From NCBI GenBank assembly GCA_010093605.1, contig MU004184.1, positions 1,436,801 to 1,500,800 of the forward strand: a stretch of 64,000 bases of DNA, in the 5' to 3' direction. How positions within the stretch are numbered: position 1 is the first letter of the stretch; every line of letters starts with the position of its first letter. The translations under genes were made by a program, and so were the position numbers. The notes beneath the pieces are model-generated. The model was given only the letters and a program-made list of their open reading frames with translations. It had not been told where the DNA came from and did not search any database. The stretch comes from Lophium mytilinum (lineage: Eukaryota). Positions 1 to 64,000 of this stretch are shown here, in pieces.

Positions 1-1014
1 GGCTGGAAAGCGCTTCAAATAATACCCAACTCAATCGTGTCCGCAGCTGTCATTCTGGCCTGCATATCTCATCCTCACGACCGCTTTTTCTGCACATCTT
101 GCTGCTAGCCCACCGAAACAGCTAAATGTTCCAATCAGACCAGAGAGTTTACTGTTATCTAATTCGCCGGAGAGGTCGTCGCAAGCCCTGAAATCCTTGC
201 ATTGTTGACTGCATGCCCCGACCTTCGCCCACAACAACTCACCATCCCCGAGGAGACTAGACGGATTGTTACAATCCCACAGCACTCGCCAGCACCCTTC
301 CTCAAACACCACCCAAACATCATCACTCAATCCACACTCAGCCCCCGCCGGACCGGCCTGCCTGTTCCTCTGCAGCCGCATTGCCGACCTTTGACGCCAG
401 ACATATATGACAGCAGGGGAGTCCCCGCATCAGCCAATACACCACCCTTTCGCGCTGTCCCCGATCGTCATATCCACACAACCAAGGCTGCACCCAATCC
501 CCCAGGCCCCGTTTCTCTCGCCGCCCAAAGTCCAATTCCAGCCGTCGTCTGCCAACCCGAACCGCTCTTCGTGCCGATCCAGGAGCCAGGACAAACTTGA
601 CAGGCTGCCTCAATCGCGATTTGCGTCAGCACCTGCTCAAACAGCCTCCAGACACGGCCGAGCCACACAGCGATCCCGCCCTACCGCACTCTCGAGACAA
701 CCCCCCTATCGGCCTAAGCCATAAGATATACCCCCGAGGCCTCGCCCCTCTCTCCCCGCGCCTGAGTGAGCCCTACAACTCTCTCACCAACACGACTACG
801 ACCTCTCGTTTGCAAGACGCAGCCCCCTCGCCGCAAACACCCTCCGCCTGCCACTCGTCCTGCAGTCCTGCGCTGCGCCCCTCCACACCAACGCCGGCCC
901 GCGCCGCCTGTGCAGCATCCCTCGAGTACCGTCGTCTCGCTCAAGGTTATCGCATCTCGCCCTCTCTCTGGTAGAAAGGGTTGAGTGCGATAATTCCTTG
1001 CACCACACAGCTCC

Positions 1015-3715
1015 ATGCCGTTAGTCGTTGCCCTTCCTAACCGTCCGCCTGCTTCTCGCGCTGCTTCTCGTCCTGCTTCACGTCCTGCTTTGAATCCCCG
1101 CCGGTCGCTTTCGCGCCGTCCCCCTGTTTCGCGCCGCGCTGCTTCTTCTTCGTCTGGTGCCAGCCCGCCGCCCACGACCACCGTCATCACCTCCACCATG
1201 GGCCAAGGCAATACTGACGTCTTGCTCTCTTTTAGGAGAAACATCACAGTCAACCACTCGACTGGCTCCGAGCAGAATTCCTATTCCGACGAGGAAGATT
1301 CCTCTGGCGTCCAGGTGTCGGCGCATTCTGGCAGCCACGACGAATACACCGACTCAGCCGAGGAGGAGGAAGAAGAAGAAGACTGGGACTACATAGAGGA
1401 CGAGATCGAGCCGTCCGACTCTGCGTCGCGCCCACGAGCACCGCCAAAGCAGCACCGCTCCGTCCCGCAACCCGCGCCTCGTCCCCCGCCTGCCCCCCGT
1501 GCCCGATCCCATCGCGCTCCCGCCCGAGACCCACCCGTCCGCCATAGGTCCGCCAGGTCCTCCAGGTCCTCGAGCAGACATCCCCGAGAGAAGGAGCCGA
1601 GGCAGCGACATAGGCGGCCCGAGTCCGTCCACTCTGACAGCCTGGACGGCCACGACGACTATCCGGGCTACGCCCGTGGCGGCCACCAACCTCACCCAAG
1701 CCAGCAATGGGCTCACGTACAGCAGCAGCAGCCGCCTCCCAGCGGCTATGCGCCCAGTTTAATGTCGGGTGCGGGTGGTCCTCCGTATAATCCCTTCACT
1801 AATGGAATGGCACCGCCTGGCAACTCGTTGGTTCCCTTCTCTCAGGGGGGCGATCCTTACGGCGGCTATGGTCCGAACCCGTTCGCATCGCCGCCTCCTC
1901 TTGCACCCAATGCAAACCCATTTGCTCCAGCTGGCGGCGTTGGCGCAAATGGTGGTTATTTCCCTCCTCCGGATGGACAGCGCCCAGGCAGGGGAGGACA
2001 CCGGAACTCGATGCCACCAATGCCTCCTGGGAATGAAATGATGCCATTTGGCGCCAATGGCTACTATCCCTACGGTGCTCCGCCTTACGGAATGCCTAAT
2101 GGGATGCCTCCTGGGATGCCTCCTGGGATGCAGGGGATGCCCGGGATGCAGGGAATGCCTGGGATGATGAATGGTATGCCAAATCCATACTTCTACCAGC
2201 AGCCACCCACCCACACGCCCACGCCACCTCCGAAACGATCCACACCAGGAGCCGAAGCTCCCCCTCCACCACCTCCCCCGCCTCCCCCTCCTCCTCCACC
2301 GCCGCCGCCTCCGCCTCCACCACCGGGTCCGCCAGAGCCCACCCCGGACGATCTCCGACTTAAGAAGATCGAAGCTATTCTTAGGGGCCAACTCGAGGAA
2401 GAAGACAAGAAGGCCGAGGACCAGCGGTTTAACAAGCTAGAACAGCTTCTTATTGCTCAGCATGAAGCTCGCGTGCAGAAAGATGCTGATAAGAAGCAGG
2501 CTGCCGCGGATGCTGCCGCAAAAGCTGCAGACGCGAAAAAGAAAGGGGATGAAGACAAATTGGCAAAACTGGAGAAACTCATCCTCGCTCAGAAGGATGA
2601 GCAACTGAAGAGGGAAGCGGCAGCTGATGCGGCACGCAAGGCGGAAAAGGCGGAGGCCGAATCAAAGGCAGCTAAGGATGCAGCCGACAAGAAGGCAGCT
2701 GCAGAAGCTGCAGCGAAGCTCCTAGACGCGGCGAAAAAGGCTCGTGAAGAAGCCGAAGCCAAAGCTGCGAAGGAAGCTGAGGAAACGAAGGCGGCGCACG
2801 ACAAGGCACTTGCTGAGGCAAAGGCAGCTGCAGAAGAGCTCGAGAAGGGCAAGAAAGCGGCGGAAGAAGCGGCGAAAGCAGCAGCAGACGCACTGGCGCC
2901 AAAGCCAGAAGCACCCAAGGCCCCGATCAAGTTTAAAGATGCTGTTGGCCGTAAATTCAGCTTCCCGTGGCATTTATGTAAAACTTGGAAGGTAAGTCTG
3001 AGACTCTAGCTGCAGACATCACACGCATCCGTTACTAATTTCGATTTTGCAGGGAATGGAAGAGCTGATCAAACAAGCATTCCTCCACGTGGATGTGATC
3101 GGCCCGCACGTTCACGATGGCCACTACGATCTTGTAGGCCCTGATGGCGAGATCATCCTTCCACAAGTCTGGGAGACTATGATCCAACCCGACTGGGCGA
3201 TTACTATGCACATGTGGCCAATGCCAGAGCCGCCGCCACCACCACCTCCACCGCCTCCCCCAGAGCCAGTACATCATGGGCACCACTTCGACCCGAATAT
3301 GATCATGCTTCCGCCGCCGCCGCCCGTCAAGAAACCCAAGAAGGGCACCAAGAATCCCCACAAGCAGCACCACGGCATGCCCGCTGGCATGGGAATGGCT
3401 CCTCCACCGCCACCTCCCCCGCCTCCCCCACCACCGCCCATGCCCATGGGAGGACCCGAAGTCGTCATCGTCAACGGGCCGCCTCCACCGCCTCCTCCTC
3501 CACCGATGATGCCAGGCCAAGACATGGTTGTTGTCAATCACCATCCGCGGCCGGCGAAAAAGAAACCGCCTTTAACACCATTCCTTAGATGGACGGCCGG
3601 CGGAGCGGGGCGCAGCCAGTCTTTAAAAGGGGTAAAAAAACCTGATGGCTCTAGTCCTACCGCTTCTACGCCTTCACCTCCCGCGAATGCGGAGGGTGGG
3701 TGCGTTGTTATGTGA
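1015..3715 (+). CDS. Proline-rich, coiled-coil protein with a fungal ubiquitin-like domain and C-terminal CAAX motif (family often auto-annotated as kinetoplast-associated-protein-like); 3 exons
   Basis: ATG 1015; intron 1020-1235 (GTTAGT...ACTGAC...TTTAG) gives MPRNITVN; intron 2992-3052 (GTAAGT...CTAAT...GCAG) joins KFKDAVGRKFSFPWHLCKTWK to GMEELIKQAFLHVDVIGPHVHDGHYDLVGPDGEIILPQVWE, a conserved fungal domain. Poly-Pro tracts, an A/E/K-rich coiled coil, ends GCVVM-stop. Confidence 0.8.
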
Positions 3716-5610
3716 TTGAACTGCCTGTTGACTATCTTGTCTAGGGCTACCCATATACGTATCAGTATCAAGAGAACTGGTGGCCGTAGCGGAGAGGAAT
3801 TAGATGCTAGGCGTACGAGATTGAGGAAAGAAGAGCAGTCGCTTATTGACGGGTGTGGGACAAGACAAGTTGGAGTCGCTGGGAGCCATCATCGTGCTCG
3901 GGCGGTGATCTCTTTCATATTTTGGAAACGCTTTCTTCGAATCGTCTCTTTTCCCCACACTTTGATCTGGTTTGGCGGCTGTTCTTCTTCCTTTCTTTGT
4001 GCCTTAGTCTTCTACTTCTTCTCCTTACGATCACTGTTCTGTGCGCATTTGGGTGCCTTTGGCACTATTGTTGATGGTTCTAAGTTCATCTTATAGCGAG
4101 CTGAAGCGGATGGATGAGTTGTCAGGGGGCATGGTTTTATCCCGCTTAGCGGGTCTTTCATGCTCCAGGGGAGGGGTCGTGGTTGTTGGATTCCTTTTAT
4201 TTTTGTGAGCGAGCGTAGCGGATGTTTCATGCTTGTGCTGTTTTCCGATTTGTCTAGCGTGCGTGCGTTTTCTGACGCAATGATTGAGATGCTGAGATGT
4301 TGAGATGAAGTTTTCGTTCCTACTATTCCTCAAGTCCGTTTCTATCTTCTTTTCTTCAGGCATCAATTTTTGGATCAGGCATGGATCAGCTGAACTTGCA
4401 GCTGGTCGCGAGCGAGTGGTTTCGTTGTTGGGGTTCCTAGGGGACGGTATCGGGGTTGCTGGGGATGGCGTAGGGATCTTTTTGGCACCGGGGTCCTCAA
4501 AAGTTCAGATACCCGGCGGAAGGGGGCGGGAAGCGTGATGATGAATGGGAGAATGATGATTGTGGATCCTTATATGCTTTTTTTCCTTTATTGGGATTAG
4601 GGTATTAGATATCAAGGCCAGGCGTCTGGGTTAATTCTGCTTTGTCTTCTTTGATGCGGTGATTGTGGTGTTGGAGAGGAAAGAGTGGTGAGTGAGAGGT
4701 GGATCTTTTTCTCGTCATTTTCTTTGGGCGCAGGCGGGATGACTAGTGATATCTAAACAAAAGTCGCCTCTTTAAAAGGGTTCGCTCTCCTCAAGTCGTC
4801 GAATCTGTCAAGTGACTGTGTCGTCAGGATTACCATTGCCAGACCTCTAGCTTTCGTTACACTGGTAGTATCGCCCTCTTACCTTGCCCACAGCGCCCTC
4901 AAAAAGAGCACATCTAGTTTGTTTCCGTGAGCCTATTGTTTCTAATAAGAAACGCCAGGTCACGTTTTTCCAGTTCTTCTTCATCTTGTCCGGCGGAACC
5001 TTTCAAGCAGGTTTCAGCTTTCCTAAAACCAATGTTCCATCGCCGCGTCACCACCCTCAAGCAAGTTGCAATAAACTCACCATCCAGGCTCTATGTTAGT
5101 GCTGATAAGGATTCTCGGTCATACTTTCGAAGGGAGGTCGATATGATTCGTTCGGCTGTACTGCTACGGCCTCTATATTCGCGGGCCGCCCCGTGAGCTT
5201 ATATCTGCCGTGGAAAAGGGGTCTTGTACAGGGGTCGGTGGAGTCGAGATAACTTTGCGGCGTTTGGTGGTGGTATGGTTTTTCTTCGAGCCTTTAGAGG
5301 AGTTTTTTTGGGCGTCATATTTGGCTAGAGTTGGCTGGAGTGATGGTTATTCGAAGTCTCTGATTGATCTTCCAGGGGCTTTGAAGAGTAGGGTGTTTAT
5401 TTCATTGGCAGATGTGATATATCGGAAGACCCAGACTGTGTGTTTCAAACATCCCATCTCCAAGAGTGCGTCCACTCACTTCCATCAAAACCGCAATTCA
5501 CCCAACTCCCGTGCATTCGTCAAGCCACTCGCACTTCCCAAAGAATTTACTAGCAGCTAAACTAAATCTACTTTGGGCTGACTTACAAGGCATATATTCA
5601 GTCTAATTCC

Positions 5611-5818
5611 GAGCACCACCAATTCAAAACCCAAGGGTGGACCAGTCAGGACCATAAAGTGCACGCTGCGGTGATCTCGACTTGGCCGACTGGTCCATTC
5701 CCACAACCTAGGGGCACTTCGGTGCCGCCCATATAGTGCACACTGCGGTGATCTCGACTTGGGGCCTGGGTTGTGGGATTCCCCGGTATGGGTTCGAATC
5801 GGGGTGGAGCTTTTTTTT
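5611..5818 (+). ncRNA. Candidate structured non-coding RNA (~200 nt, probably Pol III), family not recognised
   Basis: Stem 5638-5647/5688-5697 (perfect 10 bp); stem 5699-5712/5765-5778 (14 bp, one U-G); GGCAC-UUCG-GUGCC hairpin 5713-5726; 34-nt motif duplicated at 5652-5685 and 5729-5762; imperfect 5'/3' closing stem; A-box-like TGGACCAGTCAGG 5638-5650; B-box-like GGTTCGAATC 5791-5800; T8 at 5811-5818. Confidence 0.7.
5652..5762 (+). repeat. Two-copy 34-bp direct repeat CCATAWAGTGCACRCTGCGGTGATCTCGACTTGG (32/34 identical, period 77)
   Basis: Read directly at 5652-5685 and 5729-5762. Confidence 0.95.
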
Positions 5819-6954
5819 CTTTTTGCTCTGGGGCGCTGATAATAAGACATACTCTCTTTGTCACGTGGTAGTCCAGTGGTCTCCCTATGACCTTGGGCTC
5901 TTGCGAGTATAAAAGCATTCCTTGTTTCTCTTCTCTTGTCTGGTCATTGGAGGCAGAGGGTGTTCTGGGCTTTGTGTGACTTCAAATCGTCCTCGATCAC
6001 CATGTCATGTGGTGGTAGCTAGCTGGAGGATGTATCAAAAACTCGGGTCCGCCAGGCGTACTTGGAAGACTTTCAAAAATTGATACCTCCGCACACCTAT
6101 GGGGACGCTGAAAACGAAGAAGAATTATGATGACGACGAGCACTAACATTGGCTGAGAATTCGCAACATGTTAATAAGGTCATAGTACTAAGCAATGGGT
6201 CTTGATATCGTTCTCCAGGTCAAGATTGGCATGATGGTGAATAGCGTTTGTGGTTGTAGTTGGTCAGCATTAGGAGCTTCTCTTTAGAAGTCCTCGCAAC
6301 ATTGGTCTGGACGTTCTGTTTCTGTGATCTCCGAAATTCCGAACCCATGTAACGCTGATTCTCACAGTTTTGTTCCCTGAATCCCCGTTGAGACCTTGCA
6401 GAAGAGAAGAACCCGCCCGGGTCGGAAACTTTTATAGCTCGAGTCCCATACCCGTCTCGTGACATCGGGTTCATCACGTGATTATCAATCAAGCGCTGTT
6501 GTGAGCAAGGCTCTTTAGTGACGGGAATCTACGTGGCACATTTATTTGTACTCGTGACAGCACGCGGTGTCACTTCATTTACCCTCTGCAACTGTGCTCT
6601 TGGTAATCTGCCTGGAATGGGACATTCACGAGGTGTAGTTGCTGTTCGTCTAGAAACACGCAGCGTTGCTTTCTCTGCCCTCAACAGATTCATGAGACCC
6701 TAGCCAAAGAAGATTATCCACTCGGCGTAGCTTAGGGATCACTCTTGTCTCCATGCATCACGTCGGTTGATAATTAAAAGATGCGATGTCTGGATGAGGA
6801 TGTCCTTGTAGAGCCGTCATACATAGCACGCACATCTCCACAACTCAACGTCTATCGTAAACATCTGATTCCAGGGTATAATAACTCAAGTCCAGTCATC
6901 GCATCATGCATATAGCGATGCTCAACAGTCTCACTCCGAAACAACTAGCAACTC

Positions 6955-7792
6955 TCAAATCAGAAGACCCACCAAAACACCCAACCCCACAACCCACCAC
7001 ACCCTCTCCCCTCCCGCCACCCTCCCCGCATCCCCACAAACACCCCCCTGCGGACACTTCCCGCCCGTACTCTTCACCTGCTTCTGCACATTCTGCTTAA
7101 AGGCCCCGATCACGTTCCCCGGCGGGTAGTACTCGCACACCACAAACCAACCCGGCGCGGCCTTATCCCCCTTCTTCCCCGAGCAGTCCGTCCGCGAGCA
7201 GCCGACGGTAGTGGATGATTTCCAGACTAGCTGCGTGAAATGGCCCGTCTTCTCGGAGAACTGCCCCTTGCTGAAGTCGTAGTGGTCGCGCTCGTTGCCC
7301 CACGCCTCGATCGAGGCCGTCGCGTTGGGGTAGCCCGAGGCGAGGTTTTCGCCTGAGGGACCGCCCTGAACGGGTGTGAGTATTAAGGTAGACATGGAGC
7401 GTATTTTAAGGTGGAATGAGGATGAAATTGACGTACAAGCACGAAGAAATAACAAGAAAATGAAGTTGAGGGGGGAAGGAAAGAGCATATAGGATACTAT
7501 AACAGAGAAGCGAGCGACTCACCGAATGCTCAAACACACACGCACCACCCCATTTCCCCGCGAATGTTGCGAGAGAGTTGTTCCAAGTTAGGGCGCTCGC
7601 GTTGTGCTGCGCGCGGTACGTGTTCGTGCTGTTCAGGACTGCTTTTTTGAAATCATCCGCGTTGCTGTATTCAGTCGAGGTGCTGGAGGACGCCGAGGCG
7701 GTTACGGTGACGACAGAGGGTTTTGCAGGGGTGGCGGCGGCGAGCGTGATGCCGAAGAGAGAAACTGGGAGGAGGAAGAACGAGGAGCGCAT
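6955..7792 (-). CDS. Secreted CAP/SCP/PR-1 (PRY-like) protein with probable GPI-anchor signal; 2 exons
   Basis: Signal peptide MRSSFFLLPVSLFGITLAAA; CAP motifs NTYRAQHNASALTWN, GENLA, GHFTQLVWK, VVCEYYPPGNV; intron 7522-7366 (GTGAGT...CAG); hydrophobic C-terminus VWWVVGLGVLVGLLI. Confidence 0.92.
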
Positions 7793-8099
7793 GTTGGGAA
7801 AGACAAGACTATGGTACAGAGAGAGGCAGTTGCTGTTGATCAATTGAGAAAGGTTGTGAGTGAGGCTGTACTGGAGCGGATCATGAGGGAGCTGCAAGTC
7901 AGTAGACATTCGACTTGTGACTCGAGCTATCGTATTTGTTTGACAGCGGCGTCTTTCTCACACGCCATAGGCCGTGGATGGCACGGTTGATCAAGGATCG
8001 TGGCCTTGTTTTGGAGTCTTTGTTCTTGACTGCAATCACTGGCGACAAGCAGTCAAGGGCGGCTAAGTGACGTAGTGCTGGTCATATTTGGCTAGCCTC

Positions 8100-8109
8100 C
8101 CAAATTTGG
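8100..8109. promoter_or_regulatory. Perfect CArG box (CCAAATTTGG), possible Mcm1/SRF site upstream of the CAP gene
   Basis: Matches CC(A/T)6GG about 310 bp upstream of the CAP ATG; a single short motif that could be chance. Confidence 0.25.
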
Positions 8110-9255
8110 TTGGCTCTTGGGCCGTGATTTAAGCGAGGCCTAGGTGAACAAAAAGTGGCATTCTATCCCGACTCCGTCTGAGGCGACCCAAAGAACTTTT
8201 AAGCGTGTCAGAATCATGTTAATTGCAGGCCGTAGCATCTGATATTGAGTTGGGACGCTACGTTATGTACATGGAGCGACCCTGTTTACTACTAGCATTA
8301 ATTACTGTGGGTGATTGTCATAATCCAACAGCCCCCCTCAAGCATGTACAGCGAGAAATGATGGTAGGAAACCTCCTTAATAGAGAGTAACCAGTGATAT
8401 CGTGCAGTAAGGAGCGTATGTTAATGAGTGTAGCAAGGAGCGTACGTCAATAGTGAACGAGAGAAGCAGCGAGCAATGGCTGAGATGAGCGGCATCCGGC
8501 GATGATGGTTGGCAGGATTGGAATGGTGGTAATTGAAAGAAGCGTCCGGTATTGATGATAATTAAGAACCTGTGATAATAGCTGACATCTTGTAGTAATA
8601 ACTGGTATCCGGTATCGCGATGGCTGATAAATGCATCTAGGAATAAATGCAATAAAGAAGGCATCAAGGAAAGCATGCTAATAATGGTGGACGTCTGCAG
8701 TTAACACCCGCAGAGGGTGGACAACCCACAATCGCAGTGTTGGAGTTCATTCCAATGAAGTCATGCCTCGAGTGAACGTACCATGTCGACACACCAACCA
8801 CAGCAAGCTAGAGAGTAATAGGTGACGACAATTATATTCCCATCACACTTCCTCTAACCCTTGCATCTGTCCAGTCACAGGATTTACTCTCCTCCAAGCC
8901 TCTTCGTCAAGCCGCCGCCAGCCCCCTCTTCCCATACTATGCGCAGTAAGTCCGGAGTCGTCCATCCACCAACGGGTATCTAAGACATATCTACTGCATC
9001 CGATCCATTCATCCGTGTATCGAATACCCATCCCCTGCAATTACCAAACAAAAGAAAACTAGCACACACAAGCATACAGTACACCTTCCCACCACCGAGT
9101 GAGGTAGTAGTCCGGCAATTATTTCAGGGCCCGTCAATAGCATAGATCTAAACCTTGAGATTACCTACTAGAGTTTCTTTGGTTTTTCAAACGGCTTAGA
9201 AGAGTGTCAGTAGACTCATTATCCGAGTACTGCACACATACATCTCCCCCATCGC

Positions 9256-11903
9256 TCACAGGCCCCCACCAACTCTAGTGGCCAGATAGACCTCCAGGGC
9301 CCCCTTTTCCTCTCCCGCCGCTCCGTCTGCGTCCTCGCCCTCAGCGTCGCTCTTCAGCTGGCACGGGCACTTGTTCAGCCGCCCACCGCTCTTCAGCACA
9401 GCCATGAGTGCGGCTTCGAGGAGGCGGTTCTCGCGCTGTAGCGTCTCCATTTGCGCTTCGTGTAGCTGATCCTTTGTCTGCGGTCCGAGTGCGATGCTGC
9501 CGTGGGAGGCGTGCGAGGGGGTATGGCGGTGGTTGTGGAGGTGTCTGTTGGTCGGAATCGCTGTGGCAACATCTGCAGAGACCGAAGACATGCTCGCGGG
9601 CGCAGAGAAGTGGCGCGGTCCTGACCTCTCCTTGGCGACAGGAGCCACGGGTATGCTTTCCAAGCTCGATTCTACAGGGTCACGAGTTGCAATAGTGCTG
9701 GACGGTGACGTTTGGTGATCGCGCAGGATAAGCCGTGCTGGCTTTTTGGTGGGCTTGGACTTCGTTACTGGAATCTGCTCGGCGACGAGCATAATAGGGG
9801 TGAGGGTGAGGCTTATACGACTTGAAGTAGGCGTGTAACCGGTGGTAAAACCCGGCGTGGGCGCTGTAGAGACAGTGTCGATTGAAATATGACGCGAATG
9901 GCTGTCGTCCAGGGCTCTGCTGTCGAGTGATGACCGCACTGTTGAAAGCTCCGATTCAGGTCGCTCCGGATCCTCGGTGATCTTGCTCGGAGAAGGCTCC
10001 GAATGCTGCTCATGCACTGGAGACAGCTGTTGAGTGCTCTCTGAATTCATAGATTGAGGCGACGCTGGCGATTCGACGCTTCTTCCAATGACTTCGTCGA
10101 TGTTGCTCTTGACACGTTGCATGTCACGCAACTTGCGAGCCCTGATCCGTTCCTCTCGGCTCTTTCGTGTAGAGTCCTTCGCTCCAAGGCCAAACTCGCT
10201 AGGGTCACGTTGGCTTAACGGTCCGATGCCTGAGTCTTCTCGAACTCGGATGGCGCCATTGAAATCGTCCTTTGGTGGAGGTTCTGACCGCTCGTCGGTG
10301 TCTTTGACCGAATGTGTACGCATGCTTTGACCAGCAAGACGCTCCCTGCTTCGCTCAGACGATGCCCGAGTCTCTTCTGATGGGGGCTGAGGGAACTCAG
10401 GTAGATCGACACTGTCGCTATCACTGTCAGAGCTCTGAGAGTTATTCGTAGCCTCGTGCATGGCCGCGTCAGGTTGGCTGGTCGATGCTGGATTGTTGAA
10501 GAGGGCAGCTTTTAGGTCCTGGGGTAACGACTGTGACTTGCTGGTCTCGGACGTTTCGAGGTCAGTAGAAGCCTGGTCAATTTTTGAGCGATTTTGGCTC
10601 ATTGGCGGGTCGTGCGTAGCGTCCTCGTGAAACACAGGGGCTAATTCGGTCTCCTGGTGACGGTTCTCCAAGTGGTCGTGCTGCTGGATCAACCTCACTG
10701 CCTTACTCATATCGTGACCACACCGGACGTCGTTCTCGCCCTGCTTCTGCAGGTTGAAAGATAACCAAGACTCGAGCACATCGGTGTCGGGGGTGTCGGT
10801 TCTATCCGAGAAAGCGACCGAATGCTTCTTCCGGCTATCGTTGCTAGAAATCATGTCAGCTATATATCAACGGCGGATAGTAAAGATTAAGACTTACTTC
10901 ACTGGGACATGGAGATGTGAGGTCATTGACTTGTCATCGGTCACTATCTGCAGATACTTTTTGCCTGATTTATGTAAGCAAGAGGTAAATGACTAGGTAT
11001 ATCGCCTCATACCGTCACTTGAGACTTTCTGCACGACTCCCTCAGGTGGCACGAAGGACTTGGGGAAGAGGATATCTCTTTCGTCAGGCCTATGGCAGAG
11101 TTAGTCACGTGAACGCTCATATCCAGCCGAATCACTCACCCATCTGCCGGTCCGATCTTTGAGGCTAAGCTCCTCCTCGTCACTCGCAAGAACCTCAAAG
11201 GGCTCTTGTGCTTGCTCTTCCTCCGCGCCAGCGTGTCGTCTTTAGCCGGCGAGGCAGACGCCCCACTTGAATAATTAGGTGGTTTCGTATTCTTTAGAAA
11301 GAAGGCGAGATCGTAAGTGTTACTGGGCATGGGCAACGAAGCCTGGCGCTGTAGATGGGGCGATAATATTGGCGGGGCCTTCATGTTCAGAAAGTTCATC
11401 GAATGAGAAGTATGCAGACGATCGGTGGCTGAGCTGTGGCCGCGCTCGGAGCTAGTAGAGAGGTCGTTGTCGTAAGGCGAGTACTCCCCTGCGACAGCGC
11501 ACTCGAAATCGGCAGAGTCGGTCGAATTCCAGAAGCGTGGATGCGGAGAAGAGACCGAGGTCGAGTGGCCGGTATTTGTGGTACTCAAGCTCTGGTCGTG
11601 GGATCGAGACAGAAAGTAATCTGATGCGTCCTCGTTGCCTTCTAGGGGGCTTGAGGGGCGGTCGTAGTCCTCGTTGTCGAGGTCAGGGGGTGTGGTGTAG
11701 CTATATCCGTTGGCGGAGGTTGATCTGAATTGAGAGGGAGTGTCGAAGTCTTCGAAAGGGTCATAGTCAAGGGAAGAAGGTTGAGGCAAAGAACGCGCCT
11801 CGTCGGGAAGATCGGGCAGGCTTTTGGTATCCATCTCAGAAGCGCGGGGGGTATGGTTCAAGAATAGCGGGTGGCGGGGCGTGTAGCGAACGGGACGTTG
11901 CAT
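9256..11903 (-). CDS. Hypothetical low-complexity (S/D/P-rich) protein with C-terminal coiled coil; 4 exons
   Basis: ORFs 11136-11903 and 9256-10854 join through two small exons using canonical introns (GTGAGT at 11139, GTATGA near 11012, GTAAGT near 10897), reading ...GPADGPDERDILFPK...QKVSSDGKKYLQIV...; C-terminal LQRENRLLEAALMAVL. Start could be 11903 or 11834. Confidence 0.7.
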
Positions 11904-13591
11904 GGGCTCCTATTTTTGACGCCCGCGCAGAAACGGTCTGGTACCAAACTATTGTTCTCGTGGTGCAGCTGGAGGATCGGGACGGGGGCGAGAACCGCGG
12001 TTTGAACGTGCTAACTCGGAGCCAGCGTACAGGCTCCTGCCCTGAATATATGAGTGCCGGATCGATTGTGTTGCCTCGTTGTCGTCGAGACGGAGACAGA
12101 AGCGGCGCGCGCTGCTTCAGCTCAATGGTCCACAGCTTGCGGCTGGGTAGCGTGAGGGCTCGAGAATCCGTGGAGGAGCGGCGTGAGACAGGACCGAGTT
12201 GTATGCGGTGGAGGTCAAATGCGGCCCATATCAGACCAAGACCCGGCAAACTGGTCGCATCGTCTTGTGATCAGGCGCGCGATGGAACGACAGAGGCACC
12301 CAGGGGCGGCGCGGTGCGACGTGGGCGTGAAGGAGGTAGTGGCCGCGGTTGAGGTTGAGGATGGTGGTACAGCGGACGGCTATTGGCTGGTGGGGACCTG
12401 AGTGCTCGTCTAGCGTGCTAGGTCTGTACGGTATGGCTTATGCGGTGCACAGGGATGCACGTCGTGGACTCGAAACGCAGTGCTGATGGGGTACAATAGA
12501 GAGGGAAGCTGTAAGTACTGGGTGAGAAAGAGAGTGACAGTGAGAGTGTGGAGGATTGGGGAGAGAGGCCAGTGGGAGGAGAGACGAGGTGTCGATCAGA
12601 GGTGAGGTGCTCGCGTGGAGCAAAACTCACCGCACGGGCGTGGCTGTCAGGGCTGTCACAACGGCGTGAATCGGCCGCCATCGCAGGCCTCGCCCATCAC
12701 TTTGCTTTTTGCGTTTCGTCGTCCGCCACGGCGTAGACGCACGGCCGGTGTGCCTGTCTTCCCCCCAGCTCCTTGCGGCCCAGACGCCGTGCTACCGGGA
12801 GCAGTGGAACCGGCAGCCAGCCACGGCGCGCCCTGTGAGAACGCCTCCGGCCCCAATTCACTACCGCCAGGCCGTTAAACGGTCGAGCGTGAGGAGCGGC
12901 TGCGTGGGGATTCCTCTGAAGGCGTTCAGACGTTTCGATAACGTGCCTGGGTGCGCGATGGCGACGCCGATAGCATCACCATCCCCACCGACGCGACTCT
13001 GTTTTACGATGATCATCACCACCTGCACCTGCATCACAGCACCAGTCACCACTAGGGCGCCACATGATGGGGCCCTTGAGAGGGAAGCCCAGGGAAAGAC
13101 AGTCTCACCTCCTCTCCACCGAGCACGCTACCTGCTTCTGCCACTCATTTTGCTGCTCAGCTAGAAACGCACAGAAAAGCCACCACGCACCACGCACTAC
13201 GCAGCCAGCCGCCGCCACACCCTCCAATCTTAAAATATGCCAGAAGACGCTCTATAGCCCAAGAAACTAATGCCTGGGACTCCCAAGAATGAAGCCCCAA
13301 TCCCAAACCCCGTGAAATGCTGCTTCAATCGCACGACCAACTCCACGCTCACTTCTGTGGCTACGCTAGGTGTGAGTCGTGCCCATGTTTTGATAGACAG
13401 CACCGAAATTCAGATGTGCACACCCGTGCCCGGGCCCCATGCCTATGACCCGCCCGCTGACTCGCACACTTCCATTGCCGAGCTTGACATCACACATGAC
13501 AGCACCAAGGGCCCTCTGCAGCCGTGAAGGAGGTCCATAAATGCTGTCCACGAGCGCTGCTGTGCTGCAGTTTCCAGAAGCTTTTCCGCCC

Positions 13592-16500
13592 TCAACCCGG
13601 CTTCGGCTTCTTCGTGCGGTCGATCTTGATGAAGGGATCGACCTCCCTTTTACGCTTCGGGGGGATCAGTCGCTGTCGAGGAGGTGGAGCTGGGTTCGGC
13701 TGCCCGCCTGTCGCTTGCTGTCGTCCACTGTCGTCCCCGGCCTTAGTCAGGGCACTCCGCGGCGCAGGGACAGCAGGGCCAGCCTCCTTCTTCGGGCCGT
13801 TGCGGGCGCCACCCGGATGCGGCGCTGGCGTGGACCGTCTACTTCCTTTGCTCGACGCGTTGCCGTCCGCTGACGAGATGTCCTTCATGTATACATCTTC
13901 GTCGTCGCTAAAGTCCAGCTTCATTGCCACGTCCTTTTTAACCGCCGACGCTTTCAACCCAAGACCGGTATCTGACGACGGCCGCCGAGAGACGCTGTGC
14001 TCCTGCCCGTACGAGGGATACCCGGCCGCTCGCGTCTCCTGCTTCACCTGTCCCGCGTAACTGGCATTGCGAGAGGGGCCGGTGGGTGCGTTCAATGGCG
14101 CACTTGGCTGCCCATATGCGCCTGCGTTCGTCCCGCTATTTTTGGCTGGGAACGACGAAGAGGGCTTTTGCAGCATCGCCGTGAGGTTACCTTGAGTGTA
14201 TCTATCCCTGGCCCGCGCATCATTCAACAGCTTGTTCCAGAACTCGCCACGGCTCAGATTCTGTGCATTGCCAAGCACCCAGAGTGACGACTTCGCACGG
14301 GTCAGGCCGACGTTCATACGTCGGATGTCTTGCAAGAATCCTACGCTGCCTTTGGGTGAGGCTCTGACGCAGGAGAAGATGATAATCTCGCTCTCTCGAC
14401 CTTGGTACGCGTCCGTAGTATTGAACTCAATCGTATCAAAAATGCCTTCTCCATATTTCCGACCAAAGCGATTCTTGAGTTCGCGCAACTGGCTCTTGTA
14501 TGGCGTGATGATACCGATTTTGCCCGCGAAATCGTAGTCTTTGAAGTCTTTGGTTAGTCGATCGAATAGCTGCATAGCTACCTCAATCTCTGCAATGTTG
14601 AAGATAGAATGGCCTGACGATGCAGATTGATGCTGGCCTTGGACGTCGAAGAATCGATAGGGCGCGAGCAAGCTGCTGCTGTGCCACGGGCGCTGTCGGA
14701 GGCCAGCCATGTCGTCGCCGTCTAGCAGTCTCCCATCGTAGAAGGTCTGGCTCGGAAACAAGCTGATCTCAGGATGCATACGATATTGAGTGTCGAGTAG
14801 ATGAACATCGTCCTGATGGTTGCCTTGCATACGGACGAACAAGCTCTGCTCATACTGATAACGCTTGGCTTCGGCAGAGAAGACGGTGGGAGGGAGCTGC
14901 TTTGGATCTCCGACCAGAATACACTTCGCACAGCCGTATTTGAGGGGGATGAGCGCACTCATCTCGACACACTGAGCTGCTTCATCAACAACAACAGTTT
15001 CGAACTCGATGTTGAGATTTTGGAACATGTCATGACCACTACCGCTAAGTGTGGCGCAAATGATGTGAGCGTCGTCCAGAATCTGTTGCTGGGCGCGACG
15101 TCGATTGAGTTCCTTTTCACGGGACTCAAGCTTCTCTTTGTCCTTTGTGTTGTCGATCTGCGTGCCGAGCTGTGTTTTGCGCCGCCGGAGGGCATTGAAG
15201 TCGTCCTTAAGCTTGACAGCATCATCTCCCTTGGCCAAACCGGCATCCAGTTGTTCACGAACTTGGCGTAACTGTTCCGAAATGGCTTGGTGTTCCTGGA
15301 AAAGCTTTTGCGTCTTCTCCCGGTCATTTGTTCCGTTGGATGAATTCAGATTGAGCTTCTTGTTCACGAGTGCCTCAAGCGTCACGTCGACAACATTGGT
15401 ATTGATGGCATCGCTACGACCCAACCTCACGATGTTGACCTTGCGTGTCTGGCCACCAAGAGTTTTGATGCCATCCTTGAAACGCATTACCAACTCGTCA
15501 ACGGCCGCATTACTAGGGGCGCAGACCATCAATTTCTTGGATGTTGTCTCTGGCGCCCTCTGACCATAGGCGCCGCTGACTTTCGGAAGAGGAATGGTAG
15601 TGCCTTGCTGTCGAAGACTTTCGGTCAGAATTGCTCCGACGATGGCAACAATTGTCTTGGTTTTCCCGGAGCCTGGAGGACCTTGAATCAGAGTGAAGGC
15701 ATCGTTGTCGATAGCAGACTTGATAGCCTTTGCCTGCGCCTTGTTGACATTGTAATTCGTGATGAGTGGCTCTAGTGTTTTGTCGCTGTACTTGAGTAGT
15801 GGCGAAGGCTTCGCTTTGATGATCTCGTCGCAAAGGTCGTAGTATTCCAGGCCCAGCAGGGCGCCATACTCACGTTCGAGAGGAGTAATCGATTGCAACT
15901 TAGCTCCAAATACCGTGCCTTTCGGTACTAAAGCATTTTGTAGCGAGTTTCCTGGCATGACGCGATACATAACCTCTAGATGGTCTTTCTTCCTTGTAAT
16001 CCGGAAGACCCTGGCGAGACAATGAGGGTCCTTGGCAGATTCGGCCATGTCTTGACTTCCCGTAGACACTCTCGATCTGTGCAATAGGACAATGTCACCC
16101 TCGCCAAGATTGAGATCTTTGTTGTCCATATGGGTCATCGTGCTGCTGACCTCCTGGAACATGTCGACGCTAGAACGTGCCACGACTTTGATTTCATACA
16201 TCTTGATATTGTTCTCCTCGCGTGTCTTGACAAACCCTTGCCATGCTTCCAGGGTGAGAAGAGGCTCGAATGTTCGTTGATAATCTACGGGAGTGCGGAA
16301 TGAGTTCGGTACTTCAGAGTACATGTCTGGCCTAGATTTGGGCGGGTAATGTCCCTCGTGATAGTAGTCCCAAGCTAGTATGACCTTGTGCAAAGGCGAT
16401 AGATCTGGGGCAAGCCGGGCTCGCATATCCTTGATTGATCGAACAACCCTCCTCTTCTTCACTGGCCCTTGCGGCATAGGAGCAGTCGTAATATTGGTCT

Positions 16501-19500
16501 TGGTAACAGTCCCTGAAGCTTTCTTCTTCTTATCAGCGAGCCCAAAAAGCTCAGCATCCAGAGAATCGTCACTATCACTCTCATCTGAAGATACCATCAT
16601 ACCCTCTCCCTTAGCAGCATGGTCTTTGCCTAACACGCCAATGCCGTCTAGCCCGGACCCCGCTTCGGCCGTGTGGTCTGAAAAACCTCTGATGTTCTTC
16701 TTAGCCTGTGCTACAGCAAGCGCATCCCTCTTCTTCTTTGCCTCTTTTTCGGCTTCTCGCTTTCGCTTAAACTCAGATTGCTCTGCAGCTTTGTCCGCCG
16801 CTTTCTTCTCAGCGGCCTTCAGAGTGGCAGCAGTTTTTGAAGCTTGCCGGGCTTTGAATGCTTCGGCACCGCGAGTGCTATTAGCGATCAGTCTGTCATG
16901 CTCCTCGGTGATAGACCGCGGCCTGGACTCCGGTTTGGTGAGACCAGTGGTAAGCCAGCTGCTTAGTTGCGCTTGTTTTTGGACGGCTATGGTCTCTTCA
17001 ATCTTTTTAGTTGAACGCCCTGTGTACGTTTCAAAAGCTTGCTCCAGCTCCGCCTTGCTGATATCGCTTAATTTCGCTCTGGTAGACCCGTCGAGCACGC
17101 TCTCCACGTAGAGCACAGCTGGATCATCTACCTCGATAGAGACTTTCTTCAATCGAGTGAGTAGTTTGCTGATGAGAGATACCGAAATTGTGCTGAGCCA
17201 GTCATCACGTAGCCGCAGCCACTTGGCAATTGATTTGACTGATTTAGCGGGATGCTCCAGCAGTTCCTTTTCTGGGTTAAATCGGTCGGTGTCGTCTTTG
17301 GAAGAAGACTTGGCGGATCTAAGTGCAGAAGCGAATATACTACATTGACCGAACAACTGGTCGGCGAATTGCATCGTGTCCCGGCAGAATTCCTTCATTT
17401 CCTCCTTGTTGTATCCCATATTACTCCAATCTTCCGTGGTCCTGAAGATGATTGCCACGGCCGACCACATATTCTCCCAGAGCGTCGTGGTTATTCTAGC
17501 TTCCGGCTCCGATAGTCTGCGGCTGCGGAGAATGCCATCTTGATCGTTGCAGAGAACCTCGATGATGTCTCGGCATGCCTTCAACATGCTAGACGCTGGA
17601 GCAAATACCCTTTTTCGAAAGATACGGCGAAGAGATGTGGCAAAGGTGGTAATGGAATTAGTGTAGAAGGCTAGAAGCAAATGTTTGATGGCGTCTCTCC
17701 TTTCATCCATGGAGCTTACGATTTTGAGAAGCTCCAGGGTTGCTTCACGTGTGTCAGGTTGCGAAGAGAAAATTGTAGGAATCACGGCCGACGCAGAAAC
17801 TGGATTCTCGAAGAGGCCGTCCAACTTCTCAGGGTCAAATTCGCTGAGTCGCTCGACAGCTGCAGTAATGGTTTCTGAGGCATCATCGAAGCGATTGTTG
17901 AAATGTCGTAAGGGCGAAGGAAGCATTTGGGCCCCTCCTTCTTTTTGCCTCCTGAAGAATTTCTCCAGTCCGACCAGTGATTTTCCACCGATTAACAGCC
18001 GGACGGCCAAGTCCATGTTCTCGACGTCGATGGCTTTGATGATGGACTTCCATATCGGCGTTGCTTTGCTTGGTCCGGTAGGTGCCGGTTGTTTATTTAT
18101 GATGGCTTCTCTTTCATTCTCCAGAGAGATACATTCTAAATTGAACGCATGTTGGATCACCGAGAGGCCCAAATTGACTTCGCTTAATGGTGCCTTAATG
18201 CCGTCCACCTGCTTGATGCCTAACACTATCTTGTCGATGTGGGTCGCTAACATCTCAAAGATGTCAGCGACAGTTGCTTGACCGACGAAAGGCACATTGG
18301 GATTGCAAAGTTTCCTCAAGGTGTAGTCAAGAACCTCGAGTCCGAGTTTGAAGCAGGATGCCCGGCATGCCCAAGAGAATTTGTCCCCCTGAAGACGACC
18401 GAAGAATTGGTGGGCTAAGGCCCGGCAGACTGGTGCAATATTCGAAGGCTTGATGGAATCGAGGAGTGGCATTACCCACGAGAAGGATTCTTCGAGCTCT
18501 TCAAGGCCACTCATGTCATCACCCGTGAATCCCATCAATATTCTGCGTAGTGATGGACTCCCGAATATCTGCTCCACAACCACGACTTCCGAGATGGCAC
18601 CCATTGCGTCCCAAAAGTCTGCAGGAGACTTCTGTAGCAAGAGCTCAATTGTGTGCTGCAGATCGTTGAAGTGCGAAGAGTCCAGGGATAGATGGTCCAA
18701 ACAGAGTGTGTAGAATTTATACTCAAGAGCACGTAGTCCATGCGTGATGAGATCTTTATCCAGTCTCGCTATGATGAATCTCGCGCCGGTCCAAAATGCT
18801 GGGACAAGATCCATTTCCAGTGCAGTCATCTGCACGCGTCCCATTGCGTCTTGCAGATACCTACTGACCGCCCAGTCAAACTCAGTCCTCGTGAGCACTC
18901 TCTTCAGCTTCGTCCAAGAAAACAAGGCCCAGTCTTGGCGAACAGTGTTTGAGGTGAACAGGAACTTTGTCATAGCCGGAACATATGTGTTGAGTCTGAC
19001 GCGTCTCTTCATTTGTACCAGCTCGAAGGGTTCGTCGAAATGTCTCTTTAGGAGTCCGTCATTTTCCAGCATAGCAGCGCAGCTCAAAGTCTCGAAGAAG
19101 GCATATATGCCTTTGTTAGTCAAGACATCGATGCCGCGTTTATCTGGTTCCACATGTAACAGACTGGATTTCGCGGCCTCGAGGCCTTGCACTATTCGCC
19201 GAATGCTGATCTCATCGAGCTTCTCTAGGAAGGTCTCAACATCGTCATCTTCGAACCGTTCTGCAAGCCTGAACTTGAGCTCGCCCCGTGATTTGTGGAA
19301 AACGCGGACGCAAACATCACAGTTGGTCAACTGATTGCTCAATCGCTTCTTTATCTCTTCGTGGTATGGCTCAGCATCTGGGCCATTGAAGGCCAATATT
19401 TGAAGTGCATCCAGGACAAGCCACTTCCGCTCTTCGGCTTTCTTGATTTTCGCAATTCGGCGCGCCTTCTCCGCTTCATCGACCTTCTGTTTGCTCCCAA

Positions 19501-19669
19501 TAATGTCCTCCTCGTAGTATACGCCTGCTTCGTCTCGGGCGGTTCGGGGACAAAATAGGTGCAGGTCTGCAGGAAACCGTTTGATCTGCCTGTTGTCAAT
19601 CAGAATGAGACTACAGTAACACTGGTCCTAAATCGTGACTTACTCTATCTTTTGGATGATTTCCGCCAT
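13592..19669 (-). CDS. SEN1: Sen1/senataxin SF1 RNA/DNA helicase; 2 exons
   Basis: Walker A LIQGPPGSGKT, CAPSNAAVDE, VVVDEAAQ, LVGDPKQLPPT, QYRMH, RRMNVGLTRAK; long N-terminal SEN1_N-like region. Exon 1 19669-19644 (MAEIIQKIE) plus intron 19643-19590 continue in frame through HLFCPR into the 1934-aa ORF. Confidence 0.96.
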
Positions 19670-20978
19670 ACTTGAAGATCCCGTCGGCCAGAGTAGACCT
19701 TAGGAGCTCAGGCAAGCGTTGCTGTTTCACAGTGGACTACCGGAGTTTGAGGATGGACGCAGCGCTCATTTTAGGACCGAGTAGATGAGACGAGGAAGGT
19801 GAGTATCTAGCTTCGTCGATGGTAGCCAGGAATCAGACAGTCACCAACTGCGGGTCTGTGGTAGGGCAAAGTAAGTATGGGTGGTTGCGAGAGCGGAGGT
19901 GAGGTAATGGTAGGATAGCGAAAGTAAGGAGCGTGAAGCTCTTAGGGTCAGGTAAAGGATTAAAGGACGCCGGTTTCACTTCTAGGCAGTGCAGGCGTGT
20001 TCCTGAAGTTTGCAGGTGAGAAGCGGCGGAGAAGTTGGTTTAGGTAGTAGGGTCCTCAAAGGCACAGGACCGCAGGAGGTACGCGACTAAATCTCTTGGC
20101 GCGTACCGTGGTCCACCCATGCTATTTATTCACAGTACGTGGGACTAAACAATCAATTATGCCATCACTTTCCATTGCATCTAGCGCCGATGGTCAGCAT
20201 CATTCTTGAATCTTTGAAGGGCAATGCCTCTTCTAGAAGGCACATTACAGTCACATACTCATTAGGAAGGTTTGTCGTCTAGCATCACCAGTTAAGGCAC
20301 GAAACAGATATATCTCAACCATAATATTCAATCACTCTTGCACATATCCGACATCTACCCAAGGGTACGCAAACATGCACCTACACGCGCTACATGTACA
20401 CCCCTTCCGCCTATCGACGGTAACACCACACGAGCAGCAAAAGGGAAGAGAAGGACCTCTGATCCAGCCTCCACAGCTCCAACCGCAAAGTGCAAAAGCC
20501 CAGCACATCACAATCAACCGTAGAAAGAAGCGTATAATTGAACAAGCGCGACTTAGACTTTGTTCTTTGCTAGAACACTCTGAGAGACAGGACATGGGGC
20601 GCCCACCACATCTCCGAGAGCGGAGTATGTATTTGCAGCGCAAGGAAAGTAGCAAAAGGTAACAATGAAACCCTAGAAAAGAAAGCAGTAATGCGCATGC
20701 CCTAACCACGGACTCCAAATGGAGCTAAAAACAGATAAACCAAGGGTCCAATGGACAAACGCCGAGTGCCATGTAATAACATACAGAGAGCTGGAGGACA
20801 GCAAAAGGGAAAGATTTTGTGCAATAGCCAACACCAGCAACAAACGTCAGCAGCCGTGATAGCCCGGGATAGGGAGTTTATTATGTACAGCCGTCGTGAA
20901 GGGGAATTTCGATAACCTCGAAGATTCGGAGTCGTAAAGTAGATAGATGGATAGTTAGGTGGTTAGGATGAGCGATGC

Positions 20979-23900
20979 TTATTTCAGGTTCTCGGGTTCC
21001 TCGTCCTTTGAGACAGTCGGTCTTCTTGAGCTCAGTGCATGCCGTAATCGACTAAGTTGTCCAGTACGCTGGCCCGTCTGACTCTGACTAGATTCGATAC
21101 GAGTTAGCAATGCAGCAGAAGTAAACTCATTACTTTGCTCAAAGCTAGGTCTGACCCTGTCCATGGATACGCGTGCCCGGTCGAAGGACGGCCGTGGGCG
21201 ATCCAATGATATCCTGTTGGGGATGGTATCCAAAGAGCGCCTATAAGTGTAGTCGGTGCTGTTGCTCCCATTCTGACTCCTCGGATTGTGTGTCGTAGAG
21301 GTCGGAGCTACGGACGGAGGGTATATGGGTCGCATATCATCCTCCACAACAGGCACGTCGGGAGTCTTCTTGTTCAGCTTGGAAACATCTGACGATGACA
21401 TAGAAGCGACTTTTTCCGGAGGTGGCGGTATGAAGTCATCGTTCTCTTTGAGGTAATCGAATTTTCCTTGGCGAACCTGCTCGCGAATGATGTCCACGTC
21501 ATAGGGAAAGAAGATCTTTTGAGTAGCCTTGACCACAAAGCGGGGCAGGAGACAAATGACCACCGCCAGAAGGAGGACAGCCCAGAAAGAAAGCGATCCA
21601 TAGACTTGGGGCGCGGCTTTGTAGAATGCAGCACTTCCAGTGCCGGACGTCCACACTCCAGTCCAGAACCATACTAGAAGACAACTGATTGCGACAATGA
21701 GAAGCATTAGCCAGTCCCACCGGTAGGTGTTGAAAAGGATGTAAAAGTTGGCGGAAATGACGGCAATCGTGGCGACGTAGATACCCATTCGCTTTGTGTC
21801 ATCAATTCCCAGTCCGTTTGATGAGTTGAAAGTCGCAGGGGAGAAGAGCAGATACACCATGAAGAAGGTGACGATTGACTGGTAAACTCCGTCCGCCATA
21901 TACATCCTGGGTTCATGTTAGCATTAGCATACCTACGTGATCGGGAACAAGACAATCATACCAGAATTTAGGTTGCGTCCACTCCTTTCGCTCAATACCT
22001 CTGCGGTACAGCTGTGGGACGGCAAGCGAGACTTTGTCGTCGACATCCTGGTCCAATACGCCCATCAAGATGACGGGAAGGGAAGTGAAAGCAAGATTGA
22101 AGAGGATGATGTATGTGTAGTCGAAAATGTACGAGCAATCGTAGTTCTCGTAAATTTGATACCAGAACAGCGAAAATGTCCATACCAAGTTCTACGAAGT
22201 GTAAGCAATCCATATGTAAGAGCATCTGCTGAAAGATTCTTACCTTGTAGAAGAAATTGGCAATAGTCTCTGCCAGTCTGCGATAAGACCAACGCCCATG
22301 CACAAGACAAAGCCGCGTGAGGAAGCGGAATTGTCCAATGGCATAATCGGAAGACATCACAGCTTGTCTTCCCTCTTCACCAGCAATACCAACACCAACA
22401 TGCGCTTCCTGGATCATGGCAACGTCGTTCGCGCCGTCCCCGATTGCAAGTGTAAGACAGTCCAGTCCAGATTTGACCATATGAACAACGGCGGCTTTTT
22501 GGCTGGGACTGACTCTGCAACAAAGCACTGAGCGACACTGTTTGCAGAGCAGCAGAAACTTCTGCTTGATAGAATCGTTCAACACGAGTTTTAATGAATC
22601 ACCGTCAATGATGATGGCATGAGTCGGCGCCGGAGGTTCGTGATTATCTTGTGCAGCCTTGAGTTCTTCATCCGATCCTGTCATGTTGAAGGTCGCAAGA
22701 TGTTTGTCTAGCTCGGCTTCCGCAGTCGCCAGACTCTCGTCTTCGATTTTGAAAACAATCAGGTCCATATCGTTGTCGAGGAGATTGCAAGAAAAGCCAA
22801 TATTGATCGCGGTCTCAACCTTGTCACCGGTGAGGACCCAGAGCTTAATTCCTGCTCTACCGAGCAAGGATATAGCATCGGGAACGCCATCCTGCAACCT
22901 ATCCTCAATGGCTGTACCGCCAAGAAGCAACAGTTCTCGTTCGATCGAGTCGGCGACCTCTTCGAGCTTCTCTTCGCGGTTAGTAACAGCCCCAGCAGCT
23001 ATGTCATGCCTTTGGTTCCATTCCTGGTATTCTTCCTCGTCGAGTTCTCGCTCAGCAATGCAAAGCGTTCGTAGACCTTCACGGGCAAACATCTCGAGAT
23101 GCTCAGCAGTGCTTCGCCTGAGTTCTGGCTGCACGCCTTTCTTCAATCTCGAATATATTATGCTGTCCGCTCCTTTGCAGAACAACATAAGCTTGCCGTT
23201 GGGCATCCTGATGATAGCACTCATACGTTTCCGCGTCGAGTTGAATTCCAGAGTGTTCAAAACCGTATAAGACGTTTCCTTGCCCATTACATTGAGATTG
23301 ATGGAATCACCACTTCGGCCGAGGACTGTGAAACCCACATCACGAGCTGTAGCTACCAGCGCAGCCTCGTCGGGGGATTGAGCTTTGAATTCGATCCTTG
23401 GAGGGTCGCCAGGGGTTCTTTCGGTGATTACCGTATGACACAGAGCCAAAACCAACATGAATCTCTCGTTCGCTTGTCGTTGCTCTTCGCCCGACTCTCC
23501 AGCCAGGTCAGCAATGTAATCGGGAGCAACAAAGGTAAGGTCCTCGTCTCGCAGATAAGGATTGTTGTGCATTTTGCGAATTGACTCAATCATTCGAACG
23601 CGGTCGCGAGCAATTTGTTCGTGAGCACGAGCGCCTTCTTCTTCGACGTTAATTCCTTGTCGTCGTTGCATACCAGCTTGGGCTTCCGTGTAGGCTTCTC
23701 CGTATGGAACGCCGTTTACCGAGGCTTTCTTGAACTCCATGACGTTTTGCGTCAAAGTACCAGTCTTGTCCGAGAAAATGTACTCAATCTGGCCAACATC
23801 ATCGGAAATGTTCCAGGACTTCGGAGTGCATGGGTAATCAATTTTTTCGTAGTACATGTGGACGTCGCTGTAGATAAAGACAGCTTGTAACGTACGGATG

Positions 23901-25705
23901 ATCTCGAGGGTGATGTAGAGCGAGATAGGGACCAAATTCTGGAAGAGGATGACGCCGGCCCAGAATGTGATAAATCCGTCTAAAGGCGGGCTACCGCCGT
24001 AAGAGCCGTACTCAAATAGAGCGTGGCTCGTGTCGTCTTTGGCCCAGAAAACTCCTTGTACGATGCCAGACACCAAGCACATGAAGAACAAGATGATGAA
24101 GTTGTACACAACGTTCCAATTCAGGTCTTTGGAAATCTTAGCGCGCTTGCTGGGAGTGATGCCTGAATTGATCATGATTTTGGTTTCGTCTCCAGTGAAG
24201 ACGACGACACCTAGAGCCCATTCTGTGTTTCGCAGGTTGCAACCACGGAGAAGCAAGTTGTTGATGGTTATAGGTTCAGCCATATCCGTGGTAGGTAGAT
24301 CGGGGTCCTTGGGATCGCGTTGGGCCCATCTCACGACTCCGCTGTAAGAGTAAAGATTTGCATGCGGGCCTTCGCTTTCAATCACAAACGAAGACTTCTC
24401 GCAATGACGCGCGTGCCTCACGTTTTCGGAGCAATGCAGCGCCTGTCGGACCTTTAGATTAGTTTCGCCGTCCAGATTCTTCGTTTCAACGTAGCAAGCC
24501 CCATCAGCTTCCGAGGTGGAAAGAACCACGACGTCGGCTGGGATTTCCTCATCGTTGTACAGGCGAACAAAGTCTCCAACTTGAACATTCTTCCAATAGT
24601 CCTTCTTGAACCTAGCTTTGTCTGGGGTAGTCTTGAAAGGATCTATGATGTTGCCGTAGAATCTCTTGGCCGGTGCGGCGGGGTCCTGCTGGGCGGGCTG
24701 GCCCTTCGATCCAGGTCGAATTCCTTCGAAAGTGACAGTCGTCTGAGGATGGCCCTCAATGTCCAGCGCGTCAGGAGGCGGCCCTTGGCCTGGAATCGGG
24801 GAAGGGACTGGAGTCATCTGGATGCCTTCCTGGCTCCCTACGGAAAGGAAGGACTCTCTTCGAGACATGACGGAGGCTCTTCTTGTCTCGATTGAGGGCC
24901 TCGACTCATCCATGGACCTCTCTTGCCAGCTTTTGCCTTTCTCCCCTTTGGTCTTTTTCTTGCTCATCAGTTTCCAAGTTGAGATAATGAGCCTTGTAGT
25001 AGCCTTCTTGAATCGTCGCCACAAGGAGATCTGGTTCTCTGCTGTATTGACATTGTTAAACTCCACTAATCTGTGGACTGGAGCATTATTGAGTTCGTTA
25101 TCAAGAACCGTTCGTCGCCAATCTTCAACAGCATCCTTAACTGCAGTTATGGTTATGATTACGATCAGTGGAACGGCGTTTAGCGCTGGATTCGAGGCAC
25201 CAAAAATTTGAAAAATCTATACAGCGATTAGCCACCAAGACGTACAAAGGAGCGATATAGCGCGTACCCCGAGAATAATGATGAAGAGAAAGTACACGTT
25301 TGCGATGTTATGGAATTGGAACCACAGGTTCTTGGGCACGAAGCTTATGGCGGTGTACTTTGCGGTTCGTATCTTATTTCGAGAATAGGTGGCCTTGGGA
25401 TGCCCGTCCTCGTCCCGCTCCTCCGCGGGGAGCGGGATATTAAAGAACACCCTCCTACTGGTGTCCTGCTCATCGCTTCCGGTTTCTGAGCCACTCTCGG
25501 GGACATCGCTTTCCTTTCCCGTGGTGTTCGTAGTGCCCGAAGACTCCCGCTTTTTCTCAGTCGAGGTTGTTCGGTTGTGGAGACGTTGTATGAGCGAGGC
25601 CCGTTTCTTGTCTCCTTTGGTGCCCCCTGCTCTGTGCGTCGCCCATCGTATCCTTTTCACGGGATTCGAAACTTCGTTGTCCTCCTGATTCGGGTCGAAG
25701 GCCAT
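20979..25705 (-). CDS. DNF1: P4-type ATPase phospholipid flippase, Dnf1/Dnf2 subfamily; 4 exons
   Basis: NKIRTAKYT, KNLDGETNLK, PISLY, phosphorylation motif IFSDKTGTLT, LTGDKVETA, GDGANDVAMIQ; introns near 25267-25217, 22243-22193 and 21961-21907. Confidence 0.95.
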
Positions 25706-26917
25706 TGCGTTGGCGGGCCGGTTGGCAGGAGAGGCTGCGAGGCAAGCTCCTCAAATGCCGTGTCGCCGGCGACGGCCGGATAGGCTTCTACGCCGCAAGA
25801 AATGCCAATTCGCGAGGTGAGACAGCTGCGGCGACGTCGAGGGTCAATTATCGCTAGTTCCGCGCGCTGTGGGAGGGGTGGCGGAAGGGGGTGCGGTCAC
25901 TCAGATAGGATGAAGCGGTGATACAAATGAGCGGTGGTTCTTCGAGGACCATGGGCGGCGCGGATGGCGACGGGAGATATGGTGACGTAGAGGGTATTAG
26001 AGAAAAGGCGGTCGCGGTGAGGTCGGCAGGGGAGGTTGTCGGTGGCAGAAGAGAAAAGGTTGCGTCTTCACGATAGGTAGATGCTGACGGAGCACTCGCG
26101 GGAGCCCTGGAGCCCTTGGATTGCTGGGTTTCGCCCTAACGCCTTCGGCCGTGTAATTTCCGCTCAATAAGCAGCCGATCGATCCGGGCACGCAAGAGTC
26201 GGCTACCACAGAATTATGTAGCGCAGACGAGCCCGCGTATAATAAGAAGCTCGCTCAGCCGTACGCGCCGGCAGTGGCAGCAGTGTTATTATTATCGGCT
26301 GCGGTGCCATGCATCTCATGTCAGATTCGAGGCTGAGCGTGCTGGGGTCTGGGTTGGTTGCTGGGCAGGAAACACCGCTGCCGGCGCCGCCGCGACTCTG
26401 TAACAGGCGTAAGGCAGATTGTACATAGAGCCGCCCGTCTCTCCACGCTGCGACAGTGCGACGTGCATCCAGCGCGGCGTCGAACTTGAACTGTGAGATC
26501 CGTAGTGGAGACGTCTTCTCGGGCCCTTGTGATCCCCGAAGCGGCAGGCCGGGAGCGCACACGTCAAACCCCGAGCAGGGGACGCGTTATATGCAGAAGA
26601 GGGCTAACTACGTCTCGTCTTGTTCGAGTCCATGCTCGCGGGAGGCGCTGGCAGGAATGCGACTCAGGAGCACTCGACGTGTTCGGACGAATTGTGTCGG
26701 TCACCCTGCAGCAAAAAGACAGCTTCTGATTTGATCTGGGTTCGAATGATTTGCGAGTTGTATGTGGCCATAAACTAAAGTTCGCACGTGACCCAGGCAC
26801 GTGAAGACGTGCCTCGCCGTGAACCTCCATCCCAACCGCGCCGCACACACCAGAGCAGCACCACCATTGCGCGCCGAGAGCTGCCTCGGGCACGCCGCCG
26901 CCATTGTTACTACCACA

Positions 26918-29329
26918 ATGTCGAAACCGAATCGTAAGATCAGTGACTTCTTCGGAAAGAGCAGCGCCCTTTCGAAGAACAGCCTGACAGATCGGGACCG
27001 GACCAGTTCGTCATTTACTCCCCGCGCCCCAGCTCATATAGCTCTGACTAAACGGTGCATGCTTCAGCCTCACCCGCCACACGAGTCTGGCCTTCCCCGC
27101 GCACTCAGAGTCGTCAACGGGATGTTGAGATGCGTGAGGCCTCTGATTCACCGACTCCAGCCACCAGGATCAAAAATTCCACATTGACGGACGAGCAATT
27201 AGCAAGGAAGCTGCAGAATGATTGGAACAAAGAGACGAAAGGAATCGCGGTCGAGGCTCCCATAAGTGAGGAGAACCGCGCCATGAGTGGGGGCTCATTC
27301 TCGTCGATAAATTCAAGCAGTAGCAAGCGCGTCTTCCGACGCGATCAAGAGGTGGTCGCCAATTCTGACTCCGATACGGATAGTTCAGAGGGGCTAGAGG
27401 ACATGGACTACCTCCTGCAACAAAATACCAAGAAACCACCGGCACCCAGTCCACGTGAACAGATGCCATCGCAAATCACCGTGTTCTCCAAGGGAATTAC
27501 ACGGCTAAAGAAGTCAATTCTCCCCCCGACGAAAAAGTACAAGTTTTCAATCGATTCGCTAGTGGAAGAGACCAGGAAAAACAAGAAACAGGAAGAAGAC
27601 TTCGCAGCAGCGAGGGCAAAACTAGCGGAGCCGAATCTTGAGTCTGCTCCTTCTGACAGTGTCGAGAAAACGCTTGTTTCAATCGTGGAAGATGATGAAG
27701 GAGGAAGCAAGACAGAACGGCTGCTGCTAGCCATGAGACGGACGAACGCTCTTCAACGAGACCCCACTTGGCACTTTTTCAGGGATGATGTAGAGGGCCA
27801 GTCTCGTCGGATCTTCCCAAAATCGTGTCTTCCTCGTAAAGGCTGGGCATCTATGTTCAAAGGTTTGATAATCAGCATAAGCAGTTCAAGCATTCCCTAA
27901 TGTAAAGATAGAGCCCAACAAAAGAGACCAGGCTTTCATGGCAGGCTACGCTCGACAAGTCTTCCGGTACCAAGACTTACCAGAAGAGCTAGCGAATTGG
28001 ATGATTGACGAACGTAAGACTTCCCCGTACGATATCTCCGTGTACTGTTCTCATCGAGTATAGTTGCATTCTTTCCAAGAGACGGAATTAATACGGAGTA
28101 CATTAACACACTTGAGGTAATGTTGGTCAGCCCTCGCTCTATAACTTAAATAACCTGTATCAGTGCTGTCCTGGAGTCTTGTCCTCCCTTCTCACTCCGG
28201 AAAAGTTAAATGACATTTTCCACCGTCTCGGTGCCAAAGATGTTGGTGCAGACCCAACGAAAGTCTTGGCTCCCTCGTTTGATTCTCCCAGTCGTATGTG
28301 AGGCTAGTAGCGAGAGAAGTTCCTTGCTAATAGTCTTAGGCCCAAAGCAACTCCTCCCCACTGGCCTGAGATGGATTGTGCAATTACTTCAACAGGCTGC
28401 TTCAGAGTAGGTTTAAATGCACGCGTTTGTGGGATTTAACTGACTTTGGTTGCTCAGCCTGACGCAGGATTCTCAAGTCCAAGCCTTGAACATTCTTCTA
28501 CGACTATCGTTTGACGACAGCATCAATTTCGACGTTCCCTTACGCAACATCATCCAAGATACCATCAAAGAGCTTCTAGAAAGCATATCTGACGCTGAGC
28601 GCAGCCAACATGTATGTCCACTAAGTCATTGTTATCGCTGGATGACTAACGATACCTCAGCTCCAGCAAGTCATCAACAATCTCATCACAGCCGTCGAGG
28701 ACCCTGTCCTCCAAAACCAACTCGTAACCTCTCTTCCCACCAGCTCACCTCTCACCCACCGCTTCCAACGCCGACTCGCGCTCGCCTTCTTCCTACATCC
28801 TACCCCTGTTACCGAATCACTCACTTCCGCTGCGCTTCCTGCGATCATCTATGACCATCTCGGGACATCCCCACATCTGCAAATCACTCGAGACTTTTCT
28901 TATACCGGCCTCGGTGCACGCATGTCCCTCCTTGACAAAGCCATTGGCCCCGGTTTCTCTACCCTTTCTTTCCTCGCAGCACCACCAACGCCCGCTTCAT
29001 CAAGCACGGAGCCATCCGCTAGTAACACAAACGCTAATACACCTCTACTGCCTTCACCCGAAGAGAAGGCCTTCAATGAGAGCATCGACCTTCTTGCAGC
29101 GCGCATCAAGTTGCTCTCGAACCAGATCACCGATGCGAGCACCTCGGGCATGGATCGCTGCGAGGCAAAGAGCGTATGTCAACGCCTGCACTACCGGCTC
29201 GAGGGTGCCGTTAGGACAAGAGGACGTAGGATCAAAGGCGTGTTTGGGGATGGGGACGAGGATGAGGGCAAGATGATTTTCAAGCGGTTCTTCCAGAAGG
29301 ATAAAGCTGATGTGGGTGGGGTGATGTGA
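26918..29329 (+). CDS. Conserved hypothetical multi-exon protein: disordered N-terminus with PIP-box-like motif, helical C-terminal domain
   Basis: ATG 26918 in CACAATG context; intron GTTCGT...TTCAG puts exon 1 in frame with ORF 27055-27900; several further short introns between 27.86 and 28.66 kb; last exon ends LHYRLEGAVRTRGRRIKGVFG...GGVM-stop. Internal exon boundaries approximate. Confidence 0.7.
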
Positions 29330-31085
29330 GTTAGTTATGCTATTTCCTGTGTGGGGCAGGAACTTATCAAGCATTTGATGAAGAAAAGGATGGCACGGAT
29401 ATCACGCGAATTCCAAAGATGTTTGTTTCATTGCAGTATGTCTCTCTCAGATATGAGATAGAAGCAGTAATGCTAATCGGAATATTAAGACTACTGAACC
29501 ACCAGCTCTGATCGGACTATTGCCCGTCCCCTTGAACACGCCATGAATCTCAAACGCGGACTTCTCACCAAGGTCAAGATCCAGATCGCCCTCTGAATAG
29601 GTACGGGCAAAGTAACCGCCCATCCACAACGAGATCGCGTATATTGTCTCACGTCACGACTGGCGTAGGATGGACTGATAAGATTAGGTGCACTCGCTCT
29701 ATATCGGCGAGCCGCACGAGTCGCATTCACCATCATTCTTTTGATACGGGCAGACGATCAAGGAGTGCATGCGATTAATACAAGTCCCAAGGCACGCTGA
29801 ATCAGTGTGACCCACTTGACATATCAACCAAGTTCGAAGCTATTGCGCCACGGTAACTTCGTCTCTGTGATACAACTGAACGCCTTGAGTGAACTACCAT
29901 CGATACATAATCCTCTTCGTACGATAGTCAACCATGTACATGTACAATCCATCAAGCTTCTTCTCCACAGGGATCACCCCTACAACAGGAGTACAAGGTT
30001 CTTTCCATACATGCATAATTCGGCTCCGAGCGCTCGCATGCCCCATACCCCGGCTCCGGCTCCGGTAAAGCTAATGCGAAACGTGATCTTACGGTGGCTG
30101 ATCGCTGGGTCGGCTAGGGGTGAGACGAGGCGATACAGGGGGTTACGGAGTCCGTCTTTTAGGATAGTCAGGCACGTTCTCCTGTTTGGTGATGGTGGCG
30201 TGGTGTCGGGGATTTTGGCGAGGTTGTGATGGGGAGTGCATGTAAGCGGGGGCGGGGGTTAGGGGTGGGGTGAGTTTAGGGGCTCTCTACGTGATGTTGG
30301 ATAGGGGCGAGGTTGGTTGCTTGCGGGGCGATGTGGAAGAGGGGTCGGGTGTGAGATATTGGAGGGATAGGATTGATTATGAGAGGCTACCTATCCCAGT
30401 CCTTCTCCAGTCCGGATGTGGCAATTCTTGGCACGATGAAAGGTGTTGAACCTAGAGTGAGTTAGCCCGCTTCAGACCCGCCAGGTTGAGTTGGAACCAA
30501 AGTCGTGAGAATCGTTCTGATTTTAAGGTTGGTGTCAAGAGGCTGGTGGTTCACGCCCGAAATCAGGATCTCATGATCCAATGGTCCGAAATCAGGTGCA
30601 GTGTCGAATGGTCTTAGAAGGCCGGTAATTGTACCGGGGAAGCTTCGATGGATTGAACCTAGGGGAAATATAGGAGAAGCGAGAGCCCGATTTCCAGGCT
30701 CGCGGGAATCCCTTCTCTGTTTTCGAGGTAGAATTTGAGTACTAAATTCCTTCGAGCACCGTAATATCTCTAGGGATTTCTAACTGATAACAGATTGGTA
30801 ATTCATATATTTCCCTAAAGCGCTAGATTTTGACAATAGTCTATTCCACCTCTTCCTTCGCTAGTTACAATACACATGAAACGAAAAGGGTCAAGATCAG
30901 CACGGCTGATATCACTATGACCCTCAAAAACGCTGGAAAGAGAACGATCGATAGGTGCGTCTGGTACTGCAGATAGCCTCCTATCACATAGCCAACTTCT
31001 AGCGAACAACTCCTTCCCTCTATCTGCTAGCACCACCACCTCTGTTTCCCCCGCACTCTCTATTTCCTAATTCCTCCTTTTCAGC

Positions 31086-32043
31086 CTAAAATCTACCCAT
31101 ACCGTTCTTCTCGTCGATGTGCTTGTATCGCTCCAACTCCTGGCGATACTTGAGCACCATCGCGACGCAAAGCACCAGCACGACATCAATGCCGACGATG
31201 CCAAAGGCAGCCGTGAAGATGAGATCGAGATAGCCGTTTGCGAAGCTGGAGAATTTGCTGATGCAGCCGCCTTTCTGGGCGGCGACGAGCGAGTTGATGC
31301 ATGTGCTGTCCTGGATGAAGGGCGGGCTAGTCGAGTTGTTGTATCCGCAGCAGTTGAACTGGGGGAGGGATTAGTAAGACAAAGTATATTTTGATGTAAA
31401 ATTGGACACGATCGTGAAAGGTCAGTCACATATTTGGGGGTAGTGAGTCCTCAGTTGAGCTGAAACATGACAAAGAAAGTGAGCTACTCATCAAAGTCCC
31501 GAGACACGTGTTTCAACCCAGTTTAAGATGAGATATGAGAGACAAAATAAACTACGTACCTTTTGCTGCAGCAAGCTCTGGGTCAGCGGTTGCTCATGGG
31601 CCCAGATCCTGTTGAGATTGGCGCGACTATGCAGTGTCACAAACCAGATGGTCAGGCCAAGGACGAGCGTAAATGTAGCGCAGAAGACGACAAGCCAACC
31701 CTGGGCACGCAGCCAGCCGCGGTTTTGCGGTAGGAAGAGGGCGGGGAGGGATAGCAGGAAAGTCAGGAAGATGAAGATGGCGTTGACGACGCCGGCTGGG
31801 AGCTGTTAGTACGATATCTAGATGATTGCCTAGATAACGGGTTGATCATCACGATTTCGCCCTGTTCTAGGACATACCGGTAAGAGGACATTGCTTGAGC
31901 AGCAGATGCTCGGCAACAGTGGCGATTGTTGGCGTGGCACGCATCTGGCTCTCCGATAGGAGCGAGAAGCCGATGAGAAGGCCTCCGCACCCGGCGAAGA
32001 TGATGTCGGTGCCGACGAAGACCATCATGAGCTTGCTCGGCAT
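31086..32043 (-). CDS. PLS1: Fungal tetraspanin of the Pls1 family; 3 exons
   Basis: Manual translation: MPSKLMMVFVGTDIIFAGCGGLLIGFS...CPLT/AGVVNAIFIFLTFLLSLPAL...QSLLQQK/FNCCGYNNSTSPPFIQDSTC...GCISKFSSFAN...ERYKHIDEKNGMGRF. Four TM segments, CCG motif and the ERYxHIDEK tail typical of Pls1. Missed by the ORF track. Confidence 0.92.
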
Positions 32044-32051
32044 CGTGACGG

Positions 32052-32160
32052 TGCGGGTTACTATATCCGTGTGGTGATAGCTTGAAATGCGGCTGTGCTT
32101 CTATCCGTACAGTGATGGCTTAGAGTGCGGCTCTGCTTATCTCTGTGTAATGGAGTCTGG
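32052..32160. repeat. Degenerate tandem triplication (~37-bp unit) immediately upstream of PLS1
   Basis: Units TGCGGGTTACTATATCCGTGTGGTGATAGCTTGAAA / TGCGGCTGTGCTTCTATCCGTACAGTGATGGCTTAGAG / TGCGGCTCTGCTTATCTCTGTGTAATGG. Confidence 0.6.
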
Positions 32161-33923
32161 TTGCGCAGGTGGTTCAGGATTGACAAGTATCGTGAAGTCG
32201 ACCGAATCTACAGCACACAGAATTGAATGAACGTGGTGAATCTTGCACTGCAGTTCGGCGTCGAAGAAAGAATGAATGGAAGCGTCTATTGCAACTGAGC
32301 CGGCCGGCGACTCTCGCAGACGGAGTTAGGAAGAGAGAATACTAGGCACAGAAAGAGGACAGAGAAAGTGCGGAGGGCGCAGAGCAGAGGGGGTCTTCGG
32401 GGGCTTGCGGTTTTCTTCAGCATGGCGACGGCATGGCTCTGTCACAGGAATCACGCCGGACGAGGCAGAGAACGTTTCAGGAACGTCGGGAGCTGCAGCG
32501 TCGACATCGCGAACCACGAGCAGAGGTGGGCGCCTACGATGGTGTGACACTGTTCTGGGTGGGTATCTACAGCTTGCTCTTTGTTTGGGGAGCTTTAGTC
32601 GTGGGAGCGTCGTGTAGACTGCAGATGGCATGGTGTTGACTCTGGCATGGCGCTGAGCATTCGATACCCGGAAGCAGGGATCAGAGTGGGTGAGTGGCAT
32701 GGGGGAGGTGGCAGCCAATGGCGGTCTAGTGGTAGATAGGGTCAAAGCGGCAGGGTCAGTCCAGAAGTGGTAGTGACGATCTCGGAGTCAGGGAGGCTGG
32801 GTAGGCGCCTTACGCGTTTAGGCAGGCGGTAAGCTCGACCGGGGCCGTCTCCACCCGAGGCGCCGCTCATTGGCCACGGCCTCGGCTGCCAAGACTCGTA
32901 TCCCGCTAGCCCAGATAAAGGGAAACCTAATCCCCTTCCGCTCTCTCGAACACATCGATTCCCCACCAGAGCAGCTTGTGACTCTGTGCCCTCGTCCGAG
33001 GTGAGTGCTCGTCTCATCGCATATCCCCCTTTCCCACTGCACCCAGCTGTTTCCCAGCTGTCCCCGGCTGCTCCCTATGTGCGAGGACGCGGCCCAGCGT
33101 GCGTGCCAGGCCGTCTCTCGGGCTCCTGGCATCAGCGCATCTGAAGCACCCATCAGTGCCATCACATCAGCACAGCACCATCGCAACCTTGAGCACGCTG
33201 AGCACTCGGATCGCGCGCCGGCTGCAGCGCACGGGCGGTCCACTCGCCCTCGCTCAGTGCTGGCTGGCGGTGGGCCGGCGTGTGGTTGGCTGGGCCGGCG
33301 GGCCCGTTCCTCGCATCCACCGAAATACAGCCTTTGCCCTCGCTGTCGTTTCACTTGCCCAAAGTTCTCGTCGCTTTCCCTCTCTGAGACAGCAACCTCT
33401 CACACTTCTCGAGTGCGCGTAGATTCATCCCCGGTCGGTACAAGCTTTGCCCTGAGCCCCGTCCGTCTTGCCACGAACAGAACATAAGCCCTGCCTTGCC
33501 CCAAACGACGCAGGCACGCAACCTTGAGCGGTAAGTTACGCTCCATCCAGCCTCCCGCCCCCCTCCGCCTTTCCAGCGAGCCCAGCTCCGGTCAAGGCTT
33601 TCGCCCACTCGCAGGCGCCTCCGCTGTGCGACCGCGACGTCTGGCTTGTCTGGCTTGCTTGTCTGCCACTGCGGCTTTCCTTGCATTCCTCGCCCGCCAC
33701 CCAACGCAGTCACGGCGTTGCCTGATCAGTCCAGCCTGCTTCTTTTAGGTCCAGCGCTGAGCCCACCACAGCCTACCCCGTGCAGCCGGCCCCAACTCAC
33801 CACTCAAACTCGGCCGCGGCCAGCGACTCCAAAGCGGCAATCCCCACCCAGAATCTGCGACCACAAAGAGTAAGGTCAAACCAAAGCCAAACACTCGTAA
33901 CCACGACGCCAGCGAATCGCATC

Positions 33924-34751
33924 ATGGCCAGCGAAATCACCGACCACGACCAGCACCCGTCGCCCTCGCACGACGATGTGGGCAATGGCAACGGCGCCCT
34001 CGTCCAGGGCGATGCCAACCGCGGCACCAAGCGTCCTCGTCCAGCGGCGGACGACGACGACGACGATGATGACAAGCCTGGTCGCGAGAGGCGGAAGATC
34101 GAGATCAAGTTCATCCAGGACAAGTCGCGTCGCCACATTACCTTTTCGAAGCGGAAGGCCGGCATCATGAAGAAGGTGAGTTTGCGCATGCATCGCGGCG
34201 CGCGTCCCGGCGCGTCGCATTTCTCAATACCGCCCCAACACCAGGTCGCATTGCTAACACCGCCCGCCAGGCCTACGAGTTGTCCGTCCTCACCGGCACG
34301 CAGGTGCTGCTGCTCGTCGTGTCCGAAACCGGCCTCGTCTACACCTTCACCACGCCGAAGCTCCAACCCCTCGTTACCAAGGCCGAGGGCAAGAACCTCA
34401 TCCAGGTACAACATGACGCGCATCCGTCGCGCTGGATACCGCATGCTAACACTGCTGCAGGCCTGCCTGAACGCGCCCGAGCCTGCCTCCGCCGATGCCA
34501 ATGGCGTCGATGACAGCGGCCCCGTCGACTCGCCCGAGGACAACCACGCCCAGGTCCCGACCAACCGAGCCCAGATGCCCGGCGGCAACATGCCTCAGCA
34601 ATACATGACGCCCGAGCAAGCGCTCCACTACCAGAGCTACCTCCAGCAACAGCAGCAGCAGCAGACGGCAAATCCATACCCCATGCCGCCGCAGGGAGGG
34701 ATGCCGCGACACCCCCAACAACACTACCAGCCCGATCAGAAACTGAACTAA
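33924..34751 (+). CDS. MCM1: SRF-type MADS-box transcription factor; 3 exons
   Basis: RERRKIEIKFIQDKSRRHITFSKRKAGIMKK/AYELSVLTGTQVLLLVVSETGLVYTFTTPKLQPLV...IQ/ACLNAPE; poly-Asp before the MADS box; Q-rich tail. Confidence 0.97.
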   Translation: MASEITDHDQHPSPSHDDVGNGNGALVQGDANRGTKRPRPAADDDDDDDDKPGRERRKIEIKFIQDKSRRHITFSKRKAGIMKKVSLRMHRGARPGASHFSIPPQHQVALLTPPARPTSCPSSPARRCCCSSCPKPASSTPSPRRSSNPSLPRPRARTSSRYNMTRIRRAGYRMLTLLQACLNAPEPASADANGVDDSGPVDSPEDNHAQVPTNRAQMPGGNMPQQYMTPEQALHYQSYLQQQQQQQTANPYPMPPQGGMPRHPQQHYQPDQKLN

Positions 34752-36990
34752 ATGTCTTAATGTCGCGTCTGTCGTAATGTTGTTCTGCTATACGACCGGT
34801 AGAATGATCCGAGGTCATCATCATGTCTAACTCGAATATGGATACCCTCTCCTAATGGCGAAAAGTAATATCGGTGCAGCACGGCCCCTTACGTCCAAAC
34901 GGTGTGTGCTCGAGGACTACGTGAAGCCTACTCTTGCAGAAGAAGTGAAAGCGCTGGAGGGAGAAGAGGGCGGTTGGGGGTCTTTGGGCGAGATGGTCTT
35001 GTCGGTCGGACGGAGTCAATGGAGACGGATTATTTCTTGATCTTGTTTACTCTCTCACTCATCACTTGTGTGTCTGATTGATTCGCTTCGGGTCAAGCAA
35101 GTATGTATTTGCTCTGTCGCACCTAGCTTTTTTAAAAATTCCCACCCCTAGCTGTGTTCCGAGCCAAATTTACTGGAGACTATTCTACAATGAACAATCG
35201 CAACATCTACACTCTTGAGTGTCGAAGGATCAAAAGGCTAAGATTATCACGGCGTCACATGAGCTCGTTCCTGATCCTCCCGAGCGGCTCGACTGATCGA
35301 AATGGTGAAGCCTGCTTTGCTTACATGTCCTCTCCAAACGAAGCATCCCGTCTCCATTTATCAGCGCGCTTAACCTCTAACGCCGGTCAGCTCGGTACCT
35401 TGCTAGCAAACTCTTTCCCGCATTCTTAGTGGTGTCACCAGCTCAGGGTCATATCCACAACATGCACGGTGTGTAGCACTACCAACGCTCCACTCGGTTA
35501 TTCATTCATTCTCATCACTTCGAGACGCGACCGCGTCTAGCTTGATAAAGTAAGTGGCAGCCTCTCTCGAAGCACCTGCATTCCTTGTACCTGCAGATCT
35601 GCTGTCGCACATCGATCTGTACCTGTGCTTGTACTGTATAGGCGTATGTACAGGCGTAAGTACAGAACACAGACGGTTGGAGTTGCGTGTTGCGGCTTGC
35701 AAGGGAGAGGGCGGGCCTCCCCTGGACGCGGTGAGCGGATGGAGCAGACACGGCAGAGGGGCGGTGAGGTTGTGGGACTGTGGTGCTTACGCCGAGTTTC
35801 TTGAAATCTAAGAGCTACAATTTTCTCCGCCTTTCAAAACTTATATTTACGGTATGCAGCTTTTTCAGACCTACAAAACCTGAGGCTCGATAGCGAATAG
35901 GTACGTAGTGGGTGGATGCAAAGCAGGCCCGGAGGTCGGAAGGACATTGCAGCCGGCCCCCTAGCAAGCTAGCACCCGAGGCTGTGGTTCGGCCGGCTCG
36001 GGGCTTCTTGTGGGGATAGAGATACCGCTTTGGGGAGGTTCCTATCTCTTAGGCGGTTTGCGGTGGTGGAGGGAATACGGTGCGCGGGTGGCTGTGGCAG
36101 ATGGCTGGATGGCGCGCAGGACGCTATGGACGTGTCTCTCTAAACCCGTTAGGATTGCTTCAAGGAGAGGTCGGACGTCCAACAATCACGCTTTCATGGT
36201 TTTACGACTGTCGAACTCGTTGGTCATCTGAGCACGCTGTTCGGTAAGAACGCTGCTTGAAAAGTGATACAAAGGGCTGATACGGAAACGCAATGAGGAG
36301 GTTGCAAATGGACAAGATGTTTCGGAGTAAACGGTACGGGCATGTAGCTATTGGATAGGCACGAGATACGTCAACTGTGATAGGCGTTCACTAGAGTCTG
36401 GGGATTCGACGCTTCGTACCTTCAGGGACTGGCTCGCGGGAAGGAGTACGACCCAGATCTCAGTCAGCGGGCCGACTCCTTCTCCTACAAAACACAACGA
36501 ACCACAATGCAACTCCAGTTATCGCGGCGTCTGAAAAGCAACACCTCATAGGATTTCGCTATGCAACCACAGGCTCCCAGCATGTGCTTCTCTAGTTCGG
36601 AGAGGCCGCGCGCAGCCCAAGGGTTGGGTAGCAGATACGGGCGCTCTAGAAGGCGGGTGGAAGAAGTTTAATCGTCCCAATCACAGGCGCAGTGGCCGAC
36701 CACCACCACCGGAGCTGCGTCGAAGAAGGGAGCACCCCAGCCTTTCTCCCGCGCGAGCATATCACTATCGCCGCCCTGGCCTGGGAGTGCCGCCCCCCAC
36801 ACCCTCTTGCATGGTCTGTACTTCCTCGGGACGGCTTAGCGCCTAGATATCAGCTATCTGTGCTGTAAATGACTTGAACCATGAGTCTGTCGCGGTTTCG
36901 GTAGTTAGCTGCGGCGTGTCACTATTGTTCAATTCATCTTCTTAAAATCCATTCCTACTACTCTATGCCATCGGCGTGTTCGACTAAGAG

Positions 36991-37112
36991 TTTATCGGCC
37001 TCCTACGCGGTTACGGACATTTAAATGCTGTCAGCGAGCTTTATCTGGGCTCGTTATCTCTGACCTCAGCGCGCGACCTCTGAGCTCCCAGCCCTTGTTT
37101 ATGTGGAGATAA
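36991..37112. promoter_or_regulatory. Cluster of four GATAA sites (AreA/NIT2-type nitrogen regulation) upstream of the permease
   Basis: TTATC at about 36992, 37041 and 37054, AGATAA at 37107, all within ~120 bp; TATAA near 37213; ATG at 37336. Confidence 0.5.
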
Positions 37113-37335
37113 ATACATCAACTCAGCGCTCCTAGTCCCCTGTTTCGAGCTTTCGACCGAGGTCTTCCCAGCGCCAGCATTGTTTAGGAAAGTAAACCCA
37201 GCTTGTGCTACCTATAAGCAATCGCGACCCTCTGACCTCAAGTGGAGGCTTCAAACCTGCAACGGACGTCCCCCGACGACACATCCCCTTGAACTCAAAG
37301 ACGACGATTAGGCTCGAGCTACGCGGCCAGTCAAG

Positions 37336-39085
37336 ATGGAGCAAGAAAAGGAAATCGCAAAGGCCCCGTCGCTGGACTACGAGACCGGCAAGTCCGACTT
37401 CCTCGACGAAGATGCCATGAAGCTCGCCGAGATGGGCTACACCCAGGACATGAAGCGTAACTTCTCCGTCTGGTCAGTCTTGGGTGTTGGCTTCTCTCTC
37501 ACCAACTCCTGGTTCGGTATCTCAGCAGCCATGATTACTGGTATCAATTCTGGAGGGCCTCTTCTAATCATCTACGGCATCATCCTTATTGCGCTCATCT
37601 CGACCTGTGTCGGTATCTCGCTCTCTGAACTGGCGAGTGCCCTGCCGAATGCTGGAGGCCAGTATTTCTGGGCCAACGAGTTGGCCCCGAAGCGATATGC
37701 CAATTTCGCGTCTTACCTTACTGGATGGTTTGCGTGGACTGGGTCCATCTTTACCTCTGCGTCTGTGGCTTTAGCTATGGGTAGCGCGTTGGTGGGATGC
37801 TGGCAGCTTGGACATCCTGATTTGTGAGTAGCATTTATTTCTCGAAGCAAACTAAAGGAGGGAGTTCCGATAAACATGGGGGAAAGGACCCTGAAAAAGA
37901 CATGCTATCCTCATAGAACATCTTGGCTAATTTGGTCTTCAGCGTGATCAAGCCATGGCATGTGTTCGTTGCGTATCAAATCACGAACATATTCTGCTTC
38001 TTCTTCAACTGCTACGGCAAAACCCTACCCAAAGTCGCAACCTTCACCCTCTGGACCTCCCTCGTCTCCTTCTTCGTCCTTCTTGTCGCGGTACCTGCCT
38101 CAGCACCTACCCACCAGCACGCCAAATTCGTCTTCGCGACTTTCATCAACAACACTGGCTGGAGTCAAAACGGCATTGCCTTTATTGTGGGTCTCGTAAA
38201 CACCAACTGGGCTTTTGCGTGTCTAGACTGCGCAACGCATATGGCAGAAGAGGTACATAAGCCAGAGCGCATGATCCCCATTGCCATCATGGGCACTGTC
38301 GCGATCGGGTTCGTCACCTCCTGGTTCTTCTCCATCTCCATGTTCTTCTCCATTGTCGGCGACTTCTCTGAAATCGCGGGGACCTCCACCCTTGTGCCCA
38401 TCCTGGAGCTATTTTACCGTGCCTTCAGCGAGAACACCGCTGGCGCTATCTTCGCTGAGGTCCTAATCATCCTAACCGGCTATGGCTGCTTAATTGCAAG
38501 TCACACATGGCAGAGCCGATTGTGCTGGAGCTTTGCGCGTGATAGAGGTCTCCCGGGACATCAGTGGTTGTCCCAGGTCCACCCAACGCTTGGTGTACCA
38601 GTATACGCACATTTCGTTAGTTGTGCGTGGGTAGCTGCCGTAGGCTGTCTGTATCTGGGATCCTACACTGCCTTCAACTCGTAAGTTCCCCCTCCTTCAA
38701 CAATCTAGGAATTCGAAACTAACAACCCCAAAGCATGGTCACAGCCTGCATCGTCCTCCTCTACGTCTCCTACGCCATCCCAGTCGTCTGCCTGCTCATC
38801 AAAGGCCGCAATAACATCGAGCACGGCCCTTTCTGGCTCGGCCCAATCGGCCTCTTTTCGAATATTGTTCTCCTGTGTTGGACTGCGTTCACGATCATCA
38901 TGTACAGCTTCCCATATGCCAAGCCCGTGCTTGCTAGCAATATGAACTATGTCAGCGCTGTGTATGGCGTCGTCATCACGCTTATGACTATTGACTGGGT
39001 GGTCCGCGGACGCAAGAGCTATAGAGGGCAGGAGAGTAGGCATGCCGAGGTTGAGGACGTCGTCAGAAGGGAAAGTGTGGGATGA
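37336..39085 (+). CDS. HNM1: APC-superfamily amino acid/choline transporter (ACT family), Hnm1-like choline/ethanolamine permease; 3 exons
   Basis: LAEMGYTQDMKRNFSVWSVLGVGFSLTNSWFG, LSELASALPNAGGQYFW, LDCATHMAEE, HTWQSRLCWSFARDRGLP, SNMNYVS; about 12 hydrophobic segments. Confidence 0.88.
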
Positions 39086-40251
39086 TGATGCTATGACGGA
39101 TTGAAATCTGCTTTTGTTGCTTTTGTTTCAAGAATTAGGCGCATAGGCGCCGTGAATACCTGGTGAGATTCCGTCCGATCTTAGGCAGAGAAGTCTAAAC
39201 TTCTGCAAAGACATATCTTCCAGTCATTATCAAGATATTATGTAATGAAACACCTATCTTATCCTCACTCTTTGCCTGACCGAGTACCAACTGTCTCTTT
39301 TTCGTTGTTTGTATTTTGTCACTTAATACACAAGCTCAATGGCTGACAGGTAGGCGCCTAGGTGTTCAAGTAGTCTCAAAGGGGTCGGGACCAATTCTGC
39401 AAGAGGAACACAGGTGACTGATTGACACTCATCAACGAACCGACTCGGGCAGAGAAATGGGTTTCGTACGAGGGTCATAGTAATCTTGTGGTTTACCGTT
39501 CTGATAATCGAGGTTTGAGGGCGCCGAGGCTAGTTGCTTCCTATAGATCCGTCTGAAGTTGCCTTCTCCTTTCTTTGAAGAAGACAGAAAGACTTCGCAT
39601 GTTCGAAGCATGGAAGAATACAGGCGATGAAGTGTAGATTACATAACCCATCGATCCATCTTATAACCAACCATATCCCTCGGCCCGTCGCATTTGGCCA
39701 TACGATATCGATGAGAATACAACCAATAGGAAGCTTCGAGCGATAAGAGCTGCAGCGAAATACTTGAGCAACACATGCCCTCTAAACTTTTTGTACACTA
39801 ACCTAGCACCGCCTGGGGTCCTTTGATACTTCATAAGAGATCGGAAAAGGACAATCTTAACAAGACTAAAAGCCTTGCGGGCCACGTCAAACGGTGGCAG
39901 GCTGTCTCTTCACACAGTGTGTTTAAGATAATTTACAAGGGTCCGGATGAAAGGTTGGCTTGACGCATGGAGTCAAGGGAATAGTGCTTTCGCTGTTCAG
40001 GAGTGTAAATACACTGTAATAAAACAGCATGCCAGATAGGATTCGAGAAAGGAAAAAGACAAATTCTCGACACCTTGACTAACAGCATTTCTCGACCTCA
40101 ACCATAGCTTTGCATGCTGCAACAACGCATGTGAAGCTGAACTTATCTCTTCAACTCATCCGTAGAACCTCCCTAGACAAGTTGTCAAAGAAGAGAAGTT
40201 TTCGAAGTAGAGAGACAAGCATAAACAGCCACAAACACTCAACGCCGCAGC

Positions 40252-43200
40252 TTACTCCGACATCGTGTCGCCCGTAGACGTTGTCTCACTCTCATCGTCC
40301 ACGGTAATCACCGATCGATCCCTCTGAACGCTCTCTTGCTCGCGACTGCCACGCTGTCCCTCTTCCTCACTGTCCTCTTCCGCCTCGGCCTGTGCCGCTT
40401 GCTCATCAATCGCCGTCATCCTAATCACAAACTCCCTCTGCAGCTCCTTCAACCACGCCGCCAAAACATCGCCTTGCATGGTCCCGTTCTGAGCTTGGAC
40501 GAGATGCTCCTTGAGGTTAAGGATTAGCTTACGGCGTCGTTCGCGGATAACGGCGGCGGAGGTCTTCTTGCGTCTAAGGATGTTGCTCTCAAGCTTTCGC
40601 GCTACGACTTCGGCGTGTTTGAGGACTCCAGGCGGGAGAGGAACAACACGGGCAAGGGCAAGGCCGTAGTGGGATTCGTGGACGGAGCCTTCGGCTATCT
40701 TGTAGAGCATTGTCATTGCGTCGTTTTCGGTCATCTTCCAGAGTTAGTGATGGTTTCGATGTCGTTTTCCGGCTTTCAAACCTCGACAGCAAGGTGCAGG
40801 CTTATGACGCCGTTCCGCTCTGCCATTATTGTGGCTAGATCGCGAAAGTGTGTCGCAAACCAGACCAAGGCCTACAAGTCAGTCAGTAAAAGAGCTTCCA
40901 AAAGATACCCGGCGCACAAACTCTGCTTTCAACAAGAGCCTCCGCGATAGCCAAAGCAATAGCGATGCCGTCTCTCGTACTAGTGCCTCGACCAAGCTCG
41001 TCGATGATAGCCCTATGTCAGAAGTCAGGTGAGATCCGAGTTTCAGCAACATCATCTGAACCTACATGCTTCGGCGATCAATGTTGCGTAGGATGAAAGC
41101 AGTTTCCCTCATCTCAGCAGCAAATGTCGAGACATTAGCTTCGATACTGTCGTCCATGGAGACTCGAGCGAAAAGCTGATGCAGGATCGGGAATGAAGCG
41201 TATTGTGCCGGAACACTGGTTATAGATCAGACCGGTGTTCTTTCAGATTCAAAGAAACCTACAAGCTTCCTATCTGCGCCATGACAGCCATGAGAGCTAT
41301 CGATCGAATGTAGGTGCTCTTGCCTAAGCCATTAATGTTAAACTACCCAACCAGAATTGAAGGTTAGACTTACCACTCATATTGCAGCCTGTGCGGAAAA
41401 TGACAAAAGTTAGTCCGTATCATACAATCTACGAAGGGAGATTATGTACCCGTAATAATCTGAAATCTTGTCTGCTGAGTAGCATAAACGTCGTTGGGGA
41501 TGAACTTGGTCTGTTGAAGCTTTTCACGGATAGGATGGCGACCAGACTTGATAGCCAACGTGTCGGTAATTTGAGGGCGAACTGTGATGTGTTAGCCCAA
41601 TCTTTTGTACGACTAAAGAGTTCCTCACCATAGTCTTGACTTGTAGCCGTGTGGGCAAAGGACGAAACCTATCATCGTCGTTAGCGACACTATCTTTAAT
41701 AAAGAGAATAGTGGATTACCATGTCAAGCATTGCAATACTTTCACAAATCTTGAACAAAATTGACATCTGCTCGCGAACCGCCTCGATAAGATCCTGAAC
41801 AGCTTCGTCGCCTGGTGAGGTCAGCGACATCAGAGAATAGCAGTCACATGCCATACTCATTAACAGCACTTCTTGATGAGACGTGGTAATCTATCAGCTT
41901 ATTAGTGCGTGAACATGACATACGAATCAATTTGCCTTACTTTCTGATTGCGTTTCATCAGCTCTAAAGTCTGACATTCAATCATATTCTTCTTGCGAAA
42001 GATGTTCGTGAACACTGGCGGCAAAGGGCGCTGCTCGACCTCAGAGGCTGCAATCCGGATGTGGAATTGGCGAGCGTTGTCGTATTTGAGTTCGAGGGGG
42101 ATATCGTACTCCTCTGTAACTACAATAAGCAACCGTGAAGCGCCGAACGGTACCAAAACTGGACATACCGCTCAGCTCTGTGGAGTGCTGATAAGCGTCT
42201 TCCATTGCTTCCTTGTATGTAGTTCTAGCAACATCGAGAAGTCCGTTGACGCCAGACTGGCGCGGCGTCAGCTCTGAAAGCCTAACACGATCAATGAAAG
42301 ATCATACCTTGACTGCATACGTGCGTTGATTCCTCAGCTCGAGTGGCTGACCTGCATATGTCGTATTTTCGTTGATGACAGCATCAATGAGGTTCTGAAC
42401 CTGAACCACATTTTCAGGAGCACAAAGCTTTTCAGCATGTCAGAAGTGTAAAGGACCCAATTTCAAGGCTTCATACCTCGCGTATGTTGACCAACATAGT
42501 GCATCTAGCTCCAGTCAAGGCCTCGTAAATAGGATTGACCGAGTTGACGAACTGCTTGAGCATGATGACATTGTTGACAGATTGCTCAGTATGCTGTAGA
42601 TTCGGCTCTTTCGGGATGATGATAAGCTAGACACGACATTAGTGATGGCTCCTTATGCACGGCGGAGGCGTCATTACGGCAGTCAATATCTTGTCAGCAT
42701 CAAGGAACGATTTCAGCGCTGCAATTAGATTAGTACATGTTAGAAGGGCATGATGGACCTATTCAGACCAGCTTTCGTAGAGTAGAACATCTCCTCTTTC
42801 GTTGACAGCTCTTCCAACGCATCATAGCGAGTGTTGAGAGTTTCTGGGTCTGTTAGTGGTTGGAGGATGTTGCTGCGGAGGAGTCTCGATCCCATTGGCG
42901 TCAATGTCTCGTTCAGCAGACCAAAGAGGCAATCTCGAGATTTCGGTGTTTGAAGATTCTGAATTAGTTCAAGAGCGTAAATGGTGGAAACGTCGATCAT
43001 CATGGAACCCTCTGAGGGTTCGTACTTGATTCTGAGAGAGTGATAGGGAAACGTCTTCGCGAGTCCTAGCTCGATATACTTGAGAACCTAGAAATAGAAC
43101 TAGTAAGAAAGAGTCTATCCGAGGACTCGCCCGACTCACAGCTGCAGTACAGCAAACTGCGAAATAGTTGCCTCCGACGGAAATCTTGATAGCCTCAACA

Positions 43201-43721
43201 TCTTCCTTGAAAGCAAGCTGTTGGATGTACTCCAAGCCAGTTGATTCGGCCCAGTAACGGCGATCTAGAAGAGTAATCTTGCTGTCAAGTACTTCCAGGT
43301 TCTCCTCGATAATTGAAAAGAGCTTTGACTTGGGACTTGCGGCCGTAGTCACAATCAGGATTTCGGAAGGTCCGTAGACTCTCAGCTTGTGGATCGTTCT
43401 CACGTAAGTTTGACTGTCACAGATCTGGCACAATACTGCCTCTCCAGTGTCGAGATTGACGAATGCAAGGCCAACTGTTGGGGAGATGCCACGAGACTCG
43501 CTCACAGCACAAACAACCTGCTGGGCCTCGACTCTGGCAATAGTTGAGGCGCCAGTTCTTGGGCGTCCAGTTCCGGGTCGACCATTACTCCTGCGACCAG
43601 TTCTCGGACGAGAAGTCGTTCCTGTATTGTCAGCGTATAGATATGATGGATACGAGGTCGAAGCGGATGTGAACGATGTCGAGGGGCGCCCCCGAGAACC
43701 TCGAGAGCTTCGGGAGGCCAT
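40252..43721 (-). CDS. MSH4: Meiosis-specific MutS homolog 4; many short exons
   Basis: CAVSESRGISPTVGLAF, QICDSQTYVRT, LELIQNLQ, TLTPMGSRLLRSNILQP; Walker A ITG/CNMSG/KSTYIR; STFAAEMRE; IIDELGRGTSTRDG; FATHF; HYGLALA; no mismatch-binding domain seen. Confidence 0.93.
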
Positions 43722-43995
43722 CTCAGTGATTAGTTTGCCTGTTTGTGAGTGTAAATCAGTAGCCTCTCTTAAGGGGTGCAAATTGGCCTCTCATCCGAGA
43801 CATTCGGCTGGGAGTGTTTAGACCAGACGGAGGGCCTCAGACGTCGTCAACGTAAGAGCAGAAAGATGTGCACGGACCCCGAAATATTGGCGTCTTAGAA
43901 CTTTATTCTATCAAAAGTTCGATTTCGACTCTCACACTCCTCCACGCCGCACACCCCTCCAATACACACACACAAGTCCTGCGATTTCATTTAAA

Positions 43996-45654
43996 ATGGC
44001 GACAGTCCCCCCGCCCCCCAGTAAAAGACAGAAAACCGCTGCTGCAGCCCTTGCTCGAGAACAGGCCGATGTCACAGAGGACATCCCCGAGGGCGCAATT
44101 CGCGTCCGATTCGTAGACCAAGCCACGGGTGAGGCTGGAAGCCTGCCTGTGATATCGATAGCTCTGGCAAATGCGACGACCAAGAACCTCGAACTGCTGC
44201 TCAATGAGCTGCAGGAGCGCGGGGATGACCGCATCCCATACCGATTCTTCTACACCTCCGGAGGACCCCCATACGATGGCGGAGGGGAGGCCCTGGGCGA
44301 CCGATCAGACCTCTACAATGCACTAGTGAAACCCGGCAAAATATCTGCAGAAAGCGAGATTACTCTGCAATATGCACCACAAGCCGTTTTTCGAGTAAAA
44401 GCAGTCTCGCGGTGCGCAGCGGCCATATCAGGACATGGAGAGTACATACTTACCGCTCAGTTCTCACCGGCAAACTCACAGAGACTGGCCACCGGAGCGG
44501 GAGATAATACTGCAAGAGTGATTACGTTTCATGTCCCACTGAGACGCTTCGCTAAGACTTTCCTAGATATTCGATTGCGAAACCGGCACTCCAGTCCACA
44601 CCCTCAAAGGCCATACCTCGTGGGTCCTCACGGTAGCATGGTCACCAGAAGGCCAAATCCTCGCGACAGGATCGATGGACAACACCGTGCGGCTGTGGGA
44701 CCCCTCTTCAGGGCAGGCTTTGGGGACAGCATTGAAAGGTCACACGAAATGGGTCAATTCGCTGAGCTGGGAGCCCTACCACTTGCAAGCATCGGGGCGC
44801 CCTCGCGTCGCATCATCCTCAAAAGACGCAACAGTCCGAATATGGGATGTTGTTGGAAGAAAGATCGATTTCGCCCTCACTGGCCACAAGGACTCCGTGA
44901 CGTGCGTCAAATGGGGCGGAACAGGGCTGATATACACCACTTCGCATGATAAAACCGTCAAAGTGTGGGAAGCGTCCACGCAGACTCTCAAATTCACCCT
45001 AAGCGGCCACGCTCACTGGATCAACCACATGGCCTTGTCGTCAGAATTTGCACTACGCACTGGGTACCACGACCACACTGGCAAAGTCCCGGCAACCGAG
45101 GATGAAAAGGTCGCAAAAGCGAAAGAACGCTTCGAAAAGGCCGTCACAGTCGGGGGCGAGATCGTCGAGCGTCTGGCTACCGCGTCCGACGACACCACCG
45201 TGTACCTCTGGTCTCCACTCACTTCCAGAAAACCAATTGCCCGCCTCACGGGCCACCAGAAGCAGGTCAATCATGTCACATTCAGTCCCGACGGCTTCTA
45301 CGTTGCGTCGGCTGGTTTCGACAATCACGTTAAGCTGTGGTCTGCAAGAGACGGGAAGTTCCTCTTTTCACTCCGCGGGCACGTGGCGTCAGGTAAGTAC
45401 TCAGATGAAGAGCGAATACAGTCACGCTTGCTAACGTTGTTCTAGTATATCAGTGCTGCTTCTCCGCAGACTCACGGCTACTTGTCTCAGCAAGCAAAGA
45501 TACAACACTCAAAGCGTGGGACGTACGCACCGGCAAGCTTAAGGAAGATTTACCCGGACATAAGGACGAAGTGTATGCCGTTGACTGGAGCCCTGACGGC
45601 GAGAAAGTGGGCAGTGGGGGTCGTGACAAGCAGGTCAGGATATGGAGGAATTGA
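43996..45654 (+). CDS. RSA4: Ribosome assembly factor Rsa4/Notchless (NLE domain + WD40 repeats); 3 exons
   Basis: MATVPPPPSKRQK, E-x-E-I-T-L-x-Y-x-PQAVFRVKAVSRC, multiple GH...WD repeats, WEPYHL, DLPGHKDEVYAVDWSPDG, ends IWRN-stop at 45654. Confidence 0.95.
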
Positions 45655-46299
45655 GCTATGGTGGGTACAAATTGGTGCAATGATTGGCGTTAATGGGTCC
45701 TTCGTTCTTCACGAATAGGCAGGCTAACGGTCACGTTTCCGTGACTACTTGCATCAAAGATACCCAAATCTTTCCGACGAATTCAAAAGTGTTTTTATAC
45801 TCACCTACTACTGCTTAGACGCCTCGACTTGTCCTGCAAAACCTGCACATAGGCGTATCTGTGTCCACTGGCCTAACGCTGCTCGAGGTGCTTCGACATG
45901 TTCCGGTCGAACCGTCATGGTGCATCTGGACGGGTTGCATGAGGCATGGTTGCGTTGGGAAGTCGGTGCAGAGGGAGAAAATTAAATGTCTATATTACAC
46001 ACAAAACCCAGGAAACTCCGGCATAGCCATGGCGCAAAAGCAAGTGCAGTGCAGTGCATCTCGAGGAACAAAAGCAAAGAGTCTAGCCTAGACTGCTTCT
46101 AGGGCATGTGCTCGCATGTAACTAGGAGAAAGCCTCGCTCGGTCTAGTGAGGGTAATCATTTCGCATCAGATCCGATCATTCGCCTGTTCGTTCGCAGCC
46201 CGTAACGCCAAATCGGTTCAAATTAGTTCTCTCGTTCAGACCTAGCCCGGAAAAGTGAAAGTCGTAGTCGAGGAGTGTCTGCTGAGCGATGGGCGCGGC

Positions 46300-47499
46300 T
46301 TAGTGGGCGTTGTTCGGAGGGGGCTCGGTCGCGGGGCCCTCAGGGGTGATGTAGCATCGGGTCATGCCGCCGTCGACAACGAAGTCGGTGCCGTTGACGA
46401 AGCTGCTCTCGTCGCTGGCGAGGAAGAGGACGGCCTGGGCTTGCTCGATGGCTTCGCCGAAGCGGCCGGTCGGGAAGTGGACGGTGCGGCGCGCACGCTT
46501 GACCTCGTCGTCGCCGAGCCAGTCTTGGAGGAGGGGAGTGCTGGGATGGTCAGATTCAATCTCGGAGGAAAGAAAGATGCGGGGAAATACTTACTTCAAT
46601 GGTGCTGGGCAGAGCGCGTTGAAGCGGTAGCCTTCACGGGCATGGCAGATAGCCAACTCTCGGGTCAACGCCAACACAGCTCCCTTGCTGGCCGTATACG
46701 CCAACTGAGGGGTAGCACTACCGACGAGCGCAACAACGGATGCAGTGTTGATGATACTGCCCTTCTTCTTGTTGAACTTCCGCAAGCTGAGAATGGCATG
46801 CTTGCTACCATACCACACGCCCTTGACGTTGATGGCCTGGGTGAGGTCCCAGATCCTGTCGGGGGTGTCGATGGCATCCGCGTCGTCGGCGTGCATGATT
46901 CCGGCATTGTTGTACATGACGTCGACACCACCCCAGGAGTCCACGCGGGCGACCATGGCTTCCACCTGGTCCTCCTTGGACACGTCGCAGATAATGGTGT
47001 CGATTTTCTCGGCGTGTGGGACAAGCTCACGCAGCCGGGCGGAGGATTTGTCTAGTGCCGACTGGGAGATGTCGGCCATGAGGACGCGGGCGCCTTCGCG
47101 GGCGAAGAGAATGCATGTCTCCAGGCCGATACCGCTATCAAGTGGTTAGTCATATAAAGTCATAGACGCAAAGAAAACCAAAAGGTGATGCTACATGAAG
47201 CAAAGCTCTCTCGGCACTCTCTAGAGAGATAGACATAGTCAAAGACGCCCAACATGCTGGGGGAAGCGACGTCGAAAAGTGAACCATGGATCGTTGATTT
47301 TGAGAGAAGTGACGTTGACTCAGAACAGCAAAACGTGTCAGATAGAGCGGAAATTGGAGAAAATGGCCCCAATTTCACAGACGATGCCTATCAGAGCACT
47401 TGAGAAACGGTGATAACGTCGAAAAGCCTACCCAGCTGCTCCGGTGACGATGCAGACCTTGCCGCCAAGACGGCCACGAGCGAAGACTTCACTGCCCAT
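46300..47499 (-). CDS. Classical NAD-dependent short-chain dehydrogenase/reductase, resembling the SDR of bacterial GlnA4 operons; 3 exons
   Basis: [18 protein letters not shown], acidic ADI, YNNAGI, INTAS, catalytic [40 protein letters not shown]; first intron about 295 nt. Confidence 0.92.
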
Positions 47500-48495
47500 G
47501 TTGAATATTGGCAGTGGCAGAGGACGGATGGTGTGTAAAGCGGTCTCGTTGCTCTGCAAGTGAAGTCGAATCAGACGATATGCACAAAAGAGAAGACGCA
47601 GAGTTTTGTGGTTCCAGCAGAATGAAATTATGACACACGCCGCCAGACAGTCATATGACGAGGCCGCCACCCGCGAGCACTGCAGGAGGGCAACGCGAAA
47701 TTTGAAGCAATGGACAAAGAAGACTTACGGAGGTGTTATCGCGAGGCAGACAATGAAAGATGGGTGAAGGAGAAGGAGCAAAGGAGAGGGCGGCGTCAAA
47801 GAAAAGGGAAGTGATGCTACGGGCAGAGTCGGTGAAAGGGCCCGATTTCGGCCACTCGAGTGCGCGATTGATTGCTGTTAGATAAGAGCCAGACTTTTTG
47901 CCATGATGACTGGCCCACCCTGCGATGGCACAGGCAATTCCTCCCGGTGGCTGCCCACCAGAGCCAGCGCTCTCCAATGGCCGCCTGCAGTGCCTGACGA
48001 GATTTGTGGTGCTTGGTGGACTCGTGAGCCCGCTGAGGGGCGCGGCACGTGGGGCATGCCGTCACACATCGTGATGGTCTAGGAGAGTAGATGCGACGGG
48101 GGGCTCTCACGATTCCCCGCCATGAGGCCGCTGGAAAAAGGGGTCTGCTCAGGGAGGGCTATGGGGCGCAAGGGAGGACGTCGCAGGTTATGTAGCACAA
48201 CCCACGCGCCGAGCCATAGCTCCGATGGAGAAGGCAGACGAGACGGTAGAGACTCCGCGCTGATGGCCACCCCACGCCATTACAGCCGCCCTCATTCGCT
48301 GAAGCTCTCCAGCGTGCATCGCCAGCTCCACCACCAGCAGCGTGCCGTCGGTGGCTTCCGCGCCCAGAAACCTGCCTTATCCCGCCCTTCGAGCTATAGC
48401 TGCCCTTAATCCGACCTCGTGTGTTTCTTGTCGCCCTCCTCCACCACCCGTCACCACCTCGTTTCCTGCGCCGAACCACCCCCCACGACCCCACC

Positions 48496-50209
48496 ATGGC
48501 CGACGAGACCCCCGACGTCACCATTGAGACCCTCCCCGAGCTCCTGAAGAATGATACCGCCGTCAAGGTGGCCGGCGTCGACGTCGATGGCATACTGCGC
48601 GGGAAGCTGATGGCGAAGAAGAAGTTCCTGTCCATTGTCAAGGACGGCTTCGGCTTCTGCTCTGTCGTCTTTGGCTGGGACATGCACGACCAGACCTATT
48701 TCAAGGAACTGGGCATCAGCAATAAGGAGAGTGGATACAGAGACATCATCGCCGTGCCAGACCTCACCTCTTTCCGCAGGATACCGTGGGAGAACGACGT
48801 CCCCTTCTTCCTTGTTAGCTTCTACGACCCCGATACGCACTCGTCGCTGAGTGCGTGCCCACGCTCCATCTTGAAGCGCACCGTGGACAAATTGGCAGAG
48901 AAGGGCTTGGGTGCCATGGCTGGAGGTGAGCTGCAGTGTGTGGGCGGAGCTCCTGCGTCAAATCGCTTGTAGCTCTGTGCAGGCTAATTGCGATTGCGAT
49001 TCGAGGAGCTAATTGTGCCTCCTCCACTTAGCGGAATACGAATTCTTCCAATTCAGGGCCCCCGAGAATCCAGGAAGCAGCGAACGAAACTCCTCCGCTA
49101 CCGCCACCTTCCTCCGAGACAATCCAGTCAATTCGCTCCCATCGCTCACCGAAGGCATGTTTGGATACAGCATAACGAGGCCGGTACATAATCAAGACTA
49201 CTTCTACGGCATTTTCGACAATTGCAAGAAGTTTAGGTGCGGCATCGAAGGATGGCATACGGAAAGTGGACCGGGTGTTTTTGAAGCTGTAAGTATTACA
49301 TTGGTAGTCGTGCGATTATATTCTAACCAAAGGCTAGGCCCTCGAGTTCGGTGAAATCACACAAATGGCGGATAAGGCGTCGCTATTCAAGTAAGGATCC
49401 CTAGACTGTATAGTTCCGGATTGGCTAACCATACCTAGACTGGTGGTCAAGTCATTGGGCAGCAAGCACGGCATAACACCCTGCTTCATGGCGAAACCTC
49501 GGGCCGGCCTCCCAGGAAACTCAGGCCATATGCATGTCTCCATTGTAGATAAGGAGGGCAAGAATCTTTTCTACCGCGAGAAAGAAGACACTGAACACAA
49601 GTGGCAAGATCTCCGGCACCTATCGGATATGGGACGGCATTTCCTCGCTGGGCTTATCGATGGTTTGGCCGACATCATGCCAATTCTCGCACCAAACATC
49701 AACTCGTATAAGCGGTTGGTCGAGAACTTCTGGGCGCCAGTGACCGTTTCATGGGGCTTGGAACATCGTGCTGCCTCTATCCGGCTTATCAGCCCGCCTA
49801 CGTCCAGCCCGAAGGCAACTAGGTTTGAGGTCAGAGTCCCAGGAGCTGATACTAACCCGCACTTCGTGCTCGCTGCGATCCTCGCCCTCGGATGGAGAGG
49901 CATTGAAAAGAAGTTGGAGATCTCTGTGCCCCCACTCGGGAAAGGAGAGGAGGTCGGAGGTGTCCAGGACAGGGGCGTACGACTAGCGAAGTCGCTGAAA
50001 GAAGCTACAGAGACCTTCATGAGGCCGGAGAGTGTAGCACGAGAAGTATTCGGAGATGAGTTTGTGGATCATTATGGAGGGACGAGGGAGCACGAGATCC
50101 GGCTTTTCGATGAAGCTGTCACGGATTGGTAAGTTTCACGGCCCTTTCTTTCAAGTGTTAAGTGCTAATTTGTCACAGGGAGGTTCGTCGCTACATTGAA
50201 GTGGTATAA
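48496..50209 (+). CDS. Glutamine-synthetase-like (GSI-type) protein, probable gamma-glutamyl-amine ligase; 5 exons
   Basis: DVDGILRGK, PDLTSFRRIPW, EYEFF, HTESGPGVFE, MAKP-PGNSGHMHVS, NSYKRL, RAASIR, RFEVRVPGADTNP; the GYEAP flap of true GS is replaced by NFWAP. Confidence 0.92.
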
Positions 50210-50712
50210 GGGCGGAGATTTCCCAAGTTCTTGGGAGTATCGAAGGTTCATGTTTCGATGCTTGAAATGACTGTGATCTAGGATATGTACGATCGGCATA
50301 ATGGAAGGTAGACGCAAAAGGGCCTTGGATAGGAATATGTACTTTTATATCCTAGAGGAATTCGATACAAATGTGTCAACCCTTAGTTCCCTCAAGCTCT
50401 GGCTAAGCGACTGCATAGCATCCTCCTTATCTCCTACGAAACCTCTCTTGTACGTACCTAGGTTTGGAATACTATCAGCATCGTGTGATAAGATCTTCAT
50501 TATTTGAAGATGTATGACGTAATCCTGACGCCCCGCATTCTCGTGACTTTATTGGCCATAGCGGGGCGAGATGCTAAGTCCGAACAGTCCATCACGTCAA
50601 GACCATGAATTGCTTCTACAAGCACTTTCCTTCAAAACTCCTTTCCCCAATTTCTGCAAGATCAATTCTTCTCAATTCCAGAAAACCAATCTCGTGTACA
50701 CGGAGACTAGCA

Positions 50713-51757
50713 ATGTCTACAGAATCAACCCAATCCGCAGCTTGTCAGTACCCCGCGGGACGCCCTCATACGCGCTAGCACCTGGTATCACGATTTCAAA
50801 ACCCAATACTGATCAATCGAACCCCAGGCTGCTCTCTCCCGGCCATTGTATCTAAGGGCTACGAGCCGAAGGGCAAATACATCACCGTCGATGGCATGAA
50901 GACATGTACGTCCCTCTTCCTCCAATTCCCCCAACCCCAACCCCCCCTGAATGCCCGATCCTCCCTCAAAGCTCCAAACCCAGCCCCATATCCCTAATAA
51001 ATAGCCACCCGAACCTCCAATTGCATACTCCTTACTAAAGACCATCTTCCACAGACTCCACCGGCCCGCCCACGGCCACCCGCGCCATCCTGATCATCTA
51101 CGACATCTTCGGCTTCTTCCCGCAGACGCTGCAAGGCGCCGACATCCTCGCCCACAGCGACAGCGAGCACCCCTACCAAGTCTTCATCCCGGACTTCTTC
51201 GACGGCGAGCCCGCGGATATCAGTTGGTACCCGCCGGACAACGAAGAAAAAGGGAAGAAGCTGGGCGAGTTCTTCAACACCAAGGCCGCGCCGCCGAAGA
51301 CGCTGCCGCGCGTGGAGACTGTAGTGAAGGAGCTGAGCGGGAAGGGAATTAAGAGCTGGGGGATCTTGGGGTTTTGCTGGGGCGGGAAGGTGAGTTGGAG
51401 CGTGGATACGTGTGGCAGGGCGGAGAAGGCTAACGGGTGGGAATGCAGATTGCGAATCTCGCCTCGATGGAGGGCACGCTGTTCAAGGCGGCGGTGGCGG
51501 CGCATCCGGCGATGGTAGCGGCAGACGACGCGCCGGGGATTACGATTCCGTACGCGATGCTGCCGAGTCAGGATGAGAATAAGGAGGATGTTGAGAAGTG
51601 GGAGAAGGGGCTGAAGGTACCGCATCTGGTGGAGTGGTTCCCGGATCAGATTCATGGGTTTATGGCGGCCAGGTCTGACCTCGAGGATCCGAAGGTGAAG
51701 AAGGAGTATGAACGTGGGTACAAGACTACGTTGGATTTCTTCCATAAGTACTTGTGA
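50713..51757 (+). CDS. Dienelactone hydrolase family alpha/beta hydrolase; 4 exons
   Basis: S-x-ACCSLP, YEPKGKY, IIYDIFGF, PDFFDG, nucleophile GFCWGGK, AAHPAM, HGFMAAR. Confidence 0.92.
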
Positions 51758-52430
51758 TGGGCATACGGTTTGCCGTGTTGAAGATAGGAGTTAGGGGTAG
51801 TGTGCATTACAGCTTTATAGTACTATGACACAAGTCTGGGCACATAGGCTCATCACAACATGGCTCCAACTTGCTCACTCGACACCACTGTCGGGGGTAC
51901 CCTGGCTGTTGAGCTGCCAATTAGTCAAGAGGTAGTCCAATTTGCACTGCTTGAACCTCGACATCACCCTTGGATCTTCGAAATCTTGTGGGGGAACCCC
52001 ATGGGGTGTCGAGCTAGTGTGCCCAGACTTGTGGCCTGTCACTGTAGGGTCAAGGTAGTCTGATCAGATCAGAGTGATCGACAAATAGGTCTCATATTGA
52101 AAAGAAAACGATTCTATTATGTTTTCATCAGCTCCCCACAAACTTGGTGTAGTTTGATACGCCAAAAGCCAGAAAGTGTCAAGTACGCGAGTATGCGTCT
52201 ACGTACCCCCTCCACTCCGTGGCATGATCCACTACTCGCTGGTTGGCTCCTGCATCTCGCCCTCGTAGCGAAACGTTTATCTGAACAAGAGGAAGACACC
52301 TGAGACTTTCCTTCCTATACTGTTGCCGTTTGGTTAGTCTTCGCAAGGGTTTGTATGACTTCAGGAGCTTGATCCATTTCCAGAAAGTGGTTTGCGGAAA
52401 CTCGTTGACATTAAGAGACCTGCATTACTC

Positions 52431-53522
52431 CTAATTCCCGACGTCGGCTTCATACATTTCCCGTATGCTTCCGTGCTCATATTCAAACAAAGGGGTATGA
52501 AATTGCCAAGCAACCTGGTGAATCGCAAAATGACTAGACCAGAAAGGATCTCCGGGCGAAACACCAGTACCAAAATCCTGCCAAATGTTAAGCACGAACT
52601 CGGACCAGCTAAGAGCAGCGAAACTGAAATCAGTGGGGCAGAATGCACAGGAAAAGTAGCAAGCCGGGGACGGTACATCGCTAAGCAACGTCCTCTGCGT
52701 ATCTAGCTCAGCAATCCTGTCGCGTAGCCTGGTTTCCGCCCCCTCTGGCAGATACGGACATGGAGCGAGATATTTCTGTTGGAAGTACTGCAGTACCGTA
52801 GCCATGGAACAGGCATGGCGCAATGGTAGTTTCAACCTTACTCTTCGTCTTAGCAGATATCGCCCACGCACCACTGCAGGTTTGACTTCTAACTTGGGGG
52901 CCGAGTTGATACGGTGGAGCCACGGGTATACCTGGAGTAAGGGGGATAGCGATAGCTGCACTTGCTCCATACAGGTAACCATAAACGGCTTGAGCAGGTT
53001 CCGCACCTCCTTTTGATATCTGGGCAGGCCGTGTAGTTTTACGGCCATTTGTACATGTCGGTGCGCAATGCCGCGCATCCGTTCTTGCATTTTATCGCCG
53101 AGGACCACGCTTTTGTACAAGTAGTCGTCCTGTTCTGGGCAAGCTAAGCACCGACCCTCCCACACGTCTATGACGTCCGTGTTTGGAACGTCACTACGGT
53201 CCCAGGGCTGGAAGCTGTGGCAGAAGTTGCACAGACGGTGAAGGGGGAGTATTCGGTGCATGATCTGGAGGTATTGGGTGTGATCCTCCGAGAGCGGTAC
53301 GAGCGACTTGTTGGCAGCTCGTGCCCGAGATTGCAGAAGACCGCGGAAGGCAGAACAAGTTTGCGCGAGAAATATGGTACTTTGCGGGGAGAGAATGTCG
53401 AATATGCATTCCATTATATCGATTGGTAGTGCGAGAAAGGCTGAAGTGGGGGAGCAGAGGGAGCTCGAGGGTTGCTTCCTTGAAGTGTGCTTCCGCCATC
53501 TTTTGAAAATACTCAGAGACAT
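52431..53522 (-). CDS. Intronless F-box domain protein
   Basis: FLALPIDIMECIFDILSPQSTIFLAQTCSAFR F-box; CNFCHSFQ and C-terminal SCAFCPTDF...WQDFG...PGDPFW motifs typical of a fungal F-box family. Confidence 0.75.
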   Translation of the reverse strand: MSLSIFKRWRKHTSRKQPSSSLCSPTSAFLALPIDIMECIFDILSPQSTIFLAQTCSAFRGLLQSRARAANKSLVPLSEDHTQYLQIMHRILPLHRLCNFCHSFQPWDRSDVPNTDVIDVWEGRCLACPEQDDYLYKSVVLGDKMQERMRGIAHRHVQMAVKLHGLPRYQKEVRNLLKPFMVTCMEQVQLSLSPLLQVYPWLHRINSAPKLEVKPAVVRGRYLLRRRVRLKLPLRHACSMATVLQYFQQKYLAPCPYLPEGAETRLRDRIAELDTQRTLLSDVPSPACYFSCAFCPTDFSFAALSWSEFVLNIWQDFGTGVSPGDPFWSSHFAIHQVAWQFHTPLFEYEHGSIREMYEADVGN

Positions 53523-53822
53523 CGTCTTATACACTGCGTCGTGATGTTACACAATGAGGACGCTTGTGAGATCTTTGAAGTAGAGTGATGTTGAAGGTCA
53601 TGGTGTCTTCGCTGCCGCCTGACGTCGAGCTACCTGCAGGGCAGGTTAGTGCAGGTCTCGTATTGGAACGCACAACCACTGAATAGGAATCACGTGATAC
53701 CTCACTTCGTTCATTAGCAAACGAGGTGGAGCCGGGTTTAGGGCGTAAGACCATGACCCCATCAAAGATGTAGAACGTGAATAGATTTCATCATTCTCCT
53801 TGCCACTGTCTTGTGTGACGAT

Positions 53823-56606
53823 TTACACCACCTCCCATCTGGCTAACCGTCCAAACCCCTGACCAGCTTCACGCACTATGCACGTAAACCTCTCTTGAAC
53901 CTTGCTGTTGCTGCTCGTATCCCTAGCATTCGCCGTGAGTACTCTATCGGCAATCAGATTCGCCACTGCGGTCCCTCTACCCTCTCTAAGATTGAAATTC
54001 CCGGTAGTAACAAATCCGATGAGGTCGGACTCATCAGGCACAACTGGATAATCCTTGTCCTCTGGTTGCGGGGTCTCTTTGTTGATAATCACCGGCTCCA
54101 GAAGGCCCGCTGCAAGGGCTCGCCGGTGAAGATGAAGCGGTATGTCGTTGAGTAATGCCTGAGGCGGTCTATTCGCCTTGTTCTTAGATTTGGAGAGCAC
54201 GCTTGAAGTAGGGACCAGGGATAGCCACTTGGTACGAAGTTCAGCATTATTGGTAGGGAGGCGGTATATGCGTGCGCAAGGGACTGGGACGCCTCGAGTG
54301 AGAAGCTTGATCCCAGCTGTGAACAGCGCAGGAGACGTTGTAATATCCCTGAGACTGCAAGGCGGGCTACTTGAAAGTAACTCGGAAACTATAGGGGACG
54401 ATAGGTGTTGGAAGGAAGGGGAGACTGGCTTCGTGGGCTTTGACGCCTCCGATTCTGGGAGGCCTGCTAGATAGTCAGCATGTATAGTACCACAAGTGAC
54501 AGGTAATGAACAGTATTTTGAGGGATTCTCACCAGTTTCGTCCTTGTCATGCTCACTTGGCGGTCCCGCCAGAAGCCTCTCCCAATCGCAAGCCCAGCCT
54601 CTCCCTATCTCACCTTTTCTGTCATTACCTAGATCTACGCTTTCCCATGCAACCCTCTTCCCTTTTGGCCTCTTCGACCATTCCTTCTCCCTTACGGCCC
54701 TCTCTTGCAATTCCCAGTCCCAACCAGCCGCAGTACCTGGATAGTCACCTGGATACCACGGTCGCGAATTCTCAAAAGCGATTTGCCTAATCTGCTTCAG
54801 CCCTCCGAACCTCGGGGTACCACCCGTAGAGAGTGGGTGATACATTATCGCGGTCCAGACTGGCATGACACATTTCCAAGGCAAAAAAACTGTCCAAGAG
54901 CCACTGATTCGTGAAGGATAAAGCAACACCGGGATCTGAGGATCTGTAGATCGCGGTTCGGGGTATTGTCCGGGTTTTGCGGCGCCTTTGCGACGATTGA
55001 TAGACTGTTGTGAAGGTAAGCAGCGTTGTGCCGCTAGCCTTGCATTACGGTCAAATATAGCAGGCTGGGTCAGTGTTTTATCGACTGGCCACGCACTCAT
55101 CACCTGGGTCAAGAGTGCCAGTGGTGCAGCTGGCTCAGCAGCTTCGCGTGGTCGAGGAGGATGATGTAGACGGGGATCAGAAATGTTAAAGGCGAGAAGT
55201 ACATTCTTTGGCAGGCTTCCAGGATTGATGCAGGACACAAGGATTTTCCAGATAGCTTGAGGGCTATTCGGAGAGTGTTCGTCACCATCCGAGGCCGGGG
55301 TTGGCCATAATGCAGTGTGGAGCGTCTCCGTGGCCCCAGGACCAGATATCTCGATGCTTGCCATCTCAAAGCGCAGGTCTTCGACAGACAGGTAAGGCTT
55401 CTGAACCTTGGCAAGCCTAATAACCTCATGCCAAAGCTGAAGAAACCCAGCTGGATGTATTCGAATGAAGACCCTCCTCTTTAGTGGTGTTTTTGAGACC
55501 TTCGAAGCTGGATTTGTTGCCTCCAAATCGGACTTTCCGGCTGAGTCCCAAATGACCACCACAGGCGCAATCGGTTTCAAAGGCCAACCTTCTCTCTCGA
55601 AAACGAAGCCTTCCCAGCATCTTAGACCTGCACGCCAGCTTTCGCCGAAGCCTCTGTCCTTCCAAAGCTCCCCGTCGTGGTCAGCGCCAATTCCTATCGC
55701 CTTCAACAATCCCGAGATGCTCTTCTCCACCCCTTCGAGCCCGATTGTTGCGATATAGCTCATATCCCATGCTACAGCGCCCCTCAGCGTGGACGCGCGG
55801 TGCGTAGGCCGATAGCTCTTTTCTGTCGGTGTCAACGGAAGAGCAAACCGCCATAAGGGTTCCATAGGAGGCGTCATATGTGCACGTTTAGTGTGGAACA
55901 AGTGAGTCGGGAGCCAAGATTTATGTAATTGTCGTTTGCGAAACTGTGCCGGAGGTTTAGGGGGAGTAGCCAGGATCGTGGAGCGCTTGATTTTCGGTTT
56001 ACGAGTTTGTAGAGACTTGAGAAGTGCTTCTTTAGGTCCCAGATCCTTCTTTTCCTTCTCAATTTCCACGTCCACGTCCATTCCCTCAGTCTTTGCATCA
56101 ACTTTTGTGACCACAACCTCATCATCGTCCTTCTTTTTCTTCTTCTTAGCTTTCGCTTTCGCCTTGGCCTTCTTGATCCCTTCCTTCCTCAGCCAAGCTG
56201 TCGCTCCCTTCCCTACCCCACTCCCACTCTTCCCCCTCGTTATCGGTGTATTGTCATCCTTCAGTTCCTTCCCCATCCTACTCCTCAGCCGCTGCGGCAC
56301 CCTCCTCGGATTATGACTTGCCGTCCGACGTCGCATGTCCCTCGGTACATCCTGGAAGGCGCGGCGCATCTGACTCTTCTTCGCAGAGCGTATCCCCTCC
56401 TCCAGCGCTCGGATTTCGACTTCACGCGCCTTGACGAAGCGCGCGACATTGACCTCATCGTTGGGGAATGCTTTTGAGGTTGGAATTGAGACGATTGAGG
56501 GTGGAGCCCATGTCCGCGGGCGTTTGTTTTGGGTTGATGCCATTTCTGAGCTTTTACGCTTGTTCTTTTGGTCGGGCTTTGAGCCTTTGCCTGGTTCGTC
56601 TGGCAT
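53823..56606 (-). CDS. POP1: RNase P/MRP protein subunit Pop1
   Basis: FVKAREVEI, RRAFQDVPRDMRRRTASHN, WLPTHLFHTKRAHM, WDMSY, RFGGL, DYPGT, LIGFVTTGNFNL; probable in-frame intron at 54532-54467/54464. Confidence 0.96.
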   Translation of the reverse strand: MPDEPGKGSKPDQKNKRKSSEMASTQNKRPRTWAPPSIVSIPTSKAFPNDEVNVARFVKAREVEIRALEEGIRSAKKSQMRRAFQDVPRDMRRRTASHNPRRVPQRLRSRMGKELKDDNTPITRGKSGSGVGKGATAWLRKEGIKKAKAKAKAKKKKKKDDDEVVVTKVDAKTEGMDVDVEIEKEKKDLGPKEALLKSLQTRKPKIKRSTILATPPKPPAQFRKRQLHKSWLPTHLFHTKRAHMTPPMEPLWRFALPLTPTEKSYRPTHRASTLRGAVAWDMSYIATIGLEGVEKSISGLLKAIGIGADHDGELWKDRGFGESWRAGLRCWEGFVFEREGWPLKPIAPVVVIWDSAGKSDLEATNPASKVSKTPLKRRVFIRIHPAGFLQLWHEVIRLAKVQKPYLSVEDLRFEMASIEISGPGATETLHTALWPTPASDGDEHSPNSPQAIWKILVSCINPGSLPKNVLLAFNISDPRLHHPPRPREAAEPAAPLALLTQVMSAWPVDKTLTQPAIFDRNARLAAQRCLPSQQSINRRKGAAKPGQYPEPRSTDPQIPVLLYPSRISGSWTVFLPWKCVMPVWTAIMYHPLSTGGTPRFGGLKQIRQIAFENSRPWYPGDYPGTAAGWDWELQERAVREKEWSKRPKGKRVAWESVDLGNDRKGEIGRGWACDWERLLAGPPSEHDKDETGENPSKYCSLPVTCGTIHADYLAGLPESEASKPTKPVSPSFQHLSSPIVSELLSSSPPCSLRDITTSPALFTAGIKLLTRGVPVPCARIYRLPTNNAELRTKWLSLVPTSSVLSKSKNKANRPPQALLNDIPLHLHRRALAAGLLEPVIINKETPQPEDKDYPVVPDESDLIGFVTTGNFNLREGRGTAVANLIADRVLTANARDTSSNSKVQERFTCIVREAGQGFGRLARWEVV

Positions 56607-56999
56607 GGTGGGTAGTGATGGGATTGAGTGGTGAAGCTTTGACAATTTTGAAGAGGTACTTTAAGTTTCGCGCGAAATTCGCGCTAGTCATTAAGGTCAC
56701 GTGCTTTGCATTGATCGCATTCGATATTTCGCAGTAGTCTTCATACAGATGAGGTGAGATGAAGCGATTTATACTAAGTATGAGATCCAGCAGTCGGATT
56801 CATACTATCACAGATCATAAACATTTGCAAACCCGGAGAAAGCCGAAGCACCTCAGTCAGTGTCAATTCGGGTAAATCCAGTTCACTCTAGCAATGCAAT
56901 TGAGATCTTGTGAGCGAATGGTTTGCTATTTAATAATTATACAATCGCCCAAGATGTGATTCTTTCGTCAGCGTTCCAGGGTGAAAATGATATGGGGCT

Positions 57000-58475
57000 C
57001 TAGAGCTCCGGAGTCTCGTCCTTTACAAAGGGCTCCAGCCTGTCCTTGAGCTCCTCCACAGTCAGTTCCTCTCCGTTCCAGAAGCTGGGCGTAGCGGATC
57101 CGGACTCCTTCTTTGGGGGAATGAGAACGTTGCTGACGATATGAATAACACCATCCTTGGCGACTCCATTGGCAAGTGTCACCTTAGAGAAGCCGTTGAT
57201 CTTAATGGTAACGAACGGCCCGAAACGTGTGACATCTACCGCTAACGACTTCTCCTTCAAGGCGGTGGGGAAATCGTAGTGGGCATAGCGAGGCGTCTCT
57301 ACCTCAACGCTGTCGGCGGTCGCGTCGAAGTAAGCATCGGAGTAAAGTGTCTGGTTGGCTACTACATGATACTCGAGCAGGGCCTTCAGGTAAGGAGTGC
57401 CAAACTTGCTGAACAAGAAAGCATTGATCTTAGGACCGAGCTTCCTGAAAGCGAAGTTACCAGGGGCGAAGAAAATACCACCAGTGTGAGTGCTAGTATC
57501 GTTCAAAGCCGAAAGGAGGCCAGTCTTCGTTAGGCCAAGTGTAAGAGTGCTGAACTCGCCAGGGAACAAGCCGACAATATCAACGACCTTGGGAGGAGGG
57601 ATAATGAGGCTGTCGACGCCGTGGATGACTCCGTTGGTACCAAACTAGTCAAGTTAGCATGTAACACGGCATGAGCCAGTGTAGAGACTTACGATGTTGA
57701 CGGCCACAATTTTGCTGTAAAAGTTGATCTTGATACCTCCGAGGCCAGTGCTGACCACCAAGCGCTGAGGGTGTCCAAGTGTGGAGGGTTCATAGAGAGT
57801 GGGAATAGTGTACGAATGGAGGACTCGGCCGGCCGGGTAGAACTCAGGGGAGACATGGTATAGAAGAAGATCTTTGATGAACTCCTTTGAGGGCTTCTTT
57901 CCATGATCAGGAATCTTCTCGAAAGCTTTATCCGTCGGTGCGAAGATGGTGTAGTTCGCCTTTGTGCCATTGAGGACCTTGACCAGCTCTTCATCCTCAC
58001 TGATGATCTTAGCTAACTTGGTAGTGTACTTGCTCTTCGCAATGAGCTCGTATACAGTCAAGTTGGGCTTGTGGTGATGTGGAGGGTGGTGAGGCTTGCG
58101 ATGGTGCGGAGGGCCGTGATGAGGAGGTGGGTGGTGGGGATGGTCGCTCTCATCGTCGTCCGATTCCTGGGCGAAGGGCGAGCCTTCCAACCAAGCCTGG
58201 ACATCGTATCCTGTAGAGTAGATCTTGTCGTATGAGGTTTCAGAGACGTCGATCACTTTAGCCAAAGCTTCATCTAGGTAGTTCTTCGAAGTCTTGAAGA
58301 CGCTTTCAGCCTCGCTCTTCCACTCGAGGAGCTTGTCGTGGCATGGGCGTCCAAGTTTAGCAACAGGATCTTTGACCCGGTGAGATTCGACCTCGATCTC
58401 TTGGAAGACCTTCTCGTCGACAATGACGAGAGAGGCACCAAGAGTGGCGAAAGGGAGGAGGTTGGATAGCTTCAT
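57000..58475 (-). CDS. Secreted/vacuolar fasciclin (two FAS1 domains) protein; 2 exons
   Basis: Signal peptide; His/Pro-rich linker; YTIFAPTDKAF, LLYHV, NGVIHGVDSLIIPP, FFAPGNFAF, DGVIHIVSNVLIPP; one intron at about 57692-57645. Confidence 0.92.
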
Positions 58476-59763
58476 AGTGATGGACTGTTTGAAGTTCCAA
58501 AGACGTAACTAAAATGGCTTACGAGAAGCTGGAATAATATAATAGTGAAGAGGGGAGACTATAAGACGTAATATTTGTATCGATGACGATATGGATCGGT
58601 ACCCGCAGGTGATGCGGGAGCGGGAGTAGACGGAAAAGACAATTGTAAAGTTGCCAGAACTTGAGACAGTAGAGAACAGAAGTTATTCTACAGATACAGA
58701 GGACGACGCGAAGAAGGGCAAGCTGGTCTGCTGTTAAAGGTGGTTGTCAGGCTACCTGGAGCTGACGCGGTCCCTGTCTCGCTGTGAAGCCGTGCTATCC
58801 CGCCACCCGCTCGCCCCACAGTCGGCAGAGTGACATGGAGAATGATGCCATGCCACTGGACGCCCCCAACTTTCCATCGGCCTCGAGACGTACCGACTCC
58901 GACATTGTGGACAAAATAAGGACCAATACTTACGAGTCACGTGCTAGGAAAGAAATGCCCTACTTGTATCAGCACTCCCATTACAGCGTAGCCTTGACAC
59001 TGCCTGAAGCACTAGCACACATCCGGAAAGTGTACCTTGATTCGCAGGTCTATCAAAGGGCAGACGCTCTCAAGAATGATATATCAAGTACTCACGCAAT
59101 AGAAACGAGGTGCTTGATTAAACTGCCCGACCCGTGCACCTCCAGGAACGGGGCATTTAGTGGTCTGATCTCTGCCCCGCGGTTAGGCGGGAGCTGCCCA
59201 TTATTTCCCCACCATGATCTGAACGGTTTCGAGATGGCAATATTACGTAGTATTACAAACAGCATAAAAGCCCTATAGGGGCGCTTTCTCTTACGTATCC
59301 AGATTTTGCATCTCAAGGAAGTGCGATTGAGCTTTCCCTTTCATGATTCCTCATGGGTCAAGCCAGTAGTTCTAATGGAGGCAATAGCTCCTTGCATCAT
59401 GCTGCGGGGAAGCTCACGTTCTGTGCAATGTGTAAGATGCAGTTCGCGAAGCCCAATTGGACGGTCATAGAGGAATTCTACTCAAACCAAGCTTTACAAG
59501 CTTTTACTAACCACTGACGCATGCTGATCGTTGCGCGTGGTGTGATGTGATGTCAAGGTTCGTAATAAAAACATCAAACGCATTCTGCACCTGTTTTCTT
59601 GTTTACGTCAGACCTTTCGCTTTATATGAACAGCAGAAGAGCTGCCTTTCCTAGGTAACGAGTTCCCTTCGCCTACTCTTGTACCGCATTGTCAATTTGC
59701 TTCCTCGACACACCAAAGTAATATTTGTAGATTATTGAAGGACTGTATTCAAGTTCAACAGCA

Positions 59764-61823
59764 ATGGCAGGTCTAGCTCGACATGTACGTGTCCTTATTA
59801 CATTCCCCCGACACCATGCTCACGTCGTCACTAGGTTGACCCCGACGAACTCGTCAAGACGCTCCATGATCATCCTGCCCACCATGTCGGGCATCGCGCT
59901 GCACGTGCCGTCTCTCACACAACGCCTTACTCGACCCGATATGCGGCTAGTACAGAGCTCTCAAAGTTCCGTATACCACACGACGGCGCGCCGGCAGATG
60001 CAGTACATCAGTTGCTCAAAGACGAGCTGGATCTAGATGGAAGGCCGAATCTAAATCTGGCCAGCTTCGTTGGAACCTATATGGAGGGTGAGAGCTCCTA
60101 TTTAGTATTCTCTGCGGGCTGGGGCTGTAATGTGGAAATGCCTGCTAACAATCCTCTTAGAGCATGGGGAGAAACTCATGATCGAGAATCTTTCCAAAAA
60201 CCTGTCGGACGCTGATGAGTACCCGGCTATGATGAATATGCATGCAAGATGTGTATCCATTCTGGCAGATTTGTGGGGCGTGCAAAAAGGCGAGAAAGCT
60301 ATTGGATCTGCTACCACTGGCTCGAGTGAGGCGATTCATCTCGGAGGGCTCGCGATGAAGCGCCGTTGGCAAGAAAAGAGACAGAAAGAAGGAAAAGATA
60401 CCACCAAGCCGAACATCCTAATGGGGGCGAATGCTCAGGTCGCCCTCGAGAAGTTCGCGAGATACTTTGAAGTGGAAGCTCGCATACTTCCCGTGAGCGC
60501 AAAGAGCAGGTACCGCCTCGATCCCGATCTGGTGAAGAAGAACATCGATGAGAACACCATTGGCGTCTTCGTTATCCTGGGCAGCACCTACACCGGTCAT
60601 TACGAGCCTGTGGAAGAAATATCCAACATTCTTGATGATTACGAGAAGGAAACCGGTGTGGATATCCCTATCCACGTCGATGGTGCATCTGGAGCGTTCA
60701 TTGCACCATTCACCTATGCTCAAGCCGGTGGCCCGAAATGGTAAGCTTCCCTATCTCGTGTGAACCCCAAATATAGCAGAAGTTTGGTATGGCTGAAACG
60801 TGGTGTTGTACGACAGGAATTTCGAACTGCCACGCGTCAAATCGATCAACACATCTGGTCACAAGTTCGGCCTTGTCTATGCAGGCGTTGGGTGGATAAT
60901 TTGGGTGAGACTTCCTGCCGTGTCACGTCGGGCCATTTCTGATGCATGTGTGCCAGCGCGATGAGTCTTATCTTCCGAAGCATCTTGTTTTTGAGCTCCA
61001 CTACCTTGGTGGAACGGAAGAGTCGTACACGTTGAACTTCTCCCGGCCAGGAGGTCAGATCATTGCCCAGTATTACAATTTGATTCATCTTGGGTTCACC
61101 GGATACCGGCAGATCATGGTACTCTTTCTCACTCATGCCCATACGGGATTCAACTGACTGTCGCGCAGGAGAATGCTTTGGCCAACGCCAGACTTCTCAG
61201 TCGTGCTCTTGAAGCAACTGGCTGGTATCAATGTGTGAGTACGTCGGAACTGCGCCCATCCGGCTTGGCTCACCTCCTTTAGGTCAGTGATATCCATCGG
61301 AAGAAGGGAGACTACGTTTTTGAAAAAGGCAAAGAGGCCTTCAAAGAGGGTGGGACCAGTGCAGATTACAATTCGGGCATTCCTGTAGTAGCATTTCGCT
61401 TCTCCGAGGACTTCAATAAGGACTACCCCCACGTCAAGCAGGTGTCTGTCAGCAACTTGCTCAGAGCTAAACAGTACATTATACCCAGTAAGCTCAATCG
61501 TGCATGCCGGGAAGGCTCGGGCATGCAGGGCGTCCCACTGACTGACCACTCCAGATTACCCCTTGCCGCCGAACGAAGACAATACCGAGATCCTCCGAGT
61601 GGTGGTGCGGGAGTCTATGTCGATGGACCTGCTGGATAGGCTCATTTCAGACATCTGCGACGTGACGGAGACGCTGATGCATACAGACGTTGTGGACCTG
61701 GCGGCATGGCAGCCCGCCTCTGCCAGTTTCGAAAAGCAACACCTCAGTCGAGGGCTCGAGTCGCGTAACCGCCATGAAGCGAAGCAGCCAATGAGCGAGG
61801 GAGTCCATCGCTCAGTGTGCTGA
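59764..61823 (+). CDS. GAD1: Glutamate decarboxylase (PLP-dependent); 8 exons
   Basis: [43 protein letters not shown] lysine [26 protein letters not shown]; all introns GT-AG and frame-consistent on manual reading. Confidence 0.96.
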
Positions 61824-64000
61824 ACGCTGTGCGATGGATGCAGCTGAGGACACTGCACGAGGCGTACGCGTGGGTCTAGGAGATTGGAATGCCTGGGGGA
61901 TGCATAAGGGTGGTTTGGTCTTGCGCTTCATGTCTAATGCAACTCGCAAACTATCCCTAATTCACGGCAAGGATCAGTTGTCCGGCAGCTTAGCGCATGG
62001 GCCTTTGAACCTGTCGACGTCACTCCGCTGTAGCTGAGCACCGGCGTATCGTTCAAAAGTACCCGTGTCGGTGACTCTGTTGGTGCAAGATTGGTCATGT
62101 GGATGCGAATACGGATGCGGTGTCGTGAGTAGTATCGGGGTAGTGGCTGCCGTGGGGTTTTCCATCTTGTGGGTTGAAGGGAAGGCCGAGTTATCCGTAG
62201 TCCTATAAGTCTAACAAAAACAAAATTAACTTCAGGATCAATGCAATCGTTAGACGAGGCGCAAAGCTGCTCACAGAATGTGACACCGGATCGCTACGTT
62301 TGGCAGGCCGGGATGAGGGGATCTGGATGAATAGACAGGTCTTGCCTGCAGCTTGTCACTATCCTGCAATCAGCGGTTCCCCTCGATGAGGTGTCTCGGA
62401 TGAAATCAGTCGATATCAATCTCTCTCAGTAATCGAAGGCGGGTGCCGTGTTCGGATCTAGTACTCCGGTTCCAGACGACGACTCGTGGGGAAGATCATC
62501 TCTCACCACCCGCTTGAAGACTGCCAAGCATCGTCGCCGTCCTTCTCACCGCTGTCAAGACGGCACGCAGGCAGGACTAGCAGCCCAGTGCAGCACAAGT
62601 GCTCATTCCGCGATTTTCAGAAAGGCCGCTTCCGAATGATGGCGCAAGAGTAGTGCCCAGCGCCCCGAACTGTGGCTGGGCCCCATGCCATGGCCGCGGG
62701 CTTGCCGATCGGCGGGCAGCGAGATCGATCGAGCCCTGCGATCTCTGGATCCCTCATCCATGCACCCTGTATCCTACGGCATCCATCCCCGCCAGCCGCA
62801 CCCACGGCCTCACTCTCTGAGGCGCTTTGCGGTGTGTGAGCCTGGCGGTTTCGTCGCTGTCAGCGCCCTGCATCAGACGTGCAGCAGAGGGATTCAGCTC
62901 CCCCAGTCATCAAGCAGGCAGGCTGACGGCTTCTCCAGTCCATCCGTCCCTCCTCGCGTTCTAATACCAGGATGCAGAGCCAAGAGAGCCGGCAATGCGG
63001 CCCGCCAGACGTCTCGATGCTAACCATGCCGAGTGGCCTGGTGGGCTTCTGCGGCCATGCCGATGCGGCAGAAGGACACTGAAGTCCGAGTTCGAGAGCT
63101 GTCAAGATGATGCATCGTCAAACCGTCCCCACAGCTCCAGTAACATGCAGTGCATAAGTGGTACGATCTCTGCCCAAGCCAGCTAGCCGAGAGGCAATCT
63201 TTGTGCACGAATCGGTGAATGGTGACACGAGTCGTCAGCTAGCGCACCATGCCGCCTAATAGCCCGTCTTTGCACTCGGCTGACCCCTGCTCGACACAAA
63301 CCCATGCATGGCCCCGCCATCGCGCGCCATCTGAGATTCCAATCTCAAACTGAATCTGATGGCTGGCGAGACCAACCCCTGCTGCCTTCGTGGGAGCGCT
63401 GTGGTTCGGCAACATTTTTGCGCCTGGGCCTACGATCCTGCATCCACACCTCGTACTCACGCGAGGTAGTCCATATCGGGTTCCTAGATCACATCGATCT
63501 GCGCTGCATCGATCCAGGCGCGTGGGCGTCTGCGTGTGAGATTTGGCTGGGATCGAGCTGCTGAATCAAGGGGAGCGAAGTTATGGACAGCCGCTTTTGG
63601 CGCTGGGGGTGGGTTTCGACTGTGGGGATTGGGTGGAAGCCAGTTCACCATGGTGGACGTCCTAGCGTGCTTGGTACGGAACGAGCAGGAGACTGACGCA
63701 GTTGATTTCGGGGCCACAGTGGGAGTGGTGGAGTTGCGGCACTCTCCACCCTGCATTGGCGGATTCAAGACGAGGACCCTTCGCCAGCAACCATGGTTCT
63801 ATTAAGTCCGGCCGCTTTCCTCGTCACAACCTTCTTGATTTCTGTTCCTTCCAGATTCCCGAGACAGTCCCTAGCCTCGATGCCAGTTTAGCTTTCCTCG
63901 GGAGAGTCCCTGCAGTCGTGACATCGTTCCATCATCGAATCCTCGCCAGAACCTTGATACTTTCTTTGTTACGTACCGCGCGCACTTTCTCCAATCTTCA

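What the first reader, a model, noticed from the sequence alone, without database searches (positions are those of the whole stretch)
5611..5818. Unannotated ~200-nt Y-shaped structured RNA with two arms displaying the same 34-nt motif, plus Pol III signals
Seen in sequence: in an intergenic gap, arm A (TGGACCAGTC 5638-5647 / GACTGGTCCA 5688-5697) and arm B (TCCCACAACCTAGG 5699-5712 / CCTGGGTTGTGGGA 5765-5778) have unrelated stem sequences, yet each carries a near-identical motif. The motif itself folds as CCA-[UAW bulge]-AGU-G-CAC-[RCUGCG]-GUG-[AUCUCG]-ACU-UGG, and both differences between copies fall in unpaired positions. Arm B has an extra GGCAC-UUCG-GUGCC hairpin forming a three-way junction. 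The ends can close (GAGCACCACC 5611-5620 with GGTGGAGCTT 5803-5812; ATTC..AACCCA with TGGGTT.GAAT) directly before T8. The cUUCGg loop and G-U pairs point to a + strand RNA. Established: A box, B box and oligo-T are the type 2 Pol III gene layout, and cUUCGg marks functional RNAs. Inference: a stand-alone bivalent RNA (protein decoy/scaffold, tandem aptamer or dual guide). I cannot match it to tRNA, 5S, U1-U6, SRP, RNase P/MRP, snoRNA or the common small ribozymes.
Basis: partly seen in the sequence, partly recalled or inferred. Interest (0 to 1): 0.88.

Follow-up and report, generated by a model that had tools for sequence, protein, structure and literature searches.

The report
Candidate fungal Pol III Y-shaped RNA
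A single-copy, very stably folded ~200-base element in a Dothideomycete fungus looks like an undescribed small RNA gene read by RNA polymerase III that holds out the same 34-base sequence on two arms, but whether it is transcribed or conserved could not be tested here.

Summary
The sequence observation holds. Both arms carry a 34-nt stretch identical at 32 positions. The only GGTTCGANTC (B box) and the only T8 run in the whole 64 kb, both strands, lie 10 nt apart at its 3' end on the + strand. No Rfam family matches, even at E<=10. It is not a tRNA. The source assembly's contigs show no second copy at >=80% likeness.

The A box is no better than chance. The proposed inner fold of the motif is no better than shuffles (z +0.4 and +0.5). 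The host is a Dothideomycete near Mytilinidion, not Aspergillus.

Best reading (about 0.45): a stand-alone Pol III gene, probably derived from a tRNA gene, for a bivalent scaffold or decoy RNA.

Expression and conservation could not be tested. No fungal genomes are held, and the pattern scans gave only chance hits. It remains a good but unproven candidate.

The parts
5593..5598 (+). TATA-like TATATT, 13-18 nt upstream of the first base of the closing helix. A possible TFIIIB/TBP site; weak and inferred.
   Evidence: Read. Its spacing to 5611 is shorter than the roughly -30 recalled for fission-yeast Pol III genes.
5611..5637 (+). 5' strand of the closing stack: GAGC, CCACC, AUUC, AACCCA, GGG.
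   Evidence: MFE and pair probabilities 0.70-0.98.
5638..5697 (+). Arm A: a 10-bp perfect stem plus GG/CC, capped by motif copy 1.
   Evidence: I3, 100% complementary.: -28.5 kcal/mol, z -4.19, 0 of 200 shuffles as good.
5652..5685 (+). Motif copy 1 (34 nt).
   Evidence: 60.0 bits against the model built from the two copies.
5699..5778 (+). Arm B: a 14-bp stem with one G-U that closes a three-way junction.
   Evidence: I1.: -42.6 kcal/mol, z -3.94, 0 of 200 shuffles as good.
5713..5726 (+). GGCAC-UUCG-GUGCC hairpin (cUUCGg tetraloop).
   Evidence: Pair probability 1.00. It is the only cUUCGg hairpin with a stem of 4 bp or more on the + strand of the window; one other lies on the - strand.
5729..5762 (+). 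Motif copy 2 (34 nt); differs from copy 1 at 2 positions.
   Evidence: 59.9 bits.
5779..5812 (+). 3' strand of the closing stack. It can alternatively form CCCCG 5781-5785 / CGGGG 5800-5804 around a 14-nt loop that holds the B box, a T-arm-like hairpin.
   Evidence: for the MFE fold. The alternative hairpin was read from the sequence and not scored.
5791..5800 (+). B box GGTTCGAATC (TFIIIC site). It lies 10 nt before the T run, as in a tRNA gene.
   Evidence: The only match to GGTTCGANTC in 64 kb on either strand; 0.59 expected in the whole window.
5811..5818 (+). T8, the presumed Pol III terminator. Its first two T pair with G5611 and A5612.
   Evidence: The only T8 in 64 kb on either strand; 1.82 expected. 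Only 8 runs of T6 or longer exist on the two strands together.

Best explanation
This is a single-copy, stand-alone gene for a small RNA of about 200 nt, made by RNA polymerase III in a Dothideomycete fungus.

Inferred chain of events: TFIIIC binds the B box at 5791-5800. TFIIIB sits upstream, perhaps on TATATT at 5593-5598. Transcription starts near 5611 and ends in the T8 at 5811-5818, leaving a short U tail that La would bind.

Shown in silico only: the RNA folds into a Y. A closing stack of short helices joins its two ends. The 3' side of that stack (B box, then about 10 nt, then the T run) has the layout of the T-loop and acceptor end of a tRNA gene, so the gene probably arose from one. 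Two long, stable arms with unrelated stem sequences each hold out the same 34-nt sequence at their tip.

Inferred function: the RNA is a bivalent platform. The two identical, weakly paired tips are recognition sites for two copies, or a dimer, of one sequence-specific partner, most likely a protein. The RNA would then scaffold or titrate that partner, as 7SK, Y or vault-type Pol III RNAs do in other eukaryotes.
For: (1) Fold: z -5.0 for the whole element and -4.2 and -3.9 for the arms, with 0 of 200 shuffles as good in each case.
(2) Pol III signals: the only B-box match and the only T8 in 128 kb of strand sequence lie 10 nt apart, on the same strand, at the 3' end of the fold. From the window-wide expectations of 0.59 and 1.82, each placement has a chance of order 1e-3 or less (my arithmetic). 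There is no TTTT inside 5611-5810, which is weak evidence because 62-64% of 200-nt windows also lack one.
(3) Strand: the cUUCGg hairpin and 2 G-U pairs fit the + strand only. The + strand MFE is 5 kcal/mol better.
(4) Constraint: the repeat unit (period 77) is 32/34 identical in the motif and 10/13 in a head segment. The stem segments between them are at chance identity yet perfectly self-complementary. That pattern is expected if the tips are selected for sequence and the stems only for pairing.
(5) Single copy: only the main contigs of X1 and X2 were laid on 3000-8000 at >=80% likeness.
(6) No protein explanation: the ORFs that overlap the element match no Pfam family.
Against: No transcript was seen, no RNA run holds the stretch, and no homologue was found, so there is no covariation (details under Tried and rejected). 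The A box is at chance level. The TATA-like hexamer is closer to 5611 than the roughly -30 I recall for fission-yeast Pol III genes, so the true 5' end may lie further in. The - strand folds nearly as well. The inner structure of the motif is not supported. Both motif copies could be kept alike by recent duplication or gene conversion rather than by selection. The partner and the function are pure inference.
Confidence: 0.45

Rival explanations
1. A relic of a tRNA gene, or a low-copy tRNA-related SINE-like retroposon. It keeps a B box and a terminator and may still bind TFIIIC (an ETC-like site) or give a Pol III transcript, but the RNA has no function of its own.
For: The 3' end has tRNA-gene spacing: B box, about 10 nt, then the T run. 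Passages of PMC5063351 describe Aspergillus fumigatus tRNA-related SINE-like elements of 140-493 bp with degenerate A and B boxes upstream of an oligo-T tract. Southern blots there show some of them as single copies, and none folds as a cloverleaf.
Against: In those elements the tRNA-related part and both boxes lie at the 5' end. Here the B box is at the 3' end, and the body consists of two long, perfectly paired arms with a duplicated tip, which decay would not keep. No cloverleaf is found at ARAGORN default or 80% thresholds in 7 of 7 constructs. No target-site duplication is evident at 5611 and 5818 in the sequence (by eye only). No second copy was found.
Confidence: 0.2
2. A structured segment of a Pol II transcript: a lncRNA, a long 3' UTR, or the upstream region of the TATAAAAG promoter at 5908-5915. 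The B box and T8 would then be coincidental.
For: Low-depth RNA contigs of X3 cover 4798-5569, so some Pol II-type transcription runs up to 42 nt before the element. A consensus TATA box lies about 95 nt downstream.
Against: The unique B box and the unique T8 of the window coincide at the 3' edge of the fold, on one strand. There is no ATG ORF longer than 30 aa on the + strand between 5887 and 6780.
Confidence: 0.12
3. A DNA-level element: a remnant of a foldback or MITE-type transposon, or two direct-repeat binding sites for a DNA-binding protein flanked by palindromes.
For: There are nested inverted repeats and a 61-nt direct repeat. The - strand folds as well as the + strand. The motif contains the palindromes GTGCAC, GATC and TCGA.
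Against: It is single copy. The G-U pairs and the cUUCGg loop make sense only as + strand RNA. I saw no terminal inverted repeat plus target-site duplication signature at the borders (by eye). A transcription-factor site needs no flanking stems.
Confidence: 0.1
4. A Pol III-made guide or antisense RNA. The two identical tips would act by base-pairing with a target RNA, or with each other through the self-complementary GUGCAC, rather than by binding a protein.
For: The tips are weakly paired on their own (z +0.4 and +0.5), so about 28-34 nt may be accessible. The sequence, not the structure, is what is conserved between the copies.
Against: No complementary site was found in the 64-kb window; the both-strand search found only the two + strand copies. 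No known guide class fits. The U3 box consensuses RTGATGA, AGYGA and CTGA given in PMC5832005 are matched only as near-misses: GTGATCT, AGTGC, CTGC.
Confidence: 0.1

Closest known systems
tRNA genes (type 2 Pol III promoter)
   Same: B box GGTTCGAATC. About 10 nt lie between it and the T run, as between the T loop and the end of a tRNA. The 5' and 3' ends pair like an acceptor stem.
   Different: There is no cloverleaf. ARAGORN finds none in the window or in 7 of 7 constructs at default and 80% thresholds; at 70% with introns allowed it draws only broken T stems. The Rfam tRNA model gives nothing at E<=10. The A box is not above chance. The body is replaced by two arms of 60 and 80 nt.
Pol III scaffold or decoy RNAs of other eukaryotes: vault RNA, Y RNA, 7SK (features recalled, not tested)
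   Same: Presumed Pol III transcript with a U tail, 5' and 3' ends closed into a stem, internal protein-binding modules, and, in vault RNA, a B box close to the 3' end.
   Different: There is no Rfam match to any of them at E<=10. It is about twice the length of Y or vault RNAs. The review PMC4726728 (passage) states that no Y RNA or sbRNA candidates had been identified in fungi. I recall that the partner proteins (Ro60, MVP, HEXIM) are absent from fungi; this was not tested here.
AfuSINE2 tRNA-related SINE-like elements of Aspergillus fumigatus (PMC5063351, passages)
   Same: Short, low- or single-copy fungal elements with Pol III boxes and an oligo-T tract that do not fold as cloverleaves.
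   Different: Their boxes lie in the 5' part, and target-site duplications are described. This element has its B box at the 3' end, an extreme fold (z -5) and an internal duplicated tip. Sequences could not be compared because none are in the text I saw.
U3 snoRNA B/C motif (box consensuses from PMC5832005, passages)
   Same: Each tip holds AGUGC (box B core AGYGA) and GUGAUCU (box C RTGATGA) a few nucleotides apart.
   Different: Every box is a near-miss, and the adenine of the box B consensus is replaced. There is no A', A, C' or D box, and no Rfam U3, Fungi_U3 or Plant_U3 match.

Membership tests
Type 2 Pol III gene | B box GGTTCGANTCC | tested here: met
   GGTTCGAATC at 5791-5800 (+). It is the only match in 64 kb on either strand; the 11th base is G rather than C.
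Type 2 Pol III gene | A box TRGCNNAGTGG about 10-20 nt after the start | tested here: not met
   Matches at up to 2 mismatches are at chance level: 317 against 297 expected. The best in-element + strand match, 5683-5693, lies 72 nt from 5611.
Type 2 Pol III gene | Oligo-T terminator and no internal T4 | tested here: met
   T8 at 5811-5818 is the only T8 in the window. There is no TTTT in 5611-5810.
Type 2 Pol III gene | Pol III or TFIIIC occupancy; a transcript with 5'-ppp and a 3' U tail | not testable with these tools
   No RNA holder was listed. The contigs of the one RNA-type run do not cover the element.
tRNA | Cloverleaf with T stem, D arm and anticodon arm | tested here: not met
   ARAGORN finds 0 genes in the window. 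It finds 0 in 7 of 7 constructs at default and 80% thresholds. The T-stem positions beside the B box do not pair. No Rfam tRNA match at E<=10.
Any Rfam 15 family (SRP, RNase P/MRP, U snRNAs, U3, Y RNA, vault, 7SK, 5S, Afu_* families, ribozymes) | Covariance-model score | tested here: not met
   0 of 4227 families reach the gathering score in the window. At E<=10 there are 0 matches on 5605-5822 and 0 on 5695-5782. On 5400-6000 there is one junk mir-8196 match that lies outside the element.
SINE / MITE (dispersed repeat) | Multiple copies in the genome | tested here: not met
   At >=80% likeness only the main contigs of X1 (3 records) and X2 (2 records) were laid on 3000-8000. There is no third motif copy in the window. 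Copies below 80% identity cannot be excluded.
SINE / MITE (dispersed repeat) | Target-site duplications at the borders | tested here: inconclusive
   I saw none by eye at 5611 and 5818. The only nearby direct repeat is ACTTTGGGCT 5570-5579 / ACCTTGGGCT 5890-5899, 90% identical and 30-70 nt away from the borders.
U3 snoRNA / box C/D K-turn | Boxes RTGATGA, CTGA and AGYGA (PMC5832005) | tested here: not met
   Only near-misses are present: GTGATCT, CTGC and AGTGC. No Rfam match.
Conserved structured ncRNA (any) | Homologues with compensatory base changes | not testable with these tools
   No fungal genome collection is held. The pattern scans gave only chance hits.

The most novel reading that the evidence does not exclude
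This is the founding member of an undescribed class of fungal Pol III RNAs. A tRNA-gene-derived, Y-shaped, roughly 200-nt scaffold presents two copies of a 34-nt recognition module and titrates or assembles a dimeric partner. It would be a fungal functional counterpart of 7SK, Y or vault-type RNAs, in a kingdom where the known Pol III repertoire is essentially tRNA, 5S, U6, 7SL, RNase P RNA and a few yeast oddities.
Probability: 0.3. Interest if true: 0.75.

Novelty: new variant of a known kind. Interest (0 to 1): 0.6.

Why it matters
To my knowledge (recalled), the Pol III transcriptome of filamentous fungi is taken to be small and fully catalogued, and no Y-, vault- or 7SK-like regulatory Pol III RNA is known there. 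A reviewed passage says Y RNA and sbRNA candidates have not been identified in fungi (PMC4726728). A stable bivalent Pol III RNA would add a new player and an easily testable one: it is single copy, about 200 nt, and has a defined 34-nt module for pull-downs. It would also be a clear example of a tRNA gene rebuilt into a scaffold RNA. If instead it is a decayed tRNA-derived element, the finding is minor.

Tried and rejected
EXPRESSION. No RNA holder was listed for 5580-5840. The one RNA-type run, X3, shows spliced neighbour genes in its contigs but has no contig over 5570-7012. Its library type is not on record and short non-polyadenylated RNAs are easily lost, so this says nothing either way.

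HOMOLOGUES.
- No whole genome is held for the window.
- Metagenome scan with a 21-nt motif pattern: 1 locus, L001. It is GC-rich, has a single copy and lacks the flanking CCA...UGG frame, so I read it as chance.
- Genome-contig scan with a looser 25-nt pattern: 2 loci in bacterial records, each a single copy without the frame, so chance.
- Viral-contig scan: 0.
- Earlier notes of this scan: no look-alike stretch by sequence or place. The word searches found nothing relevant.
- A covariance model built from the two tips found no third copy in the window. The next best of 17 hits scored 11.8 bits at E 0.96.

LITERATURE.
- Four motif strings searched in full text: 0 papers.
- Topic searches turned up no description of such an RNA.
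- Li & Breaker's 15 fungal motifs (PMC5640933: outline, passages, sections 12 and 14): none fits by description. I did not open their Stockholm supplements.
- The A. fumigatus ncRNA catalogue (PMC2377427: passages and section 16): its sequences are not in the text, so identity with Afu-202, Afu-262 or the like could not be excluded by sequence. Those entries that are in Rfam did not match.

IDEAS DROPPED.
- tRNA with a giant intron.
- Ire1/HAC1-type twin hairpins: the heptamer CUGCGGU fits the loop consensus I recall, but it has no closing stem.
- K-turn or U3 B/C motif: near-misses only.
- H/ACA snoRNA: no H or ACA box and no pseudouridylation pockets.
- miRNA-like hairpins: the conserved part is the tip, not a 21-nt duplex.
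- Coding region: no Pfam match for the overlapping ORFs.
- Similarity of the tip to the 3' end of SSU rRNA, 7SK SL1 or the HIV DIS: recalled short-word resemblances only, not pursued.

Full report
WHAT IS THERE. A closing stack of five short helices joins the two ends. Their mean pair probabilities are 0.70-0.98. The stack opens into a junction that carries arm A (5638-5697) and arm B (5699-5778). Arm A has a 10-bp perfect stem plus GG/CC. Arm B has a 14-bp stem with one G-U, and it closes a second junction that holds a GGCAC-UUCG-GUGCC hairpin. The MFE is -95.5 kcal/mol against -73.3 +/- 4.5 for 200 dinucleotide shuffles (z -5.0, none as good). The arms alone give z -4.19 and -3.94.

Each arm is capped by the same 34 nt (5652-5685 and 5729-5762), with 32 of 34 positions identical. 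A 28-nt core occurs twice in the window at up to 3 mismatches, against 0.00 expected. A covariance model built from the two tips finds no third copy in 64 kb.

WHAT DOES NOT HOLD.
- Inner fold of the motif. On its own the 34-mer folds no better than its shuffles (z +0.40 and +0.53; 124 and 132 of 200 shuffles fold as well). Both copies are identical at every candidate pair, so the statement that both differences fall in unpaired positions carries little weight. The tips are best described as conserved sequence held out on strong stems.
- A box. Matches to TRGCNNAGTGG at up to 2 mismatches are at chance level in the window (317 against 297 expected). The best + strand match inside the element lies 72 nt from the presumed start.
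- Host. The window's POP1 is 82% identical to that of Mytilinidion resinicola and 59% to that of Lepidopterella palustris. The host is therefore a Dothideomycete, not an Aspergillus.

POL III SIGNALS. GGTTCGANTC occurs once in the 64 kb, counting both strands, at 5791-5800 (+). That compares with 0.59 expected for the whole window. T8 also occurs once, at 5811-5818 (+), with 1.82 expected. Only 8 runs of T6 or longer exist on the two strands together. The two unique sites lie 10 nt apart, on the same strand, at the 3' edge of the most stable fold in the region, which is far from chance. By my arithmetic from those expectations, each placement has odds of about 1e-3 or less.

The spacing (B box, about 10 nt, T run) is that of the T loop, acceptor strand and terminator of a tRNA gene (established tRNA numbering). 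The 10 nt pair with the 5' end like an acceptor stem. The body contains no TTTT, but 62-64% of 200-nt windows lack one too. A TATA-like TATATT lies at 5593-5598. That is closer to 5611 than the roughly -30 I recall for fission-yeast Pol III genes, so the 5' end is uncertain.

STRAND. The - strand folds nearly as well (-90.3, z -5.04), so the energy does not choose the strand. The + strand is favoured by four things: the cUUCGg tetraloop, which is one of only two such hairpins with 4 bp or more in 128 kb of strand sequence; two G-U pairs that would be A-C mismatches on the other strand; the B box; and T8.

WHAT IT IS NOT.
- Known RNA family: none of 4227 Rfam families matches at the gathering score in the whole window. 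None matches at E<=10 on the element or on arm B. On 5400-6000 the only match is a junk mir-8196 hit outside the element.
- tRNA: ARAGORN finds none in the window. It finds none in the element with or without its arms at default or 80% thresholds (7 of 7 constructs negative). At 70% with introns allowed, 3 of 7 constructs give drawings with broken T stems.
- Protein-coding: the ORFs that overlap the element match no Pfam family.
- Young dispersed repeat: when 3000-8000 was laid against the 45-Mb contig sets X1 and X2 at >=80% likeness, only the main contigs matched. X1 and X2 are probably the source of the assembly.

INTERNAL ANATOMY. The direct repeat is longer than the motif. Positions 5625-5685 and 5702-5762 are 75% identical with period 77. 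A 13-nt head (CAAAACCCAAGGG / CACAACCTAGGGG) is shared at 10 of 13 positions and the motif at 32 of 34. The 14 nt between them and the 16 nt after the motif are at chance identity (my count), yet they form perfect but different helices.

So the element looks like a duplicated unit in which tip and head were kept, while the stems were replaced entirely with pairing preserved. That is the pattern expected for an RNA whose tips are read by sequence and whose stems only need to pair. Recent duplication or gene conversion confined to the tips cannot be excluded from one genome.

MECHANISM PROPOSED, WITH ODDS. My estimates: an RNA-level structured element on the + strand, about 0.85; a Pol III gene, about 0.55; a bivalent scaffold or decoy for a sequence-specific partner, about 0.35. 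The combined reading as stated is about 0.45.

Shown by computation only: the fold, the uniqueness and placement of the B box and T8, single copy at >=80% likeness, and the absence of a family match. Inferred: TFIIIC and TFIIIB recruitment, start near 5611, termination in T8, a U tail bound by La, origin from a tRNA gene, and two identical tips binding two copies or a dimer of one protein.

Rivals are a tRNA-derived relic or low-copy SINE-like element (0.2; compare AfuSINE2 in PMC5063351, passages), part of a Pol II transcript (0.12), a DNA-level foldback or binding-site element (0.1), and a base-pairing guide (0.1).

WHAT COULD NOT BE DONE. No fungal genome collection is held. The single metagenome scan returned one chance hit. 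The prokaryote and viral scans returned two chance hits and none. No RNA run holds the stretch. The one RNA-type contig set has nothing over 5570-7012, which is uninformative for a short non-polyadenylated RNA. Conservation, covariation and expression are therefore all open.

Literature searches and the papers read in part (PMC5640933, PMC2377427, PMC5063351, PMC4726728, PMC5832005) describe nothing like it. Their supplements were not opened and could hold matching sequences.

VERDICT. This is a real and unusual sequence feature and a credible candidate for a new fungal Pol III RNA. It is unproven, and it rests on one locus in one genome. Interest 0.6.

Noticed in passing
window 5637-5666: In DNA run X1, a 53-nt contig (depth 55.7, against about 150-170 for its neighbours) follows the window to 5666 and then continues into 23 foreign letters that contain a loxP-like word. 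The main X1 contigs break at this point; X2, from the same sample, does not. I read it as an adaptor or chimera artefact of a Cre-lox mate-pair library, from recall. Not verified.
   Followed up: no
window 5621-5625, 5697-5702, 5778-5783: An AUUC(C) word precedes the head of each repeat unit and follows each arm. This suggests an 77-81-nt unit present two and a bit times.
   Followed up: partly
window 5862-5915: Just downstream of the T run lie CACGTG (5862-5867), an A-box-like TAGTCCAGTGG (5869-5879, 1 mismatch) and a consensus TATAAAAG (5908-5915). No tRNA is found there, and no + strand ATG ORF longer than 30 aa follows before 6780.
   Followed up: partly
window 4798-5569: Two low-depth contigs (4.4 and 2.9) of the RNA-type run X3 cover this otherwise empty intergenic stretch and stop 42 nt before the element. 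The upstream gene's contig (depth 697) ends at 4777.
   Followed up: no
window 7364-7522 (-): The X3 contig skips 157 nt with CT..AC ends, which is GT..AG on the - strand. This confirms an intron in the CAP-domain gene and shows that X3 is spliced RNA of this organism.
   Followed up: yes
window 13592-19627 (-), 53823-56660 (-), 21992-25216 (-): These are ordinary nuclear genes: Sen1 helicase, the RNase P/MRP subunit POP1 and a P4-type ATPase. There is no tRNA gene anywhere in the 64 kb.
   Followed up: no
window 2252-2257 (-): This is the only other cUUCGg hairpin with a stem of 4 bp or more in the window. It lies on the - strand, inside the proline-rich gene region.
   Followed up: no
window 3398-3429: A 32-nt word recurs about 700 nt away within the same contigs of X1, X2 and X3 (the 'goes back' joints). 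It is an internal repeat of the proline-rich gene.
   Followed up: no

What the first reader, a model, noticed from the sequence alone, without database searches (positions are those of the whole stretch)
46300..51757. Fungal SDR / GS-like ligase / Cys-hydrolase cluster resembling the bacterial GlnA4 gamma-glutamylation pathway
Seen: an SDR and a GS-like gene are divergently transcribed from a shared ~1-kb region, followed ~500 bp later by a dienelactone-hydrolase gene. The GS-like protein has NSYKRLVENFWAP where true GS has NSYKRLVPGYEAP, so it lacks the ammonium-handling flap glutamate. Established: that substitution characterises gamma-glutamyl-amine ligases (PuuA, PauA, GlnA3/GlnA4). In Streptomyces coelicolor, glnA4 (gamma-glutamylethanolamide synthetase) lies with an SDR, an aldehyde dehydrogenase and a gamma-glutamyl hydrolase. 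From memory, this SDR ([24 protein letters not shown]...[13 protein letters not shown]...YITP) closely resembles that operon's SDR. Inference: a eukaryotic protect-oxidise-deprotect route for ethanolamine or another small amine, which I do not know to be characterised in fungi. The aldehyde dehydrogenase is not in this window.
Basis: partly seen in the sequence, partly recalled or inferred. Interest (0 to 1): 0.72.

Follow-up and report, generated by a model that had tools for sequence, protein, structure and literature searches.

The report
Fungal gamma-glutamyl ligase and dehydrogenase pair
A filamentous fungus carries a back-to-back gene pair, kept together across many fungal groups, that matches the first two enzymes bacteria use to break down ethanolamine by first tagging it with glutamate, a route not yet described in fungi.

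Summary
Three spliced, transcribed genes lie at 46300-51757: an SDR (-), a glutamine-synthetase-like ligase (+) and a Cys-type dienelactone hydrolase (+). The gaps are 996 bp and 503 bp. The ligase motif is NSYKRLVENFWAP, with Trp where true GS has the flap Glu.

- **SDR:** its nearest bacterial relative is the SDR of actinobacterial GlnA4 clusters. It is 48-51% identical and the top hit in 5 of 5 genomes. NF004713 is its best NCBIfam but scores below cut-off. The two groups form a joint clade (SH-aLRT 98).
- **Ligase:** it is not inside the GlnA4 subclade (31-34% identity). It sits in a sister clade with Bacteroidota and Pseudomonadota proteins (38-49%), many encoded beside an ethanolamine permease, an alcohol dehydrogenase, an aldehyde dehydrogenase and a gamma-glutamyl hydrolase.
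- **Linkage:** in 29 of 36 informative fungal metagenome loci the SDR lies just upstream of the ligase.
- **Hydrolase:** its link is weak (5 of 36 loci).
- **ALDH:** an orthologous ALDH flanks the pair in 6 related loci, but not in this window.

The most likely function is gamma-glutamylation of an amino alcohol (ethanolamine first) followed by oxidation. No fungal member has been assayed. I rate it a new variant of a known pathway, of moderate to high interest.

The parts
46300..47499 (-). SDR gene, CDS in 3 exons (47499-47432, 47134-46595, 46540-46300), 282 aa. It has the TGAAGGIG cofactor motif, Asp after beta-2 (VLMAD), and the catalytic NTAS...YTASK residues.
   Evidence: Model. Introns confirmed by run X1 contigs. 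Pfam adh_short. 100% identical to P0121. NF004713 is the best NCBIfam at 269 bits.
47554..47728 (-). 175-nt intron in the 5' leader of the SDR transcript.
   Evidence: CT..AC joint 47553/47729 in a contig of run X1.
47500..48495 (.). 996-bp region between the two divergent start codons. It is fully covered by a transcript-derived contig, so the two 5' leaders abut or overlap.
   Evidence: The median gap in 29 related fungal loci is 1190 bp.
48496..50209 (+). GS-like ATP-dependent gamma-glutamyl ligase gene, 5 exons (48496-48925, 49032-49288, 49338-49390, 49439-50128, 50179-50209), 486 aa.
   Evidence: Model. Introns confirmed. PF00120 at 200.9 bits. 100% identical to P0001, with a C-terminus as in P0002.
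49701..49739 (+). Motif NSYKRLVENFWAP. R321 is kept and the flap Glu327 position is Trp (codon 49731-49733).
   Evidence: Sequence. Alignment with GlnA1, GlnA4-type and Bacteroidota proteins.
50713..51757 (+). Dienelactone-hydrolase (AIM2-family) gene, 4 exons (50713-50743, 50828-50905, 51055-51389, 51449-51757), 250 aa. The nucleophile Cys is in GFCWGGK (codon 51375-51377). Membership in the pathway is doubtful.
   Evidence: Model. Introns confirmed. PF01738. C144, D175 and H217 are invariant in 13 orthologues.

Best explanation
The SDR and the GS-like gene form a conserved, divergently transcribed two-enzyme module of filamentous ascomycetes. It corresponds to the first two steps of the bacterial gamma-glutamyl-ethanolamide pathway. 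The GS-like enzyme would use ATP to activate the gamma-carboxyl of glutamate and couple it to a small amino alcohol instead of ammonia. Ethanolamine is the leading candidate. The neighbouring NAD-type SDR would then oxidise the free hydroxyl of the gamma-glutamyl amide to the aldehyde. An aldehyde dehydrogenase and an amide hydrolase, encoded elsewhere in this genome, would finish the route to glutamate plus glycine. The DLH next door is more likely a bystander of the AIM2 family than the hydrolase.

Shown: gene structures, transcription, homology, conserved linkage and the bacterial contexts. Inferred: substrate, reaction order and physiological role.
For: (1) Active site. Metal ligands (E129, E131, E212, E220, H269, E357), R321, R339/R344, R359 and H271 align as conserved. 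The flap E327 is Trp, as in the Bacteroidota relatives; it is Phe in GlnA4-type proteins (numbering from passages of PMC6529630). The protein scores 222.6 bits against TIGR00653, cut-off 429.

(2) Ligase phylogeny. In an IQ-TREE tree of 69 rows the fungal clade lies in a 60-row clade (SH-aLRT 97) together with the GlnA4-cluster proteins. That clade excludes GlnA1, GlnA2-type, TIGR03105-type and GGput-like paralogues.

(3) Bacterial contexts of the nearest relatives.
- Bacteroidota: 35 of 201 genomes hold a 40-49% identical homologue. Of the 15 loci examined, 5 read permease, GS-like, Fe-ADH and ALDH, with Peptidase_C26 in 4 of those 5. Four of 4 permeases tested exceed the TIGR00908 ethanolamine-permease cut-off.
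- Pseudomonadota: 7 of 301 genomes hold a 38-44% homologue. In 7 of 7 loci it lies beside Fe-ADH (6 of 7) and/or ALDH (6 of 7). A permease is present in 3 of 7.
- Actinomycetes: 17 of 61 genomes hold a near-full-length match. Ten of 10 fetched loci pair the GS-like gene with the SDR about one gene apart. In the 4 loci whose intervening ORF was scanned, and a fifth by tblastn, that gene is an ALDH. A GntR regulator, a permease or C26 is present in some.

(4) SDR. It is 48-51% identical to the GlnA4-cluster SDR and the top hit in 5 of 5 genomes, at 229-247 bits against 130-177 for the runner-up in the 4 genomes with a second hit listed. Four of 4 cluster SDRs are true NF004713 members at 487-498 bits. 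The fungal SDR scores 269 bits, its best of 18950 models, with the next at 218. Eight fungal and 10 cluster SDRs form one clade with SH-aLRT 98.

(5) Fungal linkage. Of 80 metagenome loci, 36 have at least 3 kb upstream of the ligase. Of these, 29 carry the SDR orthologue upstream and 23 are divergent. They fall in four groups by nearest named homologue. Among ORF families in 38 loci of at least 8 kb, the SDR is in 28, the DLH in 7 and every other family in 6 or fewer. Locus tags are adjacent in 3 named Pleosporales.

(6) ALDH. An orthologous ALDH (66-85% identity among copies) flanks the pair in 6 related loci, on either side.

(7) The bacterial pathway itself is documented. GlnA4 glutamylates ethanolamine in vitro and is needed for growth on it (abstract and passages of PMC6529630). 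The Phaeobacter cluster is listed with an ethanolamine-binding protein (passages of PMC10132767).
Against: - No fungal member has been assayed.
- The ligase is only 31-34% identical to GlnA4-type proteins and lies outside their subclade.
- The loop that carries D50 in GS, and still an Asp in GlnA4-type and Bacteroidota proteins, reads FKELG in fungi. The amine pocket therefore differs and the substrate may not be ethanolamine.
- The SDR is below the NF004713 cut-off.
- Eight of 15 Bacteroidota loci put the homologue beside an unknown 347-aa protein and a HAD-IIA phosphatase, with no dehydrogenase. The clade is not uniformly catabolic.
- No ALDH, C26 or TIGR00908 permease is in the window, and the rest of the genome could not be searched.
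- Both proteins are 75-90% identical across classes. The SDR is named in powdery mildews (Blumeria, Erysiphe, Podosphaera). That is unusually tight conservation for an optional nutrient route.
- In 3 of 6 Sordariomycete-like loci (Humicola-like) the pair is split.
- The SDR sampling for the tree was limited to sequences I had fetched.
Confidence: 0.55

Rival explanations
1. The pair works together as ligase plus dehydrogenase, but on a different amine or amino alcohol than ethanolamine, or it makes a gamma-glutamylated signalling metabolite rather than feeding catabolism. This would be as proposed for FluG and the 'FluG-like regulators'.
For: - The fungal D50-loop differs from all bacterial relatives.
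- Very high conservation across classes fits a housekeeping or signalling role.
- FluG is argued to be a gamma-glutamyl ligase acting on an unknown metabolite (abstract and passages of PMC6478659).
- B. bassiana FlrA (BBA_06309), a protein with a sole Gln-synt_C domain, gives pleiotropic stress, spore-quality and virulence phenotypes when deleted (abstract and passages of PMC9426541).
- The type-B Bacteroidota context is non-catabolic.
Against: - Every bacterial relative with an informative context sits with an alcohol DH, an ALDH and often an ethanolamine permease.
- Orthology of FlrA to this protein was not tested. The held supplements gave nothing on its neighbours.
Confidence: 0.25
2. All three genes, DLH included, form the complete protect-oxidise-deprotect unit. 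The Cys-His-Asp DLH would replace the bacterial Peptidase_C26 as the gamma-glutamyl amide hydrolase.
For: - The DLH lies 503 bp downstream on the same strand here.
- GS and DLH are merged in two lichen gene models, P0100 and P0108.
- The DLH is downstream of the ligase in 5 of 36 loci, and is the commonest neighbour after the SDR at 7 of 38 loci in two groups.
- A Cys nucleophile is invariant.
Against: - Thirty-one of 36 loci lack it.
- In P. minitans the tags are 35 apart (PMIN03_001970 against PMIN03_002005).
- Unrelated neighbour families (GH16, LigB, Abhydrolase_2) also recur in 4-5 loci across groups.
- No bacterial cluster holds a DLH.
- Annotators' names put it in the AIM2 family (AIM2 family protein C30D10.14). 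From recall, that family also occurs in yeasts that lack this ligase.
Confidence: 0.15
3. The adjacency has no functional meaning. The GS-like gene is a second, ordinary glutamine synthetase, or an inactive regulator, that merely shares a promoter region with an unrelated SDR.
For: Annotators call it glutamine synthetase, and all nucleotide and glutamate ligands are kept.
Against: - The flap Glu is lost.
- It scores far below the GlnA cut-off.
- The pair is retained in 29 of 36 loci while all other neighbours turn over.
- The same two families are neighbours in Actinomycetes.
Confidence: 0.05

Closest known systems
GlnA4 (SCO1613) gamma-glutamylethanolamide synthetase and its cluster SCO1610-1615 in Streptomyces coelicolor (PMC6529630)
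   Same: Both are GS-like ligases that keep the metal, ATP and glutamate ligands and carry an aromatic residue in place of the flap Glu. In both, the ligase is encoded beside an SDR of the same lineage (48-51% identity, joint clade). ALDH is linked in some fungal relatives.
   Different: The fungal ligase is 31-34% identical and lies in a sister clade. The fungal SDR is below the NF004713 cut-off. There is no GntR regulator, C26 hydrolase or TIGR00908 permease here. The fungal genes are intron-bearing, divergently transcribed and eukaryotic.
Ethanolamine gamma-glutamylase clusters with an iron-type alcohol dehydrogenase (Chromohalobacter salexigens, table in PMC9397018; Phaeobacter MED193, PMC10132767), and the Bacteroidota and Pseudomonadota loci found here
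   Same: These hold the nearest prokaryotic relatives of the fungal ligase (38-49% identity). They share the VEGAWAP-type flap with Trp. The logic is the same: ligase, alcohol DH, ALDH, hydrolase.
   Different: The alcohol dehydrogenase is PF00465 rather than an SDR. The genes form an operon with a permease and C26. Whether the loci found here are the same as the published clusters was not tested.
FluG and FluG-like regulators (FlrA) of filamentous fungi (PMC6478659, PMC9426541)
   Same: These are fungal GSI-like proteins thought to make gamma-glutamylated metabolites. FlrA has a sole Gln-synt_C domain of similar size.
   Different: FluG of A. nidulans carries an N-terminal amidohydrolase domain and is likened to GlnA3 (SCO6962) plus SCO6961. 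Orthology of FlrA to the window's protein is untested. No SDR partner is discussed in the passages read.
PuuA-PuuD putrescine pathway of E. coli
   Same: Both use the gamma-glutamylate, oxidise, hydrolyse logic and a GS-like ligase lacking ammonium-site acids.
   Different: PuuB is an amine oxidase, not an alcohol dehydrogenase. NF045547 scores 172 bits against a cut-off of 650 for the fungal protein. GGput-like proteins fall outside the 60-row clade.
Dienelactone hydrolase / AIM2 family (PF01738)
   Same: The fold family matches, with an invariant Cys, Asp and His at triad-like positions and an N-terminal CC motif conserved in 13 orthologues.
   Different: No solved structure is detectable by sequence. 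No known link to gamma-glutamyl chemistry. The function of the family is unknown to me.

Membership tests
GlnA4-type gamma-glutamylethanolamide synthetase | GS catalytic domain with conserved metal, ATP and glutamate ligands | tested here: met
   PF00120 at 200.9 bits. E129, E131, E212, E220, H269, H271, R321, R344, E357 and R359 equivalents are aligned and conserved (list from PMC6529630).
GlnA4-type gamma-glutamylethanolamide synthetase | Flap Glu327 replaced by a non-polar or aromatic residue | tested here: met
   Trp in fungi and Bacteroidota, Phe in GlnA4-type proteins, Glu in GlnA1.
GlnA4-type gamma-glutamylethanolamide synthetase | Falls inside the clade of GlnA4-cluster proteins | tested here: not met
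   The fungal clade is in a 46-row sister clade (SH-aLRT 99). The joint 60-row clade has SH-aLRT 97. Identity is 31-34%.
GlnA4-type gamma-glutamylethanolamide synthetase | Encoded with an alcohol DH, ALDH, gamma-glutamyl hydrolase and ethanolamine permease | tested here: inconclusive
   The SDR is adjacent. ALDH is adjacent in 6 related fungal loci but absent from this window. There is no C26. The only permease, 9 kb away, is TIGR00907-type.
GlnA4-type gamma-glutamylethanolamide synthetase | ATP-dependent ligation of glutamate to ethanolamine | not testable with these tools
   This needs an enzyme assay.
NF004713 (PRK06057) SDR of GlnA4 clusters | Score at or above the curated cut-off of 404 bits | tested here: not met
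   P0121 scores 269.3 bits, its best family, with the next at 218.2. Four of 4 cluster SDRs score 487-498.
NF004713 (PRK06057) SDR of GlnA4 clusters | Nearest relative by search and tree | tested here: met
   Top hit in 5 of 5 genomes. An 18-row joint clade has SH-aLRT 98.
True glutamine synthetase type I (TIGR00653) | Score at or above 429 bits, with the flap Glu and D50 present | tested here: not met
   222.6 bits. Trp is at the flap and there is no Asp at the D50 column.
FluG (A. nidulans type) | N-terminal amidohydrolase domain fused to the GS-like domain | tested here: not met
   The protein is 486 aa with only PF00120 found in the exon scans; NCBIfam GS models align to its N-terminal exon. 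FluG architecture is from PMC6478659.
Dienelactone hydrolase family PF01738 | Pfam match over the gathering score, with a Cys/Asp/His triad | tested here: met
   The orthologue P0391 scores 68.9 bits against 21. The window exons score 28.1 and 29.7 bits. C144, D175 and H217 are invariant.

The most novel reading that the evidence does not exclude
Filamentous ascomycetes as a whole possess a eukaryotic gamma-glutamylation route for ethanolamine (or a related amino alcohol released by phospholipid turnover). It would be built from a bacterial-type ligase and the GlnA4-cluster-type SDR. Its loss would explain the pleiotropic phenotypes of 'FluG-like regulator' mutants, and the AIM2-family Cys hydrolase next door would be the long-missing gamma-glutamyl amide hydrolase, giving that family its first function.
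Probability: 0.1. Interest if true: 0.8.

Novelty: new variant of a known kind. Interest (0 to 1): 0.6.

Why it matters
Both proteins are among the more conserved unnamed enzymes of Pezizomycotina, at 75-90% identity across classes. The group includes plant and human pathogens and lichen fungi. In the genome annotations seen here they are labelled 'glutamine synthetase', 'FabG' or 'glucose 1-dehydrogenase'.

A concrete, testable function would do three things. It would correct that annotation. It would give fungi a route for ethanolamine catabolism, which I found described only in bacteria. It would offer a biochemical starting point for the unexplained FluG-like proteins.

In one search, the five listed papers that contain 'glutamylethanolamide' are all bacterial.

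Tried and rejected
- **Pattern scan of genome contigs with the SDR.** It returned only generic SDRs of 40% identity or less. Two of 80 loci had any GS-like gene nearby. It was not useful for finding the true relatives.
- **NF004713 in one Rhodococcus genome and 14 control genomes.** No match was over the cut-off.
- **Whole genome of the window.** It is not held, so an unlinked ALDH, C26 hydrolase or paralogue could not be sought.
- **The listing of cluster members.** It was switched off. The unnamed representatives nearest the fungal clade (P0241 and others) therefore remain without taxon.
- **The protein-atlas search.** It added only that look-alike clusters are ascomycete or proteobacterial.
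- **The search of earlier findings.** Nothing was on record.
- **PDB by sequence for the DLH.** No hit at E<=1e-3.
- **Sequencing runs.** No RNA holder is listed on record. The single run X1 is only guessed to be RNA. I used it solely for the joints its contigs show, not for expression level.
- **GATA (HGATAR) sites.** The window's own intergenic region has 2 against about 1.2 expected. Thirty-seven related divergent intergenic regions have 248 against about 124 under a first-order Markov control, with no comparison to other promoters and with duplicate loci included. This is too weak to use.
- **FlrA orthology.** The four held supplements of PMC9426541 contain no entry for BBA_06308-06310. 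Table S1 and Fig. S1 were not among the files held, and they may bear on this.
- **The 2026 claim that MtbGS4 clusters with eukaryotic GS (section 11 of PMC13740247).** It concerns type-II and mammalian GS, not this family.
- **Not run.** No structure prediction or complex prediction was done.

Full report
**What is there**

The region 46300-51757 holds three intron-bearing genes.
- An SDR of 282 aa lies on the minus strand, in 3 exons.
- A glutamine-synthetase-like protein of 486 aa lies on the plus strand, in 5 exons.
- A dienelactone hydrolase of 250 aa lies on the plus strand, in 4 exons.

All nine introns have GT..AG ends. Contigs of one public run (coded X1, kind only guessed as RNA) join exactly across all nine. 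They also join across a further 175-nt intron in the SDR leader (47554-47728). One contig runs unbroken over the whole 996-bp space between the two divergent start codons. The models are therefore right and the genes are transcribed. The GS stop and the DLH start are 503 bp apart.

Pfam finds PF00120, adh_short and PF01738. Database proteins named Lophium mytilinum are 100% identical to the GS and SDR exons. NCBI taxonomy places that species in Dothideomycetes, Mytilinidiales. The rest of the window holds housekeeping genes: SEN1, a P4-ATPase, MutS, a WD40 protein and POP1. It has no aldehyde dehydrogenase and no Peptidase_C26.

**The ligase**

I aligned it with true GlnA1, GlnA2-type, TIGR03105-type, GlnA4-type and Bacteroidota proteins. 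The numbering comes from passages of PMC6529630.
- It keeps the metal ligands, the glutamate and nucleotide contacts, R321, R344 and R359.
- It has Trp where GS has the flap Glu327. GlnA4-type proteins have Phe there, and Bacteroidota relatives also have Trp.
- It lacks an Asp at the D50 column, which its bacterial relatives keep.
- It reaches no NCBIfam cut-off. The best score is TIGR00653 at 222.6 bits against 429.

Passages of PMC6478659 and PMC6529630 say the same of gamma-glutamyl ligases.

**The SDR**

- Among 61 genomes sampled from the class Actinomycetes, 17 hold a near-full-length best match to the fungal ligase at 31-34% identity. The denominator includes 7 unpublished genomes; none is among the 17.
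- In 10 of 10 fetched loci an SDR 46-49% identical to the fungal SDR lies about one gene away.
- Pfam on five of these loci shows the GS-like gene and the SDR in all five. ALDH lies between them in the four where that ORF was scanned. A GntR regulator, an amino-acid permease or Peptidase_C26 is present in some. This is the layout drawn for SCO1610-1615 in PMC6529630.
- Four of 4 such SDRs are true NF004713 members at 487-498 bits, cut-off 404. The fungal SDR scores 269 bits there, its best family, with the next at 218.
- In 5 of 5 genomes the cluster SDR is the top hit of the fungal SDR. It scores 229-247 bits and 48-51% identity, against 130-177 bits for the second hit in the 4 genomes where one was listed.
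- In a tree of 64 SDRs, the 8 fungal and 10 cluster SDRs form one clade with SH-aLRT 98. The comparison set was limited to what I had fetched.

**Where the ligase really sits**

A search of 1.84 billion representatives gave unnamed relatives up to 57% identical. Their names could not be obtained.

Sampling genomes showed closer prokaryotic relatives than GlnA4.
- **Bacteroidota.** Thirty-five of 201 genomes hold a homologue at 40-49% identity. Of the 15 loci examined, 5 read permease, GS-like, iron-type alcohol dehydrogenase and ALDH, with Peptidase_C26 in 4 of those 5. Four of 4 permeases tested pass the TIGR00908 ethanolamine-permease cut-off. Eight of the 15 instead read GS-like, unknown 347-aa protein, HAD-IIA phosphatase. 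Two are otherwise placed.
- **Pseudomonadota.** Seven of 301 genomes hold a homologue at 38-44% identity. All 7 loci put it next to Fe-ADH (6 of 7) and/or ALDH (6 of 7). A permease is present in 3 of 7 and C26 in 1 of 7.

In an IQ-TREE tree of 69 rows the fungal clade, the Bacteroidota proteins and several unnamed representatives form a 46-row clade (SH-aLRT 99). This clade is sister to a 14-row group that contains the GlnA4-cluster proteins. The joint 60-row clade (SH-aLRT 97) excludes GlnA1, GlnA2-type, TIGR03105-type and GGput-like paralogues. An earlier FastTree gave the same picture.

The fungal ligase is therefore not a GlnA4 orthologue. It belongs to the wider group in which every informative bacterial context is an amino-alcohol gamma-glutamylation cluster, twice with a bona fide ethanolamine permease.

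**Linkage in fungi**

A scan of metagenome contigs returned 80 fungal loci with the ligase.
- Of 36 loci with at least 3 kb upstream, 29 carry the SDR orthologue upstream. Twenty-three are divergent, and the median gap is 1190 bp.
- By nearest named homologue: 14 of 17 are Dothideomycete-like, 4 of 4 Leotiomycete-like and 3 of 6 Sordariomycete-like (the three Humicola-like loci lack it). Eight of 9 fall in a lichen-type group, made up of six Pycnora-like, two Cladonia-like and one Varicellaria-like locus that lacks it.
- NCBI places Pycnora in Candelariomycetes. Class labels for the other genera are recalled, apart from those checked. A few near-duplicate loci were not removed.
- As a control I clustered all flank ORFs of the 38 loci of at least 8 kb. 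The SDR family is in 28, the DLH in 7 and every other family in 6 or fewer.
- Locus tags are adjacent in Paraphaeosphaeria minitans, P. sporulosa and Pseudopithomyces chartarum.
- An ALDH, orthologous among the loci at 66-85% identity, flanks the pair in 6 Dothideomycete-like loci. It lies sometimes beyond the SDR and sometimes beyond the ligase. One inversion could explain the side change, so this is a hint and not proof.

**The hydrolase**

It has an invariant Cys (GxCWGGK), Asp and His. Annotators name it AIM2 family. No solved relative is detectable by sequence.

It follows the ligase in this window, in two merged lichen gene models (P0100 and P0108) and in 5 of 36 metagenome loci. Against a functional link:
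- It is 35 locus tags away from the ligase in P. minitans.
- It lies on other contigs in several named species.
- Unrelated families recur at similar rates.
- No bacterial cluster has a DLH.

I rate it a weak candidate for the deprotecting step.

**Reading**

The best-supported mechanism has two steps.
1. The ligase makes a gamma-glutamyl amide of an amino alcohol, with ethanolamine first in line.
2. The SDR oxidises the amide's hydroxyl. Its Asp after beta-2 suggests NAD, by the usual SDR rule; this is inference.

The aldehyde dehydrogenase and hydrolase steps would be encoded elsewhere.

Homology, linkage and transcription are shown. Substrate and physiology are inferred. The altered D50 loop, the tight conservation (including the SDR in powdery mildews) and the non-catabolic type-B context keep a different substrate or a signalling role alive.

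**Literature**

I found no paper that ties this fungal pair to gamma-glutamyl-ethanolamide. The nearest fungal work concerns FluG (PMC6478659) and the 'FluG-like regulator' FlrA of Beauveria bassiana (PMC9426541). FlrA has a sole Gln-synt_C domain and may be an orthologue. I could not test this.

**Verdict**

This is a new, eukaryotic variant of a known bacterial pathway, and it is well suited to direct enzymatic and genetic tests.

Noticed in passing
window 37312-39127 (+): An amino-acid permease gene of the TIGR00907 (2A0304) type lies 9 kb upstream of the SDR; two exons score 147.7 and 240.6 bits. One actinobacterial GlnA4-type locus (L119) carries a permease of the same subfamily rather than TIGR00908. 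A related permease lies within 10 kb of the pair in 2 of 80 fungal loci (L282, L289).
   Followed up: partly
window 60106-60741 (+): An exon of a glutamate decarboxylase (TIGR01788, 263 bits) lies 8 kb beyond the DLH. A 77% identical copy lies near the pair in one Leotiomycete-like locus (L289).
   Followed up: partly
L202-L206, L208, L210, L211 (Bacteroidota): In 8 of 15 Bacteroidota loci the ligase homologue is followed by a conserved 347-aa protein with no Pfam or NCBIfam match and then a HAD-IIA phosphatase. This is an uncharacterised three-gene unit.
   Followed up: partly
L135/L149 (G059 contig C4) and L166 (Acidobacteriota): SDRs that sit beside other GS-like ligases (a GGput-like one; one next to Peptidase_C26) fall in the 23-row clade (SH-aLRT 95) around the fungal and GlnA4-cluster SDRs. 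Ligase-SDR pairing may therefore be older than the GlnA4 cluster.
   Followed up: no
intergenic regions of L214-L291 between SDR and ligase: HGATAR sites total 248 against about 124 expected in 37 related divergent intergenic regions. The window's own region has 2 against about 1.2. There is no control against other promoters.
   Followed up: partly
L122:11592-12551 (-): A choline/ethanolamine-kinase-family gene lies directly beside the SDR of one actinobacterial GlnA4-type cluster.
   Followed up: no
window 20982-25750 (-): A phospholipid-translocating P4-ATPase gene and, at 13595-19627, a SEN1 helicase gene. These are ordinary housekeeping neighbours.
   Followed up: no
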